Part shown: piece after piece, positions 1 through 64,000 of the stretch
Numbering within the stretch: the stretch's first letter is position 1
Layout of the letters: each line of letters opens with the position of its first letter
Source of the DNA: Escherichia coli
GTDB lineage: Bacteria; Pseudomonadota; Gammaproteobacteria; Enterobacterales; Enterobacteriaceae
DNA length: 64,000 bases
Reading direction: 5' to 3' (one strand)
Assembly (NCBI RefSeq): GCF_024502345.1
Contig: NZ_JALDNN010000001.1
Translations under genes and position numbers: made by a program
The notes under the pieces: generated by a model
Told to the model about the DNA's origin: nothing
Database searches by the model: none
What the model saw: only the letters and a program-made list of their open reading frames with translations

Positions 1-1541
1 GGCCACATTTTCAGATGCAACTGCAAGGTGACATCTGCATCTTCGGCGGCGTAACGTCCGGCTTCTTCGAGGGCAATCTGGTTAAAGGTCAGTTGATTTT
101 TGCCTTTACCAGCAATCTCTTCAAAAGTGATGGTTTTGTGCTTCAACCAACGTTCCGCGAGGCTGTCCATATCGTGACGCCCGGCAACGCTATTGAGAAT
201 GTAGGACTCCAGCATGGTATCAAACGCAATCCCACGCAGTTCAATGCCGTAGTTCGCCAGAATACCGCGATCGTATTTCAGGTTTTGCCCGACCTTCAGC
301 GCCTTTTCATCTTCCAGCAGCGGTTTTAGCAACTCGAGTGCACGCTCGCGAGAGATTTGATCGGGCGCATCAAGATAATCATGAGCAACCGGAATATATG
401 CCGCTACGCCTGGCTCGATAGCAAAAGAAAGCCCGACCAGGTTAGCAGAGATGTTATCAAGGCTGTCGGTTTCGGTATCAAATGCAAATACCGGCGCTTT
501 TTCCAGCTTCGCAATCCACGCTTTCAGTGTTTCTTCATCAAGGATGGTGACGTAGTTGTCATAAGAAATCACCGTTGCCGTCACTTCTGGTGCTTCGTCT
601 GCAACACTGGTTTCCTGTGGCTTCGCGGCTGGTTTTGCCCCTTTGGCCTGTAACCATTTGCCCGCTTCGACATCAGCAGTCCAGCGTTTGAACTCATACT
701 TTTTGAACAGCCCCAACAACTCTTCCGCTGCCGGTTGCTGCACTTCCAGTTGTTCACAGGTCAGCTCCAGTTCAACGTCGGTTTTAATCGTCGCCAGCTG
801 GTATGAGAGATAAGCAACTTCTTTGTTTTGCTCGAGCTTCGCTGCCATTGTTTTCGCGCCACGGAAGCTCAACCCAGCAATTTTTTCTGGCTCGGCATAC
901 AGCGTATCCAGCCCGCCCAGACCTTGCAGCAATGCCTGCGCGGTTTTTTCACCGACGCCCGGTACGCCAGGGATGTTATCGGAGGAGTCACCCATCAGCG
1001 CCAGGAAATCGATGATCAGTTCTGGCGGCACGCCGTACTTATTCACCACCTCTTCCGGTCCGAGGATGGTATTCGTCATGGTATTGATAAGCGTAATATT
1101 TGGCGTCACCAGCTGCGCCATATCTTTATCGCCAGTGCTGATCAGCACCGGACGCCCGGCTTTTTCGGCTTCGCGCGCCAGAGTACCGATAACGTCGTCC
1201 GCTTCTACGCCAGAAACCGCCAGCAGCGGCAGTCCCATCGCTTTAACCATCGCGTGCAGAGGTTCGATTTGTGCTCGCAGATCGTCCGGCATTGGCGGGC
1301 GATGTGATTTGTAATGTTCAAACAGTTCATCACGAAAGGTTTTTCCCTTGGCGTCAAAGACCACCGCTGCATGCGTCGGTTTATATTGCATGATCAGACT
1401 GCGCAGCATGTTGAGGACACCATACATCGCACCGGTCGGCTCGCCTGCGCTGTTAGTCAGCGGGGGAAACGCGTGATATGCGCGATAAAGATAAGATGAA
1501 CCATCTACAAGGATAAGTGGATTTTGGGGGATCTGAACCAT
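1..1541 (-). CDS. polA: DNA polymerase I, 5' portion (N-terminal ~513 codons; gene continues beyond window start)
   Basis: Reverse-strand translation from ATG at 1539-1541 reads [25 protein letters not shown]..., the Pol I 5'-3' exonuclease domain. The frame stays open to the window edge, which is why it is missing from the ORF track. Confidence 0.9.
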
Positions 1542-1904
1542 AATGTCCGTGCCTGTTTATCAGATTATAGGTAAAGGATGCCACAGACAGGATAAAAACA
1601 TGAGTTTTTCACCGCTTTTCGTGAAAATCTTTTGTAGATCTTCTGGATCGCTCGCAAATCGTCATGTGGATAACTTTGTGCATAAATTATTTACATCGCT
1701 TTTAATTTATTATCATGCTTTTTGCAGTATGATGTTTGTCTTTGTTTTTCATGTAGTTAAAAATAAAGCCATCCCTAATAATTGAGATAATGGGATTTTT
1801 TCTAATGTGGATAGATATGAATTATTTTTCTCCTTAAGGATCATCCGTTATTTGGGTCGTTTTCTGCTAAAATCTGCGCCTTGCGCTTCTTTAGCGCACT
1901 GTCT

Positions 1905-2837
1905 ATGGCTAACCTTTTGAATAAATTCATTATGACGAGAATACTCGCTGCGATAACCCTTTTGCTGAGTATCGTATTGACCATTTTGGTCACTATTTTT
2001 TGCTCCGTTCCGATCATCATTGCCGGGATTGTAAAACTATTGCTACCTGTGCCAGTCATTTGGCGAAAGGTTTCGCGTTTTTGTGATTTTATGATGTATT
2101 GCTGGTGTGAAGGTCTGGCGGTATTACTGCATCTGAACCCACACCTGCAATGGGAAGTTCACGGGCTGGAAGGGTTAAGTAAGAAGAACTGGTATCTGCT
2201 TATTTGTAACCACCGTAGTTGGGCAGATATTGTCGTACTGTGCGTGCTGTTTCGTAAGCACATTCCGATGAATAAATATTTCCTCAAGCAGCAGCTGGCC
2301 TGGGTGCCTTTTCTTGGCCTGGCGTGCTGGGCGCTGGATATGCCGTTTATGAAGCGTTATTCCCGCGCTTATTTATTACGTCATCCGGAGCGACGTGGTA
2401 AAGATGTTGAAACCACTCGGCGTTCTTGTGAAAAGTTTCGCCTGCATCCCACCACCATTGTCAATTTCGTTGAAGGCTCCCGTTTCACGCAAGAAAAACA
2501 TCAGCAAACCCACTCCACTTTTCAAAACTTGTTGCCACCAAAGGCGGCAGGCATTGCGATGGCGCTAAATGTACTGGGTAAACAATTCGATAAACTGCTT
2601 AATGTTACGTTGTGTTATCCGGACAATAACCGTCAGCCGTTCTTCGATATGTTAAGCGGTAAACTGACGCGGATTGTCGTACATGTGGATTTACAACCTA
2701 TTGCCGATGAGTTACATGGCGACTACATCAATGACAAAAGCTTTAAGCGCCATTTTCAGCAATGGCTGAACTCACTGTGGCAGGAAAAAGACCGGCTTCT
2801 GACGTCGTTGATGTCATCACAGCGGCAGGACAAGTAA
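1905..2837 (+). CDS. yihG: putative acyltransferase YihG (PlsC family)
   Basis: ORF 1881..2837; the start is probably the internal MANLLNKF at 1905. Membrane N-terminus; position divergent from polA. Confidence 0.8.
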
Positions 2838-2877
2838 ATTTTGCTCGCCTCTGAATGAGCAGAGGCGAGTGAGTATT

Positions 2878-4308
2878 TTAATGAACAAAACGTCCGGCAC
2901 GAGACATAAATTCTTCTTCGCTCATCTCCTGTCCGTTAAAAACAACTTTACCCGGTGTATAACGCAGTTGCAGCGAGGCGGTATTGTTGTCAATCGTGAT
3001 TAACTGAAACATCTGACCTAATGTCATCATCCCGCTGATTTGTTTATCCGCCTGCTTTTGCGCTTTTTCCGCATCCATTCCTTCAGATAAATTAAGCTGT
3101 TTTGCGGTTTCTGTGACGACATTAAGCGGTAACTTCACATCAAAATTGAGCGATTTGATATCTTTGTTTGTGGATGATGAAGATTTGGCTGGGTCGGCAA
3201 TACTGATATCCAGATTGGCATTTAGTTCGCCGAGTGCGTTCTTCCATCTTACCGGTTGTTTAATGGTCGGCTCACTTTTTTGTAATAACGGTAAATACTC
3301 TTTGAACAATGCAGCATTCACTTCTTGCAGAGCAACTTCATCGTTTGCTAACTCAGGGTGTGCAGCAAGCTGCTTCTGCATCGCAATGTTATACTGGATG
3401 ATAAATTGGCGCACTGCTGAGGGATCAATAGATTCAGCAATCAATGACCACTCACCACTACCGAGTTGCTGATTCCCTTTTGTTAACTTATCAAGTTCGT
3501 AGGTCAGATTGACATTGATATAATCTTTGTCTTTAACGCGATCCAGCCTGGTTTTTGCAACGAAAGCATCGATTTGGGCAACGTCTTCCCCGTGATTGAT
3601 AATGTTAATCTGATTAAATTTCGACTCGCTTTCACCAACCGGAAATTTCTTTTCTTCTAATCGCGCCAGAGAATCAATGGTAAAACTTTTTGCCGTTACT
3701 TTGTTCATTGGTGATAATTGCAGAACAATATCTTCGACTTTGCCTTCAATATCCAGGTTAGACAATGAACTACCATCACCATTAAAAGTAAACTGGCCCT
3801 CACCAAAAGAAAACTTTCCATACTCTGCAGGGGCAACATCTAATGTCGTAGAGAATGAGCCACCAAACGCGAATCGCAATGTCGCTTCCACGGGCGATTT
3901 ATTTTTCACGGCGATAAATAGCGGTTGTGTCAGTTCATTATTCACTAAGTTCACTTTTGCCGCTGCCAGTGCTGGGATGACATTACCATGCATTAACATT
4001 GTGATGGGCAACGGACCGTGCTCAACATCCACATCAAATACAACTTTCTGGCCTGGCTTGATATTGAGATCGGGTGCACCGTTATCGAATGTCATTTGCA
4101 TTTGAAAACGAGAATTAAAAAAACCTTTGTCAAAATTTTTATAACTTAACGTCATATCGTAGGCATGTTCACCTTTCTTTTTAGCATCGTTAAAATCTTT
4201 AATAAACTTTTCGACACCAGGCTGAATTTGCGTACCTGTGTACCATGTGCCACCACCCCAGATTACGGCTAACGCAACAATAACACCTGTAGCTGACTTA
4301 CGTATCAT
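2878..4308 (-). CDS. yihF: DUF945-family protein YihF
   Basis: 476-aa ORF with N-terminal signal/TM; position between yihG and dsbA. Confidence 0.8.
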   Translation of the reverse strand: MIRKSATGVIVALAVIWGGGTWYTGTQIQPGVEKFIKDFNDAKKKGEHAYDMTLSYKNFDKGFFNSRFQMQMTFDNGAPDLNIKPGQKVVFDVDVEHGPLPITMLMHGNVIPALAAAKVNLVNNELTQPLFIAVKNKSPVEATLRFAFGGSFSTTLDVAPAEYGKFSFGEGQFTFNGDGSSLSNLDIEGKVEDIVLQLSPMNKVTAKSFTIDSLARLEEKKFPVGESESKFNQINIINHGEDVAQIDAFVAKTRLDRVKDKDYINVNLTYELDKLTKGNQQLGSGEWSLIAESIDPSAVRQFIIQYNIAMQKQLAAHPELANDEVALQEVNAALFKEYLPLLQKSEPTIKQPVRWKNALGELNANLDISIADPAKSSSSTNKDIKSLNFDVKLPLNVVTETAKQLNLSEGMDAEKAQKQADKQISGMMTLGQMFQLITIDNNTASLQLRYTPGKVVFNGQEMSEEEFMSRAGRFVH

Positions 4309-4414
4309 ATAAATATTCCCTGATAAAACAGCAAAACTTTAAATATCCGCTTATGCTGAAATAATGTCCAGCGGCAGGACGCATTATCAGAATGTATTTA
4401 TATTTATTAAATAA

Positions 4415-4443
4415 TAAAAAAAACCCGTGAATATTCACGGGCC
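4415..4443 (-). terminator. rho-independent terminator downstream of dsbA
   Basis: Hairpin cccgtgaatattcacggg followed by a U-run on the minus-strand transcript, just past the dsbA stop. Confidence 0.6.
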
Positions 4444-4462
4444 TTATGTAATTTACATTGAA

Positions 4463-5089
4463 TTATTTTTTCTCGGACAGATATTTCACTGTATCAGCAT
4501 ACTGCTTAACAAAAACATCCATATTGCTGGTATCCATACCCTGCGGATTCAGCTGATATTTACCGTTAACAAACATCGCCGGAACGCCACGCAATTGCAC
4601 GTCAGCTGCAGCTTTTTCCTGCTGAGCGACCAGAGATTTGACCACGAAGCTGTTCCACGCCGCGTCGTACTCTTCACCTTTAATACCTGCGTTGATAAAT
4701 ACATCGCGGATATCAGATGCTGAACGAATGGTCTGGGTTTTCTGTACGCCTTCAAACAGCGGAACAGTGACTTTGTCTTCCACGCCCAGCGCCATCGCCA
4801 CAGCCCATGCCTGAGTCAGATCTTTGCCCAGGTCACCACCCATGAAGTCGACGTGGTATTTAGTCATCTTCACGCCTTCCGGCAGTTTTTTCTTCACATT
4901 ATCAGAAATATGCAGAACTTCTTCAAACTGATAGCAGTGCGGACAGAAGAAAGAGAAAAACTCCAGCACTTGCGGCGCGCCAGCTACCGGTTTTTCCAGG
5001 GTAGTGTACTGTTTACCATCTTCATACTGCGCCGCCGATGCGCTAAACGCTAAAACTAAACCAGCCAGCGCCAGCCAAATCTTTTTCAT
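4463..5089 (-). CDS. dsbA: periplasmic thiol:disulfide oxidoreductase DsbA
   Basis: 208 aa, signal peptide, CPHC active-site motif ([12 protein letters not shown]). Confidence 0.95.
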
Positions 5090-5105
5090 GATCTACTCTC
5101 TCCGA

Positions 5106-6092
5106 TTAATACATAGGTGTTAATTGTAAAGGGGGTTCTTGTAGAACTTTTGCCTGTTCTATAAAAGTCGCCGTTTGTCGCAGCCAGTAATCTTCCCCGG
5201 TTAACCACGGGAAATTTTTCGGGAACGCGGGATCAGCCCAACGCCGCATTAGCCAGGCAAGATAATAAACCAAACGCATGGCGCGTAAAGGTTCAATCAG
5301 TCCGATTTCAGCGGTGTCGAACTCGCTAAATTCTTCATAAGCTTCAATAATAGTTTCCAGTTGCATCCGCTGCTCGGCTTTATCGCCATTGAGCAACATC
5401 CACAAATCCTGAATAGCTGGACCATTACGTGCATCATCCAGATCAACAAACATTGGACCATCGCGCCAGAGAATATTCCCGGCGTGGCAGTCTCCATGTA
5501 GCCGCAGAACGGTGAAATCTTCCCGCCAGTGTGCTGTAACGGCGGCGATCAGCTCATCTGTCGCTTTCAGGAATGCCGCTTTCAACCCGGAAGGTATCAG
5601 TGTAGCGTCCTCAAACAGCTTGCGTGGCTCAATGAGATATTCATTCAGACCGATGGTCGGGCGATGGATAAAAAGCTGTTTGTGCCCCGTCTGGTGCATA
5701 CGCCCTAAATAACGCCCAACCGCTTCCGTCTGATCGATATTATCAGCTTCGAACTGGCGACCACCGACGCTTGGAAAAACAGCGAAATAAAATCCCTGAT
5801 GATTCAATAAAGTCTGACCGTTAAAGGCCACAGGTGCTGCGACCGGAACTTCATCATTTACCAGCTGCAACGCAAATTGATGTTCTTCGAGGATTTGATC
5901 GGCTGTCCAACGTTCAGGGCGATAAAATTTGACGACAAAACGTCGACGCTCTTCGTCCTGAAATTGATAGACACGGTTTTCATAGCTGTTAAGCGGGGTA
6001 AGACCGGAATCCACCCGGATCCCTTGCTCAAACAGAGCGTCCATGATGGTATCCGGGTGTAGTGTCTGGAAAGTAAAAGCGCTGTTGTTCAT
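5106..6092 (-). CDS. srkA: stress-response Ser/Thr kinase SrkA (YihE/RdoA)
   Basis: 328-aa ORF; kinase-like HGDCHAGNILW motif; immediately upstream of dsbA. Confidence 0.9.
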   Translation of the reverse strand: MNNSAFTFQTLHPDTIMDALFEQGIRVDSGLTPLNSYENRVYQFQDEERRRFVVKFYRPERWTADQILEEHQFALQLVNDEVPVAAPVAFNGQTLLNHQGFYFAVFPSVGGRQFEADNIDQTEAVGRYLGRMHQTGHKQLFIHRPTIGLNEYLIEPRKLFEDATLIPSGLKAAFLKATDELIAAVTAHWREDFTVLRLHGDCHAGNILWRDGPMFVDLDDARNGPAIQDLWMLLNGDKAEQRMQLETIIEAYEEFSEFDTAEIGLIEPLRAMRLVYYLAWLMRRWADPAFPKNFPWLTGEDYWLRQTATFIEQAKVLQEPPLQLTPMY

Positions 6093-6168
6093 CCCATCAT
6101 CCGGAAAACATTACGAATGATGAAGGATATCATTTCACGATGATTTTGGTGGCGCCGCTTACAAGCTT

Positions 6169-6438
6169 TTACTCTTTAATTACGCCGCGAGCGCGTAACA
6201 GCGCCGTTTTGAAGTCTTCTTCATAATCTTTCTGCAAACCCGGGATCACCGCATCTTTCGCGGAATCACGCATTTTCAGGTGATAGATCAGAATGTCATC
6301 CGTCAAATCCGCCAGTTCGCCGTCAAAACCTGACTCTTTCGCCAGTTTCTGCAAAAATTGCAACAGGTTAAGGTCTGGCTCTTTTTGCCAGGCTGGCTGG
6401 AGGAGTTCAATAACTTCATTCAGACGTTTACATTTCAT
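6169..6438 (-). CDS. yihD: DUF1040 protein YihD
   Basis: ORF 6169..6468; the likely start is MKCKRLNEV at 6438 (89 aa). Confidence 0.8.
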
Positions 6439-6507
6439 AGTGATGCTCCTTACTCTTGAGACAGACACGTTAGCAGGGTCAATCCCACAATAAAAGAGGC
6501 GATATCG

Positions 6508-7092
6508 GTGAATCTGATGACGACGATAACAGGCGTTGTGCTGGCAGGCGGTAAAGCCAGACGAATGGGCGGCGTAGATAAAGGATTGCTGGAATTAAAT
6601 GGCAAACCGCTGTGGCAACATGTCGCTGACGCGCTTATGGCGCAGCTCTCTCACGTCGTGGTTAATGCTAATCGTCATCAGGAAATCTATCAGGCAAGCG
6701 GTCTGAAAGTGATTGAAGATTCACTGGCGGATTACCCAGGCCCTCTGGCAGGAATGCTTTCAGTAATGCAGCAGGAAGCAGGCGAGTGGTTTTTGTTTTG
6801 TCCGTGCGATACTCCTTATATTCCCGAGGATTTAGCAGCCCGGCTTAATCATCAGCGCAAAGATGCGCCTGTCGTGTGGGTCCATGACGGTGAACGCGAT
6901 CACCCGACTATTGCTCTGGTAAACCGCGCTATTGAGCCTTTATTACTGGAATATCTGCAAGCAGGAGAACGCCGGGTAATGGCATTTATGCGTCTGGCTG
7001 GCGGTCATGCGGTTGATTTCAGCGATCATAAAGATGCATTTGTTAACGTGAATACGCCAGAGGAGCTTGCCCGATGGCAGGAAAAACGATGA
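6508..7092 (+). CDS. mobA: molybdenum cofactor guanylyltransferase MobA
   Basis: 194 aa with [11 protein letters not shown] nucleotide-binding motif. Confidence 0.9.
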
Positions 7093-7601
7093 TACCGTTA
7101 CTCGCCTTTGCCGCGTGGAGTGGTACCGGAAAAACTACGCTTTTGAAAAAACTGATCCCGGCATTATGCGCCAGAGGGATCCGTCCAGGGCTGATTAAGC
7201 ATACGCACCATGATATGGATGTTGATAAGCCAGGCAAAGATAGCTATGAGCTGCGCAAGGCTGGCGCGGCACAAACCATCGTTGCCAGCCAGCAACGATG
7301 GGCCTTGATGACGGAAACACCAGACGAAGAAGAGCTGGATCTACAGTTTCTCGCAAGTCGAATGGATACCTCAAAGCTGGATTTGATTCTGGTCGAAGGG
7401 TTTAAGCATGAAGAGATCGCAAAGATTGTGCTGTTTCGCGATGGAGCCGGACATCGACCTGAAGAATTAGTGATAGACAGGCATGTTATTGCTGTAGCCA
7501 GTGATGTGCCGCTTAATCTTGATGTCGCATTACTGGATATTAATGATGTTGAGGGGCTGGCTGATTTTGTGGTGGAGTGGATGCAAAAGCAGAACGGATA
7601 A
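7074..7601 (+). CDS. mobB: molybdopterin-guanine dinucleotide biosynthesis adapter MobB
   Basis: 175 aa with Walker A motif (GTGKTT); overlaps the mobA 3' end. Confidence 0.9.
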
Positions 7602-7609
7602 GCAAGAGT

Positions 7610-7645
7610 AGGCTGGATAAGACGCGCCAGCGTCGCATCCGGCAT
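7610..7645. repeat. REP (repetitive extragenic palindrome) element
   Basis: ggctggataagacgcgccagcgtcgcatccggcat, the canonical REP palindrome. Confidence 0.7.
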
Positions 7646-7659
7646 TTTTCTGCACCAGC

Positions 7660-7690
7660 GCAAAAAGGCCCAGTCTTCCGACCGGGCCTT
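7660..7690 (-). terminator. rRNA operon terminator downstream of 5S
   Basis: GC-rich hairpin (aaggcccggtcggaagactgggcctt) followed by a U-run on the minus-strand transcript, just past the 5S 3' end. Confidence 0.65.
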
Positions 7691-7702
7691 CTGCTTAATT
7701 TG

Positions 7703-7822
7703 ATGCCTGGCAGTTCCCTACTCTCGCATGGGGAGACCCCACACTACCATCGGCGCTACGGCGTTTCACTTCTGAGTTCGGCATGGGGTCAGGTGGGACC
7801 ACCGCGCTACGGCCGCCAGGCA
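7703..7822 (-). rRNA. rrfA: 5S ribosomal RNA
   Basis: Reverse complement matches E. coli 5S (TGCCTGGCGGC...GGAACTGCCAGGCAT), 120 nt. Confidence 0.95.
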
Positions 7823-7912
7823 AATTCTGTTTTATCAGACCGCTTCTGCGTTCTGATTTAATCTGTATCAGGCTGAAAATCTTCTCTCATCCGCCAAAAC
7901 ATCTTCGGCGTT

Positions 7913-10817
<2,905 letters not shown>

Positions 10818-11000
10818 TCACAACCCGAAGATGTTTCTTGCGATCCATCATCGTGTTGCGAAAATTTGAGAGACTCACGAACAACTTTCGTTGTTCAGTG
10901 TTTCAATTTTCAGCTTGATCCAGATTTTTAAAGAGCAAAACTTCGCAGTGAACCTTTTCAGGTACACTCTGAAGTATTTTTTATTTAATCACTACAGAGA

Positions 11001-11076
11001 TGGTGGAGCTATGCGGGATCGAACCGCAGACCTCCTGCGTGCAAAGCAGGCGCTCTCCCAGCTGAGCTATAGCCCC
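11001..11076 (-). tRNA. alaT: tRNA-Ala (UGC), spacer tRNA
   Basis: Reverse complement GGGGCTATAGCTCAGCTGGGAGAGCGCCTGCTTTGCACGCAGGAGGTCTGCGGTTCGATCCCGCATAGCTCCACCA. Confidence 0.95.
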
Positions 11077-11118
11077 ATAACATGTAGTTAAAACCTCTTC
11101 AAATTTGCCGTGCAAATT

Positions 11119-11195
<77 letters not shown>

Positions 11196-11263
11196 GTAGA
11201 GGTTTTACTGCTCATTTTCATCAGACAATCTGTGTGAGCACTGCAAAGAACGCTTCTTTAAGG

Positions 11264-12805
<1,542 letters not shown>

Positions 12806-12976
12806 AAGTTTGATGCTCAAAGAATTAAACTTCGTAATGAATTACGTGTTCACTCTTGAGACTTGGTATTCATTTTTCGTCTTGCGACGTTAAGAATCCG
12901 TATCTTCGAGTGCCCACACAGATTGTCTGATAAATTGTTAAAGAGCAGTGCCGCTTCGCTTTTTCTCAGCGGCGCG

Positions 12977-13131
12977 GGGTGTGCATAATACGCTTTCCCG
13001 CCACAGAGTCAAGCATTTATTTTTGCTTTCTCTGTTGAGATTCTCAGGAGAACCCCGCTGACCCGGCGGCGTGTTTGCCGTTGTTCCGTGTCAGTGGTGG
13101 CGCATTATAGGGAGTTATTCCGGCCTGACAA
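12977..13131 (-). promoter_or_regulatory. tandem rRNA promoters P1 and P2
   Basis: On the minus strand: P1 -35 TTGTCA (13126-13131) and -10 TATAAT (13104-13109) with a 16-bp spacer; P2 -35 TTGACT (13007-13012) and -10 TATTAT (12985-12990). Confidence 0.8.
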
Positions 13132-13180
13132 GAGGAAATTTAAAATAATTTTCTGACCGCGCATTTTTTATTCTTTATGC

Positions 13181-13726
13181 TTATTTCAGCGTCGGTTTGT
13201 CGGTTAAATGGGCGATTTCTCGGGCGAAATTCGCCACCTGCTCCCAATCGGTATAGACAACTTCTTTGCGCGTATCCGTTTCACCGCCTGACATCTTCAT
13301 AATCAGCTTGATCATAAAACGGTCGTACCAGCGATAACGTGGGTAACGCAGCGCCCCGGCAATGACCGCGCAGCGATCGGGACGCCATTGCGAGTTCATC
13401 AGAAACTTCCGCGCGTAGCTGTTGGTCTGTGGAGTACGCTTCTCCGGTTTGCGCGCCACCAGGTTTACGGAATAAAAGGCGCTCGGCATCGAATTCAGTC
13501 GCGTCGCATGTTTTTTGACAAATTCCTGGAACGCAGAGTGGTAGTGACCATAGCGAATAGAAGCACCAATGACCACACGGTCATAATTTTCCCATTGTGG
13601 TTCTTCAATGCGGTGCACATTGGCGACATCCGTCTGGATCCCCAGTTCTTTCAGTTCCGAAGCCAGGTAGGAGGCAATCTCGCGCGTTTGTCCGTCCCTT
13701 GTTGAGAAAAGAATTAATGTTTTCAC
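13181..13726 (-). CDS. hemG: protoporphyrinogen oxidase HemG (flavodoxin-like)
   Basis: 181 aa; flavodoxin-like N-terminus [14 protein letters not shown]. Confidence 0.9.
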
Positions 13727-13737
13727 GTATTACTCCA

Positions 13738-15189
13738 TCATTCACGCCAGAAAGTCGGGGTAAAGAGCACCAGCAATGTAAAGACCTCGAGACGACCAAA
13801 CAGCATGTTGGCAATCAGGATCCATTTAGCCACCGGGTTCATACTGGTAAAGTTATCAGCAACCACGCCAAGCCCTGGCCCCAGGTTATTCAATGTCGCA
13901 ACAACTGAGGCAAAGGCAGAAAAATCATCCACGCCCGTGGCGATAATCGCCAGCATACTGACAATAAACACCAATGCATAGGCGGAGAAAAATCCCCAAA
14001 CGGCTTCGAGGATACGTTCCGGCAGTGCGCGATTCCCCAGCTTAATGCTATAGACGGCGTTCGGATGCACCAGTCGTTTCAGCTCACGGTTCCCCTGCTT
14101 AAACAGCAGCAGGATGCGGATCACTTTCAGGCCACCGCCCGTTGATCCGGCGCAACCGCCGATAAAAGCTGAACATAAAAGCAGTACCGGCAAAAAGAGC
14201 GGCCAGCGGGCAATGCTGTCAGTCGTAAACCCGGCGGTTGTCGCCATCGATACCACCTGGAAAAACGCCTGGTTAATTGTCATCAGCGCCGAACTGTAGA
14301 CATTATGAAACCACAGTACGAGTGTACAAATAACCACCAGCGTAAACTGTACGCCGATAAACATGCGAAATTCCGGATCGCGCCAATAAACCTTCAGACT
14401 ACGCCCACTTAACAGTGAAAAGTGCAGACCGTAGTTACAGCCGGAGATCAGCAGGAAGATAGCAATGATAGTGTTAATAGTCGGGCTGTCGAAATAACCG
14501 ATACTGGCATCATGTGTCGAGAAGCCGCCAATAGCGATAGTCGCAAAGCTATGGCCGATGGCATCAAAGGCATCCATTCCGGCAAACCACAACGCCAGCG
14601 CACAGGCGACGGTCAGCAAGACATAAATCAACCACAGGGTTTTCGCCGTTTCCGCAATTCGCGGGCGCATTTTGTTATCTTTCAGCGGGCCGGGCATTTC
14701 TGCGCGATAGAGCTGCATCCCACCCACGCCGAGGATAGGCAGTATCGCAACCGCTAACACGATGATCCCCATCCCGCCAAACCATTGCAGCATCTGGCGA
14801 TAAAAGAGGATGGCATGAGGGAGCGAATCCAGCCCCACCAGCGTAGTGGCCCCGGTGGTGGTCAGGCCAGAGAAAGATTCAAAAAACGCATCGGTAATCG
14901 TGAGGTTCGGGCTTTCCGAGAAGATAAAAGGGAGCGCACCGACACTACCCAGCACGGTCCAGAACAGCACCACTATCAGAAACCCCTCACGGGATTTCAG
15001 TTCGCCCTTCTCTTTACGGTTCGGCCACCACAGCATAGAACCAATGGCGAGGGCGACAAAAAAGGTCTGGGTAAAAGCGCGGCCCGCTCCATCCCGGTAG
15101 ATGAGTGCTACCAGCCCAGGGATAATCATGGTCCCTGAAAATAAGATGACCAGTAGTCCAACGATTCGGGTAATGGCGCGAAAATGCAT
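13738..15189 (-). CDS. trkH: potassium uptake protein TrkH
   Basis: 483-aa polytopic membrane protein; synteny with hemG and pepQ. Confidence 0.9.
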   Translation of the reverse strand: MHFRAITRIVGLLVILFSGTMIIPGLVALIYRDGAGRAFTQTFFVALAIGSMLWWPNRKEKGELKSREGFLIVVLFWTVLGSVGALPFIFSESPNLTITDAFFESFSGLTTTGATTLVGLDSLPHAILFYRQMLQWFGGMGIIVLAVAILPILGVGGMQLYRAEMPGPLKDNKMRPRIAETAKTLWLIYVLLTVACALALWFAGMDAFDAIGHSFATIAIGGFSTHDASIGYFDSPTINTIIAIFLLISGCNYGLHFSLLSGRSLKVYWRDPEFRMFIGVQFTLVVICTLVLWFHNVYSSALMTINQAFFQVVSMATTAGFTTDSIARWPLFLPVLLLCSAFIGGCAGSTGGGLKVIRILLLFKQGNRELKRLVHPNAVYSIKLGNRALPERILEAVWGFFSAYALVFIVSMLAIIATGVDDFSAFASVVATLNNLGPGLGVVADNFTSMNPVAKWILIANMLFGRLEVFTLLVLFTPTFWRE

Positions 15190-15227
15190 CTCTGCCGCTT
15201 CCTTAGTTCTGCAAAACGAAGTGGGGA

Positions 15228-15842
15228 TTATTCTTCAATCGCTAACAATTGCAATGAACCACGGCTAAAATCCGCCAGCTTTGCGGAAAATTCAGCCACT
15301 TTCGCCGCCGGAAGCGCCACCCGCAGCAGAACGAATGCCTGATAATCACTGTTGATAATTTTGCCGTCACACTGCCCCAGCAACGCTTCAATGCCGGTTA
15401 ACTGATGATATTCACATTGCAAAGTATATTCGGTTAATGGCGTCTTGCGTTGGGTCGTTAGCTGGCGCAGCGCCTGATTCACGCCGCCGCCATACGCTTT
15501 CACTAACCCACCGGTGCCAAGCAATATGCCGCCGTAGTAGCGCACTACCACAGCGGTAATTTCCCCGACGCCGCTGCCCATTAGCTGGGCGAGCATCGGT
15601 TTACCTGCCGTTCCTGCCGGCTCCCCGTCGTCAGAGAAACCCAGCTGTTGAGAATCATCCGGCGCACCCGCCACCCACGCCACGCAATGGTGGCGGGCAT
15701 CGGGGTGTTCTGCCCGCACCGATTCAACAAACGCTTTCGCCGCCTCAACGCCATCGGTATGCGCCAACATCGTTATGAAGCGGCTTTTTTTGATCTCTTC
15801 AACGACCGTGACCGGTGCCGCAGGAATTAACCAGCTTTCCAT
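15228..15842 (-). CDS. yigZ: IMPACT-family protein YigZ
   Basis: ORF 15228..15845; the likely start is [10 protein letters not shown] at 15842, overlapping the pepQ stop. Confidence 0.85.
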   Translation of the reverse strand: MESWLIPAAPVTVVEEIKKSRFITMLAHTDGVEAAKAFVESVRAEHPDARHHCVAWVAGAPDDSQQLGFSDDGEPAGTAGKPMLAQLMGSGVGEITAVVVRYYGGILLGTGGLVKAYGGGVNQALRQLTTQRKTPLTEYTLQCEYHQLTGIEALLGQCDGKIINSDYQAFVLLRVALPAAKVAEFSAKLADFSRGSLQLLAIEE

Positions 15843-17173
15843 CACGCCAGTTTCAGATCCCGGGTCATGTTTTCCACGTTGTTTTCGTGGATCACCACGT
15901 TGTCTTCGATACGAATGCCGCCGAACGGTTTCAGTGCTTCAATTTTCTGCCAGTTGAAGTGCTTGCTGAACTGCCCTTCACGCCACGGTGCCAGTAGCGA
16001 TTCAATGAAGTAGATACCCGGTTCGATGGTTAACACCATACCCGGCTGGAGAATACGGGTGCAGCGCAGGTACGGATATTTTGCCGGTGCCGCGAGGTGT
16101 GTACCGCTATCATCCTGCATAAAACCGGCTACGTCATGCACCTGCAGGCCCAGCGGATGACCGATACCGTGCGGCATAAACGGTCCGGTGAGATCGTTTT
16201 CGACCATCGCTTCTTCACTCATATCGGTGATGATTTGATGTTTACGCAGCAGTTTGGCGATGCGCTGATGGAACTGGATGTGGTAATCCACATAGCTAAC
16301 GCCTGCTTTCATGGTGGCGATCAGCGCCAGTTGTTCATCATTTACGTCTTTCACCAGCTGTGCGTAGTCGTTGTCGCTTTTTGCCGACCAGGTACGAGTC
16401 AGGTCAGCCGCATAGCCGTTATATTCGGCCCCGGCATCCAGCAGGAAGCTGCGCATCTCTTCCGGTGCCTGGTGGTCCAGTTTGGTGTAATGCAGCACCG
16501 CAGCGTGTTCGTTAAGCGCCACAATGTTGCTGTAAGGTACGTCGGTATCACGATGACCGGTCGCGGTCAGATAGGCAATGTTGATATCGAACTCGCTCAT
16601 GCCAGAACGGAACGCTTCTTCTGCCGCGCGATGACCGTTGACCGCCATTTTCTGCGCTTCACGCATACAGGCCAGTTCGTACTCGGTTTTGAAGGAGCGG
16701 TAGTAATGCAGGTAGTCGATCACCCCTTTCGGGTTGATGTTGCTGGCCTCAATACCCAGTTGCAGCGCACGTTCCGGCACCGGACCGATATAACCGATAT
16801 TGCCGCGCGCAGCAGGCAGCAGGCTACCAATGCCATCGGCTTTCGGCAGCGCGATCACTTCCACATCTTCAGTCCAGAAGGAGGTCGGCAGCGGTTCGAC
16901 GTTGTGCCAGTAATCAACCGGCAGATAGAACCACAGTTTCGGCTTGTTCACGCCATCCACCAGCAACCAGCAGTTTGGCACCTGAGTTACCGGCACCCAC
17001 GCTTTGAATTGCGGGTTCACTTTAAACGGATAGGGATGATCGTCGAGAAAAACGTTGAACAGCTCGCCGGAGTGAATAAGTAATGCATCCAGCTTGAAGC
17101 GCGCCAGCGCATCGCGAGTCCGTTCTTGTAAGGTAGCTATATGATTTTTATAGAGCGAGGCCAGTGATTCCAT
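15842..17173 (-). CDS. pepQ: Xaa-Pro dipeptidase (prolidase) PepQ
   Basis: 443 aa, M24 metallopeptidase motifs. Confidence 0.9.
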
Positions 17174-17320
17174 TTTTTACCCTTCTGTTTTTTTGACCTT
17201 AAGTCTCCGCATCTTAGCACATCGTTCATCCAGAGCGTGATTTCTGCCGAGCGTGATCAGATCGGCATTTCTTTAATCTTTTATTTGCATATTTTTAACA
17301 CAAAATACAGACTTCGATGC

Positions 17321-17337
17321 ATCTGGTACGACCAGAT
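17321..17337. promoter_or_regulatory. FadR operator in the fadBA promoter
   Basis: Palindrome ATCTGGTACGACCAGAT ~25 bp upstream of the fadB start; fits the FadR consensus. Confidence 0.7.
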
Positions 17338-17362
17338 CACCTTGCGGATTCAGGAGACTGAC

Positions 17363-19552
17363 ATGCTTTACAAAGGCGACACCCTGTACCTTGACTGGCT
17401 GGAAGATGGCATTGCCGAACTGGTATTTGATGCCCCAGGTTCAGTTAATAAACTCGACACTGCGACCGTCGCCAGCCTCGGCGAGGCCATCGGCGTGCTG
17501 GAACAGCAATCAGATCTAAAAGGGCTGCTGCTGCGTTCGAACAAAGCAGCCTTTATCGTCGGTGCTGATATCACCGAATTTTTGTCCCTGTTCCTCGTTC
17601 CTGAAGAACAGTTAAGTCAGTGGCTGCACTTTGCCAATAGCGTGTTTAATCGCCTGGAAGATCTGCCGGTGCCGACCATTGCTGCCGTCAACGGCTATGC
17701 GCTGGGTGGTGGCTGCGAATGCGTGCTGGCGACCGATTATCGTCTGGCGACGCCGGATCTGCGCATCGGTCTGCCGGAAACCAAACTGGGCATCATGCCG
17801 GGCTTTGGCGGTTCTGTACGTATGCCACGTATGCTGGGCGCTGACAGTGCGCTGGAAATCATTGCCGCCGGTAAAGATGTCGGCGCGGATCAGGCGCTGA
17901 AAATCGGTCTGGTGGATGGGGTAGTCAAAGCAGAAAAACTGGTTGAAGGCGCAAAGGCGGTTTTACGCCAGGCCATTAACGGCGACCTCGACTGGAAAGC
18001 GAAACGCCAGCCGAAGCTGGAACCGCTAAAACTGAGCAAGATTGAAGCCACCATGAGCTTCACCATCGCTAAAGGAATGGTCGCGCAAACGGCGGGGAAA
18101 CATTATCCGGCCCCCATCACCGCAGTAAAAACCATTGAAGCTGCGGCCCGTTTTGGTCGTGAAGAAGCCTTAAATCTGGAAAACAAAAGTTTTGTCCCGC
18201 TGGCGCATACCAACGAAGCTCGCGCACTGGTCGGCATTTTCCTTAACGATCAATATGTAAAAGGCAAAGCGAAGAAACTCACCAAAGACGTTGAAACCCC
18301 GAAACAGGCCGCGGTGCTGGGTGCAGGCATTATGGGCGGCGGCATCGCTTACCAGTCTGCGTGGAAAGGCGTGCCGGTTGTCATGAAAGATATCAACGAC
18401 AAGTCGTTAACCCTCGGCATGACCGAAGCCGCGAAACTGCTGAACAAGCAGCTTGAGCGCGGCAAGATCGATGGTCTGAAACTGGCTGGCGTGATCTCCA
18501 CAATCCACCCAACGCTCGACTACGCCGGGTTTGACCGCGTGGATGTTGTGGTAGAAGCGGTTGTCGAAAACCCGAAAGTGAAAAAAGCCGTACTGGCAGA
18601 AACCGAACAAAAAGTACGCCCGGATACCGTGCTGGCGTCTAACACTTCAACCATTCCTATCAGCGAACTGGCCAACGCGCTGGAACGCCCGGAAAACTTC
18701 TGCGGAATGCACTTTTTTAACCCGGTACACCGGATGCCGTTGGTAGAAATTATTCGCGGCGAGAAAAGCTCCGACGAAACCATCGCGAAAGTTGTCGCCT
18801 GGGCGAGCAAGATGGGCAAGACGCCGATTGTGGTTAACGACTGCCCCGGCTTCTTTGTTAACCGCGTGCTGTTCCCGTATTTCGCCGGTTTCAGCCAGCT
18901 GCTGCGCGACGGCGCGGATTTCCGCAAGATCGACAAAGTGATGGAAAAACAGTTTGGCTGGCCTATGGGTCCGACATATCTGCTGGATGTCGTGGGCATT
19001 GATACCGCGCATCACGCTCAGGCTGTCATGGCAGCAGGCTTCCCGCAGCGGATGCAGAAAGATTACCGCGATGCCATCGACGCGCTGTTTGATGCCAACC
19101 GCTTTGGTCAGAAGAACGGCCTCGGTTTCTGGCGTTATAAAGAAGACAGCAAAGGTAAGCCGAAGAAAGAAGAAGACGCCGCCGTTGAAGACCTGCTGGC
19201 AGAAGTGAGCCAGCCGAAGCGCGATTTCAGCGAAGAAGAGATTATCGCCCGCATGATGATCCCGATGGTCAACGAAGTGGTGCGCTGTCTGGAGGAAGGC
19301 ATTATCGCCACTCCGGCGGAAGCGGATATGGCGCTGGTCTACGGCCTGGGCTTCCCTCCGTTCCACGGCGGCGCGTTCCGCTGGCTGGACACCCTCGGTA
19401 GCGCAAAATACCTCGATATGGCACAGCAATATCAGCACCTCGGCCCGCTGTATGAAGTGCCGGAAGGTCTGCGTAATAAAGCGCGTCATAACGAACCGTA
19501 CTATCCTCCGGTTGAGCCAGCCCGTCCGGTTGGCGACCTGAAAACGGCTTAA
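17363..19552 (+). CDS. fadB: fatty-acid oxidation complex alpha subunit (enoyl-CoA hydratase / 3-hydroxyacyl-CoA dehydrogenase)
   Basis: ORF 17237..19552; the real start is [12 protein letters not shown] at 17363 (729 aa). Confidence 0.95.
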
Positions 19553-20725
<1,173 letters not shown>

Positions 20726-20731
20726 CCACTT

Positions 20732-20845
20732 GCCGGATGCGGCGTGAACGCCTTATCCGGTCTACCGATCCGGCACCAATGTAGGCCTGATAAGACGCGC
20801 CAGCGTCGCATCAGGCGTCGTGCACCAATTGCCGGATGCGACATA
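20732..20845. repeat. BIME (cluster of REP palindromes)
   Basis: Several gccggatgcggcgtgaacgccttatccgg / gcctgataagacgcgccagcgtcgcatcaggc units in alternating orientation. Confidence 0.75.
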
Positions 20846-20884
20846 GATCTAAATGCCACTGAATAAAGTTTTAGTTGCCGTTCT

Positions 20885-20911
20885 TCCCGCCTGTCAGGGG
20901 CGGGTTTTTTT
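20885..20911 (+). terminator. rho-independent terminator between fadA and fre
   Basis: cccgcctgtcaggggcggg hairpin followed by a T7 run. Confidence 0.7.
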
Positions 20912-20916
20912 ATATC

Positions 20917-21618
20917 TCAGATAAATGCAAACGCATCGCCAAACAGGCGATCTTCCCGCGCATTACGCTCACTGCAAAACAGGTCACGGGCAATTTTCGC
21001 CATCTCAAAACGTCCGGCAATATAGATATCATGCTCTGCCAGCGTACCATGATCCTGCAATACCGCCGTTAACACGGTACCAGTACGCCCACGCCAGCCT
21101 GCTTCCGGTTGTTCAACCACCGGCACCACTTGCAGACCAGGGTGCTTTAGCGAAAGCGCCTCAAGCTCGCAGAGATCATACAGATGTTGCTCTTCACGCC
21201 CGCCCCAGTAAATGGTGATATCGCGATTGGGATTACGCGCCAACGCCGTCAATAAAATCGAGCGCGCATAGGAGAACCCGGTGCCGCCCGCAATCAAAAT
21301 CATCGGACGCTCTTCATCATCGCGCAGCCACGCTTCTCCGTGGGGAATATCGACCACGATTTGATGATCTTTGAGGATGCGGTCCATGACTGCTTTCGCG
21401 TAAAGGTTGATTTCAGAAGCGCCAATATGCAGCTCGATAAACCCTTTTTCATCCGGCGTCGAAGCCATTGAAAACGGACGTTTGTCGCGCTCATCCATCA
21501 CTACCATCAAATACTGACCAGCACGAAAAGAAAAGGCCGCGTCTGGCACGATGCGGACACGATATACGGTATCCGTGATAGCTTCTACCGAGGTCACTTT
21601 ACAGCTTAAGGTTGTCAT
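20917..21618 (-). CDS. fre: NAD(P)H-flavin reductase Fre
   Basis: ORF 20917..21651; the likely start is [14 protein letters not shown] at 21618 (233 aa). Confidence 0.9.
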
Positions 21619-21663
21619 GCGCTTTCTCTGTCGGATCGATAAATAGGGCAAAACAAACGCGCA

Positions 21664-23157
21664 TCAGGCGCTTTTACCGTTGTTAAAAATAGCCAGTTCA
21701 TCCCAGATGGCGTCAATATGCGCGACAACATCTGGATCTTTTTTGATGGGACGTCCCCATTCACGCTGGGTTTCCCCCGGCCATTTATTCGTGGCATCCA
21801 GCCCCATTTTTGAACCCAGCCCGGAGACAGGCGAGGCAAAATCCAGATAATCAATAGGCGTATTTTCTACCAGAACAGTATCCCGCGCCGGGTCCATACG
21901 GGTGGTAATCGCCCAAATCACATCGTTCCAGTCGCGTGCGTTGACGTCATCATCGCAAACGATCACAAATTTAGTGTACATAAACTGGCGTAAGAACGAC
22001 CAGACGCCCATCATGACGCGCTTCGCGTGTCCGGCGTACTGTTTTTTGATCGTCACTACCGCCAGACGATAAGAACAGCCTTCCGGCGGCAGGTAAAAAT
22101 CGACAATTTCCGGGAACTGTTTTTGCAGAATCGGTACAAACACTTCGTTCAACGCCACGCCCAGTACCGCGGGCTCATCTGGCGGACGCCCGGTATAGGT
22201 GGAATGGTAAATCGCATCTTCACGCTGGGTAATATGCGTCACGGTAAATACCGGGAAACTATCGACTTCGTTATAGTAACCGGTGTGGTCGCCATACGGC
22301 CCTTCCGGCGCCGTTTCACCTTGTTCGATATACCCTTCCAGCACAATCTCCGCACTGGCGGGCACTTCAAGGTCATTGGAGATACACTTCACCACTTCGG
22401 TCTTGGTACCGCGCAGCAATCCGGCAAACGCATACTCTGAAAGTGTATCCGGAACGGGGGTGACTGCACCGAGAATCGTGGCGGGATCGGCACCCAGCGC
22501 CACAGAAACCGGGAAACGTTCGCCCGGATGCGCCGCACACCACTCCTGATAATCCAGCGCGCCGCCGCGATGCGACAGCCAGCGCATAATCAGTTTGTTT
22601 TTACCAATCAGCTGCTGGCGATAAATGCCCAGATTCTGCCGCTCTTTATGCGGGCCGCGCGTCACTGTCAGCCCCCAGGTAATCAGCGGCGCGGCATCTT
22701 CCGGCCAGCAGGTCATAATGGGAATGCGATTGAGATCGACGTCATCGCCAGAGACGATTTTTTGTTGGCAGGGCGCACCACGCAGCCGCTTTGTCGGCAT
22801 GTTCAATACTTGCTTAAACTGCGGCAGTTTATCAAACAGGTCGCGGAAACCTTTTGGCGGCTCCGGCTCTTTCAGAAACGCCAATAATTTACCAACTTCA
22901 CGCAGCGCCGAAACATCTTCCTGCCCCATGCCCATCGCCACGCGCTTTGGCGTACCGAACAGGTTGCACAGCACCGGCATTGAGTAGCCTTTAGGGTTTT
23001 CGAACAACAGCGCAGGCCCACCGGCACGCAAAGTGCGGTCAGCAATTTCAGTGATTTCCAGATGCGGATCCACCGGGAGCGTGATACGTTTTAGCTCACC
23101 CTGCAGTTCAAGCAGCGTCAAGAAGTCGCGTAAATCGTTATATTTCATGGCGTCCAT
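21664..23157 (-). CDS. ubiD: 3-octaprenyl-4-hydroxybenzoate decarboxylase UbiD
   Basis: 497 aa; synteny. Confidence 0.9.
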
Positions 23158-23278
23158 TGTAGCCTCTTAATCTACGCCCATTATACGGCGTTCATCTTTG
23201 CGATGCTGTAAATTTGTTAAATTAGCGTGAACTCTGACGGTATAACGCAAACCGGGGAATATAATTAACTTAGCGTAA

Positions 23279-24591
<1,313 letters not shown>

Positions 24592-24632
24592 CCTGTACTC
24601 CATATGACAACCGCCCTGACGGGCGGTTGAAT

Positions 24633-25409
24633 TTATTCTTCAGTTTTTTCGCTTTCTGCTTCAGCGTCGTTTTCCTCTTCCCGATTTCGCCCTTTACCAA
24701 CGTAAAAGCGTGAGAAGAAGACACCGATTTCAAACAGACAGTACATCGGGATCGCCAACAGCGTTTGCGAGAAGACATCCGGCGGCGTCAGCAACATCCC
24801 GACAACGAATGCACCAACCAGCACATACGGGCGTTTTTTGCGTAAGTCTTCTGGCGAGGTAATCCCCATCCAGCACAGCAGCACTATTGCCACAGGCACT
24901 TCAAAGGAGACACCAAACGCCATAAACAACGCCATAACGAAGCTTAAATAACTGGCGATGTCGGTGGATACCTGTACCCCTTCCGGCGCGGTATTGGCAA
25001 GGAAGCCAAATGCCAGCGGAAAGACCACAAAGTAGGCGAACGCCATACCGATATAAAACAGCAGAGAGCTGGAAACCAGCAGCGGCACCACCAGGCGACG
25101 CTCATGCTTATACAGCGCTGGGGCGATAAATGCCCACACCTGATAGAGAATCACCGGCGCTGACAGAATCAGCGACACCATAAAGGTCAGTTTGATCGGC
25201 GTAAAGAACGGCGAGGCCACGTCGGTGGCGATCATCGTTGAACCTTGCGGCAACTGCTTGATCAATGGCGCGGATACCAGGTGATAGATGTCATTGGCGA
25301 AATAGACCAGACACAGGAATATCACGATCACCGCGATAATGCAGTTCAGCAGACGCTTACGCAGCTCAATCAGATGCGTGATAAGCGGTTGAGTATCTTC
25401 TACAGACAT
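24633..25409 (-). CDS. tatC: twin-arginine translocase subunit TatC
   Basis: 258-aa polytopic membrane protein. Confidence 0.95.
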
Positions 25410-25411
25410 GT

Positions 25412-25927
25412 TTACGGTTTATCACTCGACGAAGGGGAAGGTGCAGCGGTTTTCGGTTCAGCGTCCGCAGCAGGTTTTACCACCGGCTCTGGCGTGGTTT
25501 CTGGCTTCTGTTCCGGCGAACTGGCCTGCGTTTGTGCAGCGGCAGGCGTTACGCCTTCATGCGCAGCTTCATTGTCTTTCACCACCGGGTTATGGATGGT
25601 GTGCGCTTCATCGCTCGCCTTTTCAGGATCGTTTGCAACGTAGGAACGCTTCATCGACTCCGCGGCCTGGCGTAATTCATCCATCGACGCTTTCAGTTCG
25701 GGCGTCAGGTTAGTGAGGCTCGCCTTTTCAACCTTTTTCAGACTGTCCTGAAACTCCTGGAGTTTTAACTCCTGGGTCAGTTCGTTCTGCACCGTTGTCG
25801 CCAGTGAACGCAACGCGCGAATCCAGCCCGCTACCGTTTTTACCGCCACAGGCAGTCGTTGCGGCCCCAGAACGACGAGGCCGATGATGAACACCAATAG
25901 CAGTTCGCTAAAACCGATATCAAACAC
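25412..25927 (-). CDS. tatB: twin-arginine translocase subunit TatB
   Basis: 171 aa, begins [26 protein letters not shown]. Confidence 0.95.
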
Positions 25928-25930
25928 GGA

Positions 25931-26200
25931 TTACACCTGCTCTTTATCGTGGCGCTTCGCGTCTTCTGTTTTAGCCTGTTCCTGATTCGTATCCGCCTGC
26001 TTATCGGCGATAGTTTTCGCAGTAAAATCAGCATCCTGACTGGTTTTATCCTGCTTTGGTTCATCATCGCTCATTGCTTTTTTAAAGCCTTTGATCGACG
26101 CACCAAGATCGGAACCGATGGAGCCGAGCTTTTTGGTGCCAAAAAGCAGTACAACGATGACGGCAATAATCAATAACTGCCAAATACTGATACCACCCAT
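25931..26200 (-). CDS. tatA: twin-arginine translocase subunit TatA
   Basis: ORF 25931..26242; the start is [16 protein letters not shown] at 26200 (89 aa). Confidence 0.95.
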
Positions 26201-26278
26201 ACATGTTCCTCTGTGGTAGATGATGATTAAACAAAGCCGCATTATACGTTACACGGCCCGCCTTGAGCGATGAAAAAA

Positions 26279-28521
<2,243 letters not shown>

Positions 28522-28534
28522 TTCCGGTCTCCTG

Positions 28535-29290
28535 TCAGAACTTATAACCACGATGCAGCGCCACAACCCCTGCCGTCAGATTGTAGTAGTCGACACTTTC
28601 GAATCCGGCATCCTGCATCATGGCTTTCAGGGTATCCTGATCGGGATGCATACGGATGGATTCTGCCAGATAACGGTAGCTGTCGGCGTCGTTCGCGACC
28701 AGTGAGCCAATACGCGGCAGCACATGGAAGGAGTATGCATCATAGGCTTTGCTCAGCGGCTCGATAATTGGCTTCGAGAACTCAAGCACCAGCAGGCGGC
28801 CGCCGGGTTTCAGCACGCGATACATTGAACGCAGTGCTTTATCTTTGTCGGTGACGTTACGCAGACCAAACGAAATGGTGATGCAATCAAAGGTGTTATC
28901 CGGGAACGGCAGCGCCTCAGCGTTCGCCTGAACATACTCAACGTTGCCAATCACACCGATATTACGCAGCTTCTCGCGGCCCATTTTGAGCATGGATTCA
29001 TTGATATCAGCAAGGACCACTTTGCCAGTTTCTCCGACCAGGCGGGAGAATTTCGCTGTCAGGTCGCCGGTGCCACCAGCCAGATCCAGCACGGTCTGCC
29101 CACGGCGTACGCCGCTGCAATCAATCGTGAATCGCTTCCACAAACGATGAATACCAAATGACATCAAATCATTCATGACATCGTATTTTGATGCCACGGA
29201 ATGGAAAACGTGGGCGACCATATCCGCTTTTTGTTCCTTCGCGACGGTCTGAAAACCAAAGTGCGTCGTTTCTTGTGACTTATCCACCAT
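28535..29290 (-). CDS. ubiE: ubiquinone/menaquinone C-methyltransferase UbiE
   Basis: 251 aa, SAM-binding motif LDLAGGTGD. Confidence 0.95.
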
Positions 29291-29384
29291 CTCAATGCCT
29301 GCTCATCAAAAAATTGTTCCAGAAGTGTAACAGATTGGGCGTCGATGCCCTAGATTTCTACCCGGCTTAACTACTCCCAATGGG

Positions 29385-30812
29385 CTAGCGCGACTGCTGA
29401 TTATATTCATCATCGCGTTGATAAGCTTCATCATTCGGCTGCTCCGGAACCGACCGAAGTCGATACTCTTCATCCTGGCTCACCGCCTGTTCAGCCAAAT
29501 CCGGATTAATCTCGCGTTTAATTTCTACTCCTAAACCGCGAAACGCTTCTGCCTGCGCCAGCACATTTCCGCGACCTGAAGAGAGTTTTTTCATTGCCTG
29601 GCGGTAGTTATCCTGCGCTTTGTCGAGACTTTGACCAATCGCTGACATGTCATCGATGAACAAACGCATCTTGTCGTACAGCTTGCTGGCACGATCGGCG
29701 ATTTGCTGGGCGTTGCGGCTTTGATGCTCATAACGCCACAGGTTGGCGATAGTGCGCAGCGCCACCAGCAGCGTAGTCGGGCTAACCAGCATGATATTGT
29801 TTTTCAACGCTTCGGTGATCAGCTCCGGCTGGCGGTCAAGCGCCAGTAAAAAAGCGGGTTCAACGGGAATAAACATCAGCACGTAATCCAGAGTTCGCAG
29901 CCCCGGCAGCTGTTGATAATCTTTGCGTCCCAGCAAACGGATATGGTTACGCACCGACGCGATATGTTCCTGTAGCGCGCTTTCGCGGGTGTAGTCGTCT
30001 TCGGCGTTAAAATAGCGTTCATAGGCGACCAGCGTCATTTTGGCGTCGATCACCACATCTTTTCCCTGCGGCAGCCGCACGATGACATCCGGCTGCATCC
30101 GCGAGCGGGCGTCATTTTCGATGCTGACCTGGGTTTCATATTCATACCCTTCACGCAGACCGGAAGCCTCCAGCACCCGCGTCAATACTACCTCGCCCCA
30201 GTTGCCCTGGGTTTTATTGTCGCCTTTCAGCGCGCGCGTCAGGTTGATCGCTTCCTGGGCCATTTGCGCGTTGAGTTGCTGGAGATTGCGAATTTCGTGG
30301 GTCAGGGTATGGCGTTCTTGTGCTTCTTTACCGAAGCTGTCCTGAACCTGACGGCGGAAACCGTCCAGTTGTTCACGTAGCGGCGACAACAGGCTGTTCA
30401 GACTCTGACGGTTTTGCTCATCAACCCGGCGATTGCTGTGCTCAAAAATACGGTTGGCGAGGTTTTCAAACTGCTCACTGAGGCGCTGCTCGCTGTTAAT
30501 CATCTGGCGAATTTTATCGTCAGCATGTTGCTGTGCGGCTTCCATCCGCGTGGTTACTTCACGCAGATCGGCCTCCAGAGAGGTGTTAATACTTTGCAGG
30601 CTGCGCACTTCGTTATTGAGTAACTCGCACTCTGCACGCCAGTGCTCGCTTTGGGTAATTTGTTGTTTTGCCGCGCTTAACTCCGCGACCATCTCTTCAC
30701 GTTCAGCTAATTGCTCGGCTTTTTGCTGCGCATGTTGATAACTGGCAAACAGCCAGCCAATTGCCACACCCACCAACGCAATAACTGCGTAAACCATGAT
30801 TGAGAAATCCAC
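29385..30812 (-). CDS. rmuC: DNA recombination protein RmuC
   Basis: 475 aa, N-terminal TM then coiled coil. Confidence 0.9.
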   Translation of the reverse strand: MDFSIMVYAVIALVGVAIGWLFASYQHAQQKAEQLAEREEMVAELSAAKQQITQSEHWRAECELLNNEVRSLQSINTSLEADLREVTTRMEAAQQHADDKIRQMINSEQRLSEQFENLANRIFEHSNRRVDEQNRQSLNSLLSPLREQLDGFRRQVQDSFGKEAQERHTLTHEIRNLQQLNAQMAQEAINLTRALKGDNKTQGNWGEVVLTRVLEASGLREGYEYETQVSIENDARSRMQPDVIVRLPQGKDVVIDAKMTLVAYERYFNAEDDYTRESALQEHIASVRNHIRLLGRKDYQQLPGLRTLDYVLMFIPVEPAFLLALDRQPELITEALKNNIMLVSPTTLLVALRTIANLWRYEHQSRNAQQIADRASKLYDKMRLFIDDMSAIGQSLDKAQDNYRQAMKKLSSGRGNVLAQAEAFRGLGVEIKREINPDLAEQAVSQDEEYRLRSVPEQPNDEAYQRDDEYNQQSR

Positions 30813-30952
30813 AACGCCTCCTGACGCAACAACTTACCCGCACAAAATAGAATTGTGCTGTACAAACGTCCAGTTGGAAAGGCATTTCCTGCGAGGCGCT
30901 ACGCAAAAATACAAAAGGCCGAACGCGTCGGCCTTCAGACAGGAGAAGAGAA

Positions 30953-31714
30953 TTACAGCAGACGACGCGCCGCTTCCACCACGATTTTCACCGCTTGGCT
31001 TTCAGTTTGTTTCATCGTCTCAGCATTCGGGATCTCTTGCTGGGTGCGGTTAACGATAACACCCGCTACCATACCGGCACGCAGGCCCTGACTTGCACAC
31101 ATGGTCAGCAGGGTTGCAGATTCCATTTCATAGTTCATTACGCCCATCGCCTGCCACTCTTCCATAGAACCTTTAAAGTGACGAACTACGCGACCAGAGT
31201 AAGTATCGTAACGTTCCTGACCTGGGTAGAAGGTATCAGAAGAAGCTGTCACGCCAACGTGAGTTGTCGCGCCAATGGATTTCGCAGCTTCAACCAGCGC
31301 AGTCGTACATTCGAAATCAGCGACAGCCGGGAATTCCAGCGGTGCGAAGTGCAGGCTCGCGCCATCCAGACGGACAGACGCCGTGGTAACCAGGACATCA
31401 CCCACATTAATATGCGGCTGAATAGCGCCCGTTGTACCGATACGCAGGAAGGTGCGAATGCCCAGCTGTGCCAGCTCTTCAACAGCAATAGAGGTAGACG
31501 GGCCGCCGATACCGGTAGAGCAGACGATAACAGGTTTACCATCCAGCTCTGCACGCCAGGTAGTGAATTCGCGGTGAGATGCCAGCTTAACCGGCTTATC
31601 CATCAGCGCGGCGATCTTTTCCACACGATCCGGGTCGCCAGGGACGATGGCAAGCGTAGCCCCTTGTAAATCGTTTTTAGTGAGGCCGAGATGAAAAACA
31701 TCAGACTTGGACAT
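30953..31714 (-). CDS. udp: uridine phosphorylase
   Basis: ORF 30953..31720; the start is [13 protein letters not shown] at 31714 (253 aa). Confidence 0.95.
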
Positions 31715-31975
31715 ATACAACTCCTCTGTGAATCGGTTTAGTCAGAAGAAGCAAAAAGACACTTTACCGAAGGGTTTAACATTTTTTCGTGATACTCATC
31801 ACCATGACGCAAATGCGTTGCATAAATTTACCCACCAAAAGTGATGCAAATCACATAAATCACTCTTCATTCTGCAGGACTGCATAAAAGATGAGCCGAT
31901 TCAGGCAATGTGATTTGTTGCATGCTGACTATAGTTAACATTGCGCAACATTTTTATAAGGGTACGGAGAATACC

Positions 31976-32788
31976 ATGGCAACAACACAACAATCTGGAT
32001 TTGCACCTGCTGCATCGCCTCTCGCTTCGACCATCGTTCAGACCCCGGACGACGCGATTGTGGCGGGCTTCACCTCTATCCCTTCACAAGGGGATAACAT
32101 GCCTGCTTACCATGCCAGACCAAAGCAAAGCGATGGCCCACTGCCAGTGGTCATTGTAGTGCAGGAAATTTTTGGCGTGCATGAACATATCCGCGACATT
32201 TGTCGCCGTCTGGCGCTGGAGGGGTATCTGGCTATCGCACCTGAACTTTACTTCCGCGAAGGCGATCCGAATGATTTTGCCGATATCCCCACGTTGCTTA
32301 GCGGTCTGGTAGCAAAAGTGCCTGACTCGCAGGTGCTGGCCGATCTCGATCATGTCGCCAGTTGGGCTTCCCGCAACGGCGGCGATGTTCATCGTTTAAT
32401 GATCACCGGATTCTGCTGGGGTGGACGTATCACCTGGCTGTATGCCGCGCATAATCCACAGCTAAAAGCCGCAGTGGCGTGGTACGGCAAACTGACGGGC
32501 GACAAGTCGTTGAATTCACCGAAACAACCTGTTGATATCGCAACCGATCTTAACGCGCCGGTTCTCGGCTTATATGGCGGTCTGGATAACAGTATTCCGC
32601 AGGAGAGCGTTGAAACCATGCGCCAGGCGCTGCGGGCTGCTAATGCGAAAGCAGAGATTATCGTGTACCCGGATGCCGGGCATGCATTCAACGCTGATTA
32701 TCGCCCGAGCTATCATGCCGAATCTGCGAAAGATGGCTGGCAGCGTATGCTGGAATGGTTTAAGCAGTATGGTGGGAAGCGGAGTTAG
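31976..32788 (+). CDS. ysgA: dienelactone hydrolase-family protein YsgA
   Basis: ORF 31910..32788; the start is MATTQQSGF at 31976; alpha/beta hydrolase motif GFCWGG. Confidence 0.85.
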   Translation: MATTQQSGFAPAASPLASTIVQTPDDAIVAGFTSIPSQGDNMPAYHARPKQSDGPLPVVIVVQEIFGVHEHIRDICRRLALEGYLAIAPELYFREGDPNDFADIPTLLSGLVAKVPDSQVLADLDHVASWASRNGGDVHRLMITGFCWGGRITWLYAAHNPQLKAAVAWYGKLTGDKSLNSPKQPVDIATDLNAPVLGLYGGLDNSIPQESVETMRQALRAANAKAEIIVYPDAGHAFNADYRPSYHAESAKDGWQRMLEWFKQYGGKRS

Positions 32789-33181
32789 TTTCCTCTTAGT
32801 CTATATTTGAGATGGTGAGTGAACGAGTGCGTTTTGCTGCCATCTCTGTCCCCCAAAAAATAATCAGTATGAATTGATTGGAGATTACGACTCCGCTATT
32901 TGACCTTAAAAAAGTCGGCAAGTCATAGTCATAAATGAGTCTCTTCAATGGAAGACACCTTAGAGATTTACCATCAACTCCCATTCACAAACAAACATTA
33001 ATTATTATCAACACATTCACATTAATTATAAATCATCTCAGACCTTCCTGATAAAAAGATATTAAAGTGAAACATTTTGTTTTTCACATTTTAGTTCATC
33101 ACTTTTAGGCGTAAATAAAGGTAAAAAAAACAACAATACTATTTCTCTTTCACAAAAGAATTAACAAAAGGTTTTTCAAGG

Positions 33182-33657
33182 ATGAGTGATATTATTTACC
33201 TGACCATAACCGGAGAACAACAAGGATGTATTTCCTCTCGTTGTGGAACGAGCGCATCAATAGGTAATCGCTGGCAGATTGGCCATGATGATGAAATCTT
33301 CGCGTTCTCGCTCTCTAATAGTATTACGAATACAGGCAAAGGGTCATAATTGCATGGCCTTAGTTTCTGTAAATTGATTGACAAAAGCTCCCCGTTACTT
33401 ATTAACGCTATTAACAATAACGAGCAGTTGTTCATGGAGTTTGACTTCTATCGGATCAATAGGTTTGGTCGATGGGAGAAATATTACAACATTCAACTCC
33501 GCGGCGCGCTCTTATCAGCAATCAATCACCTGTTTACTGAGAACAATCTGGATACAGAAGCCATCACTGTCAGTTATGAATATATACTCTCCAGGCATCT
33601 GATTGCTAATACTGAATTTAGTTATTTGGCATTTCCCGATAACTACAACCGTCTGTT
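33182..33657 (+). pseudogene. Hcp-family (T6SS tube protein) domain, N-terminal part of a disrupted Hcp-fused toxin gene
   Basis: ATG at 33182 gives MSDIIYLTITGEQQG...; the frame hits TAA at 33347-33349 and resumes in the same frame with the Hcp-like stretch FCKLIDKSSPLL. The reading frame then runs into the IS903 end at 33658. Confidence 0.7.
33649..33657. repeat. IS903 target-site duplication, left copy (CCGTCTGTT)
   Basis: The identical 9-mer recurs at 34715-34723, immediately outside the two inverted repeats. Confidence 0.9.
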
Positions 33658-34714
33658 GGCTTTGTTGAATAAATCGAACTTTTGCTGAGTTGAAGGATCA
33701 GATCACGTATCTTCCCGACAACGCAGACCGTTCCGTGGCAAAGCAAAAGTTCAAAATCACCAACTGGCCCACCTACAATAAAGCCCTCATCAACCGTGGC
33801 TCCATAACTTTCTGGCTGGATGATGAAGCTATTCAGGCCTGGTATGAGTCAGCAACACCTTCTTCACGAGGCAGACCTCAGCGCTATTCTGACCTTGCCA
33901 TCACGACTGTGCTGGTCATTAAACGCGTATTCAGGCTGACCCTGCGCGCTGCGCAGGGCTTTATTGATTCCATTTTTTCTCTGATGAACGTTCCGCTACG
34001 CTGCCCGGATTACAGCTGTGTCAGCAGGCGGGCAAAGTCGGTTAATGTCAGTTTCAAAACGCCCACCCGGGGTGAAATCGCACACCTGGTAATTGATTCC
34101 ACCGGGCTGAAGGTCTTCGGTGAAGGCGAGTGGAAAGTCAAAAAGCATGGCCAGGAACGCCGCCGTATCTGGCGTAAGCTGCATCTCGCCGTTGACAGTA
34201 AAACACATGAAATCATCTGCGCTGACCTGTCGCTGAACAACGTTACGGACTCAGAGGCCTTCCCCGGGTTAATCCGGCAAACCCACCGGAAAATCAGGTC
34301 AGCCGCCGCCGATGGCGCTTACGATACCCGGCTATGTCACGATGAACTGCGGCGTAAGAAAATCAGCGCGCTTATCCCTCCCCGAAAAGGTGCGGGTTAC
34401 TGGCCCGGTGAATATGCAGACCGTAACCGTGCAGTGGCTAATCAGCGAATGACCGGGAGTAATGCGCGGTGGAAATGGACAACAGATTACAACCGTCGCT
34501 CGATAGCGGAAACGGCGATGTACCGGGTAAAACAGCTGTTCGGGGGTTCACTGACACTGCGTGACTACGATGGTCAGGTTGCAGAGGCTATGGCCCTGGT
34601 ACGAGCGCTGAACAAAATGACGAAAGCAGGTATGCCTGAAAGCGTGCGTATTGCCTGAAAACACAACCCGCTACGGGGGAGACTTACCCGAAATCTGATT
34701 TATTCAACAAAGCC
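33658..34714 (+). mobile_element. IS903-type insertion sequence (IS5 family), 1057 bp
   Basis: Terminal 18-bp inverted repeats GGCTTTGTTGAATAAATC (33658-33675, and reverse complement at 34697-34714); internal 322-aa ORF; flanked by a 9-bp direct repeat. Confidence 0.9.
33690..34658 (+). CDS. IS903-type DDE transposase
   Basis: 322-aa ORF matching my recollection of the IS903/IS102 transposase. Confidence 0.85.
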   Translation: MKDQITYLPDNADRSVAKQKFKITNWPTYNKALINRGSITFWLDDEAIQAWYESATPSSRGRPQRYSDLAITTVLVIKRVFRLTLRAAQGFIDSIFSLMNVPLRCPDYSCVSRRAKSVNVSFKTPTRGEIAHLVIDSTGLKVFGEGEWKVKKHGQERRRIWRKLHLAVDSKTHEIICADLSLNNVTDSEAFPGLIRQTHRKIRSAAADGAYDTRLCHDELRRKKISALIPPRKGAGYWPGEYADRNRAVANQRMTGSNARWKWTTDYNRRSIAETAMYRVKQLFGGSLTLRDYDGQVAEAMALVRALNKMTKAGMPESVRIA

Positions 34715-34723
34715 CCGTCTGTT
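34715..34723. repeat. IS903 target-site duplication, right copy (CCGTCTGTT)
   Basis: Exact 9-bp match to 33649-33657. Confidence 0.9.
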
Positions 34724-34753
34724 TATACCACGGCCAAAAACTAAAGCTGGTAA

Positions 34754-35395
34754 TGGTTCAAAACACTTAATAGTAAAGCGGTTGGCAGACTGCTTGCTGC
34801 TGGCGGCATATACAATGGGAATATCGAAGGATTCAGGGAAACAGCAGACAAGTTGGGGGGAGATGCACCTGCTGGTTACGATCAATTTATGGATAACAAA
34901 GGGTTACTCATCGCTGGTGCTTCAATAGTTGCTGGAGCAGTTCTGGGGAGAATGAGACTCCCTGATTTGGAATCACTTGAGCATTTCGGAGCCAGAGGAG
35001 CAGTATCAGGAAGACCATTTAATCCCGACCTTGCCGGTGGTCCAATAGAAAATCTGACGACAGATGGCGTAACAATCAACAGGGAAGGTATCGCTATTGT
35101 TGAAAAACACATAGCCAGATTTGGTCATGACCCTGTAAATGAAGTGATGATCAATAGACTGAAAGACATTGAGAAAGGAAAAATCCCCCCAGAACAAGTA
35201 GATCTTAACTTCTATACTCATGAGTGTCGGGAATATCAGCGTTACTGTAATCTTGGTTGGGAAACAGGACAACCTGATGGTGACGCAGGCTATGCACTCT
35301 GGAATCATACGCATACTGCTACTCTAGAAGATTATAAACTTAAGGGAGAACTTAATGACTTATACCACCAGGATGCACTTGACTATGATAACTGA
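34754..35395 (+). pseudogene. toxin-like C-terminal domain of the disrupted Hcp-fused gene (family not identified)
   Basis: Open frame of 213 codons after a stop at 34751; no ATG near its 5' end (the ORF track uses TTG at 34853). It begins with a Gly/Ala-rich linker (GRLLAAGGIYNGNIEGF...DKLGGDAPAGYDQF). It is in a different frame from the pre-insertion Hcp frame. Confidence 0.5.
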
Positions 35396-35630
35396 AACTG
35401 AAATTAACGTACTGAAAGTTATGGCTGAGAAAGATATAAACTGGAACTGGATGAATCTCGATCGCACACTATCCATAAGGCAAATTCCAGGATTCGGTAA
35501 TGTTGTTAACATTGTTAACAAATTAGCTAACGAGGGTTTGGTTATTATTGAGGATAGCGGACATAAGTCTATGCCTCACTACCACGTTACTGAAAAGGGA
35601 TACAATTTCGTGAAAAGTGAGAATAAATAA
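35355..35630 (+). CDS. putative cognate immunity protein (small cytoplasmic protein)
   Basis: 91-aa ORF with AAGGGAGAA Shine-Dalgarno 6 bp upstream of the ATG at 35355; overlaps the 3' end of the toxin-like ORF (alternative ATG at 35385 overlaps its TGA). Confidence 0.5.
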   Translation: MTYTTRMHLTMITETEINVLKVMAEKDINWNWMNLDRTLSIRQIPGFGNVVNIVNKLANEGLVIIEDSGHKSMPHYHVTEKGYNFVKSENK

Positions 35631-35777
35631 CGTAGCGTTGATTACTGAACAAATCGCTCAGGATTATATTTTGCGTAAAAATGATTCGGTTATTTCTGTA
35701 TCTGAACGGGCGCAGATAGCAAAATGGCTTCCGGTGATGGAAGCCATCAGATTATTGGCAAAGTGCGCGTTGTTCAT

Positions 35778-35818
35778 GCCGGATGCGGCGTGAACGCCTT
35801 GTCCGGCCAACAAAACTC
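35778..35818. repeat. REP element
   Basis: gccggatgcggcgtgaacgccttgtccggcc. Confidence 0.7.
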
Positions 35819-35914
35819 AAAAATTCAATAAATTGCATAAATTATGTAGGCCTGGTATCAGGCAGTTTTGCCTCTTTCATCGTACTGCAATTTACAGTGA
35901 CTCGTTAATATTCA

Positions 35915-38176
35915 TCATCCCCGACGCAAATTCTGCGCCGCCTGCACCATGTTCGCCAGTGCCGCGCGGGTTTCTGGCCAGCCGCGCGTTTTCAGGCCAC
36001 AGTCCGGGTTGACCCACAGGCGCTCTGCCGGAATGCGTTTTGCCGCTTTCTTCAGCAAGGCTTCAATCCATTCCACGCTCGGTACGTTTGGCGAGTGAAT
36101 GTCATAGACGCCTGGACCGATTTCATTCGGATAATCAAACTCTTCAAACGACTCCAGCAACTCCATGTCGGAACGCGAGGTTTCGATGGTGATGACGTCT
36201 GCATCCAGTGCCGCAATCGAATCCATGATGTCGTTGAACTCGCAATAACACATGTGAGTGTGGATTTGTGTGTCATCTTTCGCCACGGCGGCGTTGATAC
36301 GGAAGGCCTCCACGCCCCACTGGAGATATGCATCCCAGTCGCTACGACGCAGCGGTAAACCTTCGCGCAGCGCCGGTTCATCAATCTGGATGATGCCAAT
36401 TCCTGCGGCTTCCAGGTCCGCCACTTCATCACGCAGCGCCAGCGCAATTTGTTTGGCGATGGTTTCACGGCTGACATCTTCACGCGGGAACGACCAGCAG
36501 AGAATGGTCACCGGGCCAGTCAGCATCCCTTTCACCGGTTTATCAGTCAGAGATTGCGCATACTTCGCCCACTCCACGGTAATCGGTGCCGGGCGGCTAA
36601 TGTCACCAATGACAATCGGTGGCTTCACGCAGCGGGAACCGTAGCTCTGTACCCAACCGTTTTGCGTAAAGACAAATCCGTCGAGGTGCTCGCCAAAGTA
36701 TTCCACCATGTCATTACGCTCGGCCTCGCCATGTACCAGCACATCCAGTCCCAAACGTTCCTGTTCAACAATGGCCTGCTTGATATGTTCCGCAATGCCC
36801 GTGCGGTAGTTGTTGGCGTCGAGATTACCCTTTTTGAAATCCAGACGCAGGGTACGAATTTCCGTGGTTTGCGGGAAGGAACCAATCGTGGTGGTCGGCC
36901 ACGCTGGCAGTTTAAAACGCGCACGCTGGGCTTCGGCACGCACTTCATAGACATTCGCACGCTGGCTGTCCTGGGCGGTGATCGCCGCCAGACGCTTTTC
37001 TACTGCCGGGTTATGTACACGAGTAGAGTGACGACGCGCCTGAATTGGAGCGCTCCACTCTGCCAGAGCTGCCGTATCACCACTGTTCAGCGCATCTCGC
37101 AGCAGTGCCAGTTCATGACATTTTTGCAGGGCGAAGGCAAACCAGCTTTTCACTTCTGCATCAAGACGCGTTTCCACGCTCAGGTCGATGGGGCTGTGCA
37201 GCAACGAGCAGGAAGATGCCACCCACAAATCACGTTTGCCGACAATGTCCTTAATTTGCGCATATTTCTCAGTAAGATCGGCGCGCCAGACGTTACGACC
37301 ATTGATCAGACCCGCAGACAGCAGCCAGTCAGAAGGCAGGCGCTTGTGCAGTTCAACAACGTCATCTTTACCATGTACAAGGTCCACATGCAGCCCCTGA
37401 ACAGGCAGCGCAGTAATCGTGTCGAGATTTGGCGTTACGCCTTCAAAATAGGTGGTCAGCAGCAGTTTCACCTGTCCCTGGAGCGCGTCGTAAGCGGGTT
37501 TGTATGCGTCCAGCCACGCCTGTGGTAGTTCCAGTACCAGCGCGGGTTCATCAATCTGTACCCACTCGATGCCGCGTTTCGCCAGTTCTGCCAGCACTTG
37601 CTGATAAACCGGCAGAATGTCGTTCAGCAGGCTAAGGCGGTCAAACTGTTCACCTTTCACTTTCCCCAGCCACAGGTAAGTAACCGGCCCCAGCAGCACA
37701 GGCTTAACGTTGTGGCCCAGCGCCAGCGCCTCGTCCACTTCCTCCAGCAGCTGCGTCCAGGTCAGTTTGAACTGTTGGCCTTTAACGAACTCCGGCACCA
37801 TGTAGTGATAGTTGGTGTTAAACCATTTGGTCATTTCCGCTGCCGCCGCAGGTTCGCCAGTCGGCGCACGTCCACGACCAATACGGAACAGGGTGTCGAT
37901 ATCTACCGAACCGTCTTTGTTCTGATGACGTGGCGGAACATTACCCAGCAGCAAACTGGTGGTCAGTACATGATCGTACCAGGCAAAATCGCCCACCGGC
38001 AGCAGGTCGATACCCGCTTGCTTTTGTTGATCCCAGTGACGAGCACGCAGTTCACGCCCTACTGTCAGCAGTTCTTCACGCGTGGAGTTCCCCGCCCAAT
38101 AACTTTCTTGCGCTTTTTTCAGCTCGCGACGCAGGCCAACGCGAGGGAAACCGAGGGTGTGATTCAATATTGTCAT
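35915..38176 (-). CDS. metE: cobalamin-independent methionine synthase
   Basis: 753 aa, begins [30 protein letters not shown]. Confidence 0.95.
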
Positions 38177-38411
38177 TTTTCTTCCTCTAATTATATGTAA
38201 ATCCTATGGATTTTGAATTTAGGGAAGGCGGCAAGTTTATTCATCCCCGGGAGCTTACTGAAGTAAGTGACCGGGGTGGAGAAACGCAGCCAACGCACCA
38301 TAAATTTAAAAGACGAAGGATTTTAGCCGTCCAGATGTTTACACATCCATAATTGGCGGTTACTGTATATTCCTCAAGCGCAAATTATTCATGCCGAAGT
38401 GAAGGACTTTC

Positions 38412-39365
38412 ATGATCGAAGTAAAACACCTGAAAACGCTACAAGCGTTGCGGAACTGCGGCTCTCTCGCAGCCGCTGCGGCGACGTTGCATCAGACGCA
38501 ATCCGCCCTGTCTCACCAGTTTAGCGATCTGGAACAACGCCTTGGCTTCCGGCTATTTGTGCGTAAGAGCCAGCCGCTACGCTTTACACCGCAGGGAGAA
38601 ATCCTGTTGCAACTGGCAAACCAGGTGCTGCCGCAAATCAGCCAGGCACTGCAAGCCTGCAATGAACCGCAGCAGACGCGTCTGCGCATTGCCATTGAGT
38701 GCCATAGCTGTATTCAGTGGCTGACGCCCGCGTTAGAAAATTTCCATAAGAACTGGCCGCAGGTAGAGATGGATTTTAAATCGGGCGTGACGTTTGACCC
38801 GCAGCCCGCGTTGCAACAGGGCGAGCTGGATCTGGTGATGACCTCCGATATCCTGCCGCGCAGTGGCCTGCATTATTCGCCGATGTTCGATTATGAAGTA
38901 CGCCTGGTGTTAGCACCTGACCATCCACTGGCGGCAAAAACGCGTATTACACCGGAAGATCTCGCCAGCGAGACGCTATTAATTTATCCGGTGCAGCGTA
39001 GTCGACTGGATGTCTGGCGGCATTTTCTTCAGCCGGCAGGCGTCAGCCCGTCACTGAAAAGCGTCGATAACACCTTATTGTTGATTCAGATGGTTGCCGC
39101 GCGGATGGGTATTGCCGCGCTACCGCATTGGGTAGTAGAGAGTTTTGAGCGCCAGGGTCTGGTGGTGACCAAAACCCTGGGCGAAGGCTTGTGGAGCCGA
39201 CTGTACGCCGCCGTGCGCGATGGCGAGCAGCGTCAGCCAGTTACGGAAGCGTTTATTCGCTCAGCGCGCAATCACGCCTGCGATCATCTGCCGTTTGTGA
39301 AGAGCGCGGAGCGACCCACTTACGATGCACCCACAGTGAGGCCAGGATCACCAGCGCGCCTGTAA
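38412..39365 (+). CDS. metR: LysR-family transcriptional regulator MetR
   Basis: 317 aa, begins [41 protein letters not shown]; divergent from metE. Confidence 0.95.
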
Positions 39366-40152
39366 TAAACGTTGGCCAGTGCGGCTGTTGGTGCCAGATA
39401 GCCAGGTTAACCAGCAGCCCTGCCGGAACGTGCATATTATTCATAATGCCCAGCGTTCCGGCGTCCACCTGCGTCGCGCCGTAGTTCCACATAAAGTAGC
39501 CAATCCCGGAAGCCACCACGCCAAGAAACACCAGAATGCCCCATTGCAACGTGGTTTGCGGCATTTTCTGCGCATTTCCCAGCAAGAACCATGCAATTAC
39601 CGCCACCAGGAACGCGCCAAGATAGAACCACGCAAAGGCGTTATGCTGCGGCATCGGGCGAGTTTCCATCAGGCGTTTGTAACCCACCATGCCGATGGCA
39701 AAAGTGATATTGGAGAGTTGCACCAGCAACAAGCCAGTCCAGAAATGGTCGGTGACCTGATCATAGCGAATAATCCCGGCACCAATCACCGCCAACAAGG
39801 CACTAAAAGCATATCCCCAGCGCAGACGGCGCTTACTCATGATGTCATAAATCAGCGTGATGTAGAGCGGCGTCAGTACGGTGAACAGCAGCAGTTCGGA
39901 AACCGTCAGGTAGAGATAAGCGCGGAAACTCAGCATATACATCACGCCGAGCTGCATCGCGCCCACCAGCATATACAGGCCGACTGTTTTCAGGCTATTG
40001 CCACGGGTACGCAGAAACGGCAGAAAAACGAGTGCCGCCAGGCCAACGCGCACCAGCACCGCAAAATAGCTATCGACGTGCCCCGCAAGGTACTCGCCAT
40101 AAAAGCTAAAGGAGAAGGCCCACAGAATCGTGGTGATGATAAGTAGCGCCAC
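39253..40152 (-). CDS. yigM: EamA/DMT-family membrane transporter YigM (biotin transporter BioP)
   Basis: 299-aa polytopic membrane protein; its 3' end overlaps the metR 3' end convergently by 113 bp. Confidence 0.85.
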
Positions 40153-40227
40153 AATGGAAAACTCTTTGATTAACGAGTATCCATTGTAGCGAAGTATCAG
40201 GTTGACAACTGACCAAATAAAGAACGA

Positions 40228-41028
40228 TTACGATAAATAGAGTTTACGCAGATAATGCGGCACCGCGTCGTCGGCATTAGTACCAATCACTTCCAGCTCG
40301 GGATGAAGGTCTTTCAGACGCTGGTGCGCACTGCCCATAATGCAGCCTTTCCCCGCCATCGACAGCATTTCGGCATCGTTCATCCCGTCACCAAACGCAA
40401 TACAATCCTTCAGGCTGTAGCCCAGTTTCTTCGCCACCGCTTCCAGCGCATGGCCTTTTGAAACGCCGCCCGCCATCACTTCCAGACAGGTTAAGGTAGA
40501 GAAACTAACGTTGACGCGATCGCCCCAACGAGCGTTAATCGCCTGCTCCAGCGGCAGCAGTTGTTCATGGGAATCGCAGGTGAAGAACACTTTGCTGACG
40601 CCTTCCGGCTCCAGTAATCCAGGCTCATACAGCGCATATTTGAACACCGCTTCTTTAAAAAAGCGCATCTCTTCCGGGCGATGGCGATTCATAAACCATT
40701 CGTCGTCGCGATAAACGTTAGTAATGATGTCCGGATTGTCGTTGACTACGCCAAACAGATCGCTGGCAATGTCGCGATCCAGGTTATGAGCAAAAATCAG
40801 ATTGCCATCCAGATCGTGAACGCGCGCGCCGTTGGAGGTGATCATGTACGACTTGATCTCCAGATTATCGCGAATTTGCCCCACATCAACGTGGTGACGA
40901 CCGGTCGCAAACACAAAGTTGATGCCGCGCGCGGTGAGCAGCTTCAGGGTTTCTTTGGCGTAAGGGGATAACGTATGGTCGGGAGAAAGTAACGTGCCAT
41001 CTAAATCAGACGCAACAACCTGGTACAT
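40228..41028 (-). CDS. yigL: HAD-family sugar/pyridoxal phosphate phosphatase YigL
   Basis: ORF 40228..41154; the start is MYQVVASDLDGTLL at 41028 (266 aa); HAD motif DLDGT. Confidence 0.9.
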   Translation of the reverse strand: MYQVVASDLDGTLLSPDHTLSPYAKETLKLLTARGINFVFATGRHHVDVGQIRDNLEIKSYMITSNGARVHDLDGNLIFAHNLDRDIASDLFGVVNDNPDIITNVYRDDEWFMNRHRPEEMRFFKEAVFKYALYEPGLLEPEGVSKVFFTCDSHEQLLPLEQAINARWGDRVNVSFSTLTCLEVMAGGVSKGHALEAVAKKLGYSLKDCIAFGDGMNDAEMLSMAGKGCIMGSAHQRLKDLHPELEVIGTNADDAVPHYLRKLYLS

Positions 41029-41035
41029 AAGAAAT

Positions 41036-42058
41036 TTAAACCTCTGTAGAGCGGTTTCCGCTGGGTGAGTTATGCCTGTTGAAAAAATCAACAATGGCGT
41101 GGAGCGCGACTGAGCGCATTGCGTCCTTTTCAAAAAGGATCTCATGGTAAGCACCTTTAATTACCAACGGTCGTCCTCCTTCGACAGGATGGCCCGCGGC
41201 GGTGCGGAGTTCACAAAAACGGTCATGCATGCGGTTATCCACCACGCGTTCCTCTTCAGCCTGCAAGAGAAGCGTTGGCGTGGCGTCATCACCCGCACCG
41301 GCTAACACCTGTTCGCCAGCCAGAATACTTTCGCGTACCCAATGGTAGGTCGGCCCACCGACGCGAATCGTTGGGTCATCAGCATAGAAGCGTAAGTTAC
41401 GTCGATATCGCTGTCTGCTGTGGGTCAGTACGTTGATAGCAAACGGCAACGCGCGCCAGCGCCCGGTGCCTATTGCATAGCCATCACGGAAACGTGGATG
41501 CGCTTCGGCCCAGTTGAGGATCTGCCGTGCCATAAATGACGGCATACGAATCACGATCCCAAACATTGGCGCAGTTAGCGCAATGGCGTCACATACACCT
41601 GGATGGCGTTGCAGAAATAATGTGGAGATCGCACCGCCCATCGAATGTGCCAGTATATAGCGTTTACGCCACGGACCGGGCTGGACCTCCTGTTGCCAGA
41701 ATGCCGCCAGATCATCAACATAATCATTAAAGCGATTAACATGCCCGAGATGCGGATCGGCTAACAGGCGACCGGAACGTCCCTGCCCGCGATGGTCGAT
41801 GATTAAGACATCAAACCCCAAATGGAACAAATCGTAGGCCAGTTCCGCATATTTTACGTAGCTCTCAATACGCCCCGGGCAGATGACTACCACCCGGTCA
41901 TGGTGCTGTGCGCGAAAACGGACAAAGCGCACCGGAATGTCATCCACACCAGTAAACTCTGCTTCATCACGCTGACGCCAGAAATCAGTCAGCGGTCCCA
42001 TGGTAAAAGCAGCAAACGCGTTTTCTCTTGTTTCCCAGTCTTTTTGCTGTTGAAACAT
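41036..42058 (-). CDS. pldB: lysophospholipase L2
   Basis: 340 aa, alpha/beta hydrolase GHSMGG motif. Confidence 0.9.
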   Translation of the reverse strand: MFQQQKDWETRENAFAAFTMGPLTDFWRQRDEAEFTGVDDIPVRFVRFRAQHHDRVVVICPGRIESYVKYAELAYDLFHLGFDVLIIDHRGQGRSGRLLADPHLGHVNRFNDYVDDLAAFWQQEVQPGPWRKRYILAHSMGGAISTLFLQRHPGVCDAIALTAPMFGIVIRMPSFMARQILNWAEAHPRFRDGYAIGTGRWRALPFAINVLTHSRQRYRRNLRFYADDPTIRVGGPTYHWVRESILAGEQVLAGAGDDATPTLLLQAEEERVVDNRMHDRFCELRTAAGHPVEGGRPLVIKGAYHEILFEKDAMRSVALHAIVDFFNRHNSPSGNRSTEV

Positions 42059-42168
42059 CGGGTAATCTGCCTCTTAAACCACGTAAAATCGTTTTTTTTA
42101 GCGTGCCTGACACAACGCTGCGACAGTAGCGTATTGTGGCACAAAAATAGACACACCGGGAGTTCATC

Positions 42169-42798
42169 ATGACCTTAGAATGGTGGTTTGCCTACCTGCT
42201 GACATCGATCATTTTAAGCCTGTCGCCAGGCTCTGGTGCAATCAACACTATGACCACCTCGCTCAACCACGGTTATCGCGGCGCGGTGGCGTCTATTGCT
42301 GGGCTTCAGACCGGACTGGCGATTCATATTGTGCTGGTTGGCGTGGGGTTGGGGACGCTATTTTCCCGCTCAGTGATTGCGTTTGAAGTGTTGAAGTGGG
42401 CAGGCGCGGCTTACTTGATTTGGCTTGGGATCCAGCAATGGCGCGCCGCTGGCGCAATTGATCTTAAATCGCTGGCCTCTACTCAATCGCGTCGACATTT
42501 GTTCCAGCGCGCAGTTTTTGTGAATCTCACCAATCCCAAAAGTATTGTGTTTCTGGCGGCGCTATTTCCGCAATTCATCATGCCGCAACAGCCGCAACAG
42601 CCGCAACTGATGCAGTATATCGTGCTCGGCGTCACCACTATTGTGGTCGATATTATTGTGATGATCGGTTACGCCACCCTTGCTCAACGGATTGCTCTAT
42701 GGATTAAAGGACCAAAGCAGATGAAGGCGCTGAATAAGATTTTCGGCTCGTTGTTTATGCTGGTGGGAGCGCTGTTAGCATCGGCGAGGCATGCGTGA
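42169..42798 (+). CDS. rhtB: homoserine/homoserine-lactone efflux protein RhtB (LysE family)
   Basis: 209 aa, begins [27 protein letters not shown]; contains an in-frame CCGCAACAG-type repeat (QQPQQPQ). Confidence 0.9.
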
Positions 42799-42807
42799 AA
42801 AATAATG

Positions 42808-42837
42808 TCGGATGCGGCGTAAACGCCTTATCCGACT
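42808..42837. repeat. REP element
   Basis: gtcggatgcggcgtaaacgccttatccgac. Confidence 0.7.
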
Positions 42838-42859
42838 TACTCTGAAGACGCGTCTGGCA

Positions 42860-43480
42860 TCACCGCGAAATAATCAAATGAATGCCAAATCCGGCAAATA
42901 ACGCCCCGGCAAAACCATCAATCCACTTCGCCAGACGTTGATAACCACGGCGCATTTGCGGCAGGGCAAACAGGCTGGCAACGACGGTAAACCACGCCAG
43001 TGTTTCGATAATAATCAACGCGAAAATGCCCCAGCGCTCAGTGGTGCCGACGTTATCGCCGACAAACAGCGAGAATACCGAACCAAAGTAGATAATCGCT
43101 TTCGGATTAGCGAGATTGGTCAGTAAACCTTTCAGGAAACTGCGCCCGCTTTTCGCCAGCTCAATCTGTGGTGCAGGCGCAGATACAGCCTCTTTTTTCA
43201 GTGCACCGCGTAGCATCTGGTAACCCATCCAGCAGAGATACAGGCCACCGCCAACCATAATCAGCGTATGCAGCCAGGCCATTTTTTCGATAATCAAATG
43301 CAGGCCAAGCAACGCAATCCCAGCCCAAACCATTACACCGCAGGTAATGCCCAGCACGCCCATCATCGCTTCTTTACGGGAACGACTGACAGCGGTCTGA
43401 GAGACAAAAAAGAAATCGGGACCGGGGCTCATAAGCGCCACAATATGCACCATGGCGACGGTGAGAAATAACATCAACAT
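42860..43480 (-). CDS. rhtC: threonine efflux protein RhtC (LysE family)
   Basis: 206 aa, begins MLMLFLTVAMVHIVALMSPGPDFFFV. Confidence 0.9.
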   Translation of the reverse strand: MLMLFLTVAMVHIVALMSPGPDFFFVSQTAVSRSRKEAMMGVLGITCGVMVWAGIALLGLHLIIEKMAWLHTLIMVGGGLYLCWMGYQMLRGALKKEAVSAPAPQIELAKSGRSFLKGLLTNLANPKAIIYFGSVFSLFVGDNVGTTERWGIFALIIIETLAWFTVVASLFALPQMRRGYQRLAKWIDGFAGALFAGFGIHLIISR

Positions 43481-43543
43481 ACATTTGACTCGCGGGGGAA
43501 ACGTTTACGGAGTCTTCATCCTGGCACTTTTTTATGCCGCTGA

Positions 43544-45373
43544 CTACTCTTCGTCGTCGCCGTCGACATGCGCACGAATCAGCGTCATAAACGGTTTGCC
43601 AAAGCGTTCCAGCTTGCGCATCCCAACGCCGTTAACGCTGAGCATTTCGCTGGCGGTGATCGGCATCTGTTCAGCCATCTCAATCAAGGTTGCGTCGTTA
43701 AACACCACGTACGGCGGGACATTGCTTTCATCGGCAATCGATTTACGCAGTTTGCGTAATTTGGCGAACAGTTTGCGATCATAGTTGCCGCCGAACGATT
43801 TCTGCATCGCTTTCGGTTTGAGCGCCACGATACGCGGCACGGCAAGTTGCAAAGAGGATTCGCCGCGCAGCACCGGGCGCGCGGCCTCTGTCAGTTGGAG
43901 GGCAGAATGCTGGGCAATATTTTGCGTCACCAGGCCGAGGTGAATCAGCTGGCGGATCACGCTCACCCAATGTTCATGGCTTTTATCACGGCCCATGCCA
44001 TAGACTTTCAGTTTGTCATGACCATAGTCGCGGATACGCTGGTTATTAGCACCACGAATCACTTCCACCACATAACCCATCCCAAACCGCTGATTCACAC
44101 GACCAATGGTGGAAAGCGCAATCTGTGCATCGGTTGAACCGTCGTACTGTTTCGGCGGATCGAGGCAGATATCGCAGTTTCCGCACGGCTCCTGCCGCCC
44201 TTCGCCAAAGTAGTTCAGCAGTACCAGACGACGGCAAGTTTGCGCTTCGGCAAACGCGCCCATCGCATTGAGTTTGTGGCGCTCGATATCCTGCAACTGC
44301 CCCTGCGGCTTCTCTTCCAGACAACGGCGCAGCCACGCCATATCAGCCGGATCGTAAAACAGCATCGCTTCCGCAGGCAGGCCATCACGCCCGGCGCGAC
44401 CGGTTTCCTGATAATAGGATTCGATATTGCGCGGAATATCAAAGTGGACCACGAAGCGAACGTTTGGTTTATTGATGCCCATGCCGAACGCCACCGTCGC
44501 CACCACAATTTGCAGGTCATCGCGCTGGAATTTCTCCTGCACGTCGGCGCGGACATTATTTTCCAGCCCGGCATGATAGGCCGCCGCGCTAATACCCTTG
44601 CTTTGCAGGCGCGCAGCGGTGTCTTCTACTTTCGCCCGGCTGTTGCAGTAGATAATGCCGGACTTACCGCGCTGTTCCTGCACGTAGCGCATCAACTGAT
44701 CGAGCGGTTTGAATTTCTCCATCAGCATGTAGCGAATATTCGGACGGTCAAAACTGCTGATTTGAATCAGCGGATCGTTCAGCCCCAGCAGGCGCACGAT
44801 ATCCTGGCGCGTGGTGTCGTCGGCTGTGGCGGTCAGCGCCATAAACGGCAGCGTCGGGAACCGCTGGCGCAACTGACCGAGCGCGGCATATTCCGGGCGG
44901 AAATCGTGGCCCCATTGGGAGATACAGTGCGCTTCATCAACGGCTAATAACACCGGATTCCAGTGCGCCAGATGCTCAAGAAAGTTATCCAGCATCAGGC
45001 GTTCCGGGGCGATATAAAGCAGACGAATTTGCCCGGTGCGGCAGCCTGTCATCACTTCAAGTTGCTGTTCGCGGGTTTGCGTCGAGTTAAGGCACGCCGC
45101 CGCCACGCCGTTGGCTTGCAGTTGATCCACCTGATCTTTCATCAACGAAATCAGCGGTGAAACAATCACGGTAAGGCCGTTTAGCAATAAGGCAGGAATT
45201 TGATAGCAAAGGGATTTTCCGCCACCGGTGGGCATGACGACCAGGCAATCGCGACCGGAAAGCACAGTGTCGATAATTTCTTCCTGGCCGGGGCGAAACT
45301 GTTGGTAGCCAAAGGTTTCTTGTAAAACCTGTTTAGCTCCGGACTCCAGATTCAACACTTCCGCCTGCGCCAC
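43544..45373 (-). CDS. recQ: ATP-dependent DNA helicase RecQ
   Basis: ORF 43544..45379; helicase motifs ([16 protein letters not shown]) and Zn-binding CxxC cluster. The start is either ATG at 45379 or GTG at 45373. Confidence 0.95.
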
Positions 45374-45505
45374 ATTCACCCCGATTGCCTGAAATAAAAA
45401 CAGGCGCTATTTTCAGCGCCTGCGCGAGAAACTGCAATGCTTTTAGTCTCTGAGAGGGTAATCCTGGATGCTGGATTCCAGATTTGCCAACCACTCAACC
45501 GTTCA

Positions 45506-46375
45506 TCAAAACAAATCGTTTAGCATAACCCCCACACCGACACGGGTCTGGTTGAAGTTATAGTCGATGAGCGATTCGCCATAGCCGCTGTAAACCTGAG
45601 TATAAAGGCGCACATGTTTGGTGATCGGGTAACTTAAGCCTAACTCCGCGCCGCCGTAGCCGGTGTTCCAGTTGTACTGTCCTTTCGCACTGAGCACCGC
45701 ATCACCGAGGTGATAGCCGATTTTAAGCTGGTAGTAACCCATATATTTGGTGATATCCGGGTTATCGTCAGTATTACCCACCACATACCACGGCTTCACT
45801 TCTACCAGCCAGTTACCGTTTTCTGCCATCAGGCGAGTATAAAGGCGGTTCCAGCTGCGGGAGGTCGGGTCTGAACGCCCGTTAGAGTCGTGGTTATACC
45901 CCATCTCCACATCGCGCAGTGTCCAGCCTGCAAAACGGTAATCGGTGGCAAAACCGAGGAACAATTGCGGTTCGTAGTTGGTTTCACGAAACGGTGAAGA
46001 CTCTTCGCTATTGGACAGTTGCCACCAGGATTTTTGCGTATAAGACGCACCCAACACCGAGTTCGGGCCTAAAATCCCACGCCACAGCGGAAATGCCAGG
46101 CTCAACTGAAACTTTACTTCATCCTTACGCGCATTTTCCGCCCAGTCGTAACTGGCAATCGCTTCTTTATTCAGATCGCTGGTTTGTGTGTAGATGAGGT
46201 AGTTGGTGTCATAAGGATAGAGCGTGAACGGATTATCATGCTCCTGCAGCATATTGGCGATAATACTGCCACGCACCGCTGGCGCGTCATGCACCTCTTT
46301 CACCGTTGCCTCTTGTGCATATACTGCCATAGGCAACATAAACACCGGCAACAACCAGCCCTGCAGAGTCCGCAT
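45506..46375 (-). CDS. pldA: outer-membrane phospholipase A
   Basis: 289 aa with signal peptide and beta-barrel pattern. Confidence 0.9.
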   Translation of the reverse strand: MRTLQGWLLPVFMLPMAVYAQEATVKEVHDAPAVRGSIIANMLQEHDNPFTLYPYDTNYLIYTQTSDLNKEAIASYDWAENARKDEVKFQLSLAFPLWRGILGPNSVLGASYTQKSWWQLSNSEESSPFRETNYEPQLFLGFATDYRFAGWTLRDVEMGYNHDSNGRSDPTSRSWNRLYTRLMAENGNWLVEVKPWYVVGNTDDNPDITKYMGYYQLKIGYHLGDAVLSAKGQYNWNTGYGGAELGLSYPITKHVRLYTQVYSGYGESLIDYNFNQTRVGVGVMLNDLF

Positions 46376-46539
46376 CGGTCGTGTTCTCCGTAACGAATTA
46401 TTGATAAGGTGAATGTTTTTCTGCGGGCTATTTTACATACTTAACTCCATTGCCGTTAGTTATCCCTTCCTAAAGTAGAAACCAACAACAAAGAAGCATA
46501 AAATCAACATTTCATTAACCAATGAAGTGTAAGGATGAT

Positions 46540-47007
46540 ATGTCTGCCGTACTGACCGCTGAACAAGCCCTGAAATTAGTGGGTGAGATGTTTGTTTATC
46601 ACATGCCATTTAACCGCGCATTGGGGATGGAACTGGAGCGTTACGAAAAAGAGTTCGCACAGCTGGCCTTTAAAAATCAGCCGATGATGGTGGGTAACTG
46701 GGCGCAAAGCATTTTGCACGGCGGAGTCATTGCGTCGGCGCTGGATGTCGCCGCCGGTCTGGTGTGCGTGGGAAGTACCTTAACCCGCCACGAAACCATC
46801 AGTGAAGATGAACTACGCCAGCGGCTATCGCGGATGGGGACCATTGATCTTCGCGTTGATTATCTGCGCCCAGGCAGGGGCGAGCGTTTTACTGCTACCA
46901 GTAGCCTGTTGCGTGCAGGCAATAAAGTCGCCGTCGCCCGCGTTGAATTACACAATGAAGAACAGCTTTATATTGCCAGTGCCACCGCCACCTATATGGT
47001 AGGTTGA
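46540..47007 (+). CDS. yigI: thioesterase-superfamily (hotdog) protein YigI
   Basis: ORF 46522..47007; the start is [12 protein letters not shown] at 46540 (155 aa). Confidence 0.85.
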
Positions 47008-47058
47008 AGACATAAAAGCAGGTAAACTGCTGTTACCAATTAAAAATGAGTATTCCCG

Positions 47059-47946
47059 ATGGATGCAAAACAAACGCGGCAGGGCGTATTACTCGCTCTT
47101 GCCGCTTATTTTATTTGGGGTATTGCGCCAGCATACTTCAAGCTGATTTACTACGTGCCCGCCGATGAAATCCTGACGCATCGCGTGATCTGGTCGTTTT
47201 TCTTTATGGTGGTGCTGATGAGCATTTGCCGCCAGTGGTCCTATTTAAAAACGCTGATTCAGACGCCACAGAAAATTTTTATGCTGGCAGTCTCTGCCGT
47301 GCTGATTGGTGGCAACTGGCTACTGTTTATCTGGGCGGTGAACAATCACCATATGCTGGAAGCGAGCCTTGGTTACTTTATTAACCCGCTGGTGAACATT
47401 GTGCTGGGGATGATTTTCCTCGGCGAGCGATTCCGCCGGATGCAATGGCTGGCGGTGATTCTGGCGATATGTGGCGTGTTAGTCCAGCTGTGGACTTTTG
47501 GTTCGCTACCTATTATCGCGCTGGGACTGGCATTTAGTTTTGCCTTCTACGGTCTGGTACGCAAGAAGATTGCCGTTGAAGCGCAAACCGGCATGTTAAT
47601 TGAAACCATGTGGCTGCTGCCCGTGGCGGCAATTTACCTGTTTGCTATTGCCGACAGCTCAACCAGCCATATGGGGCAAAACCCGATGTCGCTGAATTTA
47701 CTGCTGATCGCCGCCGGTATTGTCACTACCGTACCGCTGTTGTGTTTTACCGCCGCTGCCACGCGCTTGCGTCTCTCAACGTTAGGCTTTTTCCAGTACA
47801 TTGGCCCGACGCTGATGTTCCTGCTGGCTGTGACGTTTTATGGTGAAAAACCGGGTGCCGATAAGATGGTGACTTTCGCCTTTATTTGGGTGGCGCTGGC
47901 AATTTTTGTGATGGATGCGATTTATACGCAGCGTAGAAAAAGTTAA
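47059..47946 (+). CDS. rarD: EamA-family transporter RarD
   Basis: 295-aa membrane protein. Confidence 0.9.
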   Translation: MDAKQTRQGVLLALAAYFIWGIAPAYFKLIYYVPADEILTHRVIWSFFFMVVLMSICRQWSYLKTLIQTPQKIFMLAVSAVLIGGNWLLFIWAVNNHHMLEASLGYFINPLVNIVLGMIFLGERFRRMQWLAVILAICGVLVQLWTFGSLPIIALGLAFSFAFYGLVRKKIAVEAQTGMLIETMWLLPVAAIYLFAIADSSTSHMGQNPMSLNLLLIAAGIVTTVPLLCFTAAATRLRLSTLGFFQYIGPTLMFLLAVTFYGEKPGADKMVTFAFIWVALAIFVMDAIYTQRRKS

Positions 47947-47992
47947 GAATTAACATGGGTAGGCCGTTTAATGAGCCTACCCACTGACTTAT

Positions 47993-48337
47993 TTATCTTT
48001 TTTTGAAAAAAATTAAGATAAGAAAAAGAACAATATTTGTTACAGGAAGTACCCCCAAAACTCCCCAGTACTTACTCCATCCTAGAGACATCGTATATCT
48101 ACCAAGGATTTGACAAAACCCAAAACTTAACCCTATACCTATACTTCTTAAATTTAATGTCGTAGTCAGGCTTAAAATAAATAGAACAAGGATGGTAATA
48201 GCCCACCACAATAACCATGCCTTAACAAAATCAGATTTTTTGCTGTAAGGTTCTTTACCCAAGAACAACTGCCAAAAGTTACCATTCCCCATATAGAATC
48301 CATTCCCCAAGATATTGTTTATAGAATAAAAATACAT
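47993..48337 (-). CDS. hypothetical small inner-membrane protein (possibly the yigG equivalent)
   Basis: 114-aa ORF with two or three hydrophobic segments in an AT-rich stretch; strand and identity not verified. Confidence 0.35.
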   Translation of the reverse strand: MYFYSINNILGNGFYMGNGNFWQLFLGKEPYSKKSDFVKAWLLWWAITILVLFILSLTTTLNLRSIGIGLSFGFCQILGRYTMSLGWSKYWGVLGVLPVTNIVLFLILIFFKKR

Positions 48338-48616
48338 TCCAATTATATTTAATTAAAATATACCCCATCAATAAAAACTTACACACTCTAAATTACTACT
48401 GTATAGTTATCAATGCAAAGACTGCTATATTGCATATATATATGCAAACCTCATAATTCAGGTAATATATATATTCAAAACAATTATATATAAAAAACAA
48501 TGTAAAAAATATTCAAATCATCCATCAGAAATATATTCTACCCATCCAGGCTTGAGCATTTATCACGCTTTCAGTTCATAATCTATACATTAACATCATG
48601 GTCAATATTAATAACT

Positions 48617-48895
48617 TTGAATGATATCAACCTGGCTTTGAGTTTTATTCTGGTTATTAATAATACCTATGTAAATATCAATATTGGAGCAAAAAGAATA
48701 AGAGATACTGGATGTAAGGCAATCTACTTTGTATTGATTTCATTGGGTTTGACACTTTTTTCTATTATCTCTGCAGCAATTGAAGGGGTGAGATGTGAGT
48801 CATTAAGCGTCCAACTCAACGTGGCATGGATATTATTCACAACAATTATGTTATCTGCGATTCCCTCGGCTAAAATGTCGCTGTCAGCACACTAA
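48617..48895 (+). CDS. hypothetical small membrane protein (possibly the yigF equivalent)
   Basis: 92-aa ORF, hydrophobic, AT-rich context. Confidence 0.3.
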   Translation: MNDINLALSFILVINNTYVNINIGAKRIRDTGCKAIYFVLISLGLTLFSIISAAIEGVRCESLSVQLNVAWILFTTIMLSAIPSAKMSLSAH

Positions 48896-48920
48896 CTTAC
48901 TCACAGCGACATCGTATAGT

Positions 48921-49047
48921 TACAGCCAGTTCTTGCGCTTAAAGTACAGATACGGTGCCAGGCCCGCGAGGATCATAAAGATAATCGCGCCTGGGTAGCC
49001 GAAACTCCACTTCAGTTCTGGCATAAACTCAAAGTTCATGCCATAGC
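48921..49047 (-). pseudogene. displaced duplicate of the corA 3' end (last ~40 codons)
   Basis: ~127 bp, ~94% identical to the corA 3' end at 51419-51545; encodes ...[43 protein letters not shown] with no upstream corA body. Confidence 0.8.
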
Positions 49048-49209
49048 TGGAGGCAATCGGCGTAGGAAAAAGTTTCCTAATCGGTAAATTCAATATTTTG
49101 TTATTAACAATGAGCAAGACCAATCATTAACGACGTTCTCTTCAGAGATGTAATGAAAAAATGTGAAGTGTACTTCTTTTTTAAATATTTTTTTACCCTA
49201 GCATTTGTT

Positions 49210-49218
49210 CTCAAATTG
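49210..49218. repeat. IS1 target-site duplication, left copy (CTCAAATTG)
   Basis: Identical 9-mer at 49987-49995. Confidence 0.9.
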
Positions 49219-49233
49219 GGTAATGACTCCAAC

Positions 49234-49737
49234 TTATTGATAGTGTTTTATGTTCAGATAATGCCCGATGACTTTGTCATGCAGCTCCACCGATTTTGAG
49301 AACGACAGCGACTTCCGTCCCAGCCGTGCCAGGTGCTGCCTCAGATTCAGGTTATGCCGCTCAATTCGCTGCGTATATCGCTTGCTGATTACGTGCAGCT
49401 TTCCCTTCAGGCGGGATTCATACAGCGGCCAGCCATCCGTCATCCATATCACCACGTCAAAGGGTGACAGCAGGCTCATAAGACGCCCCAGCGTCGCCAT
49501 AGTGCGTTCACCGAATACGTGCGCAACAACCGTCTTCCGGAGCCTGTCATACGCGTAAAACAGCCAGCGCTGGCGCGATTTAGCCCCGACGTATCCCCAC
49601 TGTTCGTCCATTTCCGCGCAGACGATGACGTCACTGCCCGGCTGTATGCGCGAGGTTACCGACTGCGGCCTGAGTTTTTTAAATGGCGGAAAATCGTGTT
49701 GAGGCCAACGCCCATAATGCGGGCGGTTGCCCGGCAT
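49234..49737 (-). CDS. insB: IS1 transposase InsB reading frame
   Basis: 167 aa, begins [16 protein letters not shown]. Confidence 0.9.
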
Positions 49738-49931
49738 CCAACGCCATTCATGGCCATATCAATGATTTTCTGGTGCGTACCGGGTTGAGAAGCGGTGTAA
49801 GTGAACTGCAGTTGCCATGTTTTACGGCAGTGAGAGCAGAGATAGCGCTGATGTCCGGCGGTGCTTTTGCCGTTACGCACCACCCCGTCAGTAGCTGAAC
49901 AGGAGGGACAGCTGATAGAAACAGAAGCCAC
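49656..49931 (-). CDS. insA: IS1 InsA
   Basis: 91 aa, begins [42 protein letters not shown]. Confidence 0.9.
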
Positions 49932-49986
49932 TGGAGCACCTCAAAAACACCATCATACACTAAATCAGTAAGTTGGCAGCATCACC

Positions 49987-49995
49987 CTCAAATTG
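49987..49995. repeat. IS1 target-site duplication, right copy (CTCAAATTG)
   Basis: Exact match to 49210-49218. Confidence 0.9.
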
Positions 49996-50121
49996 ATATT
50001 GAGCTTAAATATAACCAAGGAAAATGTAAATGAATAACACATTACTTCCATCAATTAATATTCCCTGTACACTTTTCGAAACTATTAGTTTATTTGATGA
50101 TTATTCTGCTGATGATATGCA

Positions 50122-50145
50122 ATATGGTGATATGGTGATATGGTA
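50122..50145. repeat. 8-bp tandem repeat (ATATGGTG x3, last copy imperfect) spanning the start codon of ORF 50140
   Basis: atatggtg atatggtg atatggta; each unit contains an ATG, and only the third is in frame with the long ORF. Confidence 0.8.
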
Positions 50146-50886
50146 GAACAAGATTTTCTCTCACTCGGCCTAAGCGATATCTCAGCAAAAGTTGATCCTT
50201 ACAGACTTATTAAATACCATTTCCCTAGCCCAGGTTCTATTAATGTTGCTTTTAGTGCCTCAAGTTCCGGAACAAAAATATCACAACGTGAATGCACTGA
50301 TATTTTATTTGCAGAAATGAAAGAACTAGCAAAAATGTTTTCCTTTTTTGGACAATATAAAACACTTATCGAAGATCTGATTGAACATTTTAGATATGGA
50401 AATGGCAGCAATTTTCATAGCCAACAATTAAATTTATCTTTTCATGAAAAAATAAATAAATATGGTTATAATAGTCCAATACGAATAATCAAAGAATGTA
50501 TCGAAAATGGCATTAATTCAACTCCCTCGACAGGATACCAACCTCTTATCCTGCAAAGCATTAAAACCAAATTACTTTCATCAAGACTAAATAAATTTAA
50601 TGACTTCGAGGACAGTTTTAATGGCTTAGGAATCAGTGTTCATGATATTTCAGCTCAAAAAATATCTCTTTTAAGTTTTCAAAAATACGCTATAGGATGG
50701 AGTGCAACAATTCATTTTGTAGCACAGGACCACTTCGGTCTTGATGTAACTGATATCAAAAACAAGACTTACAGCAAATATAGATTTTTTCGCATATGGT
50801 TCTTTTTACAACGGCATAAAGACTTTGCTTTCAAACCTTTTTTCACCAATTTTAACACTATCGAAAGAATCGAAAATTATCTATGA
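50140..50886 (+). CDS. hypothetical protein, 248 aa, no signal peptide (candidate effector/toxin of a two-gene module)
   Basis: Long ORF in AT-rich DNA; its stop overlaps the next ORF's start (ATGA at 50883-50886). Confidence 0.5.
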   Translation: MVEQDFLSLGLSDISAKVDPYRLIKYHFPSPGSINVAFSASSSGTKISQRECTDILFAEMKELAKMFSFFGQYKTLIEDLIEHFRYGNGSNFHSQQLNLSFHEKINKYGYNSPIRIIKECIENGINSTPSTGYQPLILQSIKTKLLSSRLNKFNDFEDSFNGLGISVHDISAQKISLLSFQKYAIGWSATIHFVAQDHFGLDVTDIKNKTYSKYRFFRIWFFLQRHKDFAFKPFFTNFNTIERIENYL

Positions 50887-51374
50887 AAAGCAAACTCCAG
50901 AAAATTATATTATGTTTATTTCTTCTATGCTGCATCTATAATTTATGGACATTGCGTCCTGTACAGATTTTGTATACATACTCTGATGCTGGCAATTCAG
51001 TCTTTCTGGTCGTTGATCATCTGCCATGGACTGACAGCGATAAAATAAATTGGTATCTGAAGCATCAGAATGAAATTAAAAATCAACATCCCCTACCAGA
51101 AGGTAGTTGGCATACCTGGTATGTCATTGATATCGGTAATGGCTTCACTGACTATAAAAAATATATCGAAGGGCCGTATGAAGATCTCTACTGTTTCCCG
51201 ACAATTAAGAGCAATGATAATTGCATCGTGAAAAATTACTTAATGGTTATTAATGAATACCCTTATCGTAACACTCATATTGTTATTAACGATTTTACTG
51301 AGTATCAATTAACACAAGAAAATAAAATAGAGCGAGTTTTCAATCCGCATGACTTTAAAAAAGACAATTTTTAG
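50883..51374 (+). CDS. hypothetical exported/membrane-anchored protein, 163 aa (candidate immunity partner)
   Basis: N-terminal MKSKLQKIILCLFLLCCIYNLWTL is a signal or anchor sequence; translationally coupled to the upstream ORF. Confidence 0.5.
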   Translation: MKSKLQKIILCLFLLCCIYNLWTLRPVQILYTYSDAGNSVFLVVDHLPWTDSDKINWYLKHQNEIKNQHPLPEGSWHTWYVIDIGNGFTDYKKYIEGPYEDLYCFPTIKSNDNCIVKNYLMVINEYPYRNTHIVINDFTEYQLTQENKIERVFNPHDFKKDNF

Positions 51375-51415
51375 AAATAAGCCGGATAAAAAAATAGCTT
51401 TATCCGGCACTCATA

Positions 51416-52366
51416 TTACAACCAGTTCTTCCGCTTAAAGTACAGATACGGTGCCAGGCCCGCGAGGATCATAAAGATAATCGCGCCTGGGTAGCCGAAA
51501 CTCCACTTCAACTCTGGCATAAATTCAAAGTTCATCCCGTAGCTGGAAGCCACCAGCGTCGGTGGCAGGAACACCACGGATACCACCGAGAAGATTTTGA
51601 TGATGCGGTTCTGCTCGATGTTGATAAAGCCCATCGCCGCCTGCATCAGGAAGTTCACCTTCTGGAACAGGGATTCGTTATGCGGCAGCAGGGATTCGAT
51701 ATCTCGCAGGATTTCACGCGCCTGCTCCAGTTGCCCACCCGGTAAACGCGCCTTGCGTACCAGGAAGTTGAGCGCACGCTGGGTATCCATCAGACACAGG
51801 CGAACTTTCCAGCCGATATCTTCCAGTTCCGCCAGCGTGGAGAGCGCCTCATCGTACTCATCGCCCTGATGCCCTTCCATAATTACCCGGCTCAACTGCT
51901 CCAGATCGCTGTAGATATTTTCAATTTCATCTGCCAGCTGTTCGATTTTGGTTTCGAACAGATCCAACAGCAGCTCGTAGGCGTTACCGTCCACCATTGA
52001 CTGGCTACGGGCGCGCATACGATACAGACGGAATGCAGGCAGTTCACGCTCACGCAGAGTAAACAGACGACCATCACGGATGGTAAATGCCACAGTGGAG
52101 TTACCGGCGTGATCTTCCGCATCTTCAAAGAAGAAGAAGGAGTGAATATGCAGGCCGTCATCGTCTTCAAAGAAACGTGCCGATGCTTCGATGTCTTCCA
52201 GTTCCGGGCGGGTTGCCAGGCTCTGGCCAAGTTCAGATTGTACGCGCAGTCGCTCGTCGTCGTCCGGTTCGACAAGATCAATCCATACTGCATTTACAAG
52301 GGGTTGTGACTCTTCGACTTCCAGCCGGGTCAGTCGGTTATTTTCCAGTTGAAATGCGCTCAGCAT
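51416..52366 (-). CDS. corA: magnesium/cobalt transport protein CorA
   Basis: ORF 51416..52381; the start is [16 protein letters not shown] at 52366 (316 aa); GMN motif (YGMNF) and two C-terminal TM helices. Confidence 0.95.
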
Positions 52367-52735
52367 GACCGGGACTCCCAATGCTTAAAATATCGGACAG
52401 TTCGGTGGGCACACAGAAACAAATTGGGTTTCAGACCATTAAACAGCCTGACTCAGCGCGACGGGAAAAATTGAGGTCGCTGACAACCGCTAAGGCTATC
52501 AGCAAAAAGGGATAGCCTTAGGAGTTGATCCTGGATGACAGGATAGTGAGGCAGTATCTACTGGGTGTGTCCAAGGCGAATGTCCTCTTAGAGTGATCGT
52601 GCGCGCATGTTACGCCAGCAAAATTTTGCCGTCAACACGCAACAGAACACCACAGAACAATAGTTGAACTTCGCGCTTTTTGGTACTCGTCAAGGTCGCT
52701 AACAGGATAAAAAAATCCAACATCCAGGACCTATA

Positions 52736-53500
52736 ATGGCGCATCGGCTACTCATTGGTAAAGGAATGATCACCTTGAATCTCAAACGGATTTTTCTCAC
52801 CCTCACCTTACTTCCCTTGTTTGCTGTTGCCGCTGATGATTGCGCACTCTCAGATCCGACGCTGACCGTACAGGCGTATACCGTTAATCCTCAAACAGAG
52901 CGGGTGAAAATGTACTGGCAAAAAGCTAATGGCGAAGCGTGGGGAACGTTACATGCTCTGCTGGCGGATATGAATAGTCAGGGTCAGGTGCAGATGGCGA
53001 TGAACGGCGGCATCTATGATGAAAGCTATGCGCCGCTCGGTTTGTACATCGAAAACGGTCAGCAGAAGGTGGCGTTAAATCTCGCTTCAGGTGAAGGGAA
53101 TTTCTTTATCCGTCCTGGCGGCGTGTTTTATGTCGCGGGAGATAAAGTCGGCATCGTTCGTCTGGATGCCTTCAAAACCAGTAAAGAGATTCAGTTTGCG
53201 GTGCAGTCAGGGCCAATGTTGATGGAAAACGGTGTAATTAATCCGCGTATTCATCCCAACGTCGCCTCACGCAAAATTCGTAACGGTGTTGGGATTAATA
53301 AACATGGGAATGCCGTGTTTTTGTTGAGCCAGCAGGCGACAAATTTTTATGATTTTGCCTGTTATGCCAAAGCGAAACTGAACGTTGAGCAGCTGCTTTA
53401 TCTTGATGGCACGATTTCACATATGTATATGAAAGGCGGGGCAATCCCGTGGCAACGCTATCCTTTTGTCACCATGATTTACGTCGAGCGGAAAGGTTAG
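52736..53500 (+). CDS. yigE: DUF2233-family periplasmic protein YigE
   Basis: 254 aa with signal peptide; position between corA and uvrD. Confidence 0.8.
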   Translation: MAHRLLIGKGMITLNLKRIFLTLTLLPLFAVAADDCALSDPTLTVQAYTVNPQTERVKMYWQKANGEAWGTLHALLADMNSQGQVQMAMNGGIYDESYAPLGLYIENGQQKVALNLASGEGNFFIRPGGVFYVAGDKVGIVRLDAFKTSKEIQFAVQSGPMLMENGVINPRIHPNVASRKIRNGVGINKHGNAVFLLSQQATNFYDFACYAKAKLNVEQLLYLDGTISHMYMKGGAIPWQRYPFVTMIYVERKG

Positions 53501-53539
53501 AATGATAGTTTTGTGTCAGATACTAAATATGCTGCTGAT

Positions 53540-53646
<107 letters not shown>

Positions 53647-55809
53647 TTACACCGACTCCAGCCGGGCATAAGCCGCCACCAGCCATTTAATACCCTGGCC
53701 CTGAAATGCCACCTGCAAACGGCTATGCTCACCGCTGCCTTCCATATTGACAATGGTGCCTTCACCAAACTTAGCGTGGCGTACGCGCTGGCCGAGCTTG
53801 TAGCCGCTGTCGTTCTCGACCATCGGCGTACCCATCCGTTGATGGCTGACCGGGCGGCTTACCGTGGCGCGCAGGCGCACCTCTTCCACACACTCTTCCG
53901 GCAGCTCGCCGATAAAGCGCGACGGGCGATGGTAAACCTCTTTGCCATACAGACGGCGAGTTTCCGCGTAGGTCAGCGTCAGTTTCTGCATCGCGCGGGT
54001 TACGCCAACGTAGGCCAGACGGCGTTCTTCTTCCAGACGCCCGCCTTCATCCAGCGACATCTGGCTTGGGAACATGCCCTCTTCCATACCGACGATAAAC
54101 ACCTGCGGGAACTCCAGACCTTTCGCCGAGTGCATGGTCATCAGTTGTACCGCATCCTGCCAGGTATCCGCCTGCCCTTCGCCTGCTTCCAGCGCCGCAT
54201 GGGATAGGAACGCCTGCAGCGGCATTAAATCTTCGTCTTCTTCGTTGTAGCTGAACTGGCGCGTTGCCGTCACCAGTTCCTCTAAGTTTTCGATACGCGT
54301 CTGACCTTTTTCGCCCTTCTCCTGCTCGTACATGGTACGCAGGCCGGAGTCTTTAATTACCCGGTCAGTCTGTACATGCAGCGGCATATCGGCAGTTTCC
54401 TGCGCTAAGGCGTCGATCAGTTCCATAAACCGCTGTAAGGCGCTGGCAGCACGTCCGGCGAGGGCTTTTTCCTGCAACAGTTCACGACATGCCTGCCAGA
54501 GTGTTAACTGGCGATCGCGCGATGTCTGACGTACCACGTCCAGCGTCCGGTCACCAATACCCCGCGTTGGCGTATTCACCACACGCTCAAAGGCCGCGTC
54601 GTCGTTACGGTTGGCAATCAGGCGCAGATACGAGAGCGCATCTTTGATTTCCTGGCGTTCGAAGAAGCGCATCCCGCCGTAAATACGGTACGGCATACTC
54701 GCCTGCAACAGTGCTTCTTCCAGCACACGCGACTGGGCGTTACTGCGGTAGAGAATGGCGCACTCGGCAAGCGCCCCGCCGTTGTCCTGCCAGGTTTTGA
54801 TGCGGTTAACCACAAAACGCGCTTCATCGAGTTCGTTAAAAGCGCAATAGAGGGAAATAGGCTCACCGTCCGCGCCATCGGTCCACAGTTTTTTACCCAG
54901 ACGCCCGTTATTGTTTTCAATCAGGGCGTTAGCGGCGCTCAGAATATTGCTGGTAGAGCGGTAGTTTTGCTCCAGACGAATAGTTTCGGCACCGGGGAAA
55001 TCATTAAGGAAACGCTGAATATTCTCCACCTGCGCCCCGCGCCAGCCGTAGATTGACTGGTCGTCATCACCGACGATCATCACTTTGCCGGTGTCGCCCG
55101 CCAGCAGGCGGATCCACGCGTACTGAATGTTGTTGGTATCCTGGAATTCGTCCACCAGGATATTGGTAAAACGTTCGCGGTAGTGTTGTAGGATATGCGG
55201 CTTGTTAAGCCACAGTTCGTGAGCGCGCAGCAGCAGCTCGGCGAAGTCCACCAGGCCCGCGCGGTCACACGCTTCCTGATACGCCTGATACACCTTCTGC
55301 CAGGTCTGCTCCACCGGATTACCGTAGCTTTGAATATGATGCGGACGCAGGCCTTCATCTTTCTGGCTGTTGATGTACCACATTGCCTGGCGCGGCGGCC
55401 ACTGCTTCTCGTCGAGGTTCATGGCTTTGATCAGACGCTTAAGCAGGCGTAGCTGGTCTTCACTGTCGAGGATCTGGAAATCCTGCGGTAGATTGGCGTC
55501 CATATGGTGCGCACGCAGCAAACGGTGCGCCAGCCCGTGGAAGGTGCCGACCCACATGCCGCCCTGGCTGGTGCCCATCAGTTGCCCGATACGATGACGC
55601 ATCTCCGCCGCCGCTTTGTTGGTAAACGTCACAGCCATAATCGAGTATGGCGAGCAGTTTTCCACGCTCATCAGCCAGGCGATACGATGCACCAGTACGC
55701 GCGTCTTACCACTGCCCGCGCCCGCCAGCACCAGAAGGTTGCTGCGTGGCGCGGCCACCGCTTCGCGCTGTTTGTCATTAAGGCTGTCGAGCAGGTAAGA
55801 AACGTCCAT
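53647..55809 (-). CDS. uvrD: DNA helicase II (UvrD)
   Basis: ORF 53647..55998; the real start is MDVSYLLDSLNDKQREAV at 55809 (720 aa); Walker A GAGSGKT. Confidence 0.95.
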   Translation of the reverse strand: MDVSYLLDSLNDKQREAVAAPRSNLLVLAGAGSGKTRVLVHRIAWLMSVENCSPYSIMAVTFTNKAAAEMRHRIGQLMGTSQGGMWVGTFHGLAHRLLRAHHMDANLPQDFQILDSEDQLRLLKRLIKAMNLDEKQWPPRQAMWYINSQKDEGLRPHHIQSYGNPVEQTWQKVYQAYQEACDRAGLVDFAELLLRAHELWLNKPHILQHYRERFTNILVDEFQDTNNIQYAWIRLLAGDTGKVMIVGDDDQSIYGWRGAQVENIQRFLNDFPGAETIRLEQNYRSTSNILSAANALIENNNGRLGKKLWTDGADGEPISLYCAFNELDEARFVVNRIKTWQDNGGALAECAILYRSNAQSRVLEEALLQASMPYRIYGGMRFFERQEIKDALSYLRLIANRNDDAAFERVVNTPTRGIGDRTLDVVRQTSRDRQLTLWQACRELLQEKALAGRAASALQRFMELIDALAQETADMPLHVQTDRVIKDSGLRTMYEQEKGEKGQTRIENLEELVTATRQFSYNEEDEDLMPLQAFLSHAALEAGEGQADTWQDAVQLMTMHSAKGLEFPQVFIVGMEEGMFPSQMSLDEGGRLEEERRLAYVGVTRAMQKLTLTYAETRRLYGKEVYHRPSRFIGELPEECVEEVRLRATVSRPVSHQRMGTPMVENDSGYKLGQRVRHAKFGEGTIVNMEGSGEHSRLQVAFQGQGIKWLVAAYARLESV

Positions 55810-55892
55810 TGGCACCGCCGCGTAAAAATAGGTTGGGCGGAGAAGCGCAACGCCCTCCGCCAAAAAGCTGGGTATATATACAGATTTGCTGA

Positions 55893-56609
55893 TTATATCA
55901 GCGAGGTCAGAGATGCCAACCGGGAAATTTCCAGATGCGGCAGTAAACGGCTGTCCCAGGTTTGCATCAGATCGCCATTTTCCGGTCTGATCCAACAAGC
56001 CTGCATTCCGCTGCGAATTGCCCCACCCACGTCAGTGGTGAGATCGTCCCCAACATGTAAGATCTCGCCGATCGGCACGTTGAGTTTTTCCGCAGCCAAA
56101 AAGTACATATCGCTGAACGGTTTTGAGCGCCCGTGCGGGCCAGCGCGCAGCACAAACTCAAAATAATCCCCCAAACCAAACAGTTCCGGCTGGGCGTTAC
56201 CGTTGGTGATCGCCACCAGCGGCCATTTCTTCGCCAGCTGTTTTAAGGTGTCGTGAGTTTGCTGCGGGACGTCGATTCGGCTGCGCCATTTGGCAAAGTT
56301 AATCATTGCTGCGTGTGCGCCTGCACTGGCTTCTTCGGCACTCAGCCCGGCGTCGAGCATCGCTTGTTCAATCGAACGAAAACGCCAACGCGTCACGTCG
56401 TGATAAATCTCGGGTTCCGCTTCCCGTACCGCCTGGCGCAGGCGTTGCAGATCTTCATTCTGGAAGCTGCGCAGCGCCGGATGATAATTTTGCACAAAGG
56501 TAAGCGCCTCTCGCTCGGTGCGCAAAATCACCGGACGGTTATCGTAAAGGGTATCATCCAGGTCAAAGGTGAGCGCCGAGATGCGCCCCAAAGGCCGGTA
56601 AAAACGCAT
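55893..56609 (-). CDS. yigB: HAD-family phosphatase YigB
   Basis: 238 aa; HAD motif DLDDTLYD. Confidence 0.9.
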
Positions 56610-57505
56610 TATTTCCCCCGTTTGGCGCGTGGATGCGCCGCATCGTACACCGAGGCAAGGTGTTGAAAATCAAGATGAGTATAGATTTGCGTGGTGGAGA
56701 GGTTGGCATGACCCAGCAGCTCCTGCACACCACGAAGATCGCCGCTCGACTCCAGCATATGCGTGGCGAACGAGTGACGTAATTTATGCGGATGAACGTG
56801 ATTATTCAGCCCTTGTTTTATGCCCCATTCGGCAAAGCGTTTCTGCACATTACGCGCGGAGATACGCTTGCCCAGTTTCGACAGAAAAAGCGCGTCGTCT
56901 TCGCTACCAAACAGGTCGCGCAAATCAAGCCAGTGCTCAATCCACGCCACAGCGTTGCGACCAATCGGCAGGCGGCGCTCTTTGCTGCCTTTCCCCATTA
57001 CCCACACTTCACCAGACTCCAGGTCGAGGTGTTTGATATCCAGCCCCACCAGCTCGGAAAGACGCAGACCCGCGCCGTACATCACTTCCAGCATCGCACG
57101 GTCGCGTACAGCGAGGGGATCGTTGATATCAATATCCAGCAGCCGATTCATATCGTCGACGTCGATGTTTTTCGGCAGATGACGCGGCGCTTTCGGTGCC
57201 GAAACTCCTTTCGCCGGGTTAGCTTTGAGTTCGTTCTGGCTGACCAGCCAGTCAAAAAAGCTACGTAGCGCAGAAAGCCGTAACGCCAGACTTGCTGCTC
57301 CCAGCCCTTTACGGCGACTGCGTACAGCAAAATTGCGTACCATCGCTGCATCGCATTGTTGCCAGCTTTGCAGGCCGTTTTCGCTGGCAAAATTGATGAT
57401 CGCCTCAAGCTGACGCTGGTAGTTAAGTAGGGTTATCGGGCTAAGCTGACGCTCCACGCTCAGATAACGTAGGTAGCGTTCTACATCGGTGTGTAAATCG
57501 GTCAT
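56609..57505 (-). CDS. xerC: tyrosine site-specific recombinase XerC
   Basis: 298 aa; catalytic motif [12 protein letters not shown]...Y. Confidence 0.95.
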
Positions 57506-58209
57506 ACGCGTTCAATCCAACGCTCCAGAAGCTCCGGCAACATCAGCGCAATTTCATGAAGTAACTGCGTTCCCTGCCCTTGTTGATAGTGACTGGCATC
57601 GCGACTGGTAAACAGCACGACACCCAAATCAGCATCGCTTCCCAGCATCGACATCGCCACCGATCCCACCGCTTTCGCTTCCGGTAGCACCACCAGCAGC
57701 TCTGGTCCGTTAAGCGGCCCAAGATAGTGCTGTTCCTGCCCCAAACGCTGAATACGCAGCGGTTCGAAAGACTGACGGCTTAATGCCAGATGAGTGTGGT
57801 TCGACGGCGCACCTAAGCGCCAGCGATCCGGAAACAGGCGCAGACTCGCACCTGCCAGGCCGAGATCGCGCGCCCAGCGGTGAAAGCGCATCAGCATATC
57901 GTCGAGACTGCTGGCGGCGGTGAGACTGCGCTGCAGGTAGAGTAGGCGATAAAACAGGCCTTCGTTGGCGATAGCCTGTTCCATCAACAGTGCCATGTTC
58001 TCTTCCAGAACATGAATATGATTACGTGCGCGGGCCATGTGCCACTCGACCAACGAAACGGTGCCGCGTACCGGATGCGGCACACGTATCGCTTCTACTG
58101 CGCGCGCATTGCGGATAAAAAACTCAGGATTTTTAATCAGATAATCGACAACCGCCCGGTCATCAAGCTCCGTGAGTGTTTCCTGCAGTTCTTCCCCTGG
58201 TTGCTTCAT
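57502..58209 (-). CDS. yigA: DUF484-family protein YigA
   Basis: 235 aa; position in the dapF-yigA-xerC-yigB operon. Confidence 0.85.
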
Positions 58210-59030
58210 AGATGAATAAATCCGTCGTAGACATGTACCGCCGGGCCAGTCATATATAACGGGTGACCCGGACCTTTCCAGGCGATATCAAGACGACCGC
58301 CGGGGAGTTCCACGCGTACTTCTTCGGCCAGCAAACCTTGCTGAATCCCTACTGCAACCGCCGCACACGCGCCGCTGCCGCAGGCTTGGGTTTCTCCTGC
58401 CCCACGCTCATAAACGCGTAAACGAATATGCTCGCGCTTAACCACTTGCATAAAACCGATATTGGCTCGCTCCGGAAAACGCTCGTGGCTTTCCAGAACA
58501 GGACCAAGCGTTTCTACCGCCGCGGTATCGACATCATCGACCTGAATCACGCAATGCGGATTTCCCATCGACACCACGCCGCATAAGATTGTCTGCTCGG
58601 CGGCGCGCATAATATAGGTCTTTTCCGCTTTGTTAGCGCGAAACGGCACAGCGGAAGGTTCGAAGTTGGGTTCGCCCATATTTACGCGGACCAGATCATC
58701 ATCGGTGACGGTCAGAACCATCCGCCCGTTGGCGGTGCTGACGCGGATATCGCGCTTATTGGTCAGCCCTTTCAGGCGCACAAAACGGGCAAAGCAGCGC
58801 GCACCGTTGCCGCACTGCGCCACTTCACTGCCATCAGCATTGAAAATGCGATAGTGAAAATCCAGTTCAGGATCATACGGCGGCTCAACCACCAGCAGCT
58901 GGTCAAACCCTACCCCCAGGTGCCGATCCGCCAGGCGACGAATCAGCTCCGGTGAAAAAAAGACATTCTGCGTTACCGCGTCGACGACCATAAAATCGTT
59001 GCCAAGGCCATGCATTTTCGAGAACTGCAT
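58206..59030 (-). CDS. dapF: diaminopimelate epimerase
   Basis: ORF 58206..59033; the start is [17 protein letters not shown] at 59030 (274 aa). Confidence 0.95.
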
Positions 59031-59066
59031 CATTTACTCCAATCACGCGGGTACAGAAACTGACTT

Positions 59067-59270
59067 TTAGTAATTCACCTGGGATGGACCATCGCCAGTG
59101 GCGCGATCGTTTTTATCCGGCACCGTGGATTGCGTTTGCGTCTCTACCGGTTTGGTCGGCGGCGGTGCGTTTTTATCTGCAGGCGGGAAATAGAGCGGAC
59201 CTTTCAGACCGCAGCCCGTCAGGCTGAAGAGAGTAAGTAATACAGTGAGTGCCTTAAACACGTTTTTCAT
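59067..59270 (-). CDS. yifL: small lipoprotein YifL
   Basis: 67 aa, lipobox LTGC (MKNVFKALTVLLTLFSLTGCGLKG). Confidence 0.85.
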   Translation of the reverse strand: MKNVFKALTVLLTLFSLTGCGLKGPLYFPPADKNAPPPTKPVETQTQSTVPDKNDRATGDGPSQVNY

Positions 59271-59428
59271 TATGGATTGCCTGTAAAGTTCATCGCTTTC
59301 TGCTTTCTATCATCGCAGGAGAAGGCGTAAAAGCAAGCGTTTAGCGACTCTTTATGAAGTCTGAAAAGTGAGGAAATGCTGCGAGTATAACGCTTACTCG
59401 TGAGGATTTATGTTCTGCTGGCAGTTTC

Positions 59429-60937
59429 GTGATCAACACCTCGCGCCAGGATGGCTTTATGCACTATCGCAATGTGGTTTGTTTGTTGGCTTGTTCATTG
59501 TTCTTATCGTCGGCATGGGGATGTCGGCTTGATGCACCTGAACATAATATTTACCAGAAACAGGGAAAAGGCGTGGTGTACCTGCGCCCTTATAAAGAAA
59601 CAAATCTTTCTCTACCTGACGTGAATTACAAGAGTTTGCGCCGTTTACCCAATTTATTAATAGACCCAACAACACAAGATGAATGGACTAAAGAACCACC
59701 TCTGACTGATCTAACAACCGACTACCTCTATGAAGGCGCACAAGCCTGGTATCCTCATTACTCCTGGCATAGCGATGGCCGCAATATCCTCTACGCGGGT
59801 GAAGTTGTGCAAAACCCGCCAGACAAACCTCCCGTCGATGTCGCCTCGTTCAAGGCATGAGGTGATTTTGCCGCAGATAAACACAGTCTCTATTTCGAAG
59901 GCAAGCGCACTGATGACAATGGTGGGGGAAATAGCGTAGATATCAAAACACTGCATCAGGTGGAATTCCGGCCTCCCTGGGATCCTGACTTACTGGGGCT
60001 GATATTACGTGACGCTAATTTCTTATATGTCGATGGGCATCGCCTCGCTGACCCCGAGAGTTTCCGTGTGCTGGCACAAAAGTCATGGGATCAAAGAGGA
60101 AAGTTTTCTACCGCGTTTAATCCCTGTGTGGCTATGCCATTTGGCCCCTGGGATACCCTGGCTCGTACAAGAACCAAAATCCTGATCAACGGCGAACAGC
60201 TTGATGCCGACCCGGACACTTTTTCCGTCGTGCGCTGGATGCCCGGCTCACTCTTGACCTGGCGTGATAAAAACGGGCTGCAGCGTAAAGTCCTCGACAA
60301 GGAAAATCTGGCGTGGGATGAAGATTTAACAAAGCACTGTCTGGATTTTTCTCTGCTGGAAAAGAAAGTGTTCTGGCGTCAGGGGCCTGACTGTAAACAG
60401 GAAGAATTACCGGGACTCGATCCGGAACAGTTTCACCCCATCAGTGATGCTGTCGCACAGTATCAGGACTCGCTTTATACCATCATCGAAACAGAGTCTG
60501 GTGACCGCAAGCTGGAGATCGTGAAACTTGATGATCCCAATCTTATTATCAACAAACGTTTCAACGCCGGGAAACGCCACGGCTATTTACTTACGCGTGC
60601 CGAAGGGTGGCCATACCATTCCGGTTTACACGTGTTTGAATCTGACGGACCGCTGATCTTACTGGATAACCGCTCTCCGGATGAACGCGAAGCCCATCTT
60701 AATGACCATCCCTTTTTGCGCAGATGGTATGCCCGCGATAACCGCTACGTTTACAGCTTTGATGGCGCGCAGCTCTGGCGATACCGCACCGCTGATCCGA
60801 AACAAGTTCGCTTAATCTGGAAGGAACAACATTCGGGATATGGCTACGGGGTAAATTACAAAACGGGATATCTGGACGGAAAAATTACCGATGACGGCGA
60901 ATTTATTCCTGCCCCGCGCAATGAGGCGACAAAATGA
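59429..60937 (+). pseudogene. secreted repeat protein (DKNYY-like repeats by eye), split by an in-frame TGA at 59858-59860
   Basis: ORFs 59429..59860 and 59960..60937 are in the same frame with only the one TGA between them; the joined product is paralogous to the downstream 440-aa ORF. Confidence 0.6.
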
Positions 60938-62256
60938 AGGGTCAAATAATCACAGTTGCACTCATCCTGTTGGGGCACACATGTCTGACACCTGCTGTAC
61001 AGGCCATAGGGTTCGACTATTACAATGATCACGGTGTTATGTCTTACGGTAAAGGTTATGGGGAGGATGAGAAAATCATTGCCCAATTTCCGAAGATGAA
61101 CAGAGCCGATTTGCGCCTTGTGACAAATATATCCGGGGAGCGGGAGTTAGTGGAAGGCTATATACCCACTGATGAAATAAGCATAAAAAATGAGGAATAC
61201 TACTGGGTGACAGACGGCCGCGTTATTCTCTGGCGTGGCAAAATCGTTAGCAATCCACCGGGAATACCCACTGTCGATATTGCCAGCTTTCAGGCTATGG
61301 GCCGCTTCGCGGTCGATAAATATAGCCTCTATTTTGATGGACAGCGCACCGAAAGTAATAGCGGCGCGTCACGTGTTGATCTGGCGACACTAAAAGCTAT
61401 CGAAGGTAACTCTACCACGCTGGTGGATAGTAAAAATCTCTATTTGTCCGGTCGACGTCAGGGGAGCAGCAGTAATGTTACTGTATTAGAAAAAAGATGG
61501 TGGGGTATTAATCCACGTCTTATGAGTGTAAACAGAAATTTGTATTCCAATGATCTGCTTATCCGCAGTGGGCAGAATATTTATTTAAATGGCGTTCACC
61601 TTACGGCGAATGCAGACTCATTTGAGATAATTCGCTGGATACCTCATTCACTGCTGGTTTTTCGCGACAACAATGGTCTGCATCGTTATCCCTTTGGGCA
61701 ATTATCTGGCAAAGCGATACCCGTAGATGATGACGTCTCTTTTGAAGTGGGGGAAAGTCGCGTTCGCTGGCGTAAACAGCTCTCGCCCGACCGTCAGTGG
61801 AGCAAGTGGATAGACCTACCGGATATTGAACCTGAACAATTTCATCTGATTACTGGCAATATTGCGCAGTATAAAGATCGTCTGTATGTAACAAAATTAT
61901 CGACTTTTGGTGAAGACCAGCTTGAAATAATTCCGCTGGATTCGCCAGACCTGGTCATTGATAACTCATTTAATGGCGGCAAACAACATGTTTACTTTAT
62001 CCGCCAATTACGGTCAAAGAGCGTGCAAATTATTCCAGTTAACGGCCCGCTAATTAAAAACGATCGCTTCGCTTATGACGATCGCAATGTTTATACCTGG
62101 ACCGATACAGAGGTCAGGATTACGCCATCCCCCTGTCCGGCGAAAACACGCGTCAGAGAAGAGAATGTGCGTGAACTTCACAACAGAGACATTATTATTC
62201 CGTTGACGGATGAATCATGCCAGAACGCAGCAGACGAGCAAACTTTGAAGCCCTGA
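60934..62256 (+). CDS. secreted repeat protein, paralogue of the upstream gene (DKNYY-like repeats by eye)
   Basis: 440 aa; Sec-type signal peptide MKGQIITVALILLGHTCLTPAVQA; start overlaps the upstream stop (ATGA). Confidence 0.6.
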   Translation: MKGQIITVALILLGHTCLTPAVQAIGFDYYNDHGVMSYGKGYGEDEKIIAQFPKMNRADLRLVTNISGERELVEGYIPTDEISIKNEEYYWVTDGRVILWRGKIVSNPPGIPTVDIASFQAMGRFAVDKYSLYFDGQRTESNSGASRVDLATLKAIEGNSTTLVDSKNLYLSGRRQGSSSNVTVLEKRWWGINPRLMSVNRNLYSNDLLIRSGQNIYLNGVHLTANADSFEIIRWIPHSLLVFRDNNGLHRYPFGQLSGKAIPVDDDVSFEVGESRVRWRKQLSPDRQWSKWIDLPDIEPEQFHLITGNIAQYKDRLYVTKLSTFGEDQLEIIPLDSPDLVIDNSFNGGKQHVYFIRQLRSKSVQIIPVNGPLIKNDRFAYDDRNVYTWTDTEVRITPSPCPAKTRVREENVRELHNRDIIIPLTDESCQNAADEQTLKP

Positions 62257-62303
62257 CCCCATGCCGCTATACTGCCGCCATCACTTAAAAACAGGGTACA
62301 ACA

Positions 62304-62624
62304 ATGAACGACAGTGAATTTCATCGCCTGGCTGATCAACTGTGGCTGACCATTGAAGAGCGTCTGGACGACTGGGATGGCGATAGCGATATCGACTGCG
62401 AAATCAACGGCGGCGTACTGACCATTACCTTTGAAAATGGCAGCAAAATCATTATCAACCGCCAGGAACCGCTGCACCAGGTATGGCTGGCAACCAAACA
62501 AGGCGGCTACCATTTTGATCTGAAAGGCGATGAGTGGATTTGCGATCGCAGCGGCGAAACCTTCTGGGATTTGCTGGAACAGGCGGCGACGCAGCAGGCG
62601 GGTGAAACAGTCAGTTTCCGCTAA
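62304..62624 (+). CDS. cyaY: frataxin-like iron donor CyaY
   Basis: 106 aa, begins [33 protein letters not shown]. Confidence 0.95.
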
Positions 62625-62663
62625 GATTGCATGCCGGATAAGCCTCGCTTTCCGGCACGTTCA

Positions 62664-64000
62664 TCACGAAAAATACTGCTGTAATAGCGGCGTATCGTGA
62701 TCCTGATTGGCAGGCGGCATGTTACCGATAGATTTTGTGCGGAACGGAATCACCTGTTCACGACCATCAACCTTCACAATCTGATAGAACTGCGGCAGGT
62801 TGAAGTTGATGAAGCTTGAGCCGTAGGTAAAACGGTCATGCGATGACGAGTAGAAGCGACTGACGTCACGTACCAGCTCCTCTTTGCTGCCTTCGCAGTG
62901 GTGATATACCTCAACCCGGTTGCTTTCGTCGAGAATGTAGATATTAAAGCCATTCTCGTCTTGCGTTTCTTCGAAAAAGAACTGGATGATCCCTTCGCTG
63001 GCAAAGCCGTCCACCACCGCCGGTAATTTGACGTGATTGGTTTCAACCTGCACTGACAGGCCGTGCAGTTTGTTATGCGAAATCGCGCCATAAAACTCGA
63101 TGGCGTTTTCCAGTTTCTGTACCGATACATTCAGGCGTTCGAAGAACACCCCCCAGGTTTGACCAGAAACGCGCAGCGCCTTGAAACGCCCGGTTTCCTG
63201 GCGGGTGCTGGAAAGACGCAATTCAATACACTCAGAAACCAGTTGCTGCACGCGAGTACGGATTAACCCGCGCAGATGCTGACTATAACAGAAGACTTCC
63301 ACGCTATCTGGCGGTGCGGCGTCCTGATGCATTTTGCCGAGAATAGTTTTCAGGGCTTCGATCATCGATTGCTCGCCGTTGAAGTGCAGCGTACGCACTT
63401 CGTTCCACGAGTTGCGGTACAGCAGGTCAACGCTACCTACCAGGCAATTTTGATTCTCGCCAAAGCTGAAGACATCCAGCTTACGGAAATCGAAATGCAC
63501 CACCTGATTGCGGAACGCAGCTGTCGGGTCATATTCCAGGTTAACGATAATCGCCAGATGGCGGATCTCACACGGGCTGTAGAGCGCCTTCGGTGTCGGT
63601 GCAGGTAAGCGCAGCGGGAAATGGTGCGACACGTCGGCGACCATCTCCTGCAACTTAGGCAAATCGACAATGCCGTTACCTTTAATATACAAACGGGTGC
63701 GCGAGGTCAGCAGGCCGTTAAACCATGCCCACGCCACCAGTTTATTCAGGTAACGGTTATATTCCAGCGGCTGATGGCTGATGATCGACTCAATATTTGG
63801 CGCGCGGTTATACAGATACCAACCTGAACGGTTAGCCCGGCCCGGCGGCACATAAATAAAGGTCAGATTCGGTTCCGAGAGATCGGGTGAAATCTGCGGG
63901 TTTACCAGCGTCACTTTACCTGGTAATGCTTCAAACGCGGCATACAGCTTACGCGTCAGCACGCCGATATCCTGCGGACTGGCGGAGACGCTAAGGTTAT
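62664..64000 (-). CDS. cyaA: adenylate cyclase, 3' portion (C-terminal regulatory region; gene continues beyond window end)
   Basis: Minus-strand frame with stop at 62664, open to the window edge; C-terminus ...[10 protein letters not shown]. Confidence 0.9.

Follow-up and report, generated by a model that had tools for sequence, protein, structure and literature searches.

A 9-bp in-frame tandem-repeat length polymorphism in the Escherichia coli exporter gene rhtB, most likely produced by slipped-strand mispairing

Introduction

Slipped-strand mispairing generates in-frame polymorphisms of the variable-number tandem repeat (VNTR) type in bacterial coding genes. The repeat array in rhtB has several features in common with these short tandem repeats, namely perfect units, a length divisible by three, alleles that differ in a stepwise manner (1-4 units) and recurrence on different genetic backgrounds. 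It differs from them in its very low copy number and variability; the rhtB array is not hypermutable and has no use as a typing locus. Phase-variable contingency loci share with rhtB the dependence on repeat slippage, but rhtB has only 1-4 copies and its array does not lie in a promoter. We considered and rejected the idea that rhtB is itself a phase-variable contingency locus, since a 9-bp unit never shifts the reading frame and allows no on/off switching.

In E. coli K-12, RhtB functions in the export of homoserine, homoserine lactone or threonine. The K-12 protein (WP_000171710.1, 206 aa) is encoded at the same locus as the protein described here, belongs to the same PF01810 family and has the same residues outside the repeat; our protein carries one additional Pro-Gln-Gln and its gene has five synonymous substitutions. 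A second close relative is WP_000171713.1, a 209-aa RhtB found for example in E. coli EA7, which is identical in protein sequence and has the same three-unit repeat. At the nucleotide level EA7 rhtB equals the K-12 gene apart from the repeat, whereas the gene studied here shows the five synonymous differences. A literature search for an rhtB tandem repeat and for the topology or a periplasmic loop of RhtB returned nothing on either subject.

Genomic context of rhtB

The 64-kb stretch of E. coli DNA analysed here, referred to as the window, is collinear over its whole length with the polA-to-hemC region of K-12, with 98.4-99.5% identity over the syntenic blocks. Among complete E. coli genomes the best match to a 25-kb query reaches 99.2% identity over 93% of its length. 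The rhtB gene, encoding the homoserine/homoserine lactone efflux protein of the LysE/RhtB family, occupies positions 42169..42798 on the plus strand and specifies 209 amino acids plus a stop codon. Of 5,426 complete E. coli genomes, 5,425 contain a match to this open reading frame (ORF) under the annotation 'rhtB: homoserine/homoserine lactone efflux protein', with a nucleotide identity of 96-99%. The records of the identical 209-aa product and of all 120 listed homologues give the LysE domain (PF01810). Upstream lies the divergent pldB gene (lysophospholipase L2; 41036..42058, minus strand), which fixes the synteny, and downstream the convergent rhtC gene (42860..43480, minus strand), whose product, the threonine exporter, is related to RhtB as a paralogue within the LysE family. 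The order pldB-rhtB-rhtC-recQ is common to the window, EA7, K-12, LR-03, A30 and others. Judged by synteny and annotation the ORF is the rhtB orthologue, in agreement with the name given to it in the first-pass annotation of this DNA, and export of homoserine and homoserine lactone is predicted for the 209-aa allele from its RefSeq product name. The intergenic region between rhtB and rhtC contains an imperfect palindrome at 42807-42836, GTCGGATGCGGCGTAAACGCCTTATCCGAC, read by eye, as is usual for REP-type elements located between genes that converge.

Away from rhtB, the window shows further differences from K-12. A 3.1-kb insertion relative to K-12 is located between ysgA and metE (32780-35918). 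It opens with an ORF that matches only the C-terminal part of the Hcp profile of the type VI secretion system (T6SS; 33350-33688), directly followed by an IS5-family DDE transposase (33690-34658), and further contains ORFs of 180 aa (34853-35395) and 91 aa (35355-35630) that overlap and have no Pfam match. In other E. coli genomes tssD is annotated in the region matched by the 25-kb query, and the insertion has the appearance of an orphan toxin/immunity islet, linked to Hcp, that an insertion sequence has disrupted. At 47939-51415 the K-12 genes yigF/yigG are replaced by a segment that includes a pair of small hydrophobic ORFs, a second copy, 147 bp long, of the 3' end of corA (48920-49066), an IS1 element (insB 49234-49737 and insA 49656-49931, both on the minus strand) and a gene pair encoding DUF3289 (50140-50886) and DUF943 (50883-51374) proteins. 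Beside cyaY, the region 59616-62182 holds two genes that appear intact (59960-60937 and 60934-62256), the Pfam DKNYY match being to the second and not to the first; K-12 has no more here than the frameshifted remnant of a 'DKNYY family' pseudogene. Finally, about 280 bp of the 16S-23S spacer of the rRNA operon (10939-11220) cannot be aligned to K-12, which has tRNA-Glu at this place, and this suggests that the window carries a spacer of a different type.

The repeat array and its comparison with K-12

An exact search of the window finds the array CCGCAACAGCCGCAACAGCCGCAACTG once, at 42583-42609 on the plus strand. It consists of three 9-bp units in tandem, CCGCAACAG at 42583-42591, CCGCAACAG again at 42592-42600 and CCGCAACTG at 42601-42609. 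Inspection of 42300-42900 gives the reading frame as an ATG codon, the triplets CCG CAA CAG twice in succession, then CCG CAA CTG and a further ATG; read in frame with the 209-aa ORF, the array encodes PQQ-PQQ-PQL, residues P139 to L147. Tandem Repeats Finder reports the same element at 42582-42607 with a period of 9, 2.9 copies, 100% matches and a score of 52, the copies being perfect and arranged head-to-tail; it is among the six tandem arrays in the window that score at least 40. None of 100 dinucleotide-preserving shuffles contained the array string, even with up to two mismatches permitted. The sequence and its translation are exactly those reported in the first-pass annotation, but the coordinates given there, 42561-42596, begin 22 bp upstream of the array and end 13 bp short of its last base, and cover only its first 14 bases.

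The K-12 gene is 621 bp long and encodes 206 aa with the sequence PQQPQL, i.e. two units, while the window gene measures 630 bp and encodes 209 aa with PQQPQQPQL. The two proteins are 100% identical over the 206 aligned residues, and the three-residue insertion is the sole difference between them. The first-pass annotation gave the K-12 protein one unit fewer, and the alignment bears this out. In an alignment with K-12, EA7 and LR-03 the additional 9 bp appear as a single gap in K-12, placed at 42583..42591 (plus strand), and LR-03 has one more unit; the placement is arbitrary, as any 9-bp register within 42582-42599 yields the same alignment.

On the DNA level the window and K-12 genes are further distinguished by five synonymous substitutions, all of which fall at gene positions 258-294 (42426-42462 of the window), a stretch of 37 bp, the rest of the gene being identical bar the repeat. 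Of the 5,425 complete E. coli genomes only two have this 258-294 haplotype, namely A30, which comes from a baboon, and GPT24-02. The cluster of substitutions may be a small recombination patch.

Repeat alleles in the E. coli population

Alleles with one, two, three and four units occur in E. coli. We counted them in the 5,425 complete genomes and, as exact-sequence look-ups of the corresponding proteins, on the contigs of a collection of 15 billion proteins. The one-unit allele (203 aa, WP_042630975.1) is present in 11 genomes and on 870 contigs. The two-unit allele, which is that of K-12 (206 aa), accounts for about 5,412 genomes, a figure obtained as the remainder after subtraction of the other alleles, and the K-12 protein is found on at least 1000 contigs. 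Three units, as in the window, are present in one genome, that of strain EA7 (pig, China), and on 353 contigs (209 aa, WP_000171713.1), and four units likewise in one genome, that of strain LR-03 with a 639-bp rhtB (212 aa), and on 31 contigs. A query of 131 bp with the repeat at its centre told the three- and four-unit alleles apart by length: EA7 gives a 100% match over 131 bp, and the match in LR-03 spans 140 bp. A synthetic one-unit query returned 12 records at 99% identity or above; LR-03 was one of them, matched in two pieces, which leaves 11 true one-unit genomes. Look-ups of hypothetical proteins with five and six units found no contig in the same collection, and neither form was seen in the 5,425 genomes.

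Non-standard unit counts therefore characterize 13 of the 5,425 genomes (0.24%), and 99.76% have two units. The frequency of the alleles drops with distance from two units, which fits the prediction of stepwise slippage. The four alleles (612, 621, 630 and 639 bp) are all annotated as intact, in-frame rhtB coding sequences, and the earlier description of a small in-frame repeat polymorphism is supported. The three-unit allele is rare and already catalogued in public databases as WP_000171713.1, where RefSeq names it 'MULTISPECIES ... [Enterobacteriaceae]'.

Other rare in-frame variants affect the same loop. In other E. coli strains a 202-aa form is without the four residues PQQP, and in a 217-aa form the residues FPQFIMPQQ are duplicated. 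Apart from changes in the 9-bp unit, then, this part of rhtB is a minor hotspot for indels.

Conservation and predicted location of the loop

Among the best 120 homologues, whose named sources include Citrobacter, Salmonella, Enterobacter, Kluyvera, Leclercia and Scandinavium, nearly all full-length orthologues are 206 aa long. With three exceptions, the loop of the full-length 206-aa orthologues from other genera is five residues long, and it nearly always conforms to P-x-[Q/E]-P-Q; the versions seen among these best 120 homologues are PQEPQ (54), PQQPQ (32), PHQPQ (17) and PDQPQ (7). In a 31-sequence alignment P142, P145 and Q146 (window numbering) are nearly invariant. It is the symmetric PQQPQ that gives rise to a repeat on the DNA level, and PQQPQ with the flanks M...LMQY is restricted to two species representatives, both of them Escherichia. 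A degenerate coding-sequence scan of 100,044 species-representative genomes found no hit for the three-unit form, while the two-unit control pattern gave two hits, both Escherichia. With a five-residue loop in the other genera and no three-unit form among the representatives, two units is on this comparison the ancestral and strongly predominant state.

The Kyte-Doolittle profile of RhtB resolves six hydrophobic segments. Directly upstream of the repeat is segment 4 (residues 115-138; 42511..42582, plus strand), which contains an N-P-K motif (N122, P123, K124) that does not vary across the 31-sequence alignment; directly downstream is segment 5 (residues 148-173; 42610..42687, plus strand), the boundaries of both having been inferred from hydropathy, for segment 4 together with a manual segment model. 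The repeat (residues 139-147) fills a hydrophilic, charge-free dip at residues 138-147 between the two. Loops 1, 3 and 5 together carry 11 lysine and arginine residues, as opposed to a single one on loops 2 and 4 and both termini. By the positive-inside rule and hydropathy, the repeat is most likely located in the loop between transmembrane helices 4 and 5 on the periplasmic side, with the C-terminus outside, and the periplasmic loop proposed in the first-pass annotation is thus supported as a prediction.

Comparison with the paralogue ArgO points in the same direction. ArgO is reported to have five spanning helices, with its first hydrophobic region lying in the cytoplasm, an arrangement that would put the repeat loop on the same side. 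Structural information on RhtB itself is sparse: a phmmer search against the PDB sequences found no solved relatives, and an AF2 model built from the 31-sequence alignment (coil at 137-146, helix at 147-178) had a mean pLDDT of 59 and a pTM of 0.50 and was dropped as structural evidence for its too low confidence. The title of an experimental study of ArgO gives its configuration as Nin-Cout, which is compatible with the orientation predicted here for RhtB.

Origin of the additional unit

We consider it most likely, with a probability of roughly 0.9, that the array is an in-frame tandem-repeat length polymorphism generated by slipped-strand mispairing during replication; we infer this mechanism from the pattern of alleles. 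The starting point would be the common two-unit allele, which holds the nearly identical units CCGCAACAG and CCGCAACTG and with them two direct copies of the 8-bp sequence GCCGCAAC, spaced 9 apart. A misalignment by one unit at the GCCGCAAC repeat would add or delete 9 bp. The window allele with its three units would represent the +1 product, in which the short uncharged loop joining hydrophobic segments 4 and 5 is lengthened by Pro-Gln-Gln.

The distribution of the alleles over nucleotide haplotypes is informative in this respect. Copy number varies among strains (1-4 units) on identical flanks. The eight retrieved loci that encode the identical 209-aa protein represent four rhtB nucleotide haplotypes, none of which is that of the window, and the three-unit allele is thus found on at least five distinct haplotypes with the window included. 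The one-unit allele occurs on at least two, or on three if a flanking difference is counted. The 141-bp haplotype of the window occurs in only two complete genomes, again A30 and GPT24-02, and their rhtB genes are nucleotide-identical to that of the window across the entire gene save for having two units. The recurrence on several backgrounds, together with these two-unit twins, makes recent and recurrent slippage the simplest reading.

The same observations bear on the possibility that the three-unit allele was imported by homologous recombination from another three-unit lineage. E. coli recombines often and the 37-bp cluster of five synonymous differences does resemble a patch; yet none of the eight retrieved three-unit loci has the haplotype of the window, and as both complete genomes with that exact haplotype carry two units, the import would need a patch comprising the repeat only. 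We regard such an origin as highly unlikely, and short-patch recombination could contribute in part to the haplotype diversity, with nothing specific in its favour.

Less probable still is that the copy number is functionally meaningful, tuning the export or specificity of RhtB or its recognition from outside, and that the three-unit allele is kept by selection. The conservation of the P-x-[Q/E]-P-Q motif and of loop length across genera means that the loop is not a free spacer, and length variants recur on several backgrounds. Against this, all variants are rare, amounting to the 13 of 5,425 complete genomes mentioned above, and their frequency declines symmetrically from two units; no species representative or lineage is fixed for three units, although the positive control was found, and our search found no literature linking the loop to function. 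A related scenario, in which loop length is under diversifying or balancing pressure and the one-, three- and four-unit alleles are escape or tuning variants, has a very slim chance of being correct; here the loop might be contacted by an agent that makes use of inner-membrane proteins from their periplasmic face, for example a contact-dependent inhibition or colicin-type toxin, or might gate export.

A sequencing or assembly artefact in one genome, suggested by a short indel in a repeat and by three units in only 1 of 5,425 complete E. coli genomes, is practically negligible in view of the identical 209-aa protein on 353 independent contigs including complete chromosomes (RefSeq WP_000171713.1) and of a clean, in-register 9-bp insertion in a non-homopolymer tract that keeps the frame intact, an atypical error on any platform.

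Consequences for RhtB and significance

Relative to K-12, the window protein gains three uncharged residues in a charge-free loop, with the frame and all other residues kept, and the allele recurs in hundreds of isolates. We accordingly expect the 209-aa exporter to be produced and functional, and regard the three-unit variant as most likely neutral or close to neutral. Given the constant length of the loop in other genera and the prevalence of two units, there may be weak purifying selection against changes in length, and departures from the standard copy number could be mildly deleterious.

There is nothing mechanistically new in the rhtB repeat, which is an ordinary polymorphism and, as a minor strain marker, of very little importance. 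If it were true that loop length alters the export of homoserine, homoserine lactone or threonine, the variants might be relevant to strains used in threonine production, although none of the present results points that way. For annotators it is useful to recognize that a 209-aa RhtB is neither an error nor a pseudogene.

What the first reader, a model, noticed from the sequence alone, without database searches (positions are those of the whole stretch)
47950..48900. AT-rich stretch with small membrane-protein ORFs whose strand may differ from the K-12 arrangement
The stretch between rarD and the orphan corA tail is strongly AT-rich, with (AT)n runs around 48430-48500. It contains a 114-aa minus-strand ORF and a 92-aa plus-strand ORF, both hydrophobic. 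I expected the yigG and yigF equivalents here on the same strand as rarD, so either this segment differs in this strain or the ORFs are unrelated.
Basis: inference. Interest (0 to 1): 0.3.

Follow-up and report, generated by a model that had tools for sequence, protein, structure and literature searches.

The report
Alternative small-membrane-protein cassette between rarD and corA
This AT-rich stretch is an ordinary, old alternative version of the E. coli rarD-corA gap, found in about a quarter of strains, that carries an orphan small membrane-protein gene and a very divergent yigG relative (start codon lost here) in place of K-12's yigG-yigF.

Summary
Window 47947-48919 is 32% GC against 51% for the window. 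It holds three of the window's four (AT)n runs, plus the 114-aa minus-strand and 92-aa plus-strand hydrophobic ORFs.

It is neither K-12 yigG-yigF nor an inversion of it: there is no nucleotide homology on either strand. It is an alternative cassette present in 1463 of 5426 complete E. coli genomes, including O157:H7 and O55:H7. A ~92%-identity Escherichia species has it too, and Pseudocitrobacter has it in simpler form.

The cassette holds two divergently transcribed genes for small membrane proteins, both under purifying selection (dN/dS 0.15-0.26).
- **orf99** (minus, 47993-48292). The 114-aa form comes from a 1-bp deletion seen in this sub-lineage. It is unrelated to YigF and only weakly DUF805-like.
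- **A 128-codon yigG-like gene** (plus, 48509-48895, same strand as rarD). It is 29% identical to K-12 YigG over its full length. Here the ATG start has become ATA, so the gene is probably inactive.

There is no yigF equivalent. The orphan corA tail marks a later insertion of a DUF3289/DUF943 toxin-immunity pair. Function is unknown. This is ordinary strain polymorphism of low interest.

The parts
47059..47946 (+). rarD, the left flanking core gene. Its last codons belong to the variable haplotype: it ends ...QRRKS (295 aa), whereas K-12 ends ...QRRTSK (296 aa).
   Evidence: ORF list; PGAP annotation of the identical strain; homology to K-12 ends at 47938; C-termini compared.
47955..47984 (.). 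Hairpin with 11 bp of stem between the convergent rarD and orf99 genes. It looks like a bidirectional terminator.
   Evidence: Terminator-like site found. Invariant in 9 strains except one loop base.
47993..48292 (-). orf99: the conserved 99-codon gene for a small membrane protein predicted to have 3 helices. PGAP calls it 'hypothetical protein' WP_000526434.1 in the identical strain. It is an orphan family with weak DUF805-like features.
   Evidence: Annotation. dN/dS 0.18-0.26 against diverged lineages. No indels inside it in 9 strains. A 61%-identical homologue sits at the same site in Pseudocitrobacter. AF2 model with three long helices, pLDDT 71.
48293..48337 (-). A 1-bp deletion between 48305 and 48306 removes a GTG and fuses the frame to an upstream ATG.
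   Evidence: In the 9-strain alignment only the window and MS1665 lack the base (column 367). Upstream sequences compared, including L015 and L018, which have the base. The best promoter-like site (48371->48342) would start transcription at about this ATG.
48293..48508 (.). 216-bp divergent intergenic region at 22% GC. It carries the (AT)n runs (48434-48443, 48465-48474, 48485-48492) and A-runs, and is presumed to be the shared promoter region of orf99 and the yigG-like gene.
   Evidence: GC and runs. All six indel sites among the 9 strains fall here, including ±1 AT unit at two runs. Promoter-like sites occur on both strands but are not enriched over shuffles. No Rfam match.
48509..48895 (+). 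yigG-like gene of 128 codons, on the same strand as rarD. Its first codon here is ATA, where 6 of 9 sampled strains and all diverged relatives have ATG. An in-frame TAA lies at 48503-48505. It is probably a start-codon pseudogene in this strain.
   Evidence: Frame translation. Intact 128-aa homologues MFKSS.... DNA alignment, column 576. dN/dS 0.15-0.18. Homology to YigG. 350 of 1418 genomes are identical over the 54 bp that include the ATA.
48617..48895 (+). It is the 3' 72% of the yigG-like gene. It lacks the conserved N-terminal motif and part of the first predicted TM segment (codons 32-50 of the full-length frame).
48920..49066 (-). Orphan corA 3' remnant of 147 nt, 92% identical to the tail of the real corA at 51416-51562. 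It marks the original cassette/corA junction.
   Evidence: Direct repeat D1. PGAP pseudogene 'CorA family... missing N-terminus'. Pseudocitrobacter has the yigG-like gene directly next to an intact corA.
49219..49986 (-). IS1 with a 9-bp target duplication CTCAAATTG (49210-49218 and 49987-49995). It is absent from the otherwise identical strain and lies 44 bp upstream of the DUF3289 start. Context only.
50030..51374 (+). DUF3289 (YPO3983 family) and DUF943 gene pair, inserted between the corA remnant and corA. DUF3289 is frameshifted here by an extra 8-bp ATATGGTG unit (50122-50137); DUF943 is intact. Context only.
   Evidence: Pfam E 8.8e-73 and 1.5e-26. Annotation. Frameshift comparison. Function from PMC11148199.
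51416..52366 (-). corA, the right flanking core gene, intact.

Best explanation
Window 47947-48919 is one of several alternative gene cassettes that occupy the gap between the 3' ends of the core genes rarD and corA in Escherichia. K-12 has yigG-yigF there.

**What this cassette contains**
- Two genes for small (99 and 128 aa) inner-membrane proteins with three predicted hydrophobic segments each.
- They are transcribed divergently from a shared 216-bp region of 22% GC that contains short, length-polymorphic (AT)n and A runs.
- orf99 (minus strand) converges on rarD across a hairpin terminator. It belongs to a small orphan family with only sub-threshold DUF805 resemblance.
- The plus-strand gene is a very distant (29% identical), full-length, collinear homologue of yigG. 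It has the K-12 orientation but lies next to corA.
- There is no yigF equivalent.

**What is specific to this strain's sub-lineage**
- The yigG-like ATG has mutated to ATA, so the gene is most likely no longer translated at a useful level. That loss of function is an inference.
- A 1-bp deletion upstream of orf99 artificially lengthens its ORF to 114 codons.

**Inferred history**
- The original layout was rarD / orf99 / yigG-like / corA, as still seen in Pseudocitrobacter.
- A DUF3289-DUF943 (colicin-M-like toxin/immunity) module carrying a corA 3' end was later inserted, leaving the 147-nt orphan corA tail.
- Whole cassettes are exchanged between lineages by homologous recombination in the flanking core genes.

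**Function**
Like K-12 yigG-yigF, this AT-rich DNA is expected to be H-NS-bound and poorly expressed (inference by analogy). The biochemical function of either protein is unknown. My best guess is accessory inner-membrane proteins of the DUF805 type with no enzymatic domain.
For: **Not K-12 DNA**
- blastn finds homology only up to 47938 and from 48920 on, on either strand.

**A common haplotype**
- 1463 of 5426 complete E. coli genomes carry it, always on the chromosome and at one site.
- The K-12 type or its 79%-identical variant is in about 2962 genomes. About 996 more keep only 84 bp of the K-12 type; in the one inspected, DUF3289-DUF943 directly follows rarD.

**Both genes are real**
- dN/dS is 0.18-0.26 for orf99 and 0.15-0.18 for the yigG-like gene, at dS 0.14-0.62.
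- All six indel sites among 9 strains lie outside the 99- and 128-codon frames.
- The same divergent pair lies between rarD and corA in a ~92%-identity Escherichia species.
- Pseudocitrobacter corydidari has it too, at 61% and 47% aa identity, with no corA tail and no DUF3289/DUF943.
- A 73%-identity contig shows the same pairing.

**yigG homology**
- BLASTP gives 29% identity over 125 aa, E 3e-5.
- The NF008474 model is matched at positions 13-133 of 138, with E 5e-8 to 5e-5.
- The two share the R-[IL]-R-D-[ST]-G motif and nearly the same length.

**Start-codon loss**
- The window, MS1665 and C2 have ATA; six other strains, L015 and L018 have ATG, and the Pseudocitrobacter homologue likewise begins with Met.
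- An in-frame TAA lies two codons upstream, and the next canonical start is TTG at codon 37.

**orf99 start**
- PGAP aa in all 9 annotated strains.
- Only 2 of 9 strains have the 1-bp deletion.

**DUF805 link**
- Six distant orf99-family members have DUF805 as their best or second-best Pfam hit over the full length, at E 6e-5 to 0.03.
- K-12 YigG and the yigG-like proteins also hit DUF805 below threshold.

**Precedent**
- K-12 yigF-yigG is a published H-NS-associated 'promoter island' with spurious intragenic promoters (PMC3661553; PMC7229825).
Against: - No expression or translation data were available, so coding status rests on evolutionary signatures alone.
- Homology of the yigG-like gene to YigG is weak (23-33 bits) and far below the equivalog cut-off.
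- The orf99-DUF805 link is indirect. orf99 itself has no Pfam or NCBIfam hit. hhalign against the YigG family gives 0.7% probability. My own HMM of the family scores YhaH, YhaI and YigG at only 0-5 bits.
- ATA can initiate translation at a low level, so 'inactive' is not proven.
- PGAP does not annotate the yigG-like gene even in strains where it is intact.
- Promoter-like sites are no more frequent than in shuffled sequence.
- The insertion history is inferred from a few genomes.
Confidence: 0.85

Rival explanations
1. The two ORFs are the ordinary yigG and yigF orthologues, perhaps locally inverted, and simply diverged in this strain.
For: The position between rarD and corA is the same. The sizes are similar (99-128 aa against 126 aa) and all are hydrophobic. 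The plus-strand gene is a remote YigG homologue.
Against: - There is no nucleotide similarity to the K-12 interval on either strand.
- NF008474 scores 23-33 bits against a cut-off of 217. By contrast, the true diverged allele L006 scores 210 bits.
- orf99 against YigF gives BLASTP E 5.3 and hhalign probability 0.5%. There is no DUF2628 hit, whereas K-12 YigF hits DUF2628 at 3.7e-10.
- Gene order differs: the yigG-like gene is next to corA, not next to rarD.
Confidence: 0.03
2. The ORFs are chance open frames in AT-rich non-coding or decayed DNA, and nothing here is a functional gene.
For: - The DNA is AT-rich with no recognisable Shine-Dalgarno sequences.
- PGAP leaves the plus-strand frame unannotated.
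- In this strain the plus-strand frame lacks a start codon.
- There are no family hits above threshold.
Against: - dN/dS is 0.15-0.26 across lineages with dS up to 0.6.
- Neither frame contains an indel, while the intergenic DNA has six indel sites.
- Length and order are conserved in Pseudocitrobacter at 47-61% aa identity.
- Frames this long are rare in shuffles, p about 0.006-0.016.
Confidence: 0.07
3. The stretch is a recently acquired foreign island, for example part of a mobile element that arrived together with IS1 and the DUF3289/DUF943 module.
For: GC is 32%, against a 51% background. An IS1 and a toxin-immunity module are adjacent, and the duplicated corA tail is typical of an insertion event.
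Against: - The cassette occupies the same chromosomal site in a different genus, without the corA tail, IS1 or the toxin module.
- It also occurs in a ~92%-identity Escherichia species.
- The IS1 is absent from a strain whose 973-bp segment is 100% identical.
- No copies are on plasmids.
- The K-12 cassette is equally AT-rich at 34.7%.
- The insertion signature therefore belongs to the DUF3289/DUF943 module, not to 47947-48919.
Confidence: 0.05

Closest known systems
E. coli K-12 YigG (b3818; NCBIfam NF008474 equivalog)
   Same: - Similar length (128 against 126 aa) and hydrophobic throughout.
- Collinear alignment over the full length.
- Conserved R-[IL]-R-D-[ST]-G motif before the last third.
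- Same strand as rarD and the same rarD-corA interval.
- Both are AT-rich, and both hit DUF805 below threshold.
   Different: - Only 29% identity and no DNA similarity.
- The HMM score is about a tenth of the equivalog cut-off.
- It lies next to corA rather than rarD.
- It is paired divergently with orf99 rather than in tandem with yigF.
- In this strain it lacks an ATG.
DUF805 (PF05656) small inner-membrane proteins, e.g. E. coli YhaH and YhaI
   Same: - About 100-120 aa, with an N-terminal basic motif before the first TM helix.
- An R-L-x-x-x-G-x-[SN]-K-W/F motif before the last helix in the orf99 family. My HMM aligns it with RRLHDTDRSAWW of YhaH.
- Distant orf99-family members hit DUF805 over the full length at E 6e-5 to 0.03.
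   Different: All hits are below the Pfam gathering score. orf99 itself has no hit at all. Profile-to-sequence and profile-to-profile tests are not significant.
E. coli K-12 YigF (b3817; DUF2628, PF10947)
   Different: No similarity to either ORF. Neither ORF hits DUF2628, whereas YigF does at 3.7e-10. The gene is simply absent from this haplotype.
K-12 yigF-yigG 'promoter island' / H-NS-silenced AT-rich genes (PMC3661553; PMC7229825)
   Same: Same locus and comparable AT content (34.7% against 32.2% GC). The AT tracts are of the kind shown to drive spurious transcription inside yigG.
   Different: The sequence is different. H-NS binding and transcription of this cassette were not measured. 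Promoter-like sites are not enriched over composition-matched shuffles.
DUF3289/DUF943 colicin-M-like T6SS effector-immunity pair (PMC11148199)
   Same: This is the neighbouring module (50030-51374). It matches both Pfam families strongly, and its insertion explains the orphan corA tail that bounds the finding.
   Different: It is not part of 47950-48900. In this strain the toxin gene is disrupted by an 8-bp duplication and has an IS1 upstream, while the immunity gene is intact.

Membership tests
YigG equivalog (NCBIfam NF008474) | Whole-protein HMM score at or above the curated cut-off of 217 bits | tested here: not met
   The 92-aa fragment scores 22.4 bits. Full-length relatives score 23-33 bits. 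K-12 YigG scores 255.6 bits, and the 79%-nt allele L006 scores 210.4.
YigG equivalog (NCBIfam NF008474) | Detectable full-length homology to YigG (collinear alignment, shared motif) | tested here: met
   BLASTP gives 29% identity over 125 aa, E 3e-5. The HMM is aligned at positions 13-133 of 138, E 5e-8 to 5e-5. The R-[IL]-R-D-[ST]-G motif is invariant.
YigG equivalog (NCBIfam NF008474) | K-12 synteny: immediately downstream of rarD, same strand, followed by yigF | tested here: not met
   The strand is the same as rarD, but orf99 lies between it and rarD, and no yigF follows.
YigG equivalog (NCBIfam NF008474) | Intact translatable gene in this window | tested here: not met
   The first codon is ATA, where relatives have ATG. 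An in-frame TAA lies two codons upstream.
DUF805 (PF05656) | Pfam gathering score of 25.7 bits | tested here: not met
   - yigG-like proteins score 13-16 bits.
- orf99 has no hit.
- Distant orf99-family members score 15-24 bits.
- K-12 YigG itself scores only 17.3 bits.
DUF805 (PF05656) | Small protein with three transmembrane helices | tested here: inconclusive
   The AF2 model of orf99 has long helices at 19-43, 48-69 and 74-96, with pLDDT 71. Kyte-Doolittle finds 2 segments in orf99 and 3 in the yigG-like protein. A fold search against AFDB was not possible.
YigF / DUF2628 (PF10947) | Match to the DUF2628 model or to YigF | tested here: not met
   Neither ORF hits DUF2628 at E up to 5. BLASTP of the 114-aa ORF against YigF gives E 5.3. 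hhalign gives 0.5% probability.
Protein-coding gene (both ORFs) | Purifying selection and frame conservation across lineages | tested here: met
   dN/dS is 0.15-0.26. There are no indels in the frames, against six indel sites in the 216-bp spacer. Both are conserved in Pseudocitrobacter.
Protein-coding gene (both ORFs) | Evidence of transcription and translation | not testable with these tools
   No expression data were accessible.
H-NS-silenced AT-rich 'promoter island' (as K-12 yigF-yigG) | H-NS occupancy and a high density of functional promoter-like sites | tested here: inconclusive
   The AT content fits. However, there are 7 promoter-like sites against 7.3 ± 2.6 in shuffles. H-NS binding cannot be tested here.

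The most novel reading that the evidence does not exclude
The rarD-corA gap may be a long-lived cassette-exchange site kept polymorphic by selection. Under this reading, the small DUF805-like membrane proteins (orf99, the yigG-like protein, and YigG and YigF in K-12) would be protective or immunity-type factors against membrane- or envelope-targeting toxins. That would explain why they alternate and co-reside with a colicin-M-like DUF3289/DUF943 effector-immunity pair. The length-polymorphic (AT)n tracts in the divergent promoter region could tune or switch their expression by strand slippage.
Probability: 0.05. Interest if true: 0.45.

Novelty: new member of a known kind. Interest (0 to 1): 0.15.

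Why it matters
It matters little beyond annotation.

- **Annotation.** A 128-codon gene that is conserved and under purifying selection is left unannotated by PGAP in the RefSeq genomes inspected, including O55:H7 RM12579. The family of the 'hypothetical protein' next to it can tentatively be tied to DUF805.
- **Genome comparison.** The rarD-corA interval is a multi-allelic site with at least four layouts. Differences from K-12 here are therefore expected, and do not signal an assembly error or an inversion.
- **This strain.** The yigG-like gene and the neighbouring DUF3289 toxin gene both look inactivated, while the DUF943 immunity gene is kept.

Tried and rejected
- **Inversion or divergence of K-12 yigG-yigF.** Rejected: blastn finds nothing on either strand.
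- **orf99 as YigF or YigG.** BLASTP and hhalign are negative.
- **'Distant' orf99 hits P0009-P0025.** These turned out to be frameshifted copies of the same E. coli gene, not true variants. They were dropped from the profiles.
- **Structured RNA in the AT-rich spacer.** Rfam at E ≤ 1 found nothing.
- **Promoter scan.** The site count equals the shuffled expectation, so it carries no weight.
- **My own HMM of the orf99 family against YhaH, YhaI, YigG and YigF.** Scores are 0-5 bits and not significant, although the alignments are collinear.
- **Fold search of the orf99 model against AFDB.** The library was unavailable. PDB searches were judged uninformative for a 3-helix membrane protein and were not run.
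- **Short repeats inside the stretch (D2-D8, I5, I12).** These are low-complexity AT matches and were not pursued.
- **Scan of genome contigs for species distribution.** Not run. Pseudocitrobacter and the ~92%-identity Escherichia contigs already answered the question.

Full report
**Setting**

The window carries pldA (-), yigI (+) and rarD (+, 47059-47946), and further on corA (-, 51416-52366). This is the K-12 region pldA-yigI-rarD-yigG-yigF-corA read on the opposite strand.

- GC is 32.2% for 47947-48919, against 50.7% for the window, with a 200-nt minimum of 23%.
- (AT)n runs of at least 4 units lie at 48434-48443, 48465-48474 and 48485-48492. They are three of the four such runs in the 64 kb.
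- The 114-aa minus-strand ORF (47993-48337) and the 92-aa plus-strand ORF (48617-48895) exist. Both are hydrophobic, with GRAVY 0.69 and 0.93.
- Open frames of this length are rare in shuffles of the same stretch: 0.6% reach 128 codons and 1.6% reach 114.

**It is not K-12 DNA, inverted or otherwise**

blastn of the window against the K-12 locus aligns up to 47938, which is 8 nt before the rarD stop. It aligns again from the corA stop codon onward. In between, the only match is the 137-nt orphan corA tail. The haplotype boundary even changes the RarD C-terminus: it is ...QRRKS here and ...QRRTSK in K-12.

**The locus is multi-allelic in E. coli**

| Layout | Genomes (of 5426 complete) | Source |
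|---|---|---|
| This segment | 1463, always chromosomal, one copy, 98-100% identical; includes O157:H7, O55:H7, O111 and O22:H8 | |
| K-12 yigG-yigF interval, full length | about 2962, of which about 554 are a 79%-identical variant | |
| Only the first 84 bp of the K-12 interval | about 996; in the one inspected, a DUF3289-DUF943 pair follows rarD directly | |

A strain whose segment is 100% identical to the window (NZ_CP062871.1) has this order: rarD / hypothetical 99 aa (-) / corA pseudogene fragment / YPO3983 (DUF3289) / DUF943 / corA.

**The plus-strand ORF is the 3' part of a yigG-like gene**

- The frame is open from 48506. Related sequences encode an intact 128-aa protein, MFKSSIRNIFYPSR....
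- In a 9-strain alignment, six strains have ATG at the position where the window, MS1665 and C2 have ATA (48509-48511). These same three strains also carry an R-to-H change.
- An in-frame TAA sits at 48503-48505. The next canonical start is the TTG at codon 37 that gave the 92-aa ORF.
- Diverged relatives L015 and L018 have ATG, and the Pseudocitrobacter homologue likewise begins with Met, so ATA is the derived state.
- 350 of 1418 genomes are identical over 54 bp spanning the ATA.
- The full-length protein aligns collinearly with K-12 YigG at 29% identity over 125 aa, E 3e-5.
- It matches the YigG NCBIfam model over positions 13-133 of 138 at E 5e-8 to 5e-5. The score is only 23-33 bits against the equivalog cut-off of 217.
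- Both proteins share the R-[IL]-R-D-[ST]-G motif and a sub-threshold DUF805 hit.

This is therefore a remote yigG homologue in the reference orientation. It is not an orthologue, and in this strain it is probably a start-codon pseudogene.

**The minus-strand ORF is a separate conserved gene of 99 codons**

- PGAP annotates 47993-48292 equivalents as a 99-aa hypothetical protein in every strain examined.
- The 114-aa form arises from a 1-bp deletion between 48305 and 48306, seen in only 2 of 9 strains. It fuses the frame to an upstream ATG.
- The gene has no similarity to YigF or YigG and no Pfam or NCBIfam hit.
- Exhaustive profile searches find only a small family. Members come from Escherichia, from Pseudocitrobacter corydidari (61% identity), and from a handful of metagenomic contigs at 25-40% identity.
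- Six of the distant members have DUF805 as their best or second-best Pfam hit, over the full length, at E 6e-5 to 0.03. This is just below the gathering score.
- Direct tests of the link are not significant.
- An AlphaFold model (pLDDT 71) shows three long helices.

**Both genes are under selection**

- Against two diverged lineages (rarD dS about 0.25), dN/dS is 0.18-0.26 for orf99 and 0.15-0.18 for the yigG-like gene. rarD gives 0.01-0.05.
- All six indel sites among the nine strains fall in the 216-bp spacer 48293-48508, which is 22% GC. They include ±1 AT unit at two of the runs. None falls in the 99- or 128-codon frames.

**History**

- A ~92%-identity Escherichia species has the full layout, including the corA tail and DUF3289-DUF943.
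- Pseudocitrobacter has corA / yigG-like (127 aa) / orf98 / rarD, with no corA remnant and no toxin module.
- A 73%-identity contig shows the same divergent pair next to rarD.
- I infer that rarD / orf99 / yigG-like / corA is an old layout. The DUF3289-DUF943 module, carrying a corA 3' end, was inserted later and left the 147-nt tail, which is 92% identical to the real one.
- Salmonella carries the K-12-type yigG at 82% aa identity (PMC3579871). Both haplotypes therefore appear to be old.

**Function**

Function is unknown. By analogy with K-12 yigF-yigG, I expect this cassette to be poorly expressed and H-NS-bound. The K-12 locus is a published H-NS-associated promoter island with spurious intragenic promoters (PMC3661553; PMC7229825). 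This is inference only. The simple promoter scan is uninformative, with 7 sites against 7.3 expected, and there is no Rfam match.

**Verdict**

The feature is an ordinary, widespread strain polymorphism. The only mildly new points are three:
- an unannotated but conserved yigG-like gene;
- its start-codon loss in this sub-lineage;
- a tentative DUF805 affiliation for orf99.

Noticed in passing
window 49219-49986 (target duplications at 49210-49218 and 49987-49995): IS1 insertion with a 9-bp target duplication CTCAAATTG, 44 bp upstream of the DUF3289 start codon. It is absent from NZ_CP062871.1, whose 973-bp rarD-corA segment is 100% identical to the window, so the insertion is probably recent.
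   Followed up: partly
window 50122-50137 (within the DUF3289 gene, 50030-50886): An extra 8-bp tandem unit ATATGGTG (three copies against two in L001) frameshifts the DUF3289 (YPO3983, colicin-M-like T6SS effector) gene into 38-aa and 248-aa ORFs. The downstream DUF943 immunity gene (50883-51374) stays intact. The pattern is toxin lost, immunity kept.
   Followed up: partly
window 48920-49066 and 51416-51562: The two corA 3' copies are 92% identical in this strain. The orphan tail here is 98.5% identical to the real corA tail of strain L001, whereas the window's real tail is only 89% identical to L001's orphan tail. This suggests gene conversion or recombination between the repeats or between alleles.
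   Followed up: no
L007 3562-3948 (O55:H7 RM12579) and the equivalent positions in L008-L012: The intact 128-codon yigG-like ORF (ATG start) is not annotated by PGAP in any RefSeq genome inspected, although it is under purifying selection.
   Followed up: yes
window 48434-48445 and 48465-48476 (alignment A3, columns 496-497 and 527-528): The (AT)n tracts differ by one unit between strains. One change looks recurrent: MS1665, which belongs to the window's own sub-lineage, shares the shorter first tract with the distant strains KSC1031 and NB4833. This points to repeated strand slippage in the divergent promoter region.
   Followed up: partly
L005 (NZ_CP134718.1) 4501-4810: A third layout of the locus has DUF3289-DUF943 directly after rarD, with only 84 bp of the K-12-type rarD-yigG spacer retained and no duplicated corA tail. 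The toxin-immunity module therefore sits in at least two different junction contexts.
   Followed up: partly

Follow-up and report, generated by a model that had tools for sequence, protein, structure and literature searches.

In Escherichia coli, two copies of the 3' end of corA bracket a cassette of two genes, which encode a DUF3289-family toxin and a DUF943 immunity protein. We propose that the repeat is probably the scar of an old recombination event that fused two alternative forms of the locus, that no integrase was involved, and that the cassette can now be deleted through the repeat. The resulting order, corA'-cassette-corA, is a common arrangement and not a new mobile element. The locus was examined in a window of 64,000 nucleotides of E. 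coli DNA (the whole stretch that was analyzed), and its features are collected in Table 1.

Table 1. Features of the rarD-corA interval, with positions in the window
Feature	Position	Strand	Remarks
AT-rich filler	47947-48919		Between rarD and the orphan tail, in place of K-12 yigG-yigF
Copy A, orphan corA 3' end	48920-49066	-	Last 48 codons and stop; 5' part absent
Joint and cassette upstream region	49067-49218		18-nt AAAAAGTTTCCTAATCGG (49067-49084), then sequence common to cassette genomes without the orphan tail
IS1 (insA/insB)	49219-49986	-	768 bp; 99 to 100% identical to IS1B copies
DUF3289/YPO3983-family toxin, pseudogene	50030-50886	+	Frameshift relative to intact alleles
DUF943 immunity gene, intact	50883-51374	+	163 aa; PF06092 at 1.8e-26 over 1-150 of 151
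GC-rich hairpin GCCGGATAAA...TTTATCCGGC	51380-51407	-	Between DUF943 and the corA stop; terminator-like for corA
Copy B, 3' end of intact corA	51416-51562	-	Whole gene 51416-52366

A repeat search and alignment delimited the two corA tails as a direct repeat of 147 nt with 92% identity and an offset of 2,496 nt. BLAST E-values for the pair, from 1e-50 to 1e-62, rule out chance similarity. The copies differ at 12 positions, 5 of which lie in the final 15 nt, where copy A matches corA at only 11 of 15 positions and is far more diverged than the adjoining sequence. Beyond nt 147 the likeness of the copies is random, and attempts to carry the match of copy A to corA further by hand, whether ungapped or with a gap of one codon or of 7 bp, gave nothing above chance. 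The initial annotation had described this repeat as about 127 bp with roughly 94% identity and 8 mismatches. The repeat is real, but 48921-49047 pairs with 51417-51543 and not with 51419-51545, a register that yields 97 mismatches; correctly aligned, the 127-nt stretch has 7 mismatches and 94.5% identity.

Copy B had been taken for the functional end of corA, and it does belong to an intact gene, whose 316-aa product has exactly the CorA sequence found in other E. coli. Copy A is the orphan tail that had been described, and PGAP annotates it in relatives as a partial CorA pseudogene. It reads TTTAAGCGCAAGAACTGGCTGTAA, as reported. This had been taken for the K-12 form, but MG1655 reads TTTAAGCGGAAGAACTGGTTGTAA, the form of copy B, and the attribution was in error. 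The likeness of copy A to K-12 is confined to positions deeper in the tail, nt 121 and 124, where A copies have G121/A124, the state of K-12. B copies have C121/G124 together with the downstream hairpin, as do cassette genomes without an orphan tail. These sequences support a reading in which copy A is a nonfunctional leftover and copy B belongs with the cassette; the diagnostic sites are few, and the assignment of tails to an A or B type uses very few SNPs within a mosaic, recombining region. Orphan tails of other lineages carry nonsynonymous changes, including Y to D beside the GMN motif, which argues that the tail is drifting. The possibility that it encodes a mini-protein under purifying selection was rejected, as A-to-T, S-to-G, and Y-to-D changes occur in different lineages.

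The orphan tail had been placed on the yigF side of the locus, but the window has no yigF, and the filler that takes its place has no nucleotide match to yigG-yigF. The filler has a GC content of 32.2% and contains two open reading frames. One (47993-48337, minus strand; called at 99 aa by PGAP) encodes a hypothetical membrane protein with no NCBIfam family. The other (48617-48895, plus strand; 92 aa) shows a weak likeness to YigG, with 29% identity to the YigG C terminus (E of 1e-4), and a weak match to NF008474.

Between the two tails, what had been called an AT-rich islet of about 2.4 kb measures 2,349 bp (49067-51415), but this length includes a GC-rich IS1 with its 9-bp target duplication, so that the AT-rich cassette accounts for only about 1.57 kb (31.6% GC versus 50.7% for the whole window). 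The only open reading frames are insA/insB of IS1 and the DUF3289 and DUF943 genes; a recombinase is absent. The target duplication, CTCAAATTG, occupies 49210-49218 and 49987-49995, and the IS1 stops 43 nt short of the DUF3289 start codon. IS1-free relatives have a single copy of the 9-mer and only two genes in the cassette; the closest genome, HCP4S3_I4, also lacks IS1. A promoter scan upstream of DUF3289 returned fewer matches than shuffled sequence, and we therefore make no claim that IS1 severed a promoter.

DUF3289/YPO3983 is a published family of periplasm-acting type VI secretion system (T6SS) effectors whose toxicity is neutralized by the immunity partner DUF943, a pair designated T6EC1/T6IC1 (PMC11148199). 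An orphan DUF3289 effector with demonstrated T6SS delivery has been described in Aeromonas jandaei (PMC12135965), and DUF3289/DUF943 clusters have been described in Klebsiella (PMC12469244). Intact toxin alleles include WP_001059699.1, and the intact allele of another genome (L004) matches PF11692 at 9.3e-83 over residues 2-270 of 272 and scores 431 bits for TIGR03034, against a cutoff of 156. The toxin was modeled with AF2 (pLDDT of 72), and the top Foldseek match was 9jdi_A, the BtpeA CTD T6SS effector (E of 5e-8, probability 1.0); phmmer with the toxin also finds 9jdi and 9jg8. A similarity of DUF3289 to colicin M has been claimed (PMC11148199), and for our model the colicin M-type protein PaeM (4g76) ranks fourth, as a weak match with an E of 0.69 over 90 aligned columns. 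PAAR-annotated genes overlie DUF3289 homologs in Klebsiella and Photobacterium records. The window itself contains no T6SS genes; by analogy with its published relatives, the E. coli DUF3289 protein would be a substrate for T6SS delivery.

In the window strain, the toxin is dead and the immunity gene is kept. An extra 8-bp ATATGGTG unit in a tandem array (50122-50145) shifts the reading frame and leads to a stop at 50144-50146 (codon 39). The residual open reading frame (50140-50886, 248 aa) lacks the conserved N terminus, with its invariant residues P12...M35. Slippage of the 8-bp unit preceded the insertion of IS1. The ATG of the DUF943 gene overlaps the toxin stop (ATGA, 50883-50886), and its product has an N-terminal hydrophobic anchor and the same length as its relatives. 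DUF943 has no NCBIfam family, and a PDB sequence search with it returned nothing. Its position directly 3' of DUF3289 recurs in six other genera-level loci. The window cassette is thus like orphan DUF3289/DUF943 pairs in its full-length Pfam and TIGRFAM matches, in its toxin-then-immunity order, and in its stop/start overlap. The E. coli cassette shares with them, moreover, the N-terminal anchor of the immunity protein, a toxin without a signal peptide, and a location away from T6SS genes. It differs from those pairs in being fixed at one rarD-corA site across genera and, in the window, in having a pseudogene for a toxin.

A survey of 5,426 complete E. coli genomes indicates how widespread these arrangements are. 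The cassette adjoins corA in 2,632 of them. The window type, in which filler, orphan tail, cassette, and corA follow one another, occurs in 1,432, and yigG-yigF-corA'-cassette-corA occurs in 299, so that about 1,730 of the 2,632 cassette genomes have an orphan tail. A further 931 genomes have the cassette without that tail. K-12 and others have only yigG-yigF-corA and no cassette; comparison with strains free of the islet had been suggested, and such sites with a single corA tail do exist, in K-12 and in 24 cassette-less genomes that have the AT-rich filler. Artifactual assembly from collapsed or duplicated reads can be dismissed outright, because the structure is present in so many independent complete genomes and the two copies differ at 12 positions.

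The cassette is also an old neighbor of corA. The order rarD-DUF3289-DUF943-corA recurs in Salmonella diarizonae and, at about 75% nucleotide identity to E. coli, in a third enterobacterial lineage; both lack an orphan tail, and from this shared order the cassette is probably the older resident of the locus. In Salmonella diarizonae and in the distant lineage L029, the cassette is accompanied by no yigG remnant, and an orphan tail is likewise missing. A scan of genome contigs that relies on exact peptide words returned only eight loci, two of them on E. coli contigs that had been assigned to metagenome-assembled genomes of Alistipes and Clostridium. A hairpin adjoining corA, defined by a terminator scan of the equivalent L004 sequence, is conserved in all cassette-bearing genomes and in L029, and the hairpin of K-12 at this position differs. 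Judged from this distribution, the hairpin belongs to the cassette side. A search of the literature on the locus turned up only genome-wide promoter and occupancy studies, none of them relevant.

How the two arrangements came together is best seen at the joint. In a composite that retains yigG and yigF (L006), the sequence left of the joint runs collinearly with K-12 as far as corA nt 137, and the sequence right of it does so with strain E2348/69, beginning at the base that immediately follows copy A. The joint sequence is identical, save for one variable base, in all eight orphan-tail genomes that were read, which points to one origin. In the tail-less strains E2348/69 and TUM2330, a 5' remnant of yigG lies directly against the same TAAATTC... 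sequence, at a point 18 nt rightward of where copy A ends. Over these 18 nt, 12 positions match the yigG remnant versus 5 that are corA-like, a difference that is suggestive only. Like the last 15 nt of copy A, these 18 nt are far more diverged than the sequence next to them, and the divergence on both sides of the joint can be explained only ad hoc, by an imperfect patch of microhomology or by a lack of gene conversion near the border of homology.

We propose the following account. The gap between rarD and corA is an old polymorphic site, containing either yigG-yigF, as in K-12, or the DUF3289/DUF943 cassette. The window composite reads as a K-12-type left half, whose last 147 nt are a corA tail, joined to a B2-type right half; the orphan tail may have arrived with the yigG-yigF side. 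One illegitimate joint (49066/49067) links copy A to the cassette upstream region, and the right half brings the cassette, its own terminator hairpin, and the complete corA that ends in copy B. The most likely source of this structure is one recombination event in which a yigGF-type chromosome and a cassette-type chromosome were joined, with homology on one side and a nonhomologous joint on the other, and an integrase would be unnecessary. The composite would then have spread vertically and by ordinary homologous exchange, and in the window lineage yigG-yigF would later have been swapped for another AT-rich filler.

The proposed mechanism is homology-facilitated illegitimate recombination, a process described for transformation of Acinetobacter and Streptococcus pneumoniae. 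The composite is like a product of that process in its one-sided homologous anchor, its single illegitimate joint with patchy microhomology, and the truncated piece of a conserved gene carried at the joint. It differs in that the event is deduced from the product only and in the net duplication of 147 bp. The sampled tail-less alleles are not the direct parent, because the two cassette clades differ by 9 to 11%. Also, the tail-less E. coli form keeps a 52-bp yigG 5' remnant and so could be a descendant of the composite, produced by a deletion with one end 18 nt away from the joint, instead of being its parent.

The present-day behavior of the repeat is documented within a single clone. The O157:H7 genome Z1835 has no cassette; it differs from its relative Z1831 by the absence of 1,711 bp, with otherwise identical flanks. 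The one tail that remains agrees with copy A at nt 6 and 16 and with copy B from nt 121 onward. This chimeric tail demonstrates that the cassette is deleted by recombination of one repeat with the other. It is exactly the tail predicted for generic direct-repeat deletion by the RecA pathway, and the cassette deletion is probably RecA dependent. Moreover, the B copies of L004 and E100341 carry the A-type bases G6/G16, and the A and B copies of O157 are identical over nt 17-120, which suggests sequence exchange between the two tails. The tails act today as a 147-bp direct repeat; they probably exchange sequence with each other, and a crossover at them deletes the cassette precisely and leaves a chimeric, intact corA.

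The same deletion, run in reverse, underlies the alternative that fares best against one-sided fusion, although we consider it unlikely. A circularized fragment, reaching from the cassette upstream region to corA nt 147 and closed by an end joining that became the joint, could have entered the corA tail of a yigGF-type chromosome through a single, RecA-dependent homologous crossover of the Campbell type, and excision and reinsertion could recur. The predicted product is exactly the observed structure, the mosaic tails are compatible with it, and the two models leave the same sequence. Nevertheless, a nonreplicating circle of 1.7 kb would require an intercellular route, no circle or independent gain is documented, and the inner-end differences are common to all A copies, so that one event and vertical spread suffice. 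An extension of this idea, to which we give still less credence, holds that the locus is an integrase-free, RecA-driven plug-in cassette, whose circle with its corA tail reinserts into any E. coli corA.

It is very improbable that the composite was itself ancestral, with the cassette inserted downstream of yigF by a mechanism left unspecified and with a target duplication of 147 bp. The K-12 type would then have arisen by repeat-mediated deletion, and the B2 type by deletion of yigG'-yigF-corA'. The yigG 5' remnant retained by the B2 type and the demonstrated loss through the repeat are in keeping with this scheme. However, the K-12 tail is the opposite of the predicted chimera, with B-type bases near the stop and A-type bases deeper in the gene; the cassettes of Salmonella diarizonae and L029 have neither remnant nor orphan tail; and the duplication itself would still need an explanation.

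Least plausible among the biological alternatives is the one favored by the initial annotation, in which a small element with an attachment site in the 3' end of corA integrated site specifically, supplied a replacement tail, and later lost its integrase. The direct repeat of a gene end around AT-rich DNA, the existence of single-tail sites, and the association of the functional tail with the cassette are all features that it would predict. A precedent is icd, in which prophage e14 and phage 21 leave a duplicated, slightly different 3' end; both carry an integrase and excise site specifically. The corA locus is like icd in having a replacement 3' end beside the inserted DNA and an orphan tail on the other side. 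In contrast to e14 and phage 21, it holds a two-gene cassette only, is syntenic in other genera, and has no recombinase. The absence of an integrase, which the initial annotation had noted for the interval, extends to about 15 inspected genomes in four configurations, and the one documented loss of the cassette matches what homologous recombination at the repeats would produce. Occurrence of the islet on plasmids, in phages, or at other integration sites had been raised as a check, but across the 5,426 genomes the cassette was found only beside corA, at a median of one place per genome. Phages gave no match, and there was no true plasmid copy: the full-length matches were to E. coli records of 1.0 and 4.8 Mb, taken as chromosome derived, and the other plasmid match was a fragment of 98 bp joined to a corA that had been captured. 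Furthermore, the repeat is missing from 931 cassette-bearing genomes, and where it is present no defined identical core is visible; similarity decays toward the joint and SNPs are mosaic between strains. An integrated element with a lost vehicle is thus not upheld.

Several implications follow. The presence of AT-rich DNA beside a duplicated gene end is not by itself the sign of an integrating element; in this case the duplication would represent fused old alleles. An origin by fusion also offers an explanation for the partial CorA pseudogene that is annotated in roughly a third of E. coli genomes, and a published T6SS effector/immunity family is placed at a fixed chromosomal site across genera. 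If, on the other hand, the cassette does reinsert as a plug-in circle, it would be gained as well as lost, its loss would be penalized by toxin-firing neighbors, and the repeat would be a maintained mobility handle and not a passive scar. The O157:H7 genome pair documents a clean, repeat-driven deletion of a toxin-immunity cassette within one clone. Moreover, because toxin alleles of E. coli are only about 84% identical between clades, versus 99.7 to 100% for the flanking proteins, the locus offers a convenient natural system for studying weapon turnover and the retention of orphan immunity.

The direct repeat of the corA 3' end spans 147 nt in the window, with 92% identity at an offset of 2496 nt; 5 of its 12 mismatches fall within the final 15 nt, and past nt 147 the similarity between the copies is random. 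BLAST E-values near 1e-57 rule out a chance origin. The initial annotation had recognized about 127 nt of this repeat, which is real and longer, but it placed copy B 2 nt out of register and counted 8 mismatches, where the 127-nt stretch has 7 when copy B is set at 51417-51543. Its reading of copy B as the functional end of corA and of copy A as an orphan tail holds. In other lineages, the orphan tail has acquired non-synonymous changes, including a Y-to-D change adjoining the GMN motif, indicating that its coding sequence is not conserved. An assembly error, once considered as a source of the repeat, is ruled out, because about 1730 independent complete genomes share the structure and PGAP labels copy A as a partial CorA pseudogene.

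Features of the corA 3'-end repeat and of the interval that it brackets (window positions)
Feature	Position	Strand	Description
Copy A	48920-49066		Orphan corA fragment (corA'); last 48 codons plus stop
Upstream region of cassette	49067-49218		AT-rich
IS1	49219-49986		768 bp; perfect 9-bp target duplication CTCAAATTG
DUF3289/YPO3983 gene	50030-50886		Frameshifted in the window
DUF943 gene	50883-51374		PF06092 match 2e-26; intact; ATG overlaps stop of upstream gene
Hairpin	51380-51407		GC-rich; terminator-like, on the corA side
Copy B	51416-51562		End of intact corA
corA	51416-52366	minus	Intact, 316 aa

Between the copies lies a toxin/immunity cassette of about 1.57 kb and 31.6% GC, not counting IS1. 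An intact DUF3289 allele matches PF11692 (9e-83) and TIGR03034 (431 bits; cutoff, 156). In the window, the toxin gene is inactivated: the array at 50122-50145 has gained a ATATGGTG unit (three units versus two), which shifts the frame and leads to a stop at codon 39, and the residual 248-aa open reading frame (ORF) lacks the family-invariant N-terminal residues. The closest genome, HCP4S3_I4, has the same frameshift without IS1, and so the frameshift predates the insertion.

The rarD-corA gap was typed among 5426 complete E. coli genomes. K-12 has rarD-yigG-yigF-corA (type a). Type (b), found in 931 genomes (e.g., E2348/69), has a 52-bp 5' remnant of yigG, followed by the cassette and corA, without an orphan tail. 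Type (d) reads rarD-yigG-yigF-corA'-cassette-corA (n = 299), and type (c), that of the window, has the same order with an unrelated AT-rich filler, X, instead of yigG-yigF (n = 1432). The cassette was found in 2632 genomes, while types (b) to (d) sum to 2662. Empty sites, which the initial annotation expected, do exist, in K-12 and in 24 genomes of type (c0), rarD-X-corA. A search for the islet elsewhere placed the cassette solely beside corA in the 5426 genomes, and none was found in phages or true plasmids.

Filler X (47947-48919; 32% GC) has a minus-strand gene for a hypothetical hydrophobic protein, for which no family match was obtained, as well as a 92-aa ORF with 29% identity to the YigG C-terminus. 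The filler extends exactly from the stop of rarD to that of the orphan corA tail, as though homologous recombination through these flanks had put it there. Other strains have independent IS1 insertions at different positions of this AT-rich interval: in AR_0128 (L001, 3016-3713), IS1 separates the orphan tail from the hypothetical gene of X, and in EC18 (H108), it lies in or near the DUF3289 gene. Many E. coli genomes (L002, L003, L008, L020, L022, and L023) also carry an extra gene, annotated as a SAM hydrolase/SAM-dependent halogenase family member, between yigE (or ysgD) and uvrD; the window spacer (53500-53647) lacks it, so that gene presence varies at a second site, about 2 kb away from the corA polymorphism. 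Contigs L011 and L012, from "uncultured Alistipes" and "uncultured Clostridium" metagenome-assembled genomes, are near-identical to the window-type locus (98 to 100% at the protein level), probably through binning contamination.

In all eight orphan-tail genomes read, the joint GCGTAGG-AAAAAGTTTCCTAATCGG-TAAATTC is identical except for one variable base, which argues for a single origin. From rarD through nt 137 of corA', a type (d) genome is collinear with K-12, and beginning with the base immediately after corA', it is collinear with E2348/69; in type (b), TAAATTC directly adjoins the yigG remnant. At diagnostic sites, A copies and K-12 share G121/A124, while B copies and type (b) share C121/G124 and the cassette-side hairpin, so each tail had been assigned to the correct side. 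At the stop-proximal sites, K-12 agrees with copy B, so the K-12 form given in the initial annotation was wrong. The joint borders are unusually diverged, with 11/15 and 12/18 matches on the two sides. From these comparisons, we infer that the simplest reading is a fusion of a type (a) left half, ending 147 nt into corA, to a type (b) right half. Such a fusion would need one illegitimate joint plus ordinary homology on the other side, and no integrase. The repeat observation is confirmed and its interpretation partly right, but wrong as regards an integrating element and a foreign origin of the cassette. Either parent could have been the recipient: a yigGF chromosome may have gained the cassette, or a cassette chromosome may have gained yigGF together with a corA stub. 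E. coli type (b) may even have arisen from the composite form by deletion.

Deletion of the cassette through the repeat is shown directly, as is the loss of a working toxin gene. The cassette is missing from the O157:H7 strain Z1835, which differs from its relative Z1831 by the lack of 1711 bp, the flanks being otherwise identical. In its sole corA tail, nt 6 and 16 are of the copy-A type and the bases from nt 121 onward are of the copy-B type, exactly as a crossover within the 104-nt stretch of identity between O157 copies A and B would produce. Sequence exchange between copies is suggested by these identical central parts and by A-type G6/G16 in copy B of both L004 and E100341.

A segment of E. 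coli chromosome is present on IncHI1 plasmids of Salmonella and E. coli (R27, pHCM1, and about 50 others); it comprises the final 98 bp of DUF943, corA, ysgD, and the beginning of yigE, with 97.6 to 99% identity to window 51318-53016 (L010 [R27], 3223-5699; L009, 2998-5477). IS1 directly adjoins the segment; in one E. coli chromosome (PS2Canimalfeces12), this segment has IS1 at its opposite end. The arrangement suggests that IS1 captured corA from an E. coli strain with the cassette.

The cassette belongs to a known effector/immunity family. When present in the periplasm of E. coli, a DUF3289 protein is toxic and rounds the cells, and the adjacent DUF943 protein neutralizes it; a colicin-M-like fold has been proposed for this toxin (PMC11148199). 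In Aeromonas jandaei, an orphan DUF3289 protein was shown to be a true T6SS effector (PMC12135965), and Klebsiella T6SS loci also pair DUF3289 with DUF943 (PMC12469244). An AlphaFold model of the toxin (pLDDT 72) matches the CTD of the Bacteroides fragilis T6SS effector BtpeA (9jdi; E 5e-8; PaeM, only E 0.69), and in records from Klebsiella and Photobacterium, PAAR-annotated genes overlie homologues of DUF3289. We infer T6SS delivery for the E. coli protein. In Huaxiibacter/Trabulsiella (L014, 5001-6918; L016, 5001-9427), the DUF3289/DUF943 genes form tandem arrays away from corA, with multiple copies of the toxin, of toxin fragments, and of the immunity gene, as is typical of effector/immunity arrays.

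The cassette had been taken for foreign, yet Salmonella enterica subsp. diarizonae has the order rarD-DUF3289-DUF943-corA, and a metagenomic enterobacterial contig with about 75% nucleotide identity to E. coli reads recQ-pldA-yigI-rarD-cassette-corA...uvrD. Both conserve the form of the corA-adjoining hairpin, and neither locus has the orphan tail or the yigG remnant. Relative to E. coli, their toxins are 54 to 62% and their immunity proteins 60% identical, versus 85 to 98% for flanking proteins. Within E. coli, two cassette clades differ by 9 to 11% in nucleotides, with toxin identity at just 84% and RarD and CorA at 99.7 to 100%, which does not fit a foreign islet of recent arrival with a lost vehicle. 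Built of known parts, the arrangement is common and had already been annotated; the cassette is probably the older resident of the rarD-corA site, and the divergence of its clades fits long-lived, fast-evolving toxin alleles.

What the first reader, a model, noticed from the sequence alone, without database searches (positions are those of the whole stretch)
49210..49995. IS1 copy with a perfect 9-bp target duplication inside the corA islet
The 768-bp IS1 (insA and insB on the minus strand) is flanked by CTCAAATTG on both sides, marking a simple transposition event. It sits between the orphan corA tail and the two-gene module and could influence the module's expression. Both IS elements in this window lie inside accessory islets rather than in backbone genes.
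Basis: seen in the sequence. Interest (0 to 1): 0.35.

Follow-up and report, generated by a model that had tools for sequence, protein, structure and literature searches.

The report
Ordinary IS1 insertion upstream of toxin-immunity pair
This is an intact copy of the well-known bacterial jumping gene IS1 that recently landed, with its usual 9-base target duplication, just in front of an already broken toxin/immunity gene pair; the call is correct but the feature is ordinary.

Summary
A 768-bp IS1 lies at 49219-49986, with insA and insB' on the minus strand. It is flanked by CTCAAATTG at 49210-49218 and 49987-49995, the only two copies of that 9-mer in the window.

A near-isogenic draft genome (1 mismatch in 8,418 bp, no gaps) and many E. 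coli genomes have the uninterrupted site with a single CTCAAATTG. The insertion is therefore real and recent.

The element is identical over all 768 bp to widespread "IS1B family" copies. Its inverted repeats, A6C frameshift motif and 232-aa InsAB' transposase are all intact.

The adjacent "two-gene module" is a DUF3289 (colicin M-like T6SS effector) plus DUF943 (immunity) pair.
- Its true start codon is ATG 50030, 34 nt after the duplication.
- The effector gene is frameshifted by an 8-bp tandem duplication that predates the IS1.
- IS1 therefore separates a decaying operon from its upstream DNA.
- It also places the outward -35 box of its IRL 16 bp from a -10-like hexamer. This possible hybrid promoter is untested.

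One modest extra: strain STEC388 carries a different IS1 variant at the same 9-bp target and in the same orientation, on a different target allele. That is an independent hit, so the site is reused.

Novelty: already known. Interest is low.

The parts
49210..49218 (.). Left copy of the 9-bp target-site duplication, CTCAAATTG
   Evidence: A single copy is present at empty sites in L001, L003 and L010.
49219..49986 (-). IS1, 768 bp, complete. It is the 'IS1B family' variant in PGAP naming.
   Evidence: 100% identical over 768 bp to many E. coli chromosomal and plasmid copies. It differs at 7 positions from K-12 IS1A and at 2 from K-12 IS1B/IS1C.
49219..49241 (-). IRR, the terminal inverted repeat at the insB' end
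   Evidence: GGTAATGACTCCAACTTATTGAT. 18 of 23 positions match IRL.
49964..49986 (-). IRL, the terminal inverted repeat at the insA end. It faces the DUF3289 gene.
   Evidence: Reverse complement is GGTGATGCTGCCAACTTACTGAT.
49656..49931 (-). insA, 91 aa: zinc ribbon plus helix-turn-helix repressor
   Evidence: PF03811 at 3e-21 and PF12759 at 1.7e-30.
49674..49680 (-). A6C (AAAAAAC) programmed -1 frameshift motif
   Evidence: Located. Its role is as described in PMC12428005.
49234..49737 (-). insB' frame. After a -1 frameshift it fuses to insA to give the 232-aa InsAB' transposase (49931-49234).
   Evidence: PF03400 DDE_Tnp_IS1 at 2.3e-78. The reconstructed InsAB' scores 243.8 bits against NF033558, cut-off 100.
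49952..49979 (-). Inward promoter-like site overlapping IRL (CTGCCA-16-TATGAT), in the position of the IS1 promoter
   Evidence: Consensus scan. PMC12428005 states that the weak IS1 promoter partly overlaps IRL.
49987..49995 (.). Right copy of the 9-bp target-site duplication, CTCAAATTG
49973..50000 (+). Junction-spanning hybrid promoter-like site. The -35 TTGGCA lies inside IRL, then a 16-nt spacer, then the -10 GATATT (last base of the duplication plus flank). Inferred, not shown to function.
   Evidence: It is absent from the empty site. An outward -35 in the IS1 inverted repeat is documented in PMC8764528 and PMC9330008.
48920..49066 (-). Orphan 3' fragment of corA. It is the left boundary repeat of the effector-immunity islet.
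   Evidence: PF01544 C-terminal match. PGAP annotates it as 'incomplete' corA in relatives. Positions 48916-49051 are 94% identical to the real corA end at 51413-51547.
50030..50886 (+). DUF3289 / YPO3983-family gene (colicin M-like T6SS effector). It is frameshifted here into a 38-aa ORF (50030-50146) and a 248-aa ORF (50140-50886).
   Evidence: PF11692 at 8.8e-73, starting at profile position 30. The intact 282-aa O157:H7 homologue scores 440 bits against TIGR03034. Alignment and translation. Function from PMC11148199 and PMC12135965.
50122..50137 (+). 8-bp tandem duplication (ATATGGTG twice, plus a partial third unit) that causes the frameshift. Intact alleles have one fewer unit.
   Evidence: It is shared with IS1-free L001, L008-L011 and L013-L016.
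50883..51374 (+). DUF943 gene, 163 aa, intact. It is the cognate immunity protein and overlaps the end of the effector gene by 4 nt.
   Evidence: PF06092 at 1.5e-26. The exact protein is listed in 195 blocks of the public collection. Immunity role from PMC11148199.

Best explanation
An intact, autonomous IS1 of the common 'IS1B family' variant transposed recently into a 27% GC intergenic stretch of an accessory islet at the 3' end of corA.

Mechanism of insertion. [quoted passage not shown] It cut the target with a 9-bp stagger, and repair duplicated CTCAAATTG. This mechanism is established for IS1; the footprint is shown here.

Position and target. The insertion point is 34 nt upstream of the start codon of a DUF3289 effector / DUF943 immunity operon, a colicin M-like orphan T6SS pair. 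The effector gene had already been inactivated by an 8-bp tandem duplication before IS1 arrived.

Likely consequences (inferred). The 152 bp of native upstream DNA is moved 777 bp away. IS1 is classically polar (my knowledge), so native transcription of the pair is most likely cut off. Any remaining expression of the intact immunity gene would then depend on an internal promoter, or on a hybrid promoter formed by the outward -35 (TTGGCA) in IRL and GATATT 16 bp downstream.

Site reuse. The same 9-bp target was hit independently in another strain. This fits the known preference of IS1 for AT-rich DNA and for particular sites.
For: Element identity and integrity:
- 768 bp with IS1 inverted repeats.
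- Pfam InsA and DDE_Tnp_IS1 domains.
- A6C motif present, and the fused 232-aa InsAB' passes NF033558 at 243.8 bits against a cut-off of 100.
- 100% identity to many copies elsewhere.

Transposition footprint:
- Perfect 9-bp duplication, which is the only pair of that 9-mer in the window.
- Precise empty sites in relatives.
- A near-isogenic empty site with 1 mismatch in 8,418 bp.

Recency and rarity:
- The junction is absent from 5,426 complete E. coli genomes, apart from the STEC388 site that carries a different target allele.
- It is absent from GTDB representative genomes and JGI metagenomes.

AT-rich target:
- The intergenic region is 27% GC and the islet 23-39% GC, against about 50-58% for the backbone.
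- IS1 prefers AT-rich targets and gives 9-bp duplications in 78% of trapped events (PMC10359306).

Module identity and start:
-, with PMC11148199 and PMC12135965.

Frameshift predates IS1:
- L010 and L001 carry the 8-bp duplication but no IS1.

Hybrid promoter-like site:
- Present only in the filled state.
- Precedent in PMC8764528 and PMC9330008.

Independent reuse of the site:
- STEC388 has CTCGAATTG on both sides of its IS1.
- The G allele is seen at uninterrupted sites in EC19 and 13C1079T.
- The STEC388 IS1 differs from the window copy at 10 positions.
Against: - No transcript data exist, so the effect on the module is inference.
- The promoter scan is at chance level for the region: 3 sites found against 1.9 +/- 1.5 in shuffles.
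- No convincing native promoter could be located in the empty site. 'Displacement of the native promoter' therefore rests on geometry rather than on a mapped promoter.
- In K-12, IS1B/IS1C differ from this copy by 2 nt and were reported to transpose at nearly undetectable rates (PMC12428005). Activity of this exact variant is inferred only from identical copies at many different sites.
- Regional IS1 density in the islet is not above a crude uniform expectation: 14 genomes observed against about 33 expected. This is my arithmetic.
Confidence: 0.9

Rival explanations
1. Neutral passenger. IS1 landed in dispensable AT-rich DNA next to a dead effector gene. The DUF943 immunity gene is expressed from its own internal promoter or not at all, so the insertion changes nothing of consequence.
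For: - The effector was already frameshifted before insertion.
- The islet is absent from K-12 and from about two thirds of E. coli genomes, so it is dispensable.
- The insertion is known in one lineage only.
- The promoter predictions are at chance level.
Against: The insertion lies 34 nt from the start codon. Any upstream promoter must therefore be displaced or split. An outward -35 at correct spacing from a -10-like hexamer exists.
Confidence: 0.45
2. Adaptive activation. The IS1 IRL-flank hybrid promoter, and/or disruption of H-NS silencing of the AT-rich islet as at bgl, switches on the orphan immunity gene. That benefit would explain why IS1 is found repeatedly at or beside this site with IRL facing the operon.
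For: - Three independent IS1 insertions (window, STEC388, EC19) fall within 13 bp, all with IRL facing the operon.
- The junction forms TTGGCA-16-GATATT.
- IS1 hybrid promoters and IS1/IS5 activation of bgl are documented.
Against: - 9 of 10 IS1 insertions across the whole islet share this orientation, including those far from the operon. The orientation is therefore not specific to promoter creation.
- Each insertion is confined to one strain or a small clade among roughly 1,700 islet-bearing genomes, so there is no sign of spread.
- There are no expression data.
Confidence: 0.12
3. The window and STEC388 share one ancestral insertion inherited by descent, so the IS1 is old rather than recent and independent.
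For: Same 9-bp position and same orientation.
Against: - Both repeat copies are A-type in the window and G-type in STEC388, matching the two pre-existing target alleles.
- The IS1 copies differ at 10 positions.
- The left half of the islet differs: yigG-yigF in STEC388 against a different AT-rich segment here.
- A near-isogenic IS1-free relative of the window exists, with 1 SNP in 8.4 kb.
Confidence: 0.03
4. The IS1 arrived by homologous recombination or assembly collapse between IS1 copies rather than by transposition, and the flanking repeat is coincidental.
For: IS1 is multicopy in this species, with a median of about 11 places per genome.
Against: The flanks are colinear with uninterrupted relatives. 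Removing IS1 and one repeat restores their sequence exactly. Recombination between IS copies would give rearranged flanks and mismatched 9-mers, as seen at the second IS1 of strain EC12.
Confidence: 0.01

Closest known systems
IS1 of Escherichia coli / Shigella (K-12 IS1A-IS1F; PGAP 'IS1-like element IS1B family')
   Same: 768 bp; imperfect terminal inverted repeats; insA; A6C -1 frameshift; InsAB' DDE transposase; 9-bp target duplication; AT-rich target. It is identical to many annotated copies (PMC12428005, PMC10359306).
   Different: Nothing structural. The sequence carries 7 substitutions relative to the K-12 'consensus' IS1A/E. It lacks the 2 further substitutions of K-12 IS1B/C.
IS1-generated hybrid (fusion) promoters (Prentki et al. 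1986; afaA in ST131, PMC8764528; acrEF and blaTEM cases listed in PMC9330008)
   Same: The outward -35 box in the IS1 inverted repeat is placed 16 bp from a -10-like hexamer in the flank, upstream of a gene in the correct orientation.
   Different: Here it is only a consensus match (9 of 12) with no transcript evidence, and the first downstream gene is a pseudogene.
IS1/IS5 activation of the silent bgl operon (PMC11043490, abstract seen)
   Same: IS insertion into AT-rich DNA upstream of a horizontally acquired or silent operon.
   Different: No evidence that this islet is H-NS-silenced or that the insertion activates it. At bgl the insertions are selected; here no selection is demonstrated.
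DUF3289-DUF943 effector-immunity pair (T6EC1/T6IC1, PMC11148199; orphan DUF3289 T6SS effector of Aeromonas jandaei, PMC12135965)
   Same: Same Pfam domains in the same order with overlapping genes, standing alone as an orphan pair away from a T6SS cluster.
   Different: The effector gene is frameshifted in this window and only the immunity gene is intact. T6SS dependence in E. coli was not tested.

Membership tests
IS1 family insertion sequence | Length of about 768 bp bounded by imperfect terminal inverted repeats of roughly 23-30 bp | tested here: met
   49219-49986 is 768 bp. 18 of the first 23 positions match between the ends.
IS1 family insertion sequence | insA encoding a zinc-ribbon plus HTH protein | tested here: met
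   PF03811 at 3e-21 and PF12759 at 1.7e-30.
IS1 family insertion sequence | insB' frame with an IS1 DDE domain, reached by a -1 frameshift at A6C to give InsAB' | tested here: met
   PF03400 at 2.3e-78. AAAAAAC lies at 49680-49674. The fused 232-aa protein scores 243.8 bits against NF033558, cut-off 100.
IS1 family insertion sequence | 8- or 9-bp direct target duplication and a precise empty site in relatives | tested here: met
   CTCAAATTG twice. Empty sites in L001, L003 and L010.
IS1 family insertion sequence | Transposition activity of this copy | not testable with these tools
   Indirect only. Identical copies sit at many unrelated sites. K-12 IS1B/C, 2 nt away, were nearly immobile in laboratory assays.
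IS1 hybrid promoter | Outward -35 in the terminal repeat, correctly spaced from a -10 hexamer in the flank, upstream of a co-oriented gene | tested here: met
   TTGGCA-16-GATATT at 49973-50000, with the gene start at 50030. This is a consensus-level match only.
IS1 hybrid promoter | A transcript initiating downstream of the hybrid -10 | not testable with these tools
   No expression data are available.
DUF3289/DUF943 T6SS effector-immunity pair | DUF3289 gene immediately followed by a DUF943 gene | tested here: met
   PF11692 at 8.8e-73 and PF06092 at 1.5e-26, with genes overlapping by 4 nt.
DUF3289/DUF943 T6SS effector-immunity pair | Intact effector reading frame | tested here: not met
   An 8-bp duplication splits the gene into 38-aa and 248-aa ORFs. 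PGAP marks the same allele 'frameshifted' in HCP4S3_I4.
DUF3289/DUF943 T6SS effector-immunity pair | T6SS-dependent delivery and neutralisation by the immunity protein | not testable with these tools
   Shown for homologues only (PMC11148199, PMC12135965).

The most novel reading that the evidence does not exclude
The 9-bp site upstream of the orphan colicin M-like effector/immunity operon is a convergent IS1 target. Insertions with IRL facing the operon would be retained because the IS1-flank hybrid promoter, or relief of silencing of the AT-rich islet, turns on the DUF943 immunity gene. That would protect strains that have lost the toxin from attack by kin still armed with DUF3289.
Probability: 0.08. 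Interest if true: 0.4.

Novelty: already known. Interest (0 to 1): 0.13.

Why it matters
It matters little beyond annotation.
- It dates a very recent IS1 hop in this lineage, since a near-isogenic relative lacks it.
- It corrects the gene model of the adjacent module: true start at 50030, effector frameshifted, immunity gene intact.
- It identifies that module as an orphan T6SS colicin M-like effector/immunity pair.
- It records one reused IS1 target and an orientation skew of IS1 copies in this islet. Both could be followed up cheaply in large genome collections.

Tried and rejected
1. Same junction elsewhere. I searched for the exact left and right junctions in 5,426 complete E. coli genomes, GTDB representative genomes and JGI metagenomes. 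Nothing was found except the STEC388 site with a G-allele target. The source genome could therefore not be identified. The closest complete genomes are only 99.0-99.3% identical over 24 kb.

2. Native promoter of the module. Neither the tool scan nor a relaxed script scan of the empty site gave a convincing plus-strand promoter.

3. Islet as a regional IS1 hot spot. A crude uniform expectation is about 33 genome-occurrences for 2.8 kb, against 14 observed. That gives no regional enrichment, and I ran no formal control.

4. Shared ancestry of the window and STEC388 insertions. Rejected on the target alleles, the IS1 sequence differences and the near-isogenic empty site.

5. Literature search for IS1 with 'hot spot' and 'AT-rich'. 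It mostly returned unrelated papers; usable statements came from PMC10359306, PMC12428005, PMC8764528 and PMC9330008.

6. Two calls (34, 51) failed on a search term that the tool does not allow.

Full report
**Observation.** Reading the window and locating the element ends by script gives a 768-bp element at 49219-49986. It starts GGTAATGACTCC... and ends ...TTGGCAGCATCACC. CTCAAATTG lies directly outside both ends, at 49210-49218 and 49987-49995. These are the only two occurrences of that 9-mer on either strand of the 64-kb window.

**Identity of the element.**
- The minus strand carries a 91-aa InsA (49931-49656) with the InsA zinc-ribbon and HTH domains.
- It also carries a 167-aa insB' frame (49737-49234) with the IS1 DDE domain.
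- The AAAAAAC frameshift motif is intact at 49680-49674.
- A -1 slip there yields a 232-aa InsAB' that scores 243.8 bits against the NCBIfam IS1 transposase equivalog, cut-off 100.
- The ends match each other at 18 of 23 positions as inverted repeats.
- The whole 768 bp is 100% identical to many chromosomal and plasmid copies that PGAP names 'IS1-like element IS1B family'. IS1 of some kind is found in 4,970 of 5,426 complete E. coli genomes.
- Relative to K-12, the copy differs at 7 positions from IS1A and at 2 from IS1B/IS1C.

The anatomy matches the published description of IS1: 768 bp, a weak promoter overlapping IRL, InsA repressor, A6C frameshift, and 8- or 9-bp duplication (PMC12428005).

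**Proof of transposition and timing.**
- Removing IS1 and one repeat copy reproduces the uninterrupted sequence of E. coli HCP4S3_I4 and O157:H7 JEONG-1266, which have one CTCAAATTG followed by ATATTGAGC.
- I looked up contigs that encode the exact DUF943 protein of the window. This returned ten places, none with IS1.
- One of them, L010 from GCA_028436475.1, equals the IS1-free reconstruction at 8,417 of 8,418 positions without a gap. The insertion is therefore very recent on this background.
- Junction-specific searches found no identical junction in 5,426 complete E. coli genomes, in GTDB representative genomes or in JGI metagenomes.
- The closest complete genomes are only 99.0-99.3% identical over the neighbouring 24 kb. 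The source strain is therefore not in that set.

**Context.**
- K-12 has corA followed directly by yigF, yigG and rarD.
- The window, like 1,711 of 5,426 complete E. coli genomes, has an extra low-GC islet at the corA 3' end. Islet GC is 23-39%, against about 50-58% in flanking genes.
- The islet is bounded by a 94%-identical repeat of the last ~136 bp of corA, at 48916-49051 and 51413-51547.
- The 'two-gene module' consists of a DUF3289/YPO3983-family gene and a DUF943 gene.
- Published work shows that DUF3289 is a periplasm-acting, colicin M-like toxin neutralised by DUF943 (PMC11148199). A DUF3289 protein is a bona fide orphan T6SS effector in Aeromonas jandaei (PMC12135965).
- In intact homologues the effector gene starts at the ATG that is window position 50030.
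- In the window an 8-bp tandem duplication (ATATGGTG, 50122-50137) shifts the frame.
- The same duplication is present in IS1-free HCP4S3_I4 and L010. The effector was therefore already broken when IS1 arrived.
- The DUF943 immunity gene (50883-51374) is intact.

**Likely consequences (inference).**
- IS1 sits 34 nt (43 nt counting the duplicated 9-mer) upstream of the start codon. It lies inside a 186-bp, 27% GC intergenic region.
- Any native promoter is therefore split or moved 777 bp away. I could not identify a convincing native promoter.
- IRL faces the operon. Its outward TTGGCA lies 16 bp from GATATT, giving a 9-of-12 promoter-like site that exists only in the filled state.
- IS1 is documented to carry such an outward -35 and to create hybrid promoters when the spacing is right (PMC8764528; PMC9330008).
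- The scan result is at chance level for the region and no expression data exist. This is a hypothesis.
- My ranking: native transcription is lost, with weak or no replacement; next, no meaningful effect; least likely, selected activation.

**Reuse of the site.** I surveyed the genomes that carry IS1 in this islet. Together with the window they give ten independent insertions between window-equivalent positions 47958 and 50662.
- Nine of the ten have insA on the window's minus strand.
- STEC388 carries IS1 at exactly the same 9-bp target and in the same orientation. Both of its repeat copies read CTCGAATTG, which is the allele seen at uninterrupted sites in EC19 and 13C1079T.
- The STEC388 IS1 differs from the window copy at 10 positions. 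This is an independent hit.
- EC19 has a divergent IS1 (53 differences) 13 bp to the right.
- Site-level reuse fits the known loose AT-rich preference of IS1 (PMC10359306).
- At the regional level the islet is not richer in IS1 than a crude uniform expectation.

**Second IS.**
- The other element is at 33658-34714 (1,057 bp), with 33-nt inverted repeats, an IS5-family transposase and the duplication CCGTCTGTT.
- Its empty site in a relative lies inside a tssD (Hcp) pseudogene, followed by a 'colicin' gene, between ysgA and metE.

**Verdict.** The call is correct and carefully located, but the object is a textbook IS1 simple insertion. Novelty: already known. The useful additions are:
- the corrected gene model and identity of the neighbouring module;
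- the order of events, with the frameshift first and IS1 later;
- the near-isogenic empty site;
- the independently reused target.

Noticed in passing
window 33649-34723: Second IS: 1,057 bp at 33658-34714, with 33-nt inverted repeats (GGCTTTGTTGAATAAATCG...), a 322-aa IS5-family transposase and a 9-bp duplication CCGTCTGTT. Size and ends look like IS903/IS102 (from memory). Its empty site in E. coli VREC0864 lies inside a tssD (Hcp) pseudogene followed by a 'colicin' gene. Both IS elements of the window therefore sit in orphan T6SS effector islets.
   Followed up: partly
window 50122-50144: The 8-bp unit ATATGGTG is present as 2.9 copies (frameshifted effector) in the window and in many IS1-free contigs (L001, L008-L011, L013-L016). 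It is present as 1.9 copies (intact gene) in O157:H7 and others. Only one complete RefSeq E. coli genome matches the expanded allele exactly. This could be one old event spread by recombination, or recurrent slippage.
   Followed up: partly
window 48916-49051 and 51413-51547: Direct repeat of the corA 3' end (136 bp, 94% identical) brackets the DUF3289-DUF943 islet. K-12 has no islet and no repeat. This suggests the pair arrived together with a foreign corA tail by recombination at corA.
   Followed up: partly
window-equivalent 47958-50662; loci L002, L004-L006, L017-L020: Ten independent IS1 insertions fall in this islet across E. coli. Nine of ten are in one orientation, with insA co-directional with corA (two-sided binomial p about 0.02, my arithmetic). 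No genome-wide null was computed and the cause is unknown.
   Followed up: no
L019 (E. coli EC12) 3589-4356: A second IS1, in opposite orientation, has no target duplication (CGCCAATTA against CACAACGTG). Window-equivalent 50050-50281 is missing. This looks like an IS1-mediated adjacent deletion of the effector 5' end, and is shared by five related clinical strains.
   Followed up: partly
window 49219-49986: This IS1 variant carries 7 substitutions relative to K-12 IS1A. PMC12428005 says 7 mismatches are common to IS1B/C and IS1D, but I did not compare positions with IS1D. It lacks the 2 extra changes of IS1B/C at IS positions 127 and 704. Identical copies occur at many unrelated sites, although IS1B/C were reported nearly immobile in K-12. 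Those two positions, or the genomic context, may matter for activity.
   Followed up: no
window 47950-48900: In this lineage the yigG-yigF genes of K-12 and STEC388 are replaced by a different 23-35% GC segment. It has a 99/114-aa membrane-like ORF (47993-48337, minus strand) and a 92-aa ORF (48617-48895) with only a weak, sub-threshold NCBIfam hit (PRK11371).
   Followed up: no
L002 and L018: The DUF943 immunity gene is annotated as frameshifted in E. coli 2009C_3689 and O111:H11 88-19539, and the effector is frameshifted or IS-disrupted in several others. The islet is decaying by different routes in different lineages.
   Followed up: no

Follow-up and report, generated by a model that had tools for sequence, protein, structure and literature searches.

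An orphan DUF3289-DUF943 module beside corA in Escherichia coli, very probably a T6SS effector-immunity pair, in which the effector gene is interrupted and the immunity gene is intact

The stretch of Escherichia coli chromosome analysed here (64,000 nucleotides of contig NZ_JALDNN010000001.1, assembly GCF_024502345.1; hereafter "the window") has the backbone gene order polA ... recQ-pldA-yigI-rarD-(islet)-corA-yigE-uvrD-xerC ... cyaA and, a few insertions and deletions aside, is 98-99% identical to strain HCP4S3_I4. The islet between rarD and corA is markedly AT-rich, with a G+C content of 0.30-0.34 at 50000-51250 vs ~0.52-0.56 in recQ, corA, and uvrD. Within it, two plus-strand open reading frames (ORFs) of 248 and 163 aa overlap through an ATGA at 50883-50886; both the base composition and this gene arrangement are as the original prediction had described them. 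The features of the locus are as follows.

48920..49066, minus strand: duplicated corA 3' end, 147 bp, 92% identical to 51416-51562 (repeat family D1)
49219..49986, minus strand: IS1, 768 bp, 100% identical to the IS1B copy of strain AR_0128, with insA at 49656-49931 and insB at 49234-49737
50030..50146, plus strand: 5' stub, holding the first 36 codons of the DUF3289 effector gene followed by Ile-Trp-stop, from alignment with an intact allele and in-silico repair
50122..50137, plus strand: 8-bp tandem duplication (ATATGGTG twice), from the same alignment and repair
50140..50886, plus strand: 248-aa ORF, corresponding to effector residues 35-282
50883..51374, plus strand: intact DUF943 immunity gene, 163 aa
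51381..51408, no strand assigned: G+C-rich hairpin of 11 pairs, a terminator-like site
51416..52366, minus strand: functional corA (Mg/Co transporter)

The corA gene (951 nt as annotated in relatives; 97% identical to K-12 corA) is backbone DNA and forms the right border of the islet. Its duplicated 3' end, labelled in RefSeq as an "incomplete CorA" pseudogene in relatives, and the functional 3' end (51416-51562) constitute direct repeats that bracket both IS1 and the two-gene module; a repeat search returned no repeats apart from this duplication. The hairpin lies between the convergent DUF943 and corA genes and, as read from a consensus scan only, is probably a terminator shared by the two. 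An Rfam scan of 47000-53000 gave zero matches, and further afield in the window a 180-aa ORF (34853-35395) was unmatched in a Pfam scan.

The original prediction had left both proteins unassigned to any family, yet each belongs to a named one. The 248-aa ORF matches PF11692 (DUF3289) at 9.6e-73 and scores 386.5 bits against TIGR03034 (NCBIfam, "YPO3983 family protein"), above the curated cut-off of 156.45 bits, with the C-terminal conserved residues VHD, QDHFGLDxxD, W..LQ, and KPF all kept. The 163-aa protein matches PF06092 (DUF943) at 1.8e-26 over model positions 1-150 of 151. RefSeq accordingly names the genes at this locus "YPO3983/DUF3289 family protein" and "DUF943 family protein". Given these Pfam matches, both ORFs are genuine genes, and the chance occurrence of long ORFs in DNA of 31% G+C is an unlikely explanation for them. 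The DUF943 protein has a hydrophobic N-terminus that forms a helix at residues 2-24 in its AF2 model, bearing out the N-terminal anchor proposed originally; this transmembrane anchor is followed by a periplasmic alpha/beta domain with two conserved cysteines, C104 and C114, which are nearly invariant in the alignment. The window copy of the immunity gene shares 99% identity with a cluster comprising 2247 sequences.

The first ORF is real coding sequence (of DUF3289), but it is not a complete gene; the original prediction had missed the frameshift. Its coverage of the family profiles (28-274 of 274 positions for NCBIfam, 30-270 of 272 for Pfam) leaves the N-terminus absent. Alignment with the intact 282-aa allele of strain AR_0128 (WP_001059703.1) places the true effector start at ATG 50030 and reveals a frameshift caused by the tandem copies of ATATGGTG (50122-50129 and 50130-50137), such that the original frame ends at TAG 50144-50146 as a stub of 38 codons. 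The 248-aa ORF is the out-of-frame remainder of the gene, its first residue being exactly Met35; deletion in silico of one ATATGGTG copy yields a 282-aa ORF with 98.2% identity to the intact protein. The conserved N-terminal motif DDMxxGD is carried by the stub and is lacking from the 248-aa ORF; the window thus has no single frame holding the complete domain, with residues 1-34 residing in the separate stub. The same lesion is present in HCP4S3_I4, where RefSeq annotates the gene as "frameshifted". From these alignments, the window effector gene is a member of DUF3289 by descent, but a pseudogene, and its loss of function is likely.

The part missing from the 248-aa ORF includes residues D29, G33, and D34, which show almost no variation across 39 stand-alone homologues; in a multiple alignment, the 29 longer fused homologues also keep the motif (consensus "DxxAxDMxxGD"), and the missing region is modelled as part of the fold with a pLDDT of 94-98. 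These observations, together with the RefSeq pseudogene call, weigh against a still-working pair, in which ribosomes stopping at TAG 50144 would re-initiate at ATG 50140 and the 248-aa product (residues 35-282) would remain toxic. That ATG does overlap the stop codon of the stub, with GGTGAT located 8 nt upstream; moreover, every C-terminal conserved residue is retained, some fused homologues align only from ~residue 85 onward (phmmer), and a 248-aa product of identical length has been called in 37 other assemblies (P0033). With the nearly invariant residues gone, we nevertheless regard a working pair as improbable.

A 91-bp probe spanning the duplication found matches in 1702 complete genomes, among which the duplication matched over the full probe only in HCP4S3_I4; one further record was at least 99% identical, over part of the probe only. 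The lesion is thus rare and probably recent. As the intact allele already reads ATATGGTG-ATATGGTA, the site would be prone to slippage, and there is a smaller possibility that the toxin could be switched off and on again through the 8-bp duplication, with immunity staying on.

Immediately upstream lies the IS1 element, which the original prediction did not mention. It is flanked by a 9-bp target duplication, CTCAAATTG (49210-49218 and 49987-49995), and ends 43 bp before the true effector start codon. HCP4S3_I4 is without IS1 at the same site, the two flanks overlapping there by 9 bp; furthermore, none of the complete genomes in the collection matches the query as one uninterrupted piece, and hence none has IS1 at this exact site. 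A promoter scan gave 8 sites vs 7.9 expected by chance, so that no promoter can be called; a putative hybrid site formed by the IS1 end and target DNA (49973-50000) is a lead only.

Beyond the window, the module is present at a coverage of at least 80% in 2623 of 5426 complete E. coli genomes. Among the full-coverage matches listed, it directly adjoins corA; O157:H7, O111, E. coli C, and the B strains BL21(RP) and BLR(DE3) are among the strains that have it. K-12 has yigG-yigF at the same site instead of the module, while in some strains and in Salmonella the order is directly rarD-effector-immunity-corA. At the corA site, where the module is widespread, the locus takes at least three forms. 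In Enterobacter and Trabulsiella, the pair sits between genes with the Pfam labels Oxidored_FMN/Pyr_redox_2 and FGGY kinase, which we take to be fadH and lsrK; one of these loci has an additional orphan DUF943 gene. Two distant representatives (P0159 and P0165) are found on contigs of only 0.9-2.3 kb, too short to show their surroundings, although one has two tandem DUF943 genes.

At all loci viewed, this subfamily is an orphan module unlinked to secretion genes. No type VI secretion system (T6SS) genes occur within 10 kb of it in the window or at the Salmonella, Enterobacter, and Trabulsiella loci, the neighbours in the window being recQ, pldA, yigI, rarD, corA, and uvrD; a degraded Hcp gene ~15 kb from the module is the sole T6SS-related sequence in the window. 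In the absence of such neighbours, T6SS delivery for this subfamily is inferred from its homologues. Of 29 longer homologues, nine carry a PAAR domain N-terminal to DUF3289, one a DUF4280 domain, and one an eCIS core domain, i.e., the toxin domain is fused to T6SS spike components in other genomes (PAAR and DUF4280). Other long DUF3289 homologues carry M23 peptidase or peptidoglycan-binding domains.

Published work on the family is consistent with this picture. In Yersinia pseudotuberculosis, a T6SS operon encodes a PAAR-DUF3289 protein that, when placed in the periplasm of E. coli, is toxic and makes the cells round up; its DUF943 neighbour, with a transmembrane helix at residues 7-26 and the remainder periplasmic, rescues them (PMC11148199). 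The periplasm was chosen as the destination of the toxin in that assay because it was the predicted site of action of the immunity protein. In Aeromonas jandaei, an orphan DUF3289 protein (WP_042032936.1) is secreted in a T6SS-dependent manner and, in competition experiments, behaves as one half of an effector-immunity pair (Fridman et al. 2025, PMC12135965). A survey of Klebsiella recorded 780 cases of linkage between DUF3289 and DUF943 clusters (PMC12469244). Structure prediction, a check proposed at the outset, points the same way: the modelled window proteins match both chains of a solved T6SS effector-immunity complex (PDB 9JDI), indicating homology of both partners to that complex. The suggestion of an effector-immunity pair acting in the periplasm is thereby upheld by PMC11148199, PMC12135965, and the two 9JDI chains, whereas its presentation as an undescribed system is superseded, the family pair having been described in 2024-2025 and annotated in RefSeq.

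The same evidence bears on two other readings of a small two-gene islet. An anti-phage defence module, also raised in the original prediction, is suggested by position alone, i.e., an AT-rich variable islet beside an IS element. A PADLOC scan that took in four neighbouring ORFs as well as the pair gave zero matches, neither protein of the pair matching any of 5027 models (E <= 0.01), and we rejected this reading; as the pair has its structural match in a solved T6SS effector-immunity complex, PAAR fusions occur among the homologues, and the toxicity has been published as periplasmic (PMC11148199), a defence function is scarcely credible. A classical cytoplasmic type II toxin-antitoxin (addiction) pair would likewise be a small two-gene operon with overlapping genes. 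Here, however, the second protein is membrane-anchored and periplasm-facing with two conserved cysteines, the published test directed the toxin to the periplasm, the predicted place of action of its immunity partner, and in the window the toxin gene precedes an immunity gene that persists without its toxin; the chance that this is an addiction pair is, in our estimation, vanishingly small.

We therefore read the locus, with considerable confidence, as an orphan DUF3289-DUF943 module, antibacterial and of the T6SS effector-immunity type, in which, in the window, the effector has been inactivated and the immunity gene left intact. In an intact module, the 282-aa effector, which has no signal peptide, would be synthesised in the cytoplasm; mounted on the T6SS spike or tube, it would then be delivered to the periplasm of Gram-negative neighbours and damage the cell envelope there, colicin M-like lipid II cleavage being a candidate activity. 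The N-terminal helix of the DUF943 protein would hold it in the inner membrane, its domain facing the periplasm, and it would bind and block the effector, thus protecting the producer and its kin. In the window, any 248-aa product would be without the N-terminal motif, and IS1 separates the gene from its upstream DNA. With the effector split and the immunity gene intact, immunity alone, against attack from the many toxin-carrying E. coli strains, is the most likely function left to the locus. We infer that toxin activity has been lost here and that the immunity gene is still expressed; periplasmic toxicity, rescue by immunity, and T6SS-dependent delivery are ascribed to this allele by analogy with its homologues.

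The DUF3289-DUF943 pair itself is already known, having been described in 2024-2025, with a homologous complex solved and RefSeq names in place. To this, our analysis adds (i) an effector pseudogene accompanied by intact immunity, (ii) an IS1 element 43 bp upstream, (iii) the spread of the module at the corA site, and (iv) the homology of both partners to 9JDI. The locus illustrates a common pattern of bacterial warfare, in which the toxin gene decays, here through a frameshift and an adjacent IS1, and the immunity gene persists. Its retention presumably reflects the continued presence of the module in about half of E. coli strains, from which the toxin may be delivered. There is also a practical side: since BL21(RP) and BLR(DE3) carry the module and BL21 hosted the published toxicity assays, resident DUF943 immunity is worth considering when testing E. 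coli toxin alleles.

Comparison with the colicin M family (ColM, PaeM, syringacin M, and pectocins M, with immunity protein Cmi) bears on both the chemistry of the effector and its route into target cells. The proposed site of action, the periplasmic face, and the rounding of cells are common to this family and DUF3289. The catalytic motif of colicin M is reportedly DxYDx5HR (D226, Y228, D229, H235, and R236). This motif is replaced in DUF3289 by QDHFGLDxxD (of which D-H-F-G-L-D-x-x-D is the invariant part) and the N-terminal DDMxxGD, and comparison of the DUF3289 profile with colicin M (query sequence identical to 2XMX) in hhalign gave a probability of 0.3%, i.e., no sequence relationship. 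The effector model may bear a weak resemblance to PaeM in its C-terminal half (Foldseek E 0.04, probability 0.69), which weakly suggests colicin M-like lipid II cleavage as its target; a biochemical assay of lipid II cleavage by DUF3289 was not found in the searchable literature. With neither sequence homology to colicin M nor its catalytic motif, DUF3289 might instead be an envelope-targeting enzyme other than a colicin M-type lipid II hydrolase, with its own chemistry built on QDHFGLDxxD and DDMxxGD, a reading that we hold only tentatively and on balance doubt.

A related question is whether the locus could encode a bacteriocin of the colicin M type, together with its immunity protein, that is released and taken up via an outer-membrane receptor, independently of any T6SS. 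The effector is about as long as colicin M, and the DUF943 protein is anchored and periplasm-facing, as is Cmi. The module also occurs in laboratory B strains, which are not known to have a T6SS. The effector has no receptor-binding or TonB-box domains, unlike the colicin M family, and the DUF943 fold is BtpiA-like, with no likeness to Cmi detected. Considering also that there is no sequence relationship to colicin M, that the context is chromosomal instead of plasmid-borne and has no lysis gene, that homologous domains are fused to PAAR, and that T6SS-dependent secretion has been shown for a homologue (PMC12135965), a bacteriocin is very improbable, and T6SS delivery continues to be the route that we favour.

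Among known T6SS pairs, the structural counterpart is BtpeA-CTD/BtpiA of Bacteroides fragilis (PDB 9JDI, 9JG8, and 9JG9), the complex being referred to in one citing sentence of PMC13402684. The E. coli proteins share only 21% identity with its effector chain and 11% with its immunity chain. The C-terminal motif of BtpeA (DHFGLD, FR.WF.LQ, and KPF) aligns with the effector by sequence (phmmer 1.3e-05), although BtpeA, unlike the E. coli effector, is a 608-aa multidomain protein of a Bacteroidota T6SS. The likeness of DUF943 to BtpiA emerges by fold comparison only; by sequence there was no BtpiA match, and DUF943 searches of PDB chains gave chance matches only (E >= 0.14). The A. jandaei system resembles the E. 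coli module in having an orphan DUF3289 gene outside T6SS clusters with an immunity gene downstream, but its immunity protein is of another kind (95 aa, three transmembrane helices, not DUF943). T6EC1/T6IC1 of Y. pseudotuberculosis IP32881 (Geller et al. 2024, PMC11148199) differs in that T6EC1 is PAAR-fused and encoded inside a T6SS operon, whereas the E. coli gene encodes a stand-alone 282-aa DUF3289 protein without T6SS neighbours and is, in the window, frameshifted. The two systems agree in several points: the two Pfam families and their order are those of the E. coli pair, T6IC1 shares the topology of the E. coli DUF943 protein (an N-terminal transmembrane helix followed by a periplasmic domain), and the toxin acts in the periplasm.

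Between E. coli alleles of the module, the DUF3289 effector is more divergent than its DUF943 immunity protein (84.8% versus 92.1-98.8% identity, comparing loci L013, L014, and L002 with window 50030-51374), the reverse of what would be expected of a co-diversifying pair. The very common allele P0001 (at least 1000 contigs) is 283 aa long and carries one additional Phe (EDSFFNGLG) relative to both the window and AR_0128, an E. coli strain with an intact effector allele. Immunity-type genes also occur without a toxin partner: one extra DUF943 gene lies upstream of the Enterobacter module (locus L009, 9335-9829), and two more stand in tandem after the DUF3289 gene of a metagenome contig (locus L006, 1173-1634 and 1795-2238). 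A build-up of orphan immunity genes seems common in the DUF943 family.

At the IS1 boundary, a promoter-like site was located by consensus match only (49973-50000), with its -35 element (TTGGCA) inside the IS1 right end and its -10 element (GATATT) inside the target DNA. Since this site faces the effector and immunity genes, IS1 may have created a hybrid promoter; the number of such sites in the region is no higher than chance.

Three further regions of the window were compared with HCP4S3_I4, a close relative. The first, between ysgA (31910-32788) and metE (35915-38176), is a second degraded T6SS locus:

33183-35630, degraded Hcp locus as a whole
34853-35395, 180-aa ORF, next after the IS5-like transposase ORF
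35355-35630, 91-aa ORF, next to the 180-aa ORF

There, an Hcp/TssD gene begins with an ATG at 33183, meets a premature TAA at ~33348, continues as the ORF 33350-33688 (TIGR03344 match, 72 bits), and is cut by an IS5-like transposase ORF (33690-34658). At this place HCP4S3_I4 carries an IS3 instead. The 180-aa ORF had no match in Pfam. Taken together, these pieces may be what is left of a toxin fused to Hcp, along with the toxin's immunity gene.

The second region lies between lptM and cyaY and holds three ORFs:

59429-62256, ORFs of 143, 325, and 440 aa

None was matched in NCBIfam at E <= 0.01. Approximately 2.5 kb of this stretch is missing in HCP4S3_I4, where only a remnant persists, annotated as a "DKNYY family protein" pseudogene. 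Finally, the 16S-23S spacer of the minus-strand rrn operon (~10939-11212) is unlike its tRNA-Glu-containing HCP4S3_I4 counterpart; the BLAST alignment between the two is broken at this spacer, suggesting that their spacer tRNA content may differ.

Returning to the islet, the stretch 47950-48900 is strongly AT-rich (G+C 0.28-0.37) and contains two ORFs:

47993-48337, minus strand, 114-aa ORF, "hypothetical protein" of ~99 aa in RefSeq
48617-48895, 92-aa ORF, weak NF008474/PRK11371 match

The former looks like a membrane protein, and the latter match (22 bits) is far under the cut-off of 217. This stretch has no nucleotide similarity to K-12 yigG-yigF.

The 3' end of corA is present in two directly repeated 147-bp copies (48920-49066 and 51416-51562), which bracket IS1 and the module and are 92% identical overall and 98% across the first 85 nt; recombination between these repeats would result in clean deletion of the module. 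Among E. coli strains, the site between rarD and corA is arranged in at least three ways: yigG-yigF in K-12, effector-immunity alone in 25DN and WR3-3 (as also in Salmonella), and the composite form of this window.

Follow-up and report, generated by a model that had tools for sequence, protein, structure and literature searches.

The stretch of DNA analysed here, a window of 64,000 nucleotides from Escherichia coli, contains next to the chromosomal gene corA a small cassette in which a gene of the DUF3289/YPO3983 family, encoding a putative toxin and called the toxin gene below, is followed by a DUF943 gene (Table 1). The GC content of the cassette is 0.30-0.35 versus about 0.52 in the flanks, and the cassette is bracketed by a duplicated 3' end of corA (136-148 bp), whose far copy is annotated by PGAP in syntenic genomes as "CorA family... 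incomplete". Two forms exist of the region upstream of this corA fragment, one with yigF-yigG and the other with a small gene of low GC content whose product is hypothetical. In the window, the stretch from rarD to the fragment (47993-48895) has a GC content of 0.285-0.315 and contains two ORFs without a Pfam match, of 114 aa (minus strand) and 92 aa (plus strand), together with an AT-rich tandem repeat of two 17-bp copies (48468-48501); in syntenic genomes, a hypothetical protein of 99 aa is annotated in this stretch.

Table 1. Features of the toxin-immunity cassette and its borders in the window.
Feature	Position	Strand	Basis or remark
Duplicated 3' corA fragment, far edge of the cassette	48916-49063	-	94% identical to 51413-51547 (blastn)
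IS1, 768 bp, insA/insB, 43 bp upstream of the toxin start	49219-49986	-	9-bp target duplication CTCAAATTG at 49210-49218 and 49987-49995
5' segment of the disrupted DUF3289/YPO3983 (putative toxin) gene	50030-50146	+	Translation by copy number; profile match of the rebuilt protein
Three-unit tandem array	50122-50145	+	Clean 8-bp gap relative to two-unit alleles; one unit is an 8-bp duplication
3' segment of the DUF3289/YPO3983 (putative toxin) gene (248-aa ORF)	50140-50886	+	Corresponds to residues 35-282 of the 282-aa form
Intact DUF943 gene, 163 aa, putative cognate immunity protein	50883-51374	+	PF06092, 93.2 bits, profile positions 1-150 of 151
Intact corA, chromosomal gene adjoining the cassette	51416-52366	-	Annotation of syntenic loci

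The IS1 element of the window is absent from both HCP4S3_I4 and VREC0864. In STEC388 (locus L003, about 1795-2547), an IS1 end is found at the same insertion point with a variant of the target duplication (CTCGAATTG), but the allele there has two units and flanks of only 97.8% identity, and the shared point may reflect either an insertion hot spot or a transfer by recombination. When the upstream sequence was scanned for promoters, with and without the IS1, consensus matches were no commoner than in shuffled sequences. A hybrid promoter-like consensus match, TTGGCA-16-GATATT with the TTGGCA in the IS1 end, lies at 49973-50000, and such sites are also no commoner than in shuffles.

The array reads ATATGGTG + ATATGGTG + ATATGGTA, which bears out the three tandem 8-bp copies described in the earlier note, and Tandem Repeats Finder delimits it at 50122-50144 with a period of 8, 2.9 copies, 100% matches and a score of 46. 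There is no second period-8 array of such length in the window, and an array of this period with at least 2.9 copies arose in none of 200 dinucleotide-preserving shuffles of the window, so that the array is beyond chance. The two-unit state, on the other hand, corresponds to a 15-nt run, for which the shuffles give 3.15 expected occurrences per window against three observed; given this chance level, it is the third unit alone that needs to be explained. Apart from the 8-bp array, the window has just one exact repeat of about three copies, a perfect 9-bp repeat of 2.9 copies (GCCGCAACA, 42582-42607), which has a unit that is a multiple of three and lies near rhtB/rhtC, as judged by synteny with HCP4S3_I4.

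The array contains ATGs at 50124, 50132 and 50140, and their positions agree with the earlier reading that the first two run into immediate stops and only the third is in frame with the long ORF, as ATG 50124 leads to a TGA at 50136-50138 and ATG 50132 to a TAG at 50144-50146, each after four codons, and ATG 50140 begins the 248-aa ORF. An ATG at 50030, with an AAGGA ribosome-binding site, reads through the repeat in a frame other than that of this ORF, and continues for 38 codons (MNNTLLPSINIPCTLFETISLFDDYSADDMQYGDMVIW) until it meets the same TAG inside the array. The extra unit thus shifts the frame, in such a way that translation from 50030 ends after 38 codons and 248 codons are left in the other frame. 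When one 8-bp unit is deleted in silico, both frames fuse into a single protein of 282 aa.

Given this, the proposals that the repeat spans the start codon of the gene, and that the copy number picks the ATG that leads into the ORF, do not hold. The gene has 282 codons and its start at 50030; in its two-unit form, the repeat is codons 32-36 (Y32-G33-D34-M35-V36), over the invariant G-D-M motif, and the three-unit array spans codons 32-38. Since the ATG of the last unit is at a fixed distance from the downstream ORF, it is in frame whatever the copy number, and what the copy number sets is the frame relative to the upstream start. In an in-silico series of one to seven units, the full-length product was obtained at n=2 only, given that n=1 is frameshifted and any array of three or more units meets a TGA or TAG within the units.

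Inside the toxin gene, these 8 bp are the sole difference between the window and the two-unit VREC0864, in which PGAP annotates an intact 849-bp CDS. The identical three-unit allele of HCP4S3_I4 is already flagged in RefSeq, where PGAP labels it "YPO3983 family protein, frameshifted". The conserved N-terminal 34 residues are split from the rest of the protein by the extra unit, and the 38-aa ORF given by the gene callers has a weak match to DUF3289.

The family assignment follows from profile matches above the curated cut-offs for both the 248-aa ORF and the rebuilt protein. For PF11692 (DUF3289, cut-off 25), the ORF scores 245.6 bits over profile positions 30-270 and the rebuilt 282-aa protein 286.6 bits over positions 2-270, and for TIGR03034 (YPO3983, cut-off 156), the scores are 386.5 bits over positions 28-274 and 439.2 bits over positions 1-274, respectively. 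Full coverage of the profile in one frame is absent from the window and becomes complete only after the removal of one 8-bp unit; as the profile is split over two frames, the gene is a disrupted member of the DUF3289/YPO3983 family. The arrangement is that of a frameshift pseudogene, as the two neighbouring ORFs, in different frames, correspond to successive parts of a single family whose orthologues are colinear in one frame. The homologues in Salmonella, Enterobacter, Lelliottia and Trabulsiella are 278-283 aa long, with a coverage of the rebuilt protein of 97-100%, and in an alignment of 30 homologues with 58-98% identity, residues P12, F16, E17, G33, D34 and M35 are invariant, which indicates that the lost N-terminus is conserved.

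A DUF3289 protein was found to be toxic in the periplasm of E. coli, with rounding of the cells, to resemble colicin M structurally and to be neutralised by DUF943 (PMC11148199), and in Aeromonas jandaei, a DUF3289 protein is a T6SS-secreted antibacterial effector whose immunity gene lies downstream (PMC12135965). Solved structures exist for two distant DUF3289 proteins. The AF2 model of the intact protein has a mean pLDDT of 63, with residues 1-33 below 50, and a Foldseek search with this model gave 9jdi_A as the top and only significant PDB match (E 1.1e-5, TM 0.41), i.e., the DUF3289 structure in the T6SS effector-immunity complex BtpeA-BtpiA of Bacteroides fragilis; colicin M was not retrieved by Foldseek with a model of this pLDDT. 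By analogy with these relatives, the gene in the window can be regarded as a putative orphan T6SS toxin of the DUF3289/YPO3983 family, presumably colicin-M-like and acting in the periplasm. The T6EC1/T6IC1 pair (PMC11148199; PMC12135965) presents the same order of a full-length DUF3289, here the rebuilt one, and then a DUF943, an architecture that those two papers established as a toxin-immunity pair, whereas the protein of the window is stand-alone, is encoded beside corA and away from any T6SS cluster in the window, and belongs to a frameshifted gene for a putative toxin.

We consider it very likely that the window holds an ordinary inactivating 8-bp duplication in an orphan T6SS toxin gene, i.e., a frameshift pseudogene produced by slipped-strand mispairing. 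In the normal allele, the two adjacent near-identical 8-mers would merely be the codons for Y32-V36, and replication slippage between them would add the third unit (+8 bp). The product of the start at 50030 would then end at the TAG of the array, by which the full-length toxin would be lost and the DUF943 immunity gene would remain intact, and in the window strain, IS1 would additionally separate the toxin gene from its upstream region. We infer from the sequence comparisons that slipped-strand mispairing between chance-level direct repeats was the origin of the third unit, and that the function of the full-length toxin is lost in the three-unit allele. The term pseudogene may, however, overstate this loss if the truncated 248-aa protein is made and is partly active.

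The translation signals around the array bear directly on this last point. The downstream gene belongs to DUF943 by its match to PF06092 and by its place directly 3' of the DUF3289 gene, and its role as the immunity protein of the toxin is taken from a characterised pair (PMC11148199), so that it is putative here. Its ATG (50883) overlaps the stop of the toxin gene (ATGA), and its own ribosome-binding site is almost absent (-1.4 kcal/mol), from which it follows that the start of DUF943 probably depends on translational coupling. In the three-unit allele, a GGUGAU contributed by the preceding unit lies 8 nt 5' of ATG 50140 and pairs with the 3' tail of the 16S rRNA at -8.8 kcal/mol, compared with a weaker pairing of -5.4 kcal/mol at the native start 50030, and the stop of the upstream ORF overlaps ATG 50140 (ATGGTAG). 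A truncated 248-aa product may thus be made in this allele, and the translation of its frame could keep DUF943 coupled.

It is from these signals that the main rival to an inactivating duplication arises, a rather unlikely one in our judgement, by which the split gene would still be functional, with reinitiation at ATG 50140 or ribosome entry at the GGUGAU yielding a 248-aa protein that is either toxic or serves to couple DUF943. The stronger pairing ahead of ATG 50140, the ATGGTAG overlap and the probable dependence of the nearly site-less DUF943 start on the ATGA junction all favour such a reading, as does the 248-aa ORF, which is free of other lesions both in the window and in nine more three-unit loci, although an unblemished ORF is also expected after a recent mutation. 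The truncated product, on the other hand, would be devoid of 34 residues that include the invariant P12, F16, E17, G33 and D34, as well as of 27-29 positions of the family profiles, and the native promoter may have been lost through the IS1 inserted 43 bp ahead of the start.

A slow and low-copy contingency site is an improbable alternative to a plain pseudogene, in which the expansion to three or four units would reversibly shut the full-length toxin off and the GGUGAU-N8-AUG built by each added unit would keep DUF943 expressed; if this were true, lineages could give up the weapon while retaining the shield, and win the weapon back through the loss of a unit. Similarly improbable is the switch suggested by the earlier note, taken as a phase-variable contingency locus at which the gain or loss of 8 bp by slipped-strand mispairing turns the ORF on and off adaptively. 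The array does have the anatomy of such a locus, given that it is a tandem repeat of an 8-bp unit, hence not divisible by three, within the coding region and towards its 5' end, and the window allele would revert precisely to the intact gene if one unit were lost. The literature was searched for T6SS effectors that vary in phase by slipped-strand mispairing, and nothing relevant was returned.

The number of units was also counted in natural populations. The toxin gene, and with it the cassette, is present in 2,644 of the 5,426 complete E. coli genomes, about half of them, and the copy number was read with an 84-nt query that has 30-nt flanks and thereby forces gapped alignments. Among the 1,702 complete genomes with the allele, every full-length match spans 76 nt, i.e., two units, except that of strain HCP4S3_I4, which has three; none of these genomes has one unit, and the four-unit allele was found in none of the 5,426 genomes searched. 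The divergent alleles of 86-87% identity, in a spread sample, are also of two-unit length. A 50-nt query proved unfit for this purpose, as two overlapping 28-nt pieces from two-unit genomes were joined to 100% coverage, and the 518 genomes that it returned at a coverage of at least 80% give, with their joined pieces, no information on copy number.

In wider assemblies, the two-unit state is represented by the intact 282-aa protein on 246 contigs, in a cluster of 3,798 member sequences, the three-unit state by the exact 248-aa product on 61 contigs and the exact 38-aa product on 57, and the four-unit state by a variant with G88S on about 10 contigs. Ten loci with the exact 248-aa product were fetched, of which nine have three units, and one of these nine, L013, has the same IS1 junction as the window. 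The four-unit alleles linked to G88S were seen in L014-L018 (in L014 at about 335-372), on metagenome and Logan contigs. The tenth of the fetched loci, L004, is a metagenome scaffold of two-unit length with a different premature stop, an ATG TGA in place of ATG CAA at codon 31 (about 2985-3006); its haplotype is that of the three-unit L005, with an A-to-T change just before the ribosome-binding site, and it could derive from an out-of-register 8-bp deletion in a three-unit allele, from a double substitution or from an assembly chimera. The copy number across isolates, which the earlier note had singled out as the quantity to check, is therefore near-invariant in complete genomes (1/1,702), yet three- and four-unit alleles do exist in the wider assemblies. 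This suggests repeated slippage, from two units to three and then to four, with departures from two units that are rare and always broken alleles.

The haplotypes around the array bear on the persistence of these alleles. A single proximal upstream haplotype is common to all the three-unit loci and is separated from that of VREC0864, with its two units, by about 18 differing sites over 2 kb, and farther out, two upstream and two downstream sub-haplotypes are found in all four combinations, with nested breakpoints. The presence of all four combinations is what an old allele later recombined into different flanks would produce, and it implies a long persistence without reversion, and the three-unit allele, judged by these flanks, looks like a stable inherited pseudogene allele and not a fast switch. 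The toxin gene is near-identical across backgrounds and the informative sites are in the flanks only; the nested mosaics are compatible with a single origin followed by recombination, and recurrent events from two to three units on the same gene allele are possible. The nearest two-unit complete genomes are about 4 SNPs away from the window over 2.4 kb. The four-unit loci, for their part, show 1-2 differences from the three-unit L007-L009, which suggests a second step from three to four units.

The existence of two-, three- and four-unit alleles in nature, and the stepwise growth suggested by the small distance of the four-unit loci from L007-L009, also speak in favour of phase variation. However, frequent variation among isolates, close relatives included, was not found, either among the 1,702 complete genomes, with their single departure from two units, or in the wider data, where it is confined to minority lineages, and even the closest two-unit genomes are separated from the window by several SNPs. 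Recurrent ON states were not found among n=1 to 7 either, as the single ON state at two units, with stops at all the higher numbers, leaves no periodic ON/OFF pattern. In addition, the two-unit state occurs no more than by chance and is the coding sequence of a conserved motif, and the three-unit allele on recombined flanks implies a long persistence without reversion.

Contingency loci such as opa in Neisseria (CTCTT) and lic1 in Haemophilus (CAAT) are intragenic simple repeats which, like the present array, lie in the 5' coding region and alter the frame with copy number through slippage. The arrays of established contingency loci are, however, far longer than two to four units, and those of the opa/lic1 type have many units, switch at high rates, vary both among and within close isolates and return to ON with each third copy number, whereas the present array has 2-4 units, differs in one of 1,702 genomes, is ON at n=2 only and has a three-unit allele that persists across recombined haplotypes. 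The array thus resembles a contingency locus in anatomy only. Of the slipped-strand switch that was first proposed, one part stands, since the array behaves as a slippage product, with two, three and four units in nature, and the loss of one unit would change expression, and the other part, a switch at the start codon, is unsupported.

A parallel to an inactivating duplication is the CTGG frameshift hot spot in lacI of E. coli, reportedly described by Farabaugh, Schmeissner, Hofer and Miller in 1978. There, as here, a coding region contains a short tandem repeat whose unit length is not divisible by three, the gain or loss of one whole unit by slippage causes frameshifts, and the expanded allele can revert. 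The two cases differ in that the unit is here 8 bp and not 4 bp, the wild type has only two units, and the evidence is a natural polymorphism (two, three and four units) and not measured mutation spectra.

Assembly errors do at times arise at short tandem repeats, but the chance that the third unit is a sequencing or assembly artefact is negligible, as the same three-unit sequence is present in the complete genome of HCP4S3_I4 and in at least nine other independent contigs from isolates and metagenomes, among them L013 with the same IS1 junction, and the artefact is effectively refuted by these independent occurrences. The 61 and 57 contigs with the exact 248-aa and 38-aa products likewise come from independent isolates and metagenomes. 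A programmed ribosomal frameshift through the three-unit array, which would restore the full-length protein, is just as remote: nothing specific supports it beyond the fact that both halves of the gene are otherwise intact, the insertion of 8 bp would demand that ribosomes shift by +1 or by -2 in the few codons that precede the TAG, and the arrangement occurs in no homologue, a single frame being used in 30/30 aligned homologues and about 1,700 genomes, so that it was rejected on the colinearity of the intact genes in one frame.

The 8-bp duplication is not the only lesion of this gene in E. coli. The toxin gene of STEC388 has a 1-bp deletion (GGACCAC to GGA-CAC), and in strain 104 (H131), an IS1 is found inside the toxin gene, and the toxin has thus been inactivated independently several times, by an 8-bp duplication, a 1-bp deletion and an IS1 insertion. 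The toxin matches in H129, H130, H148 and H149 have lengths that are off by -1, +3 or -11 bases.

A second decayed T6SS locus was observed in the window at 33183-35630. Here, an Hcp/TssD gene starts at 33183 and is interrupted by an in-frame TAA near 33347, the remainder (33350-33688) matching positions 51-125 of PF05638, and the broken gene is followed by a gene for an IS5-family DDE transposase (33690-34658). The 180-aa ORF (34853-35395) and the 91-aa ORF (35355-35630) that come next have no Pfam match and are possibly the detached Hcp-fused toxin domain and its immunity gene. At this Hcp locus, HCP4S3_I4 has an IS3 and a tssD that its annotation describes as both frameshifted and partial.

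Orphan T6SS immunity genes are kept beside degraded effector genes in effector-immunity islands, and the present locus is similar in its broken toxin gene and intact immunity gene, whereas it differs from them in that the toxin gene is still intact in most of the E. coli that bear the cassette. The overall picture is one of an erosion of orphan T6SS weaponry with the immunity retained.

Taken alone, the inactivating duplication has little weight: a mis-called start is corrected, and the 248-aa ORF is recognised as the tail of a 282-aa toxin gene. For annotation pipelines and ORF scans, it means that tandem repeats beside an apparent start codon should be treated as possible internal frameshifts. 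For the biology of E. coli, the stepwise growth from two to three and four units in natural populations would mark a small slippage hot spot, and possibly a lineage marker, and the locus adds one more orphan T6SS toxin that is decaying while its putative immunity gene survives.
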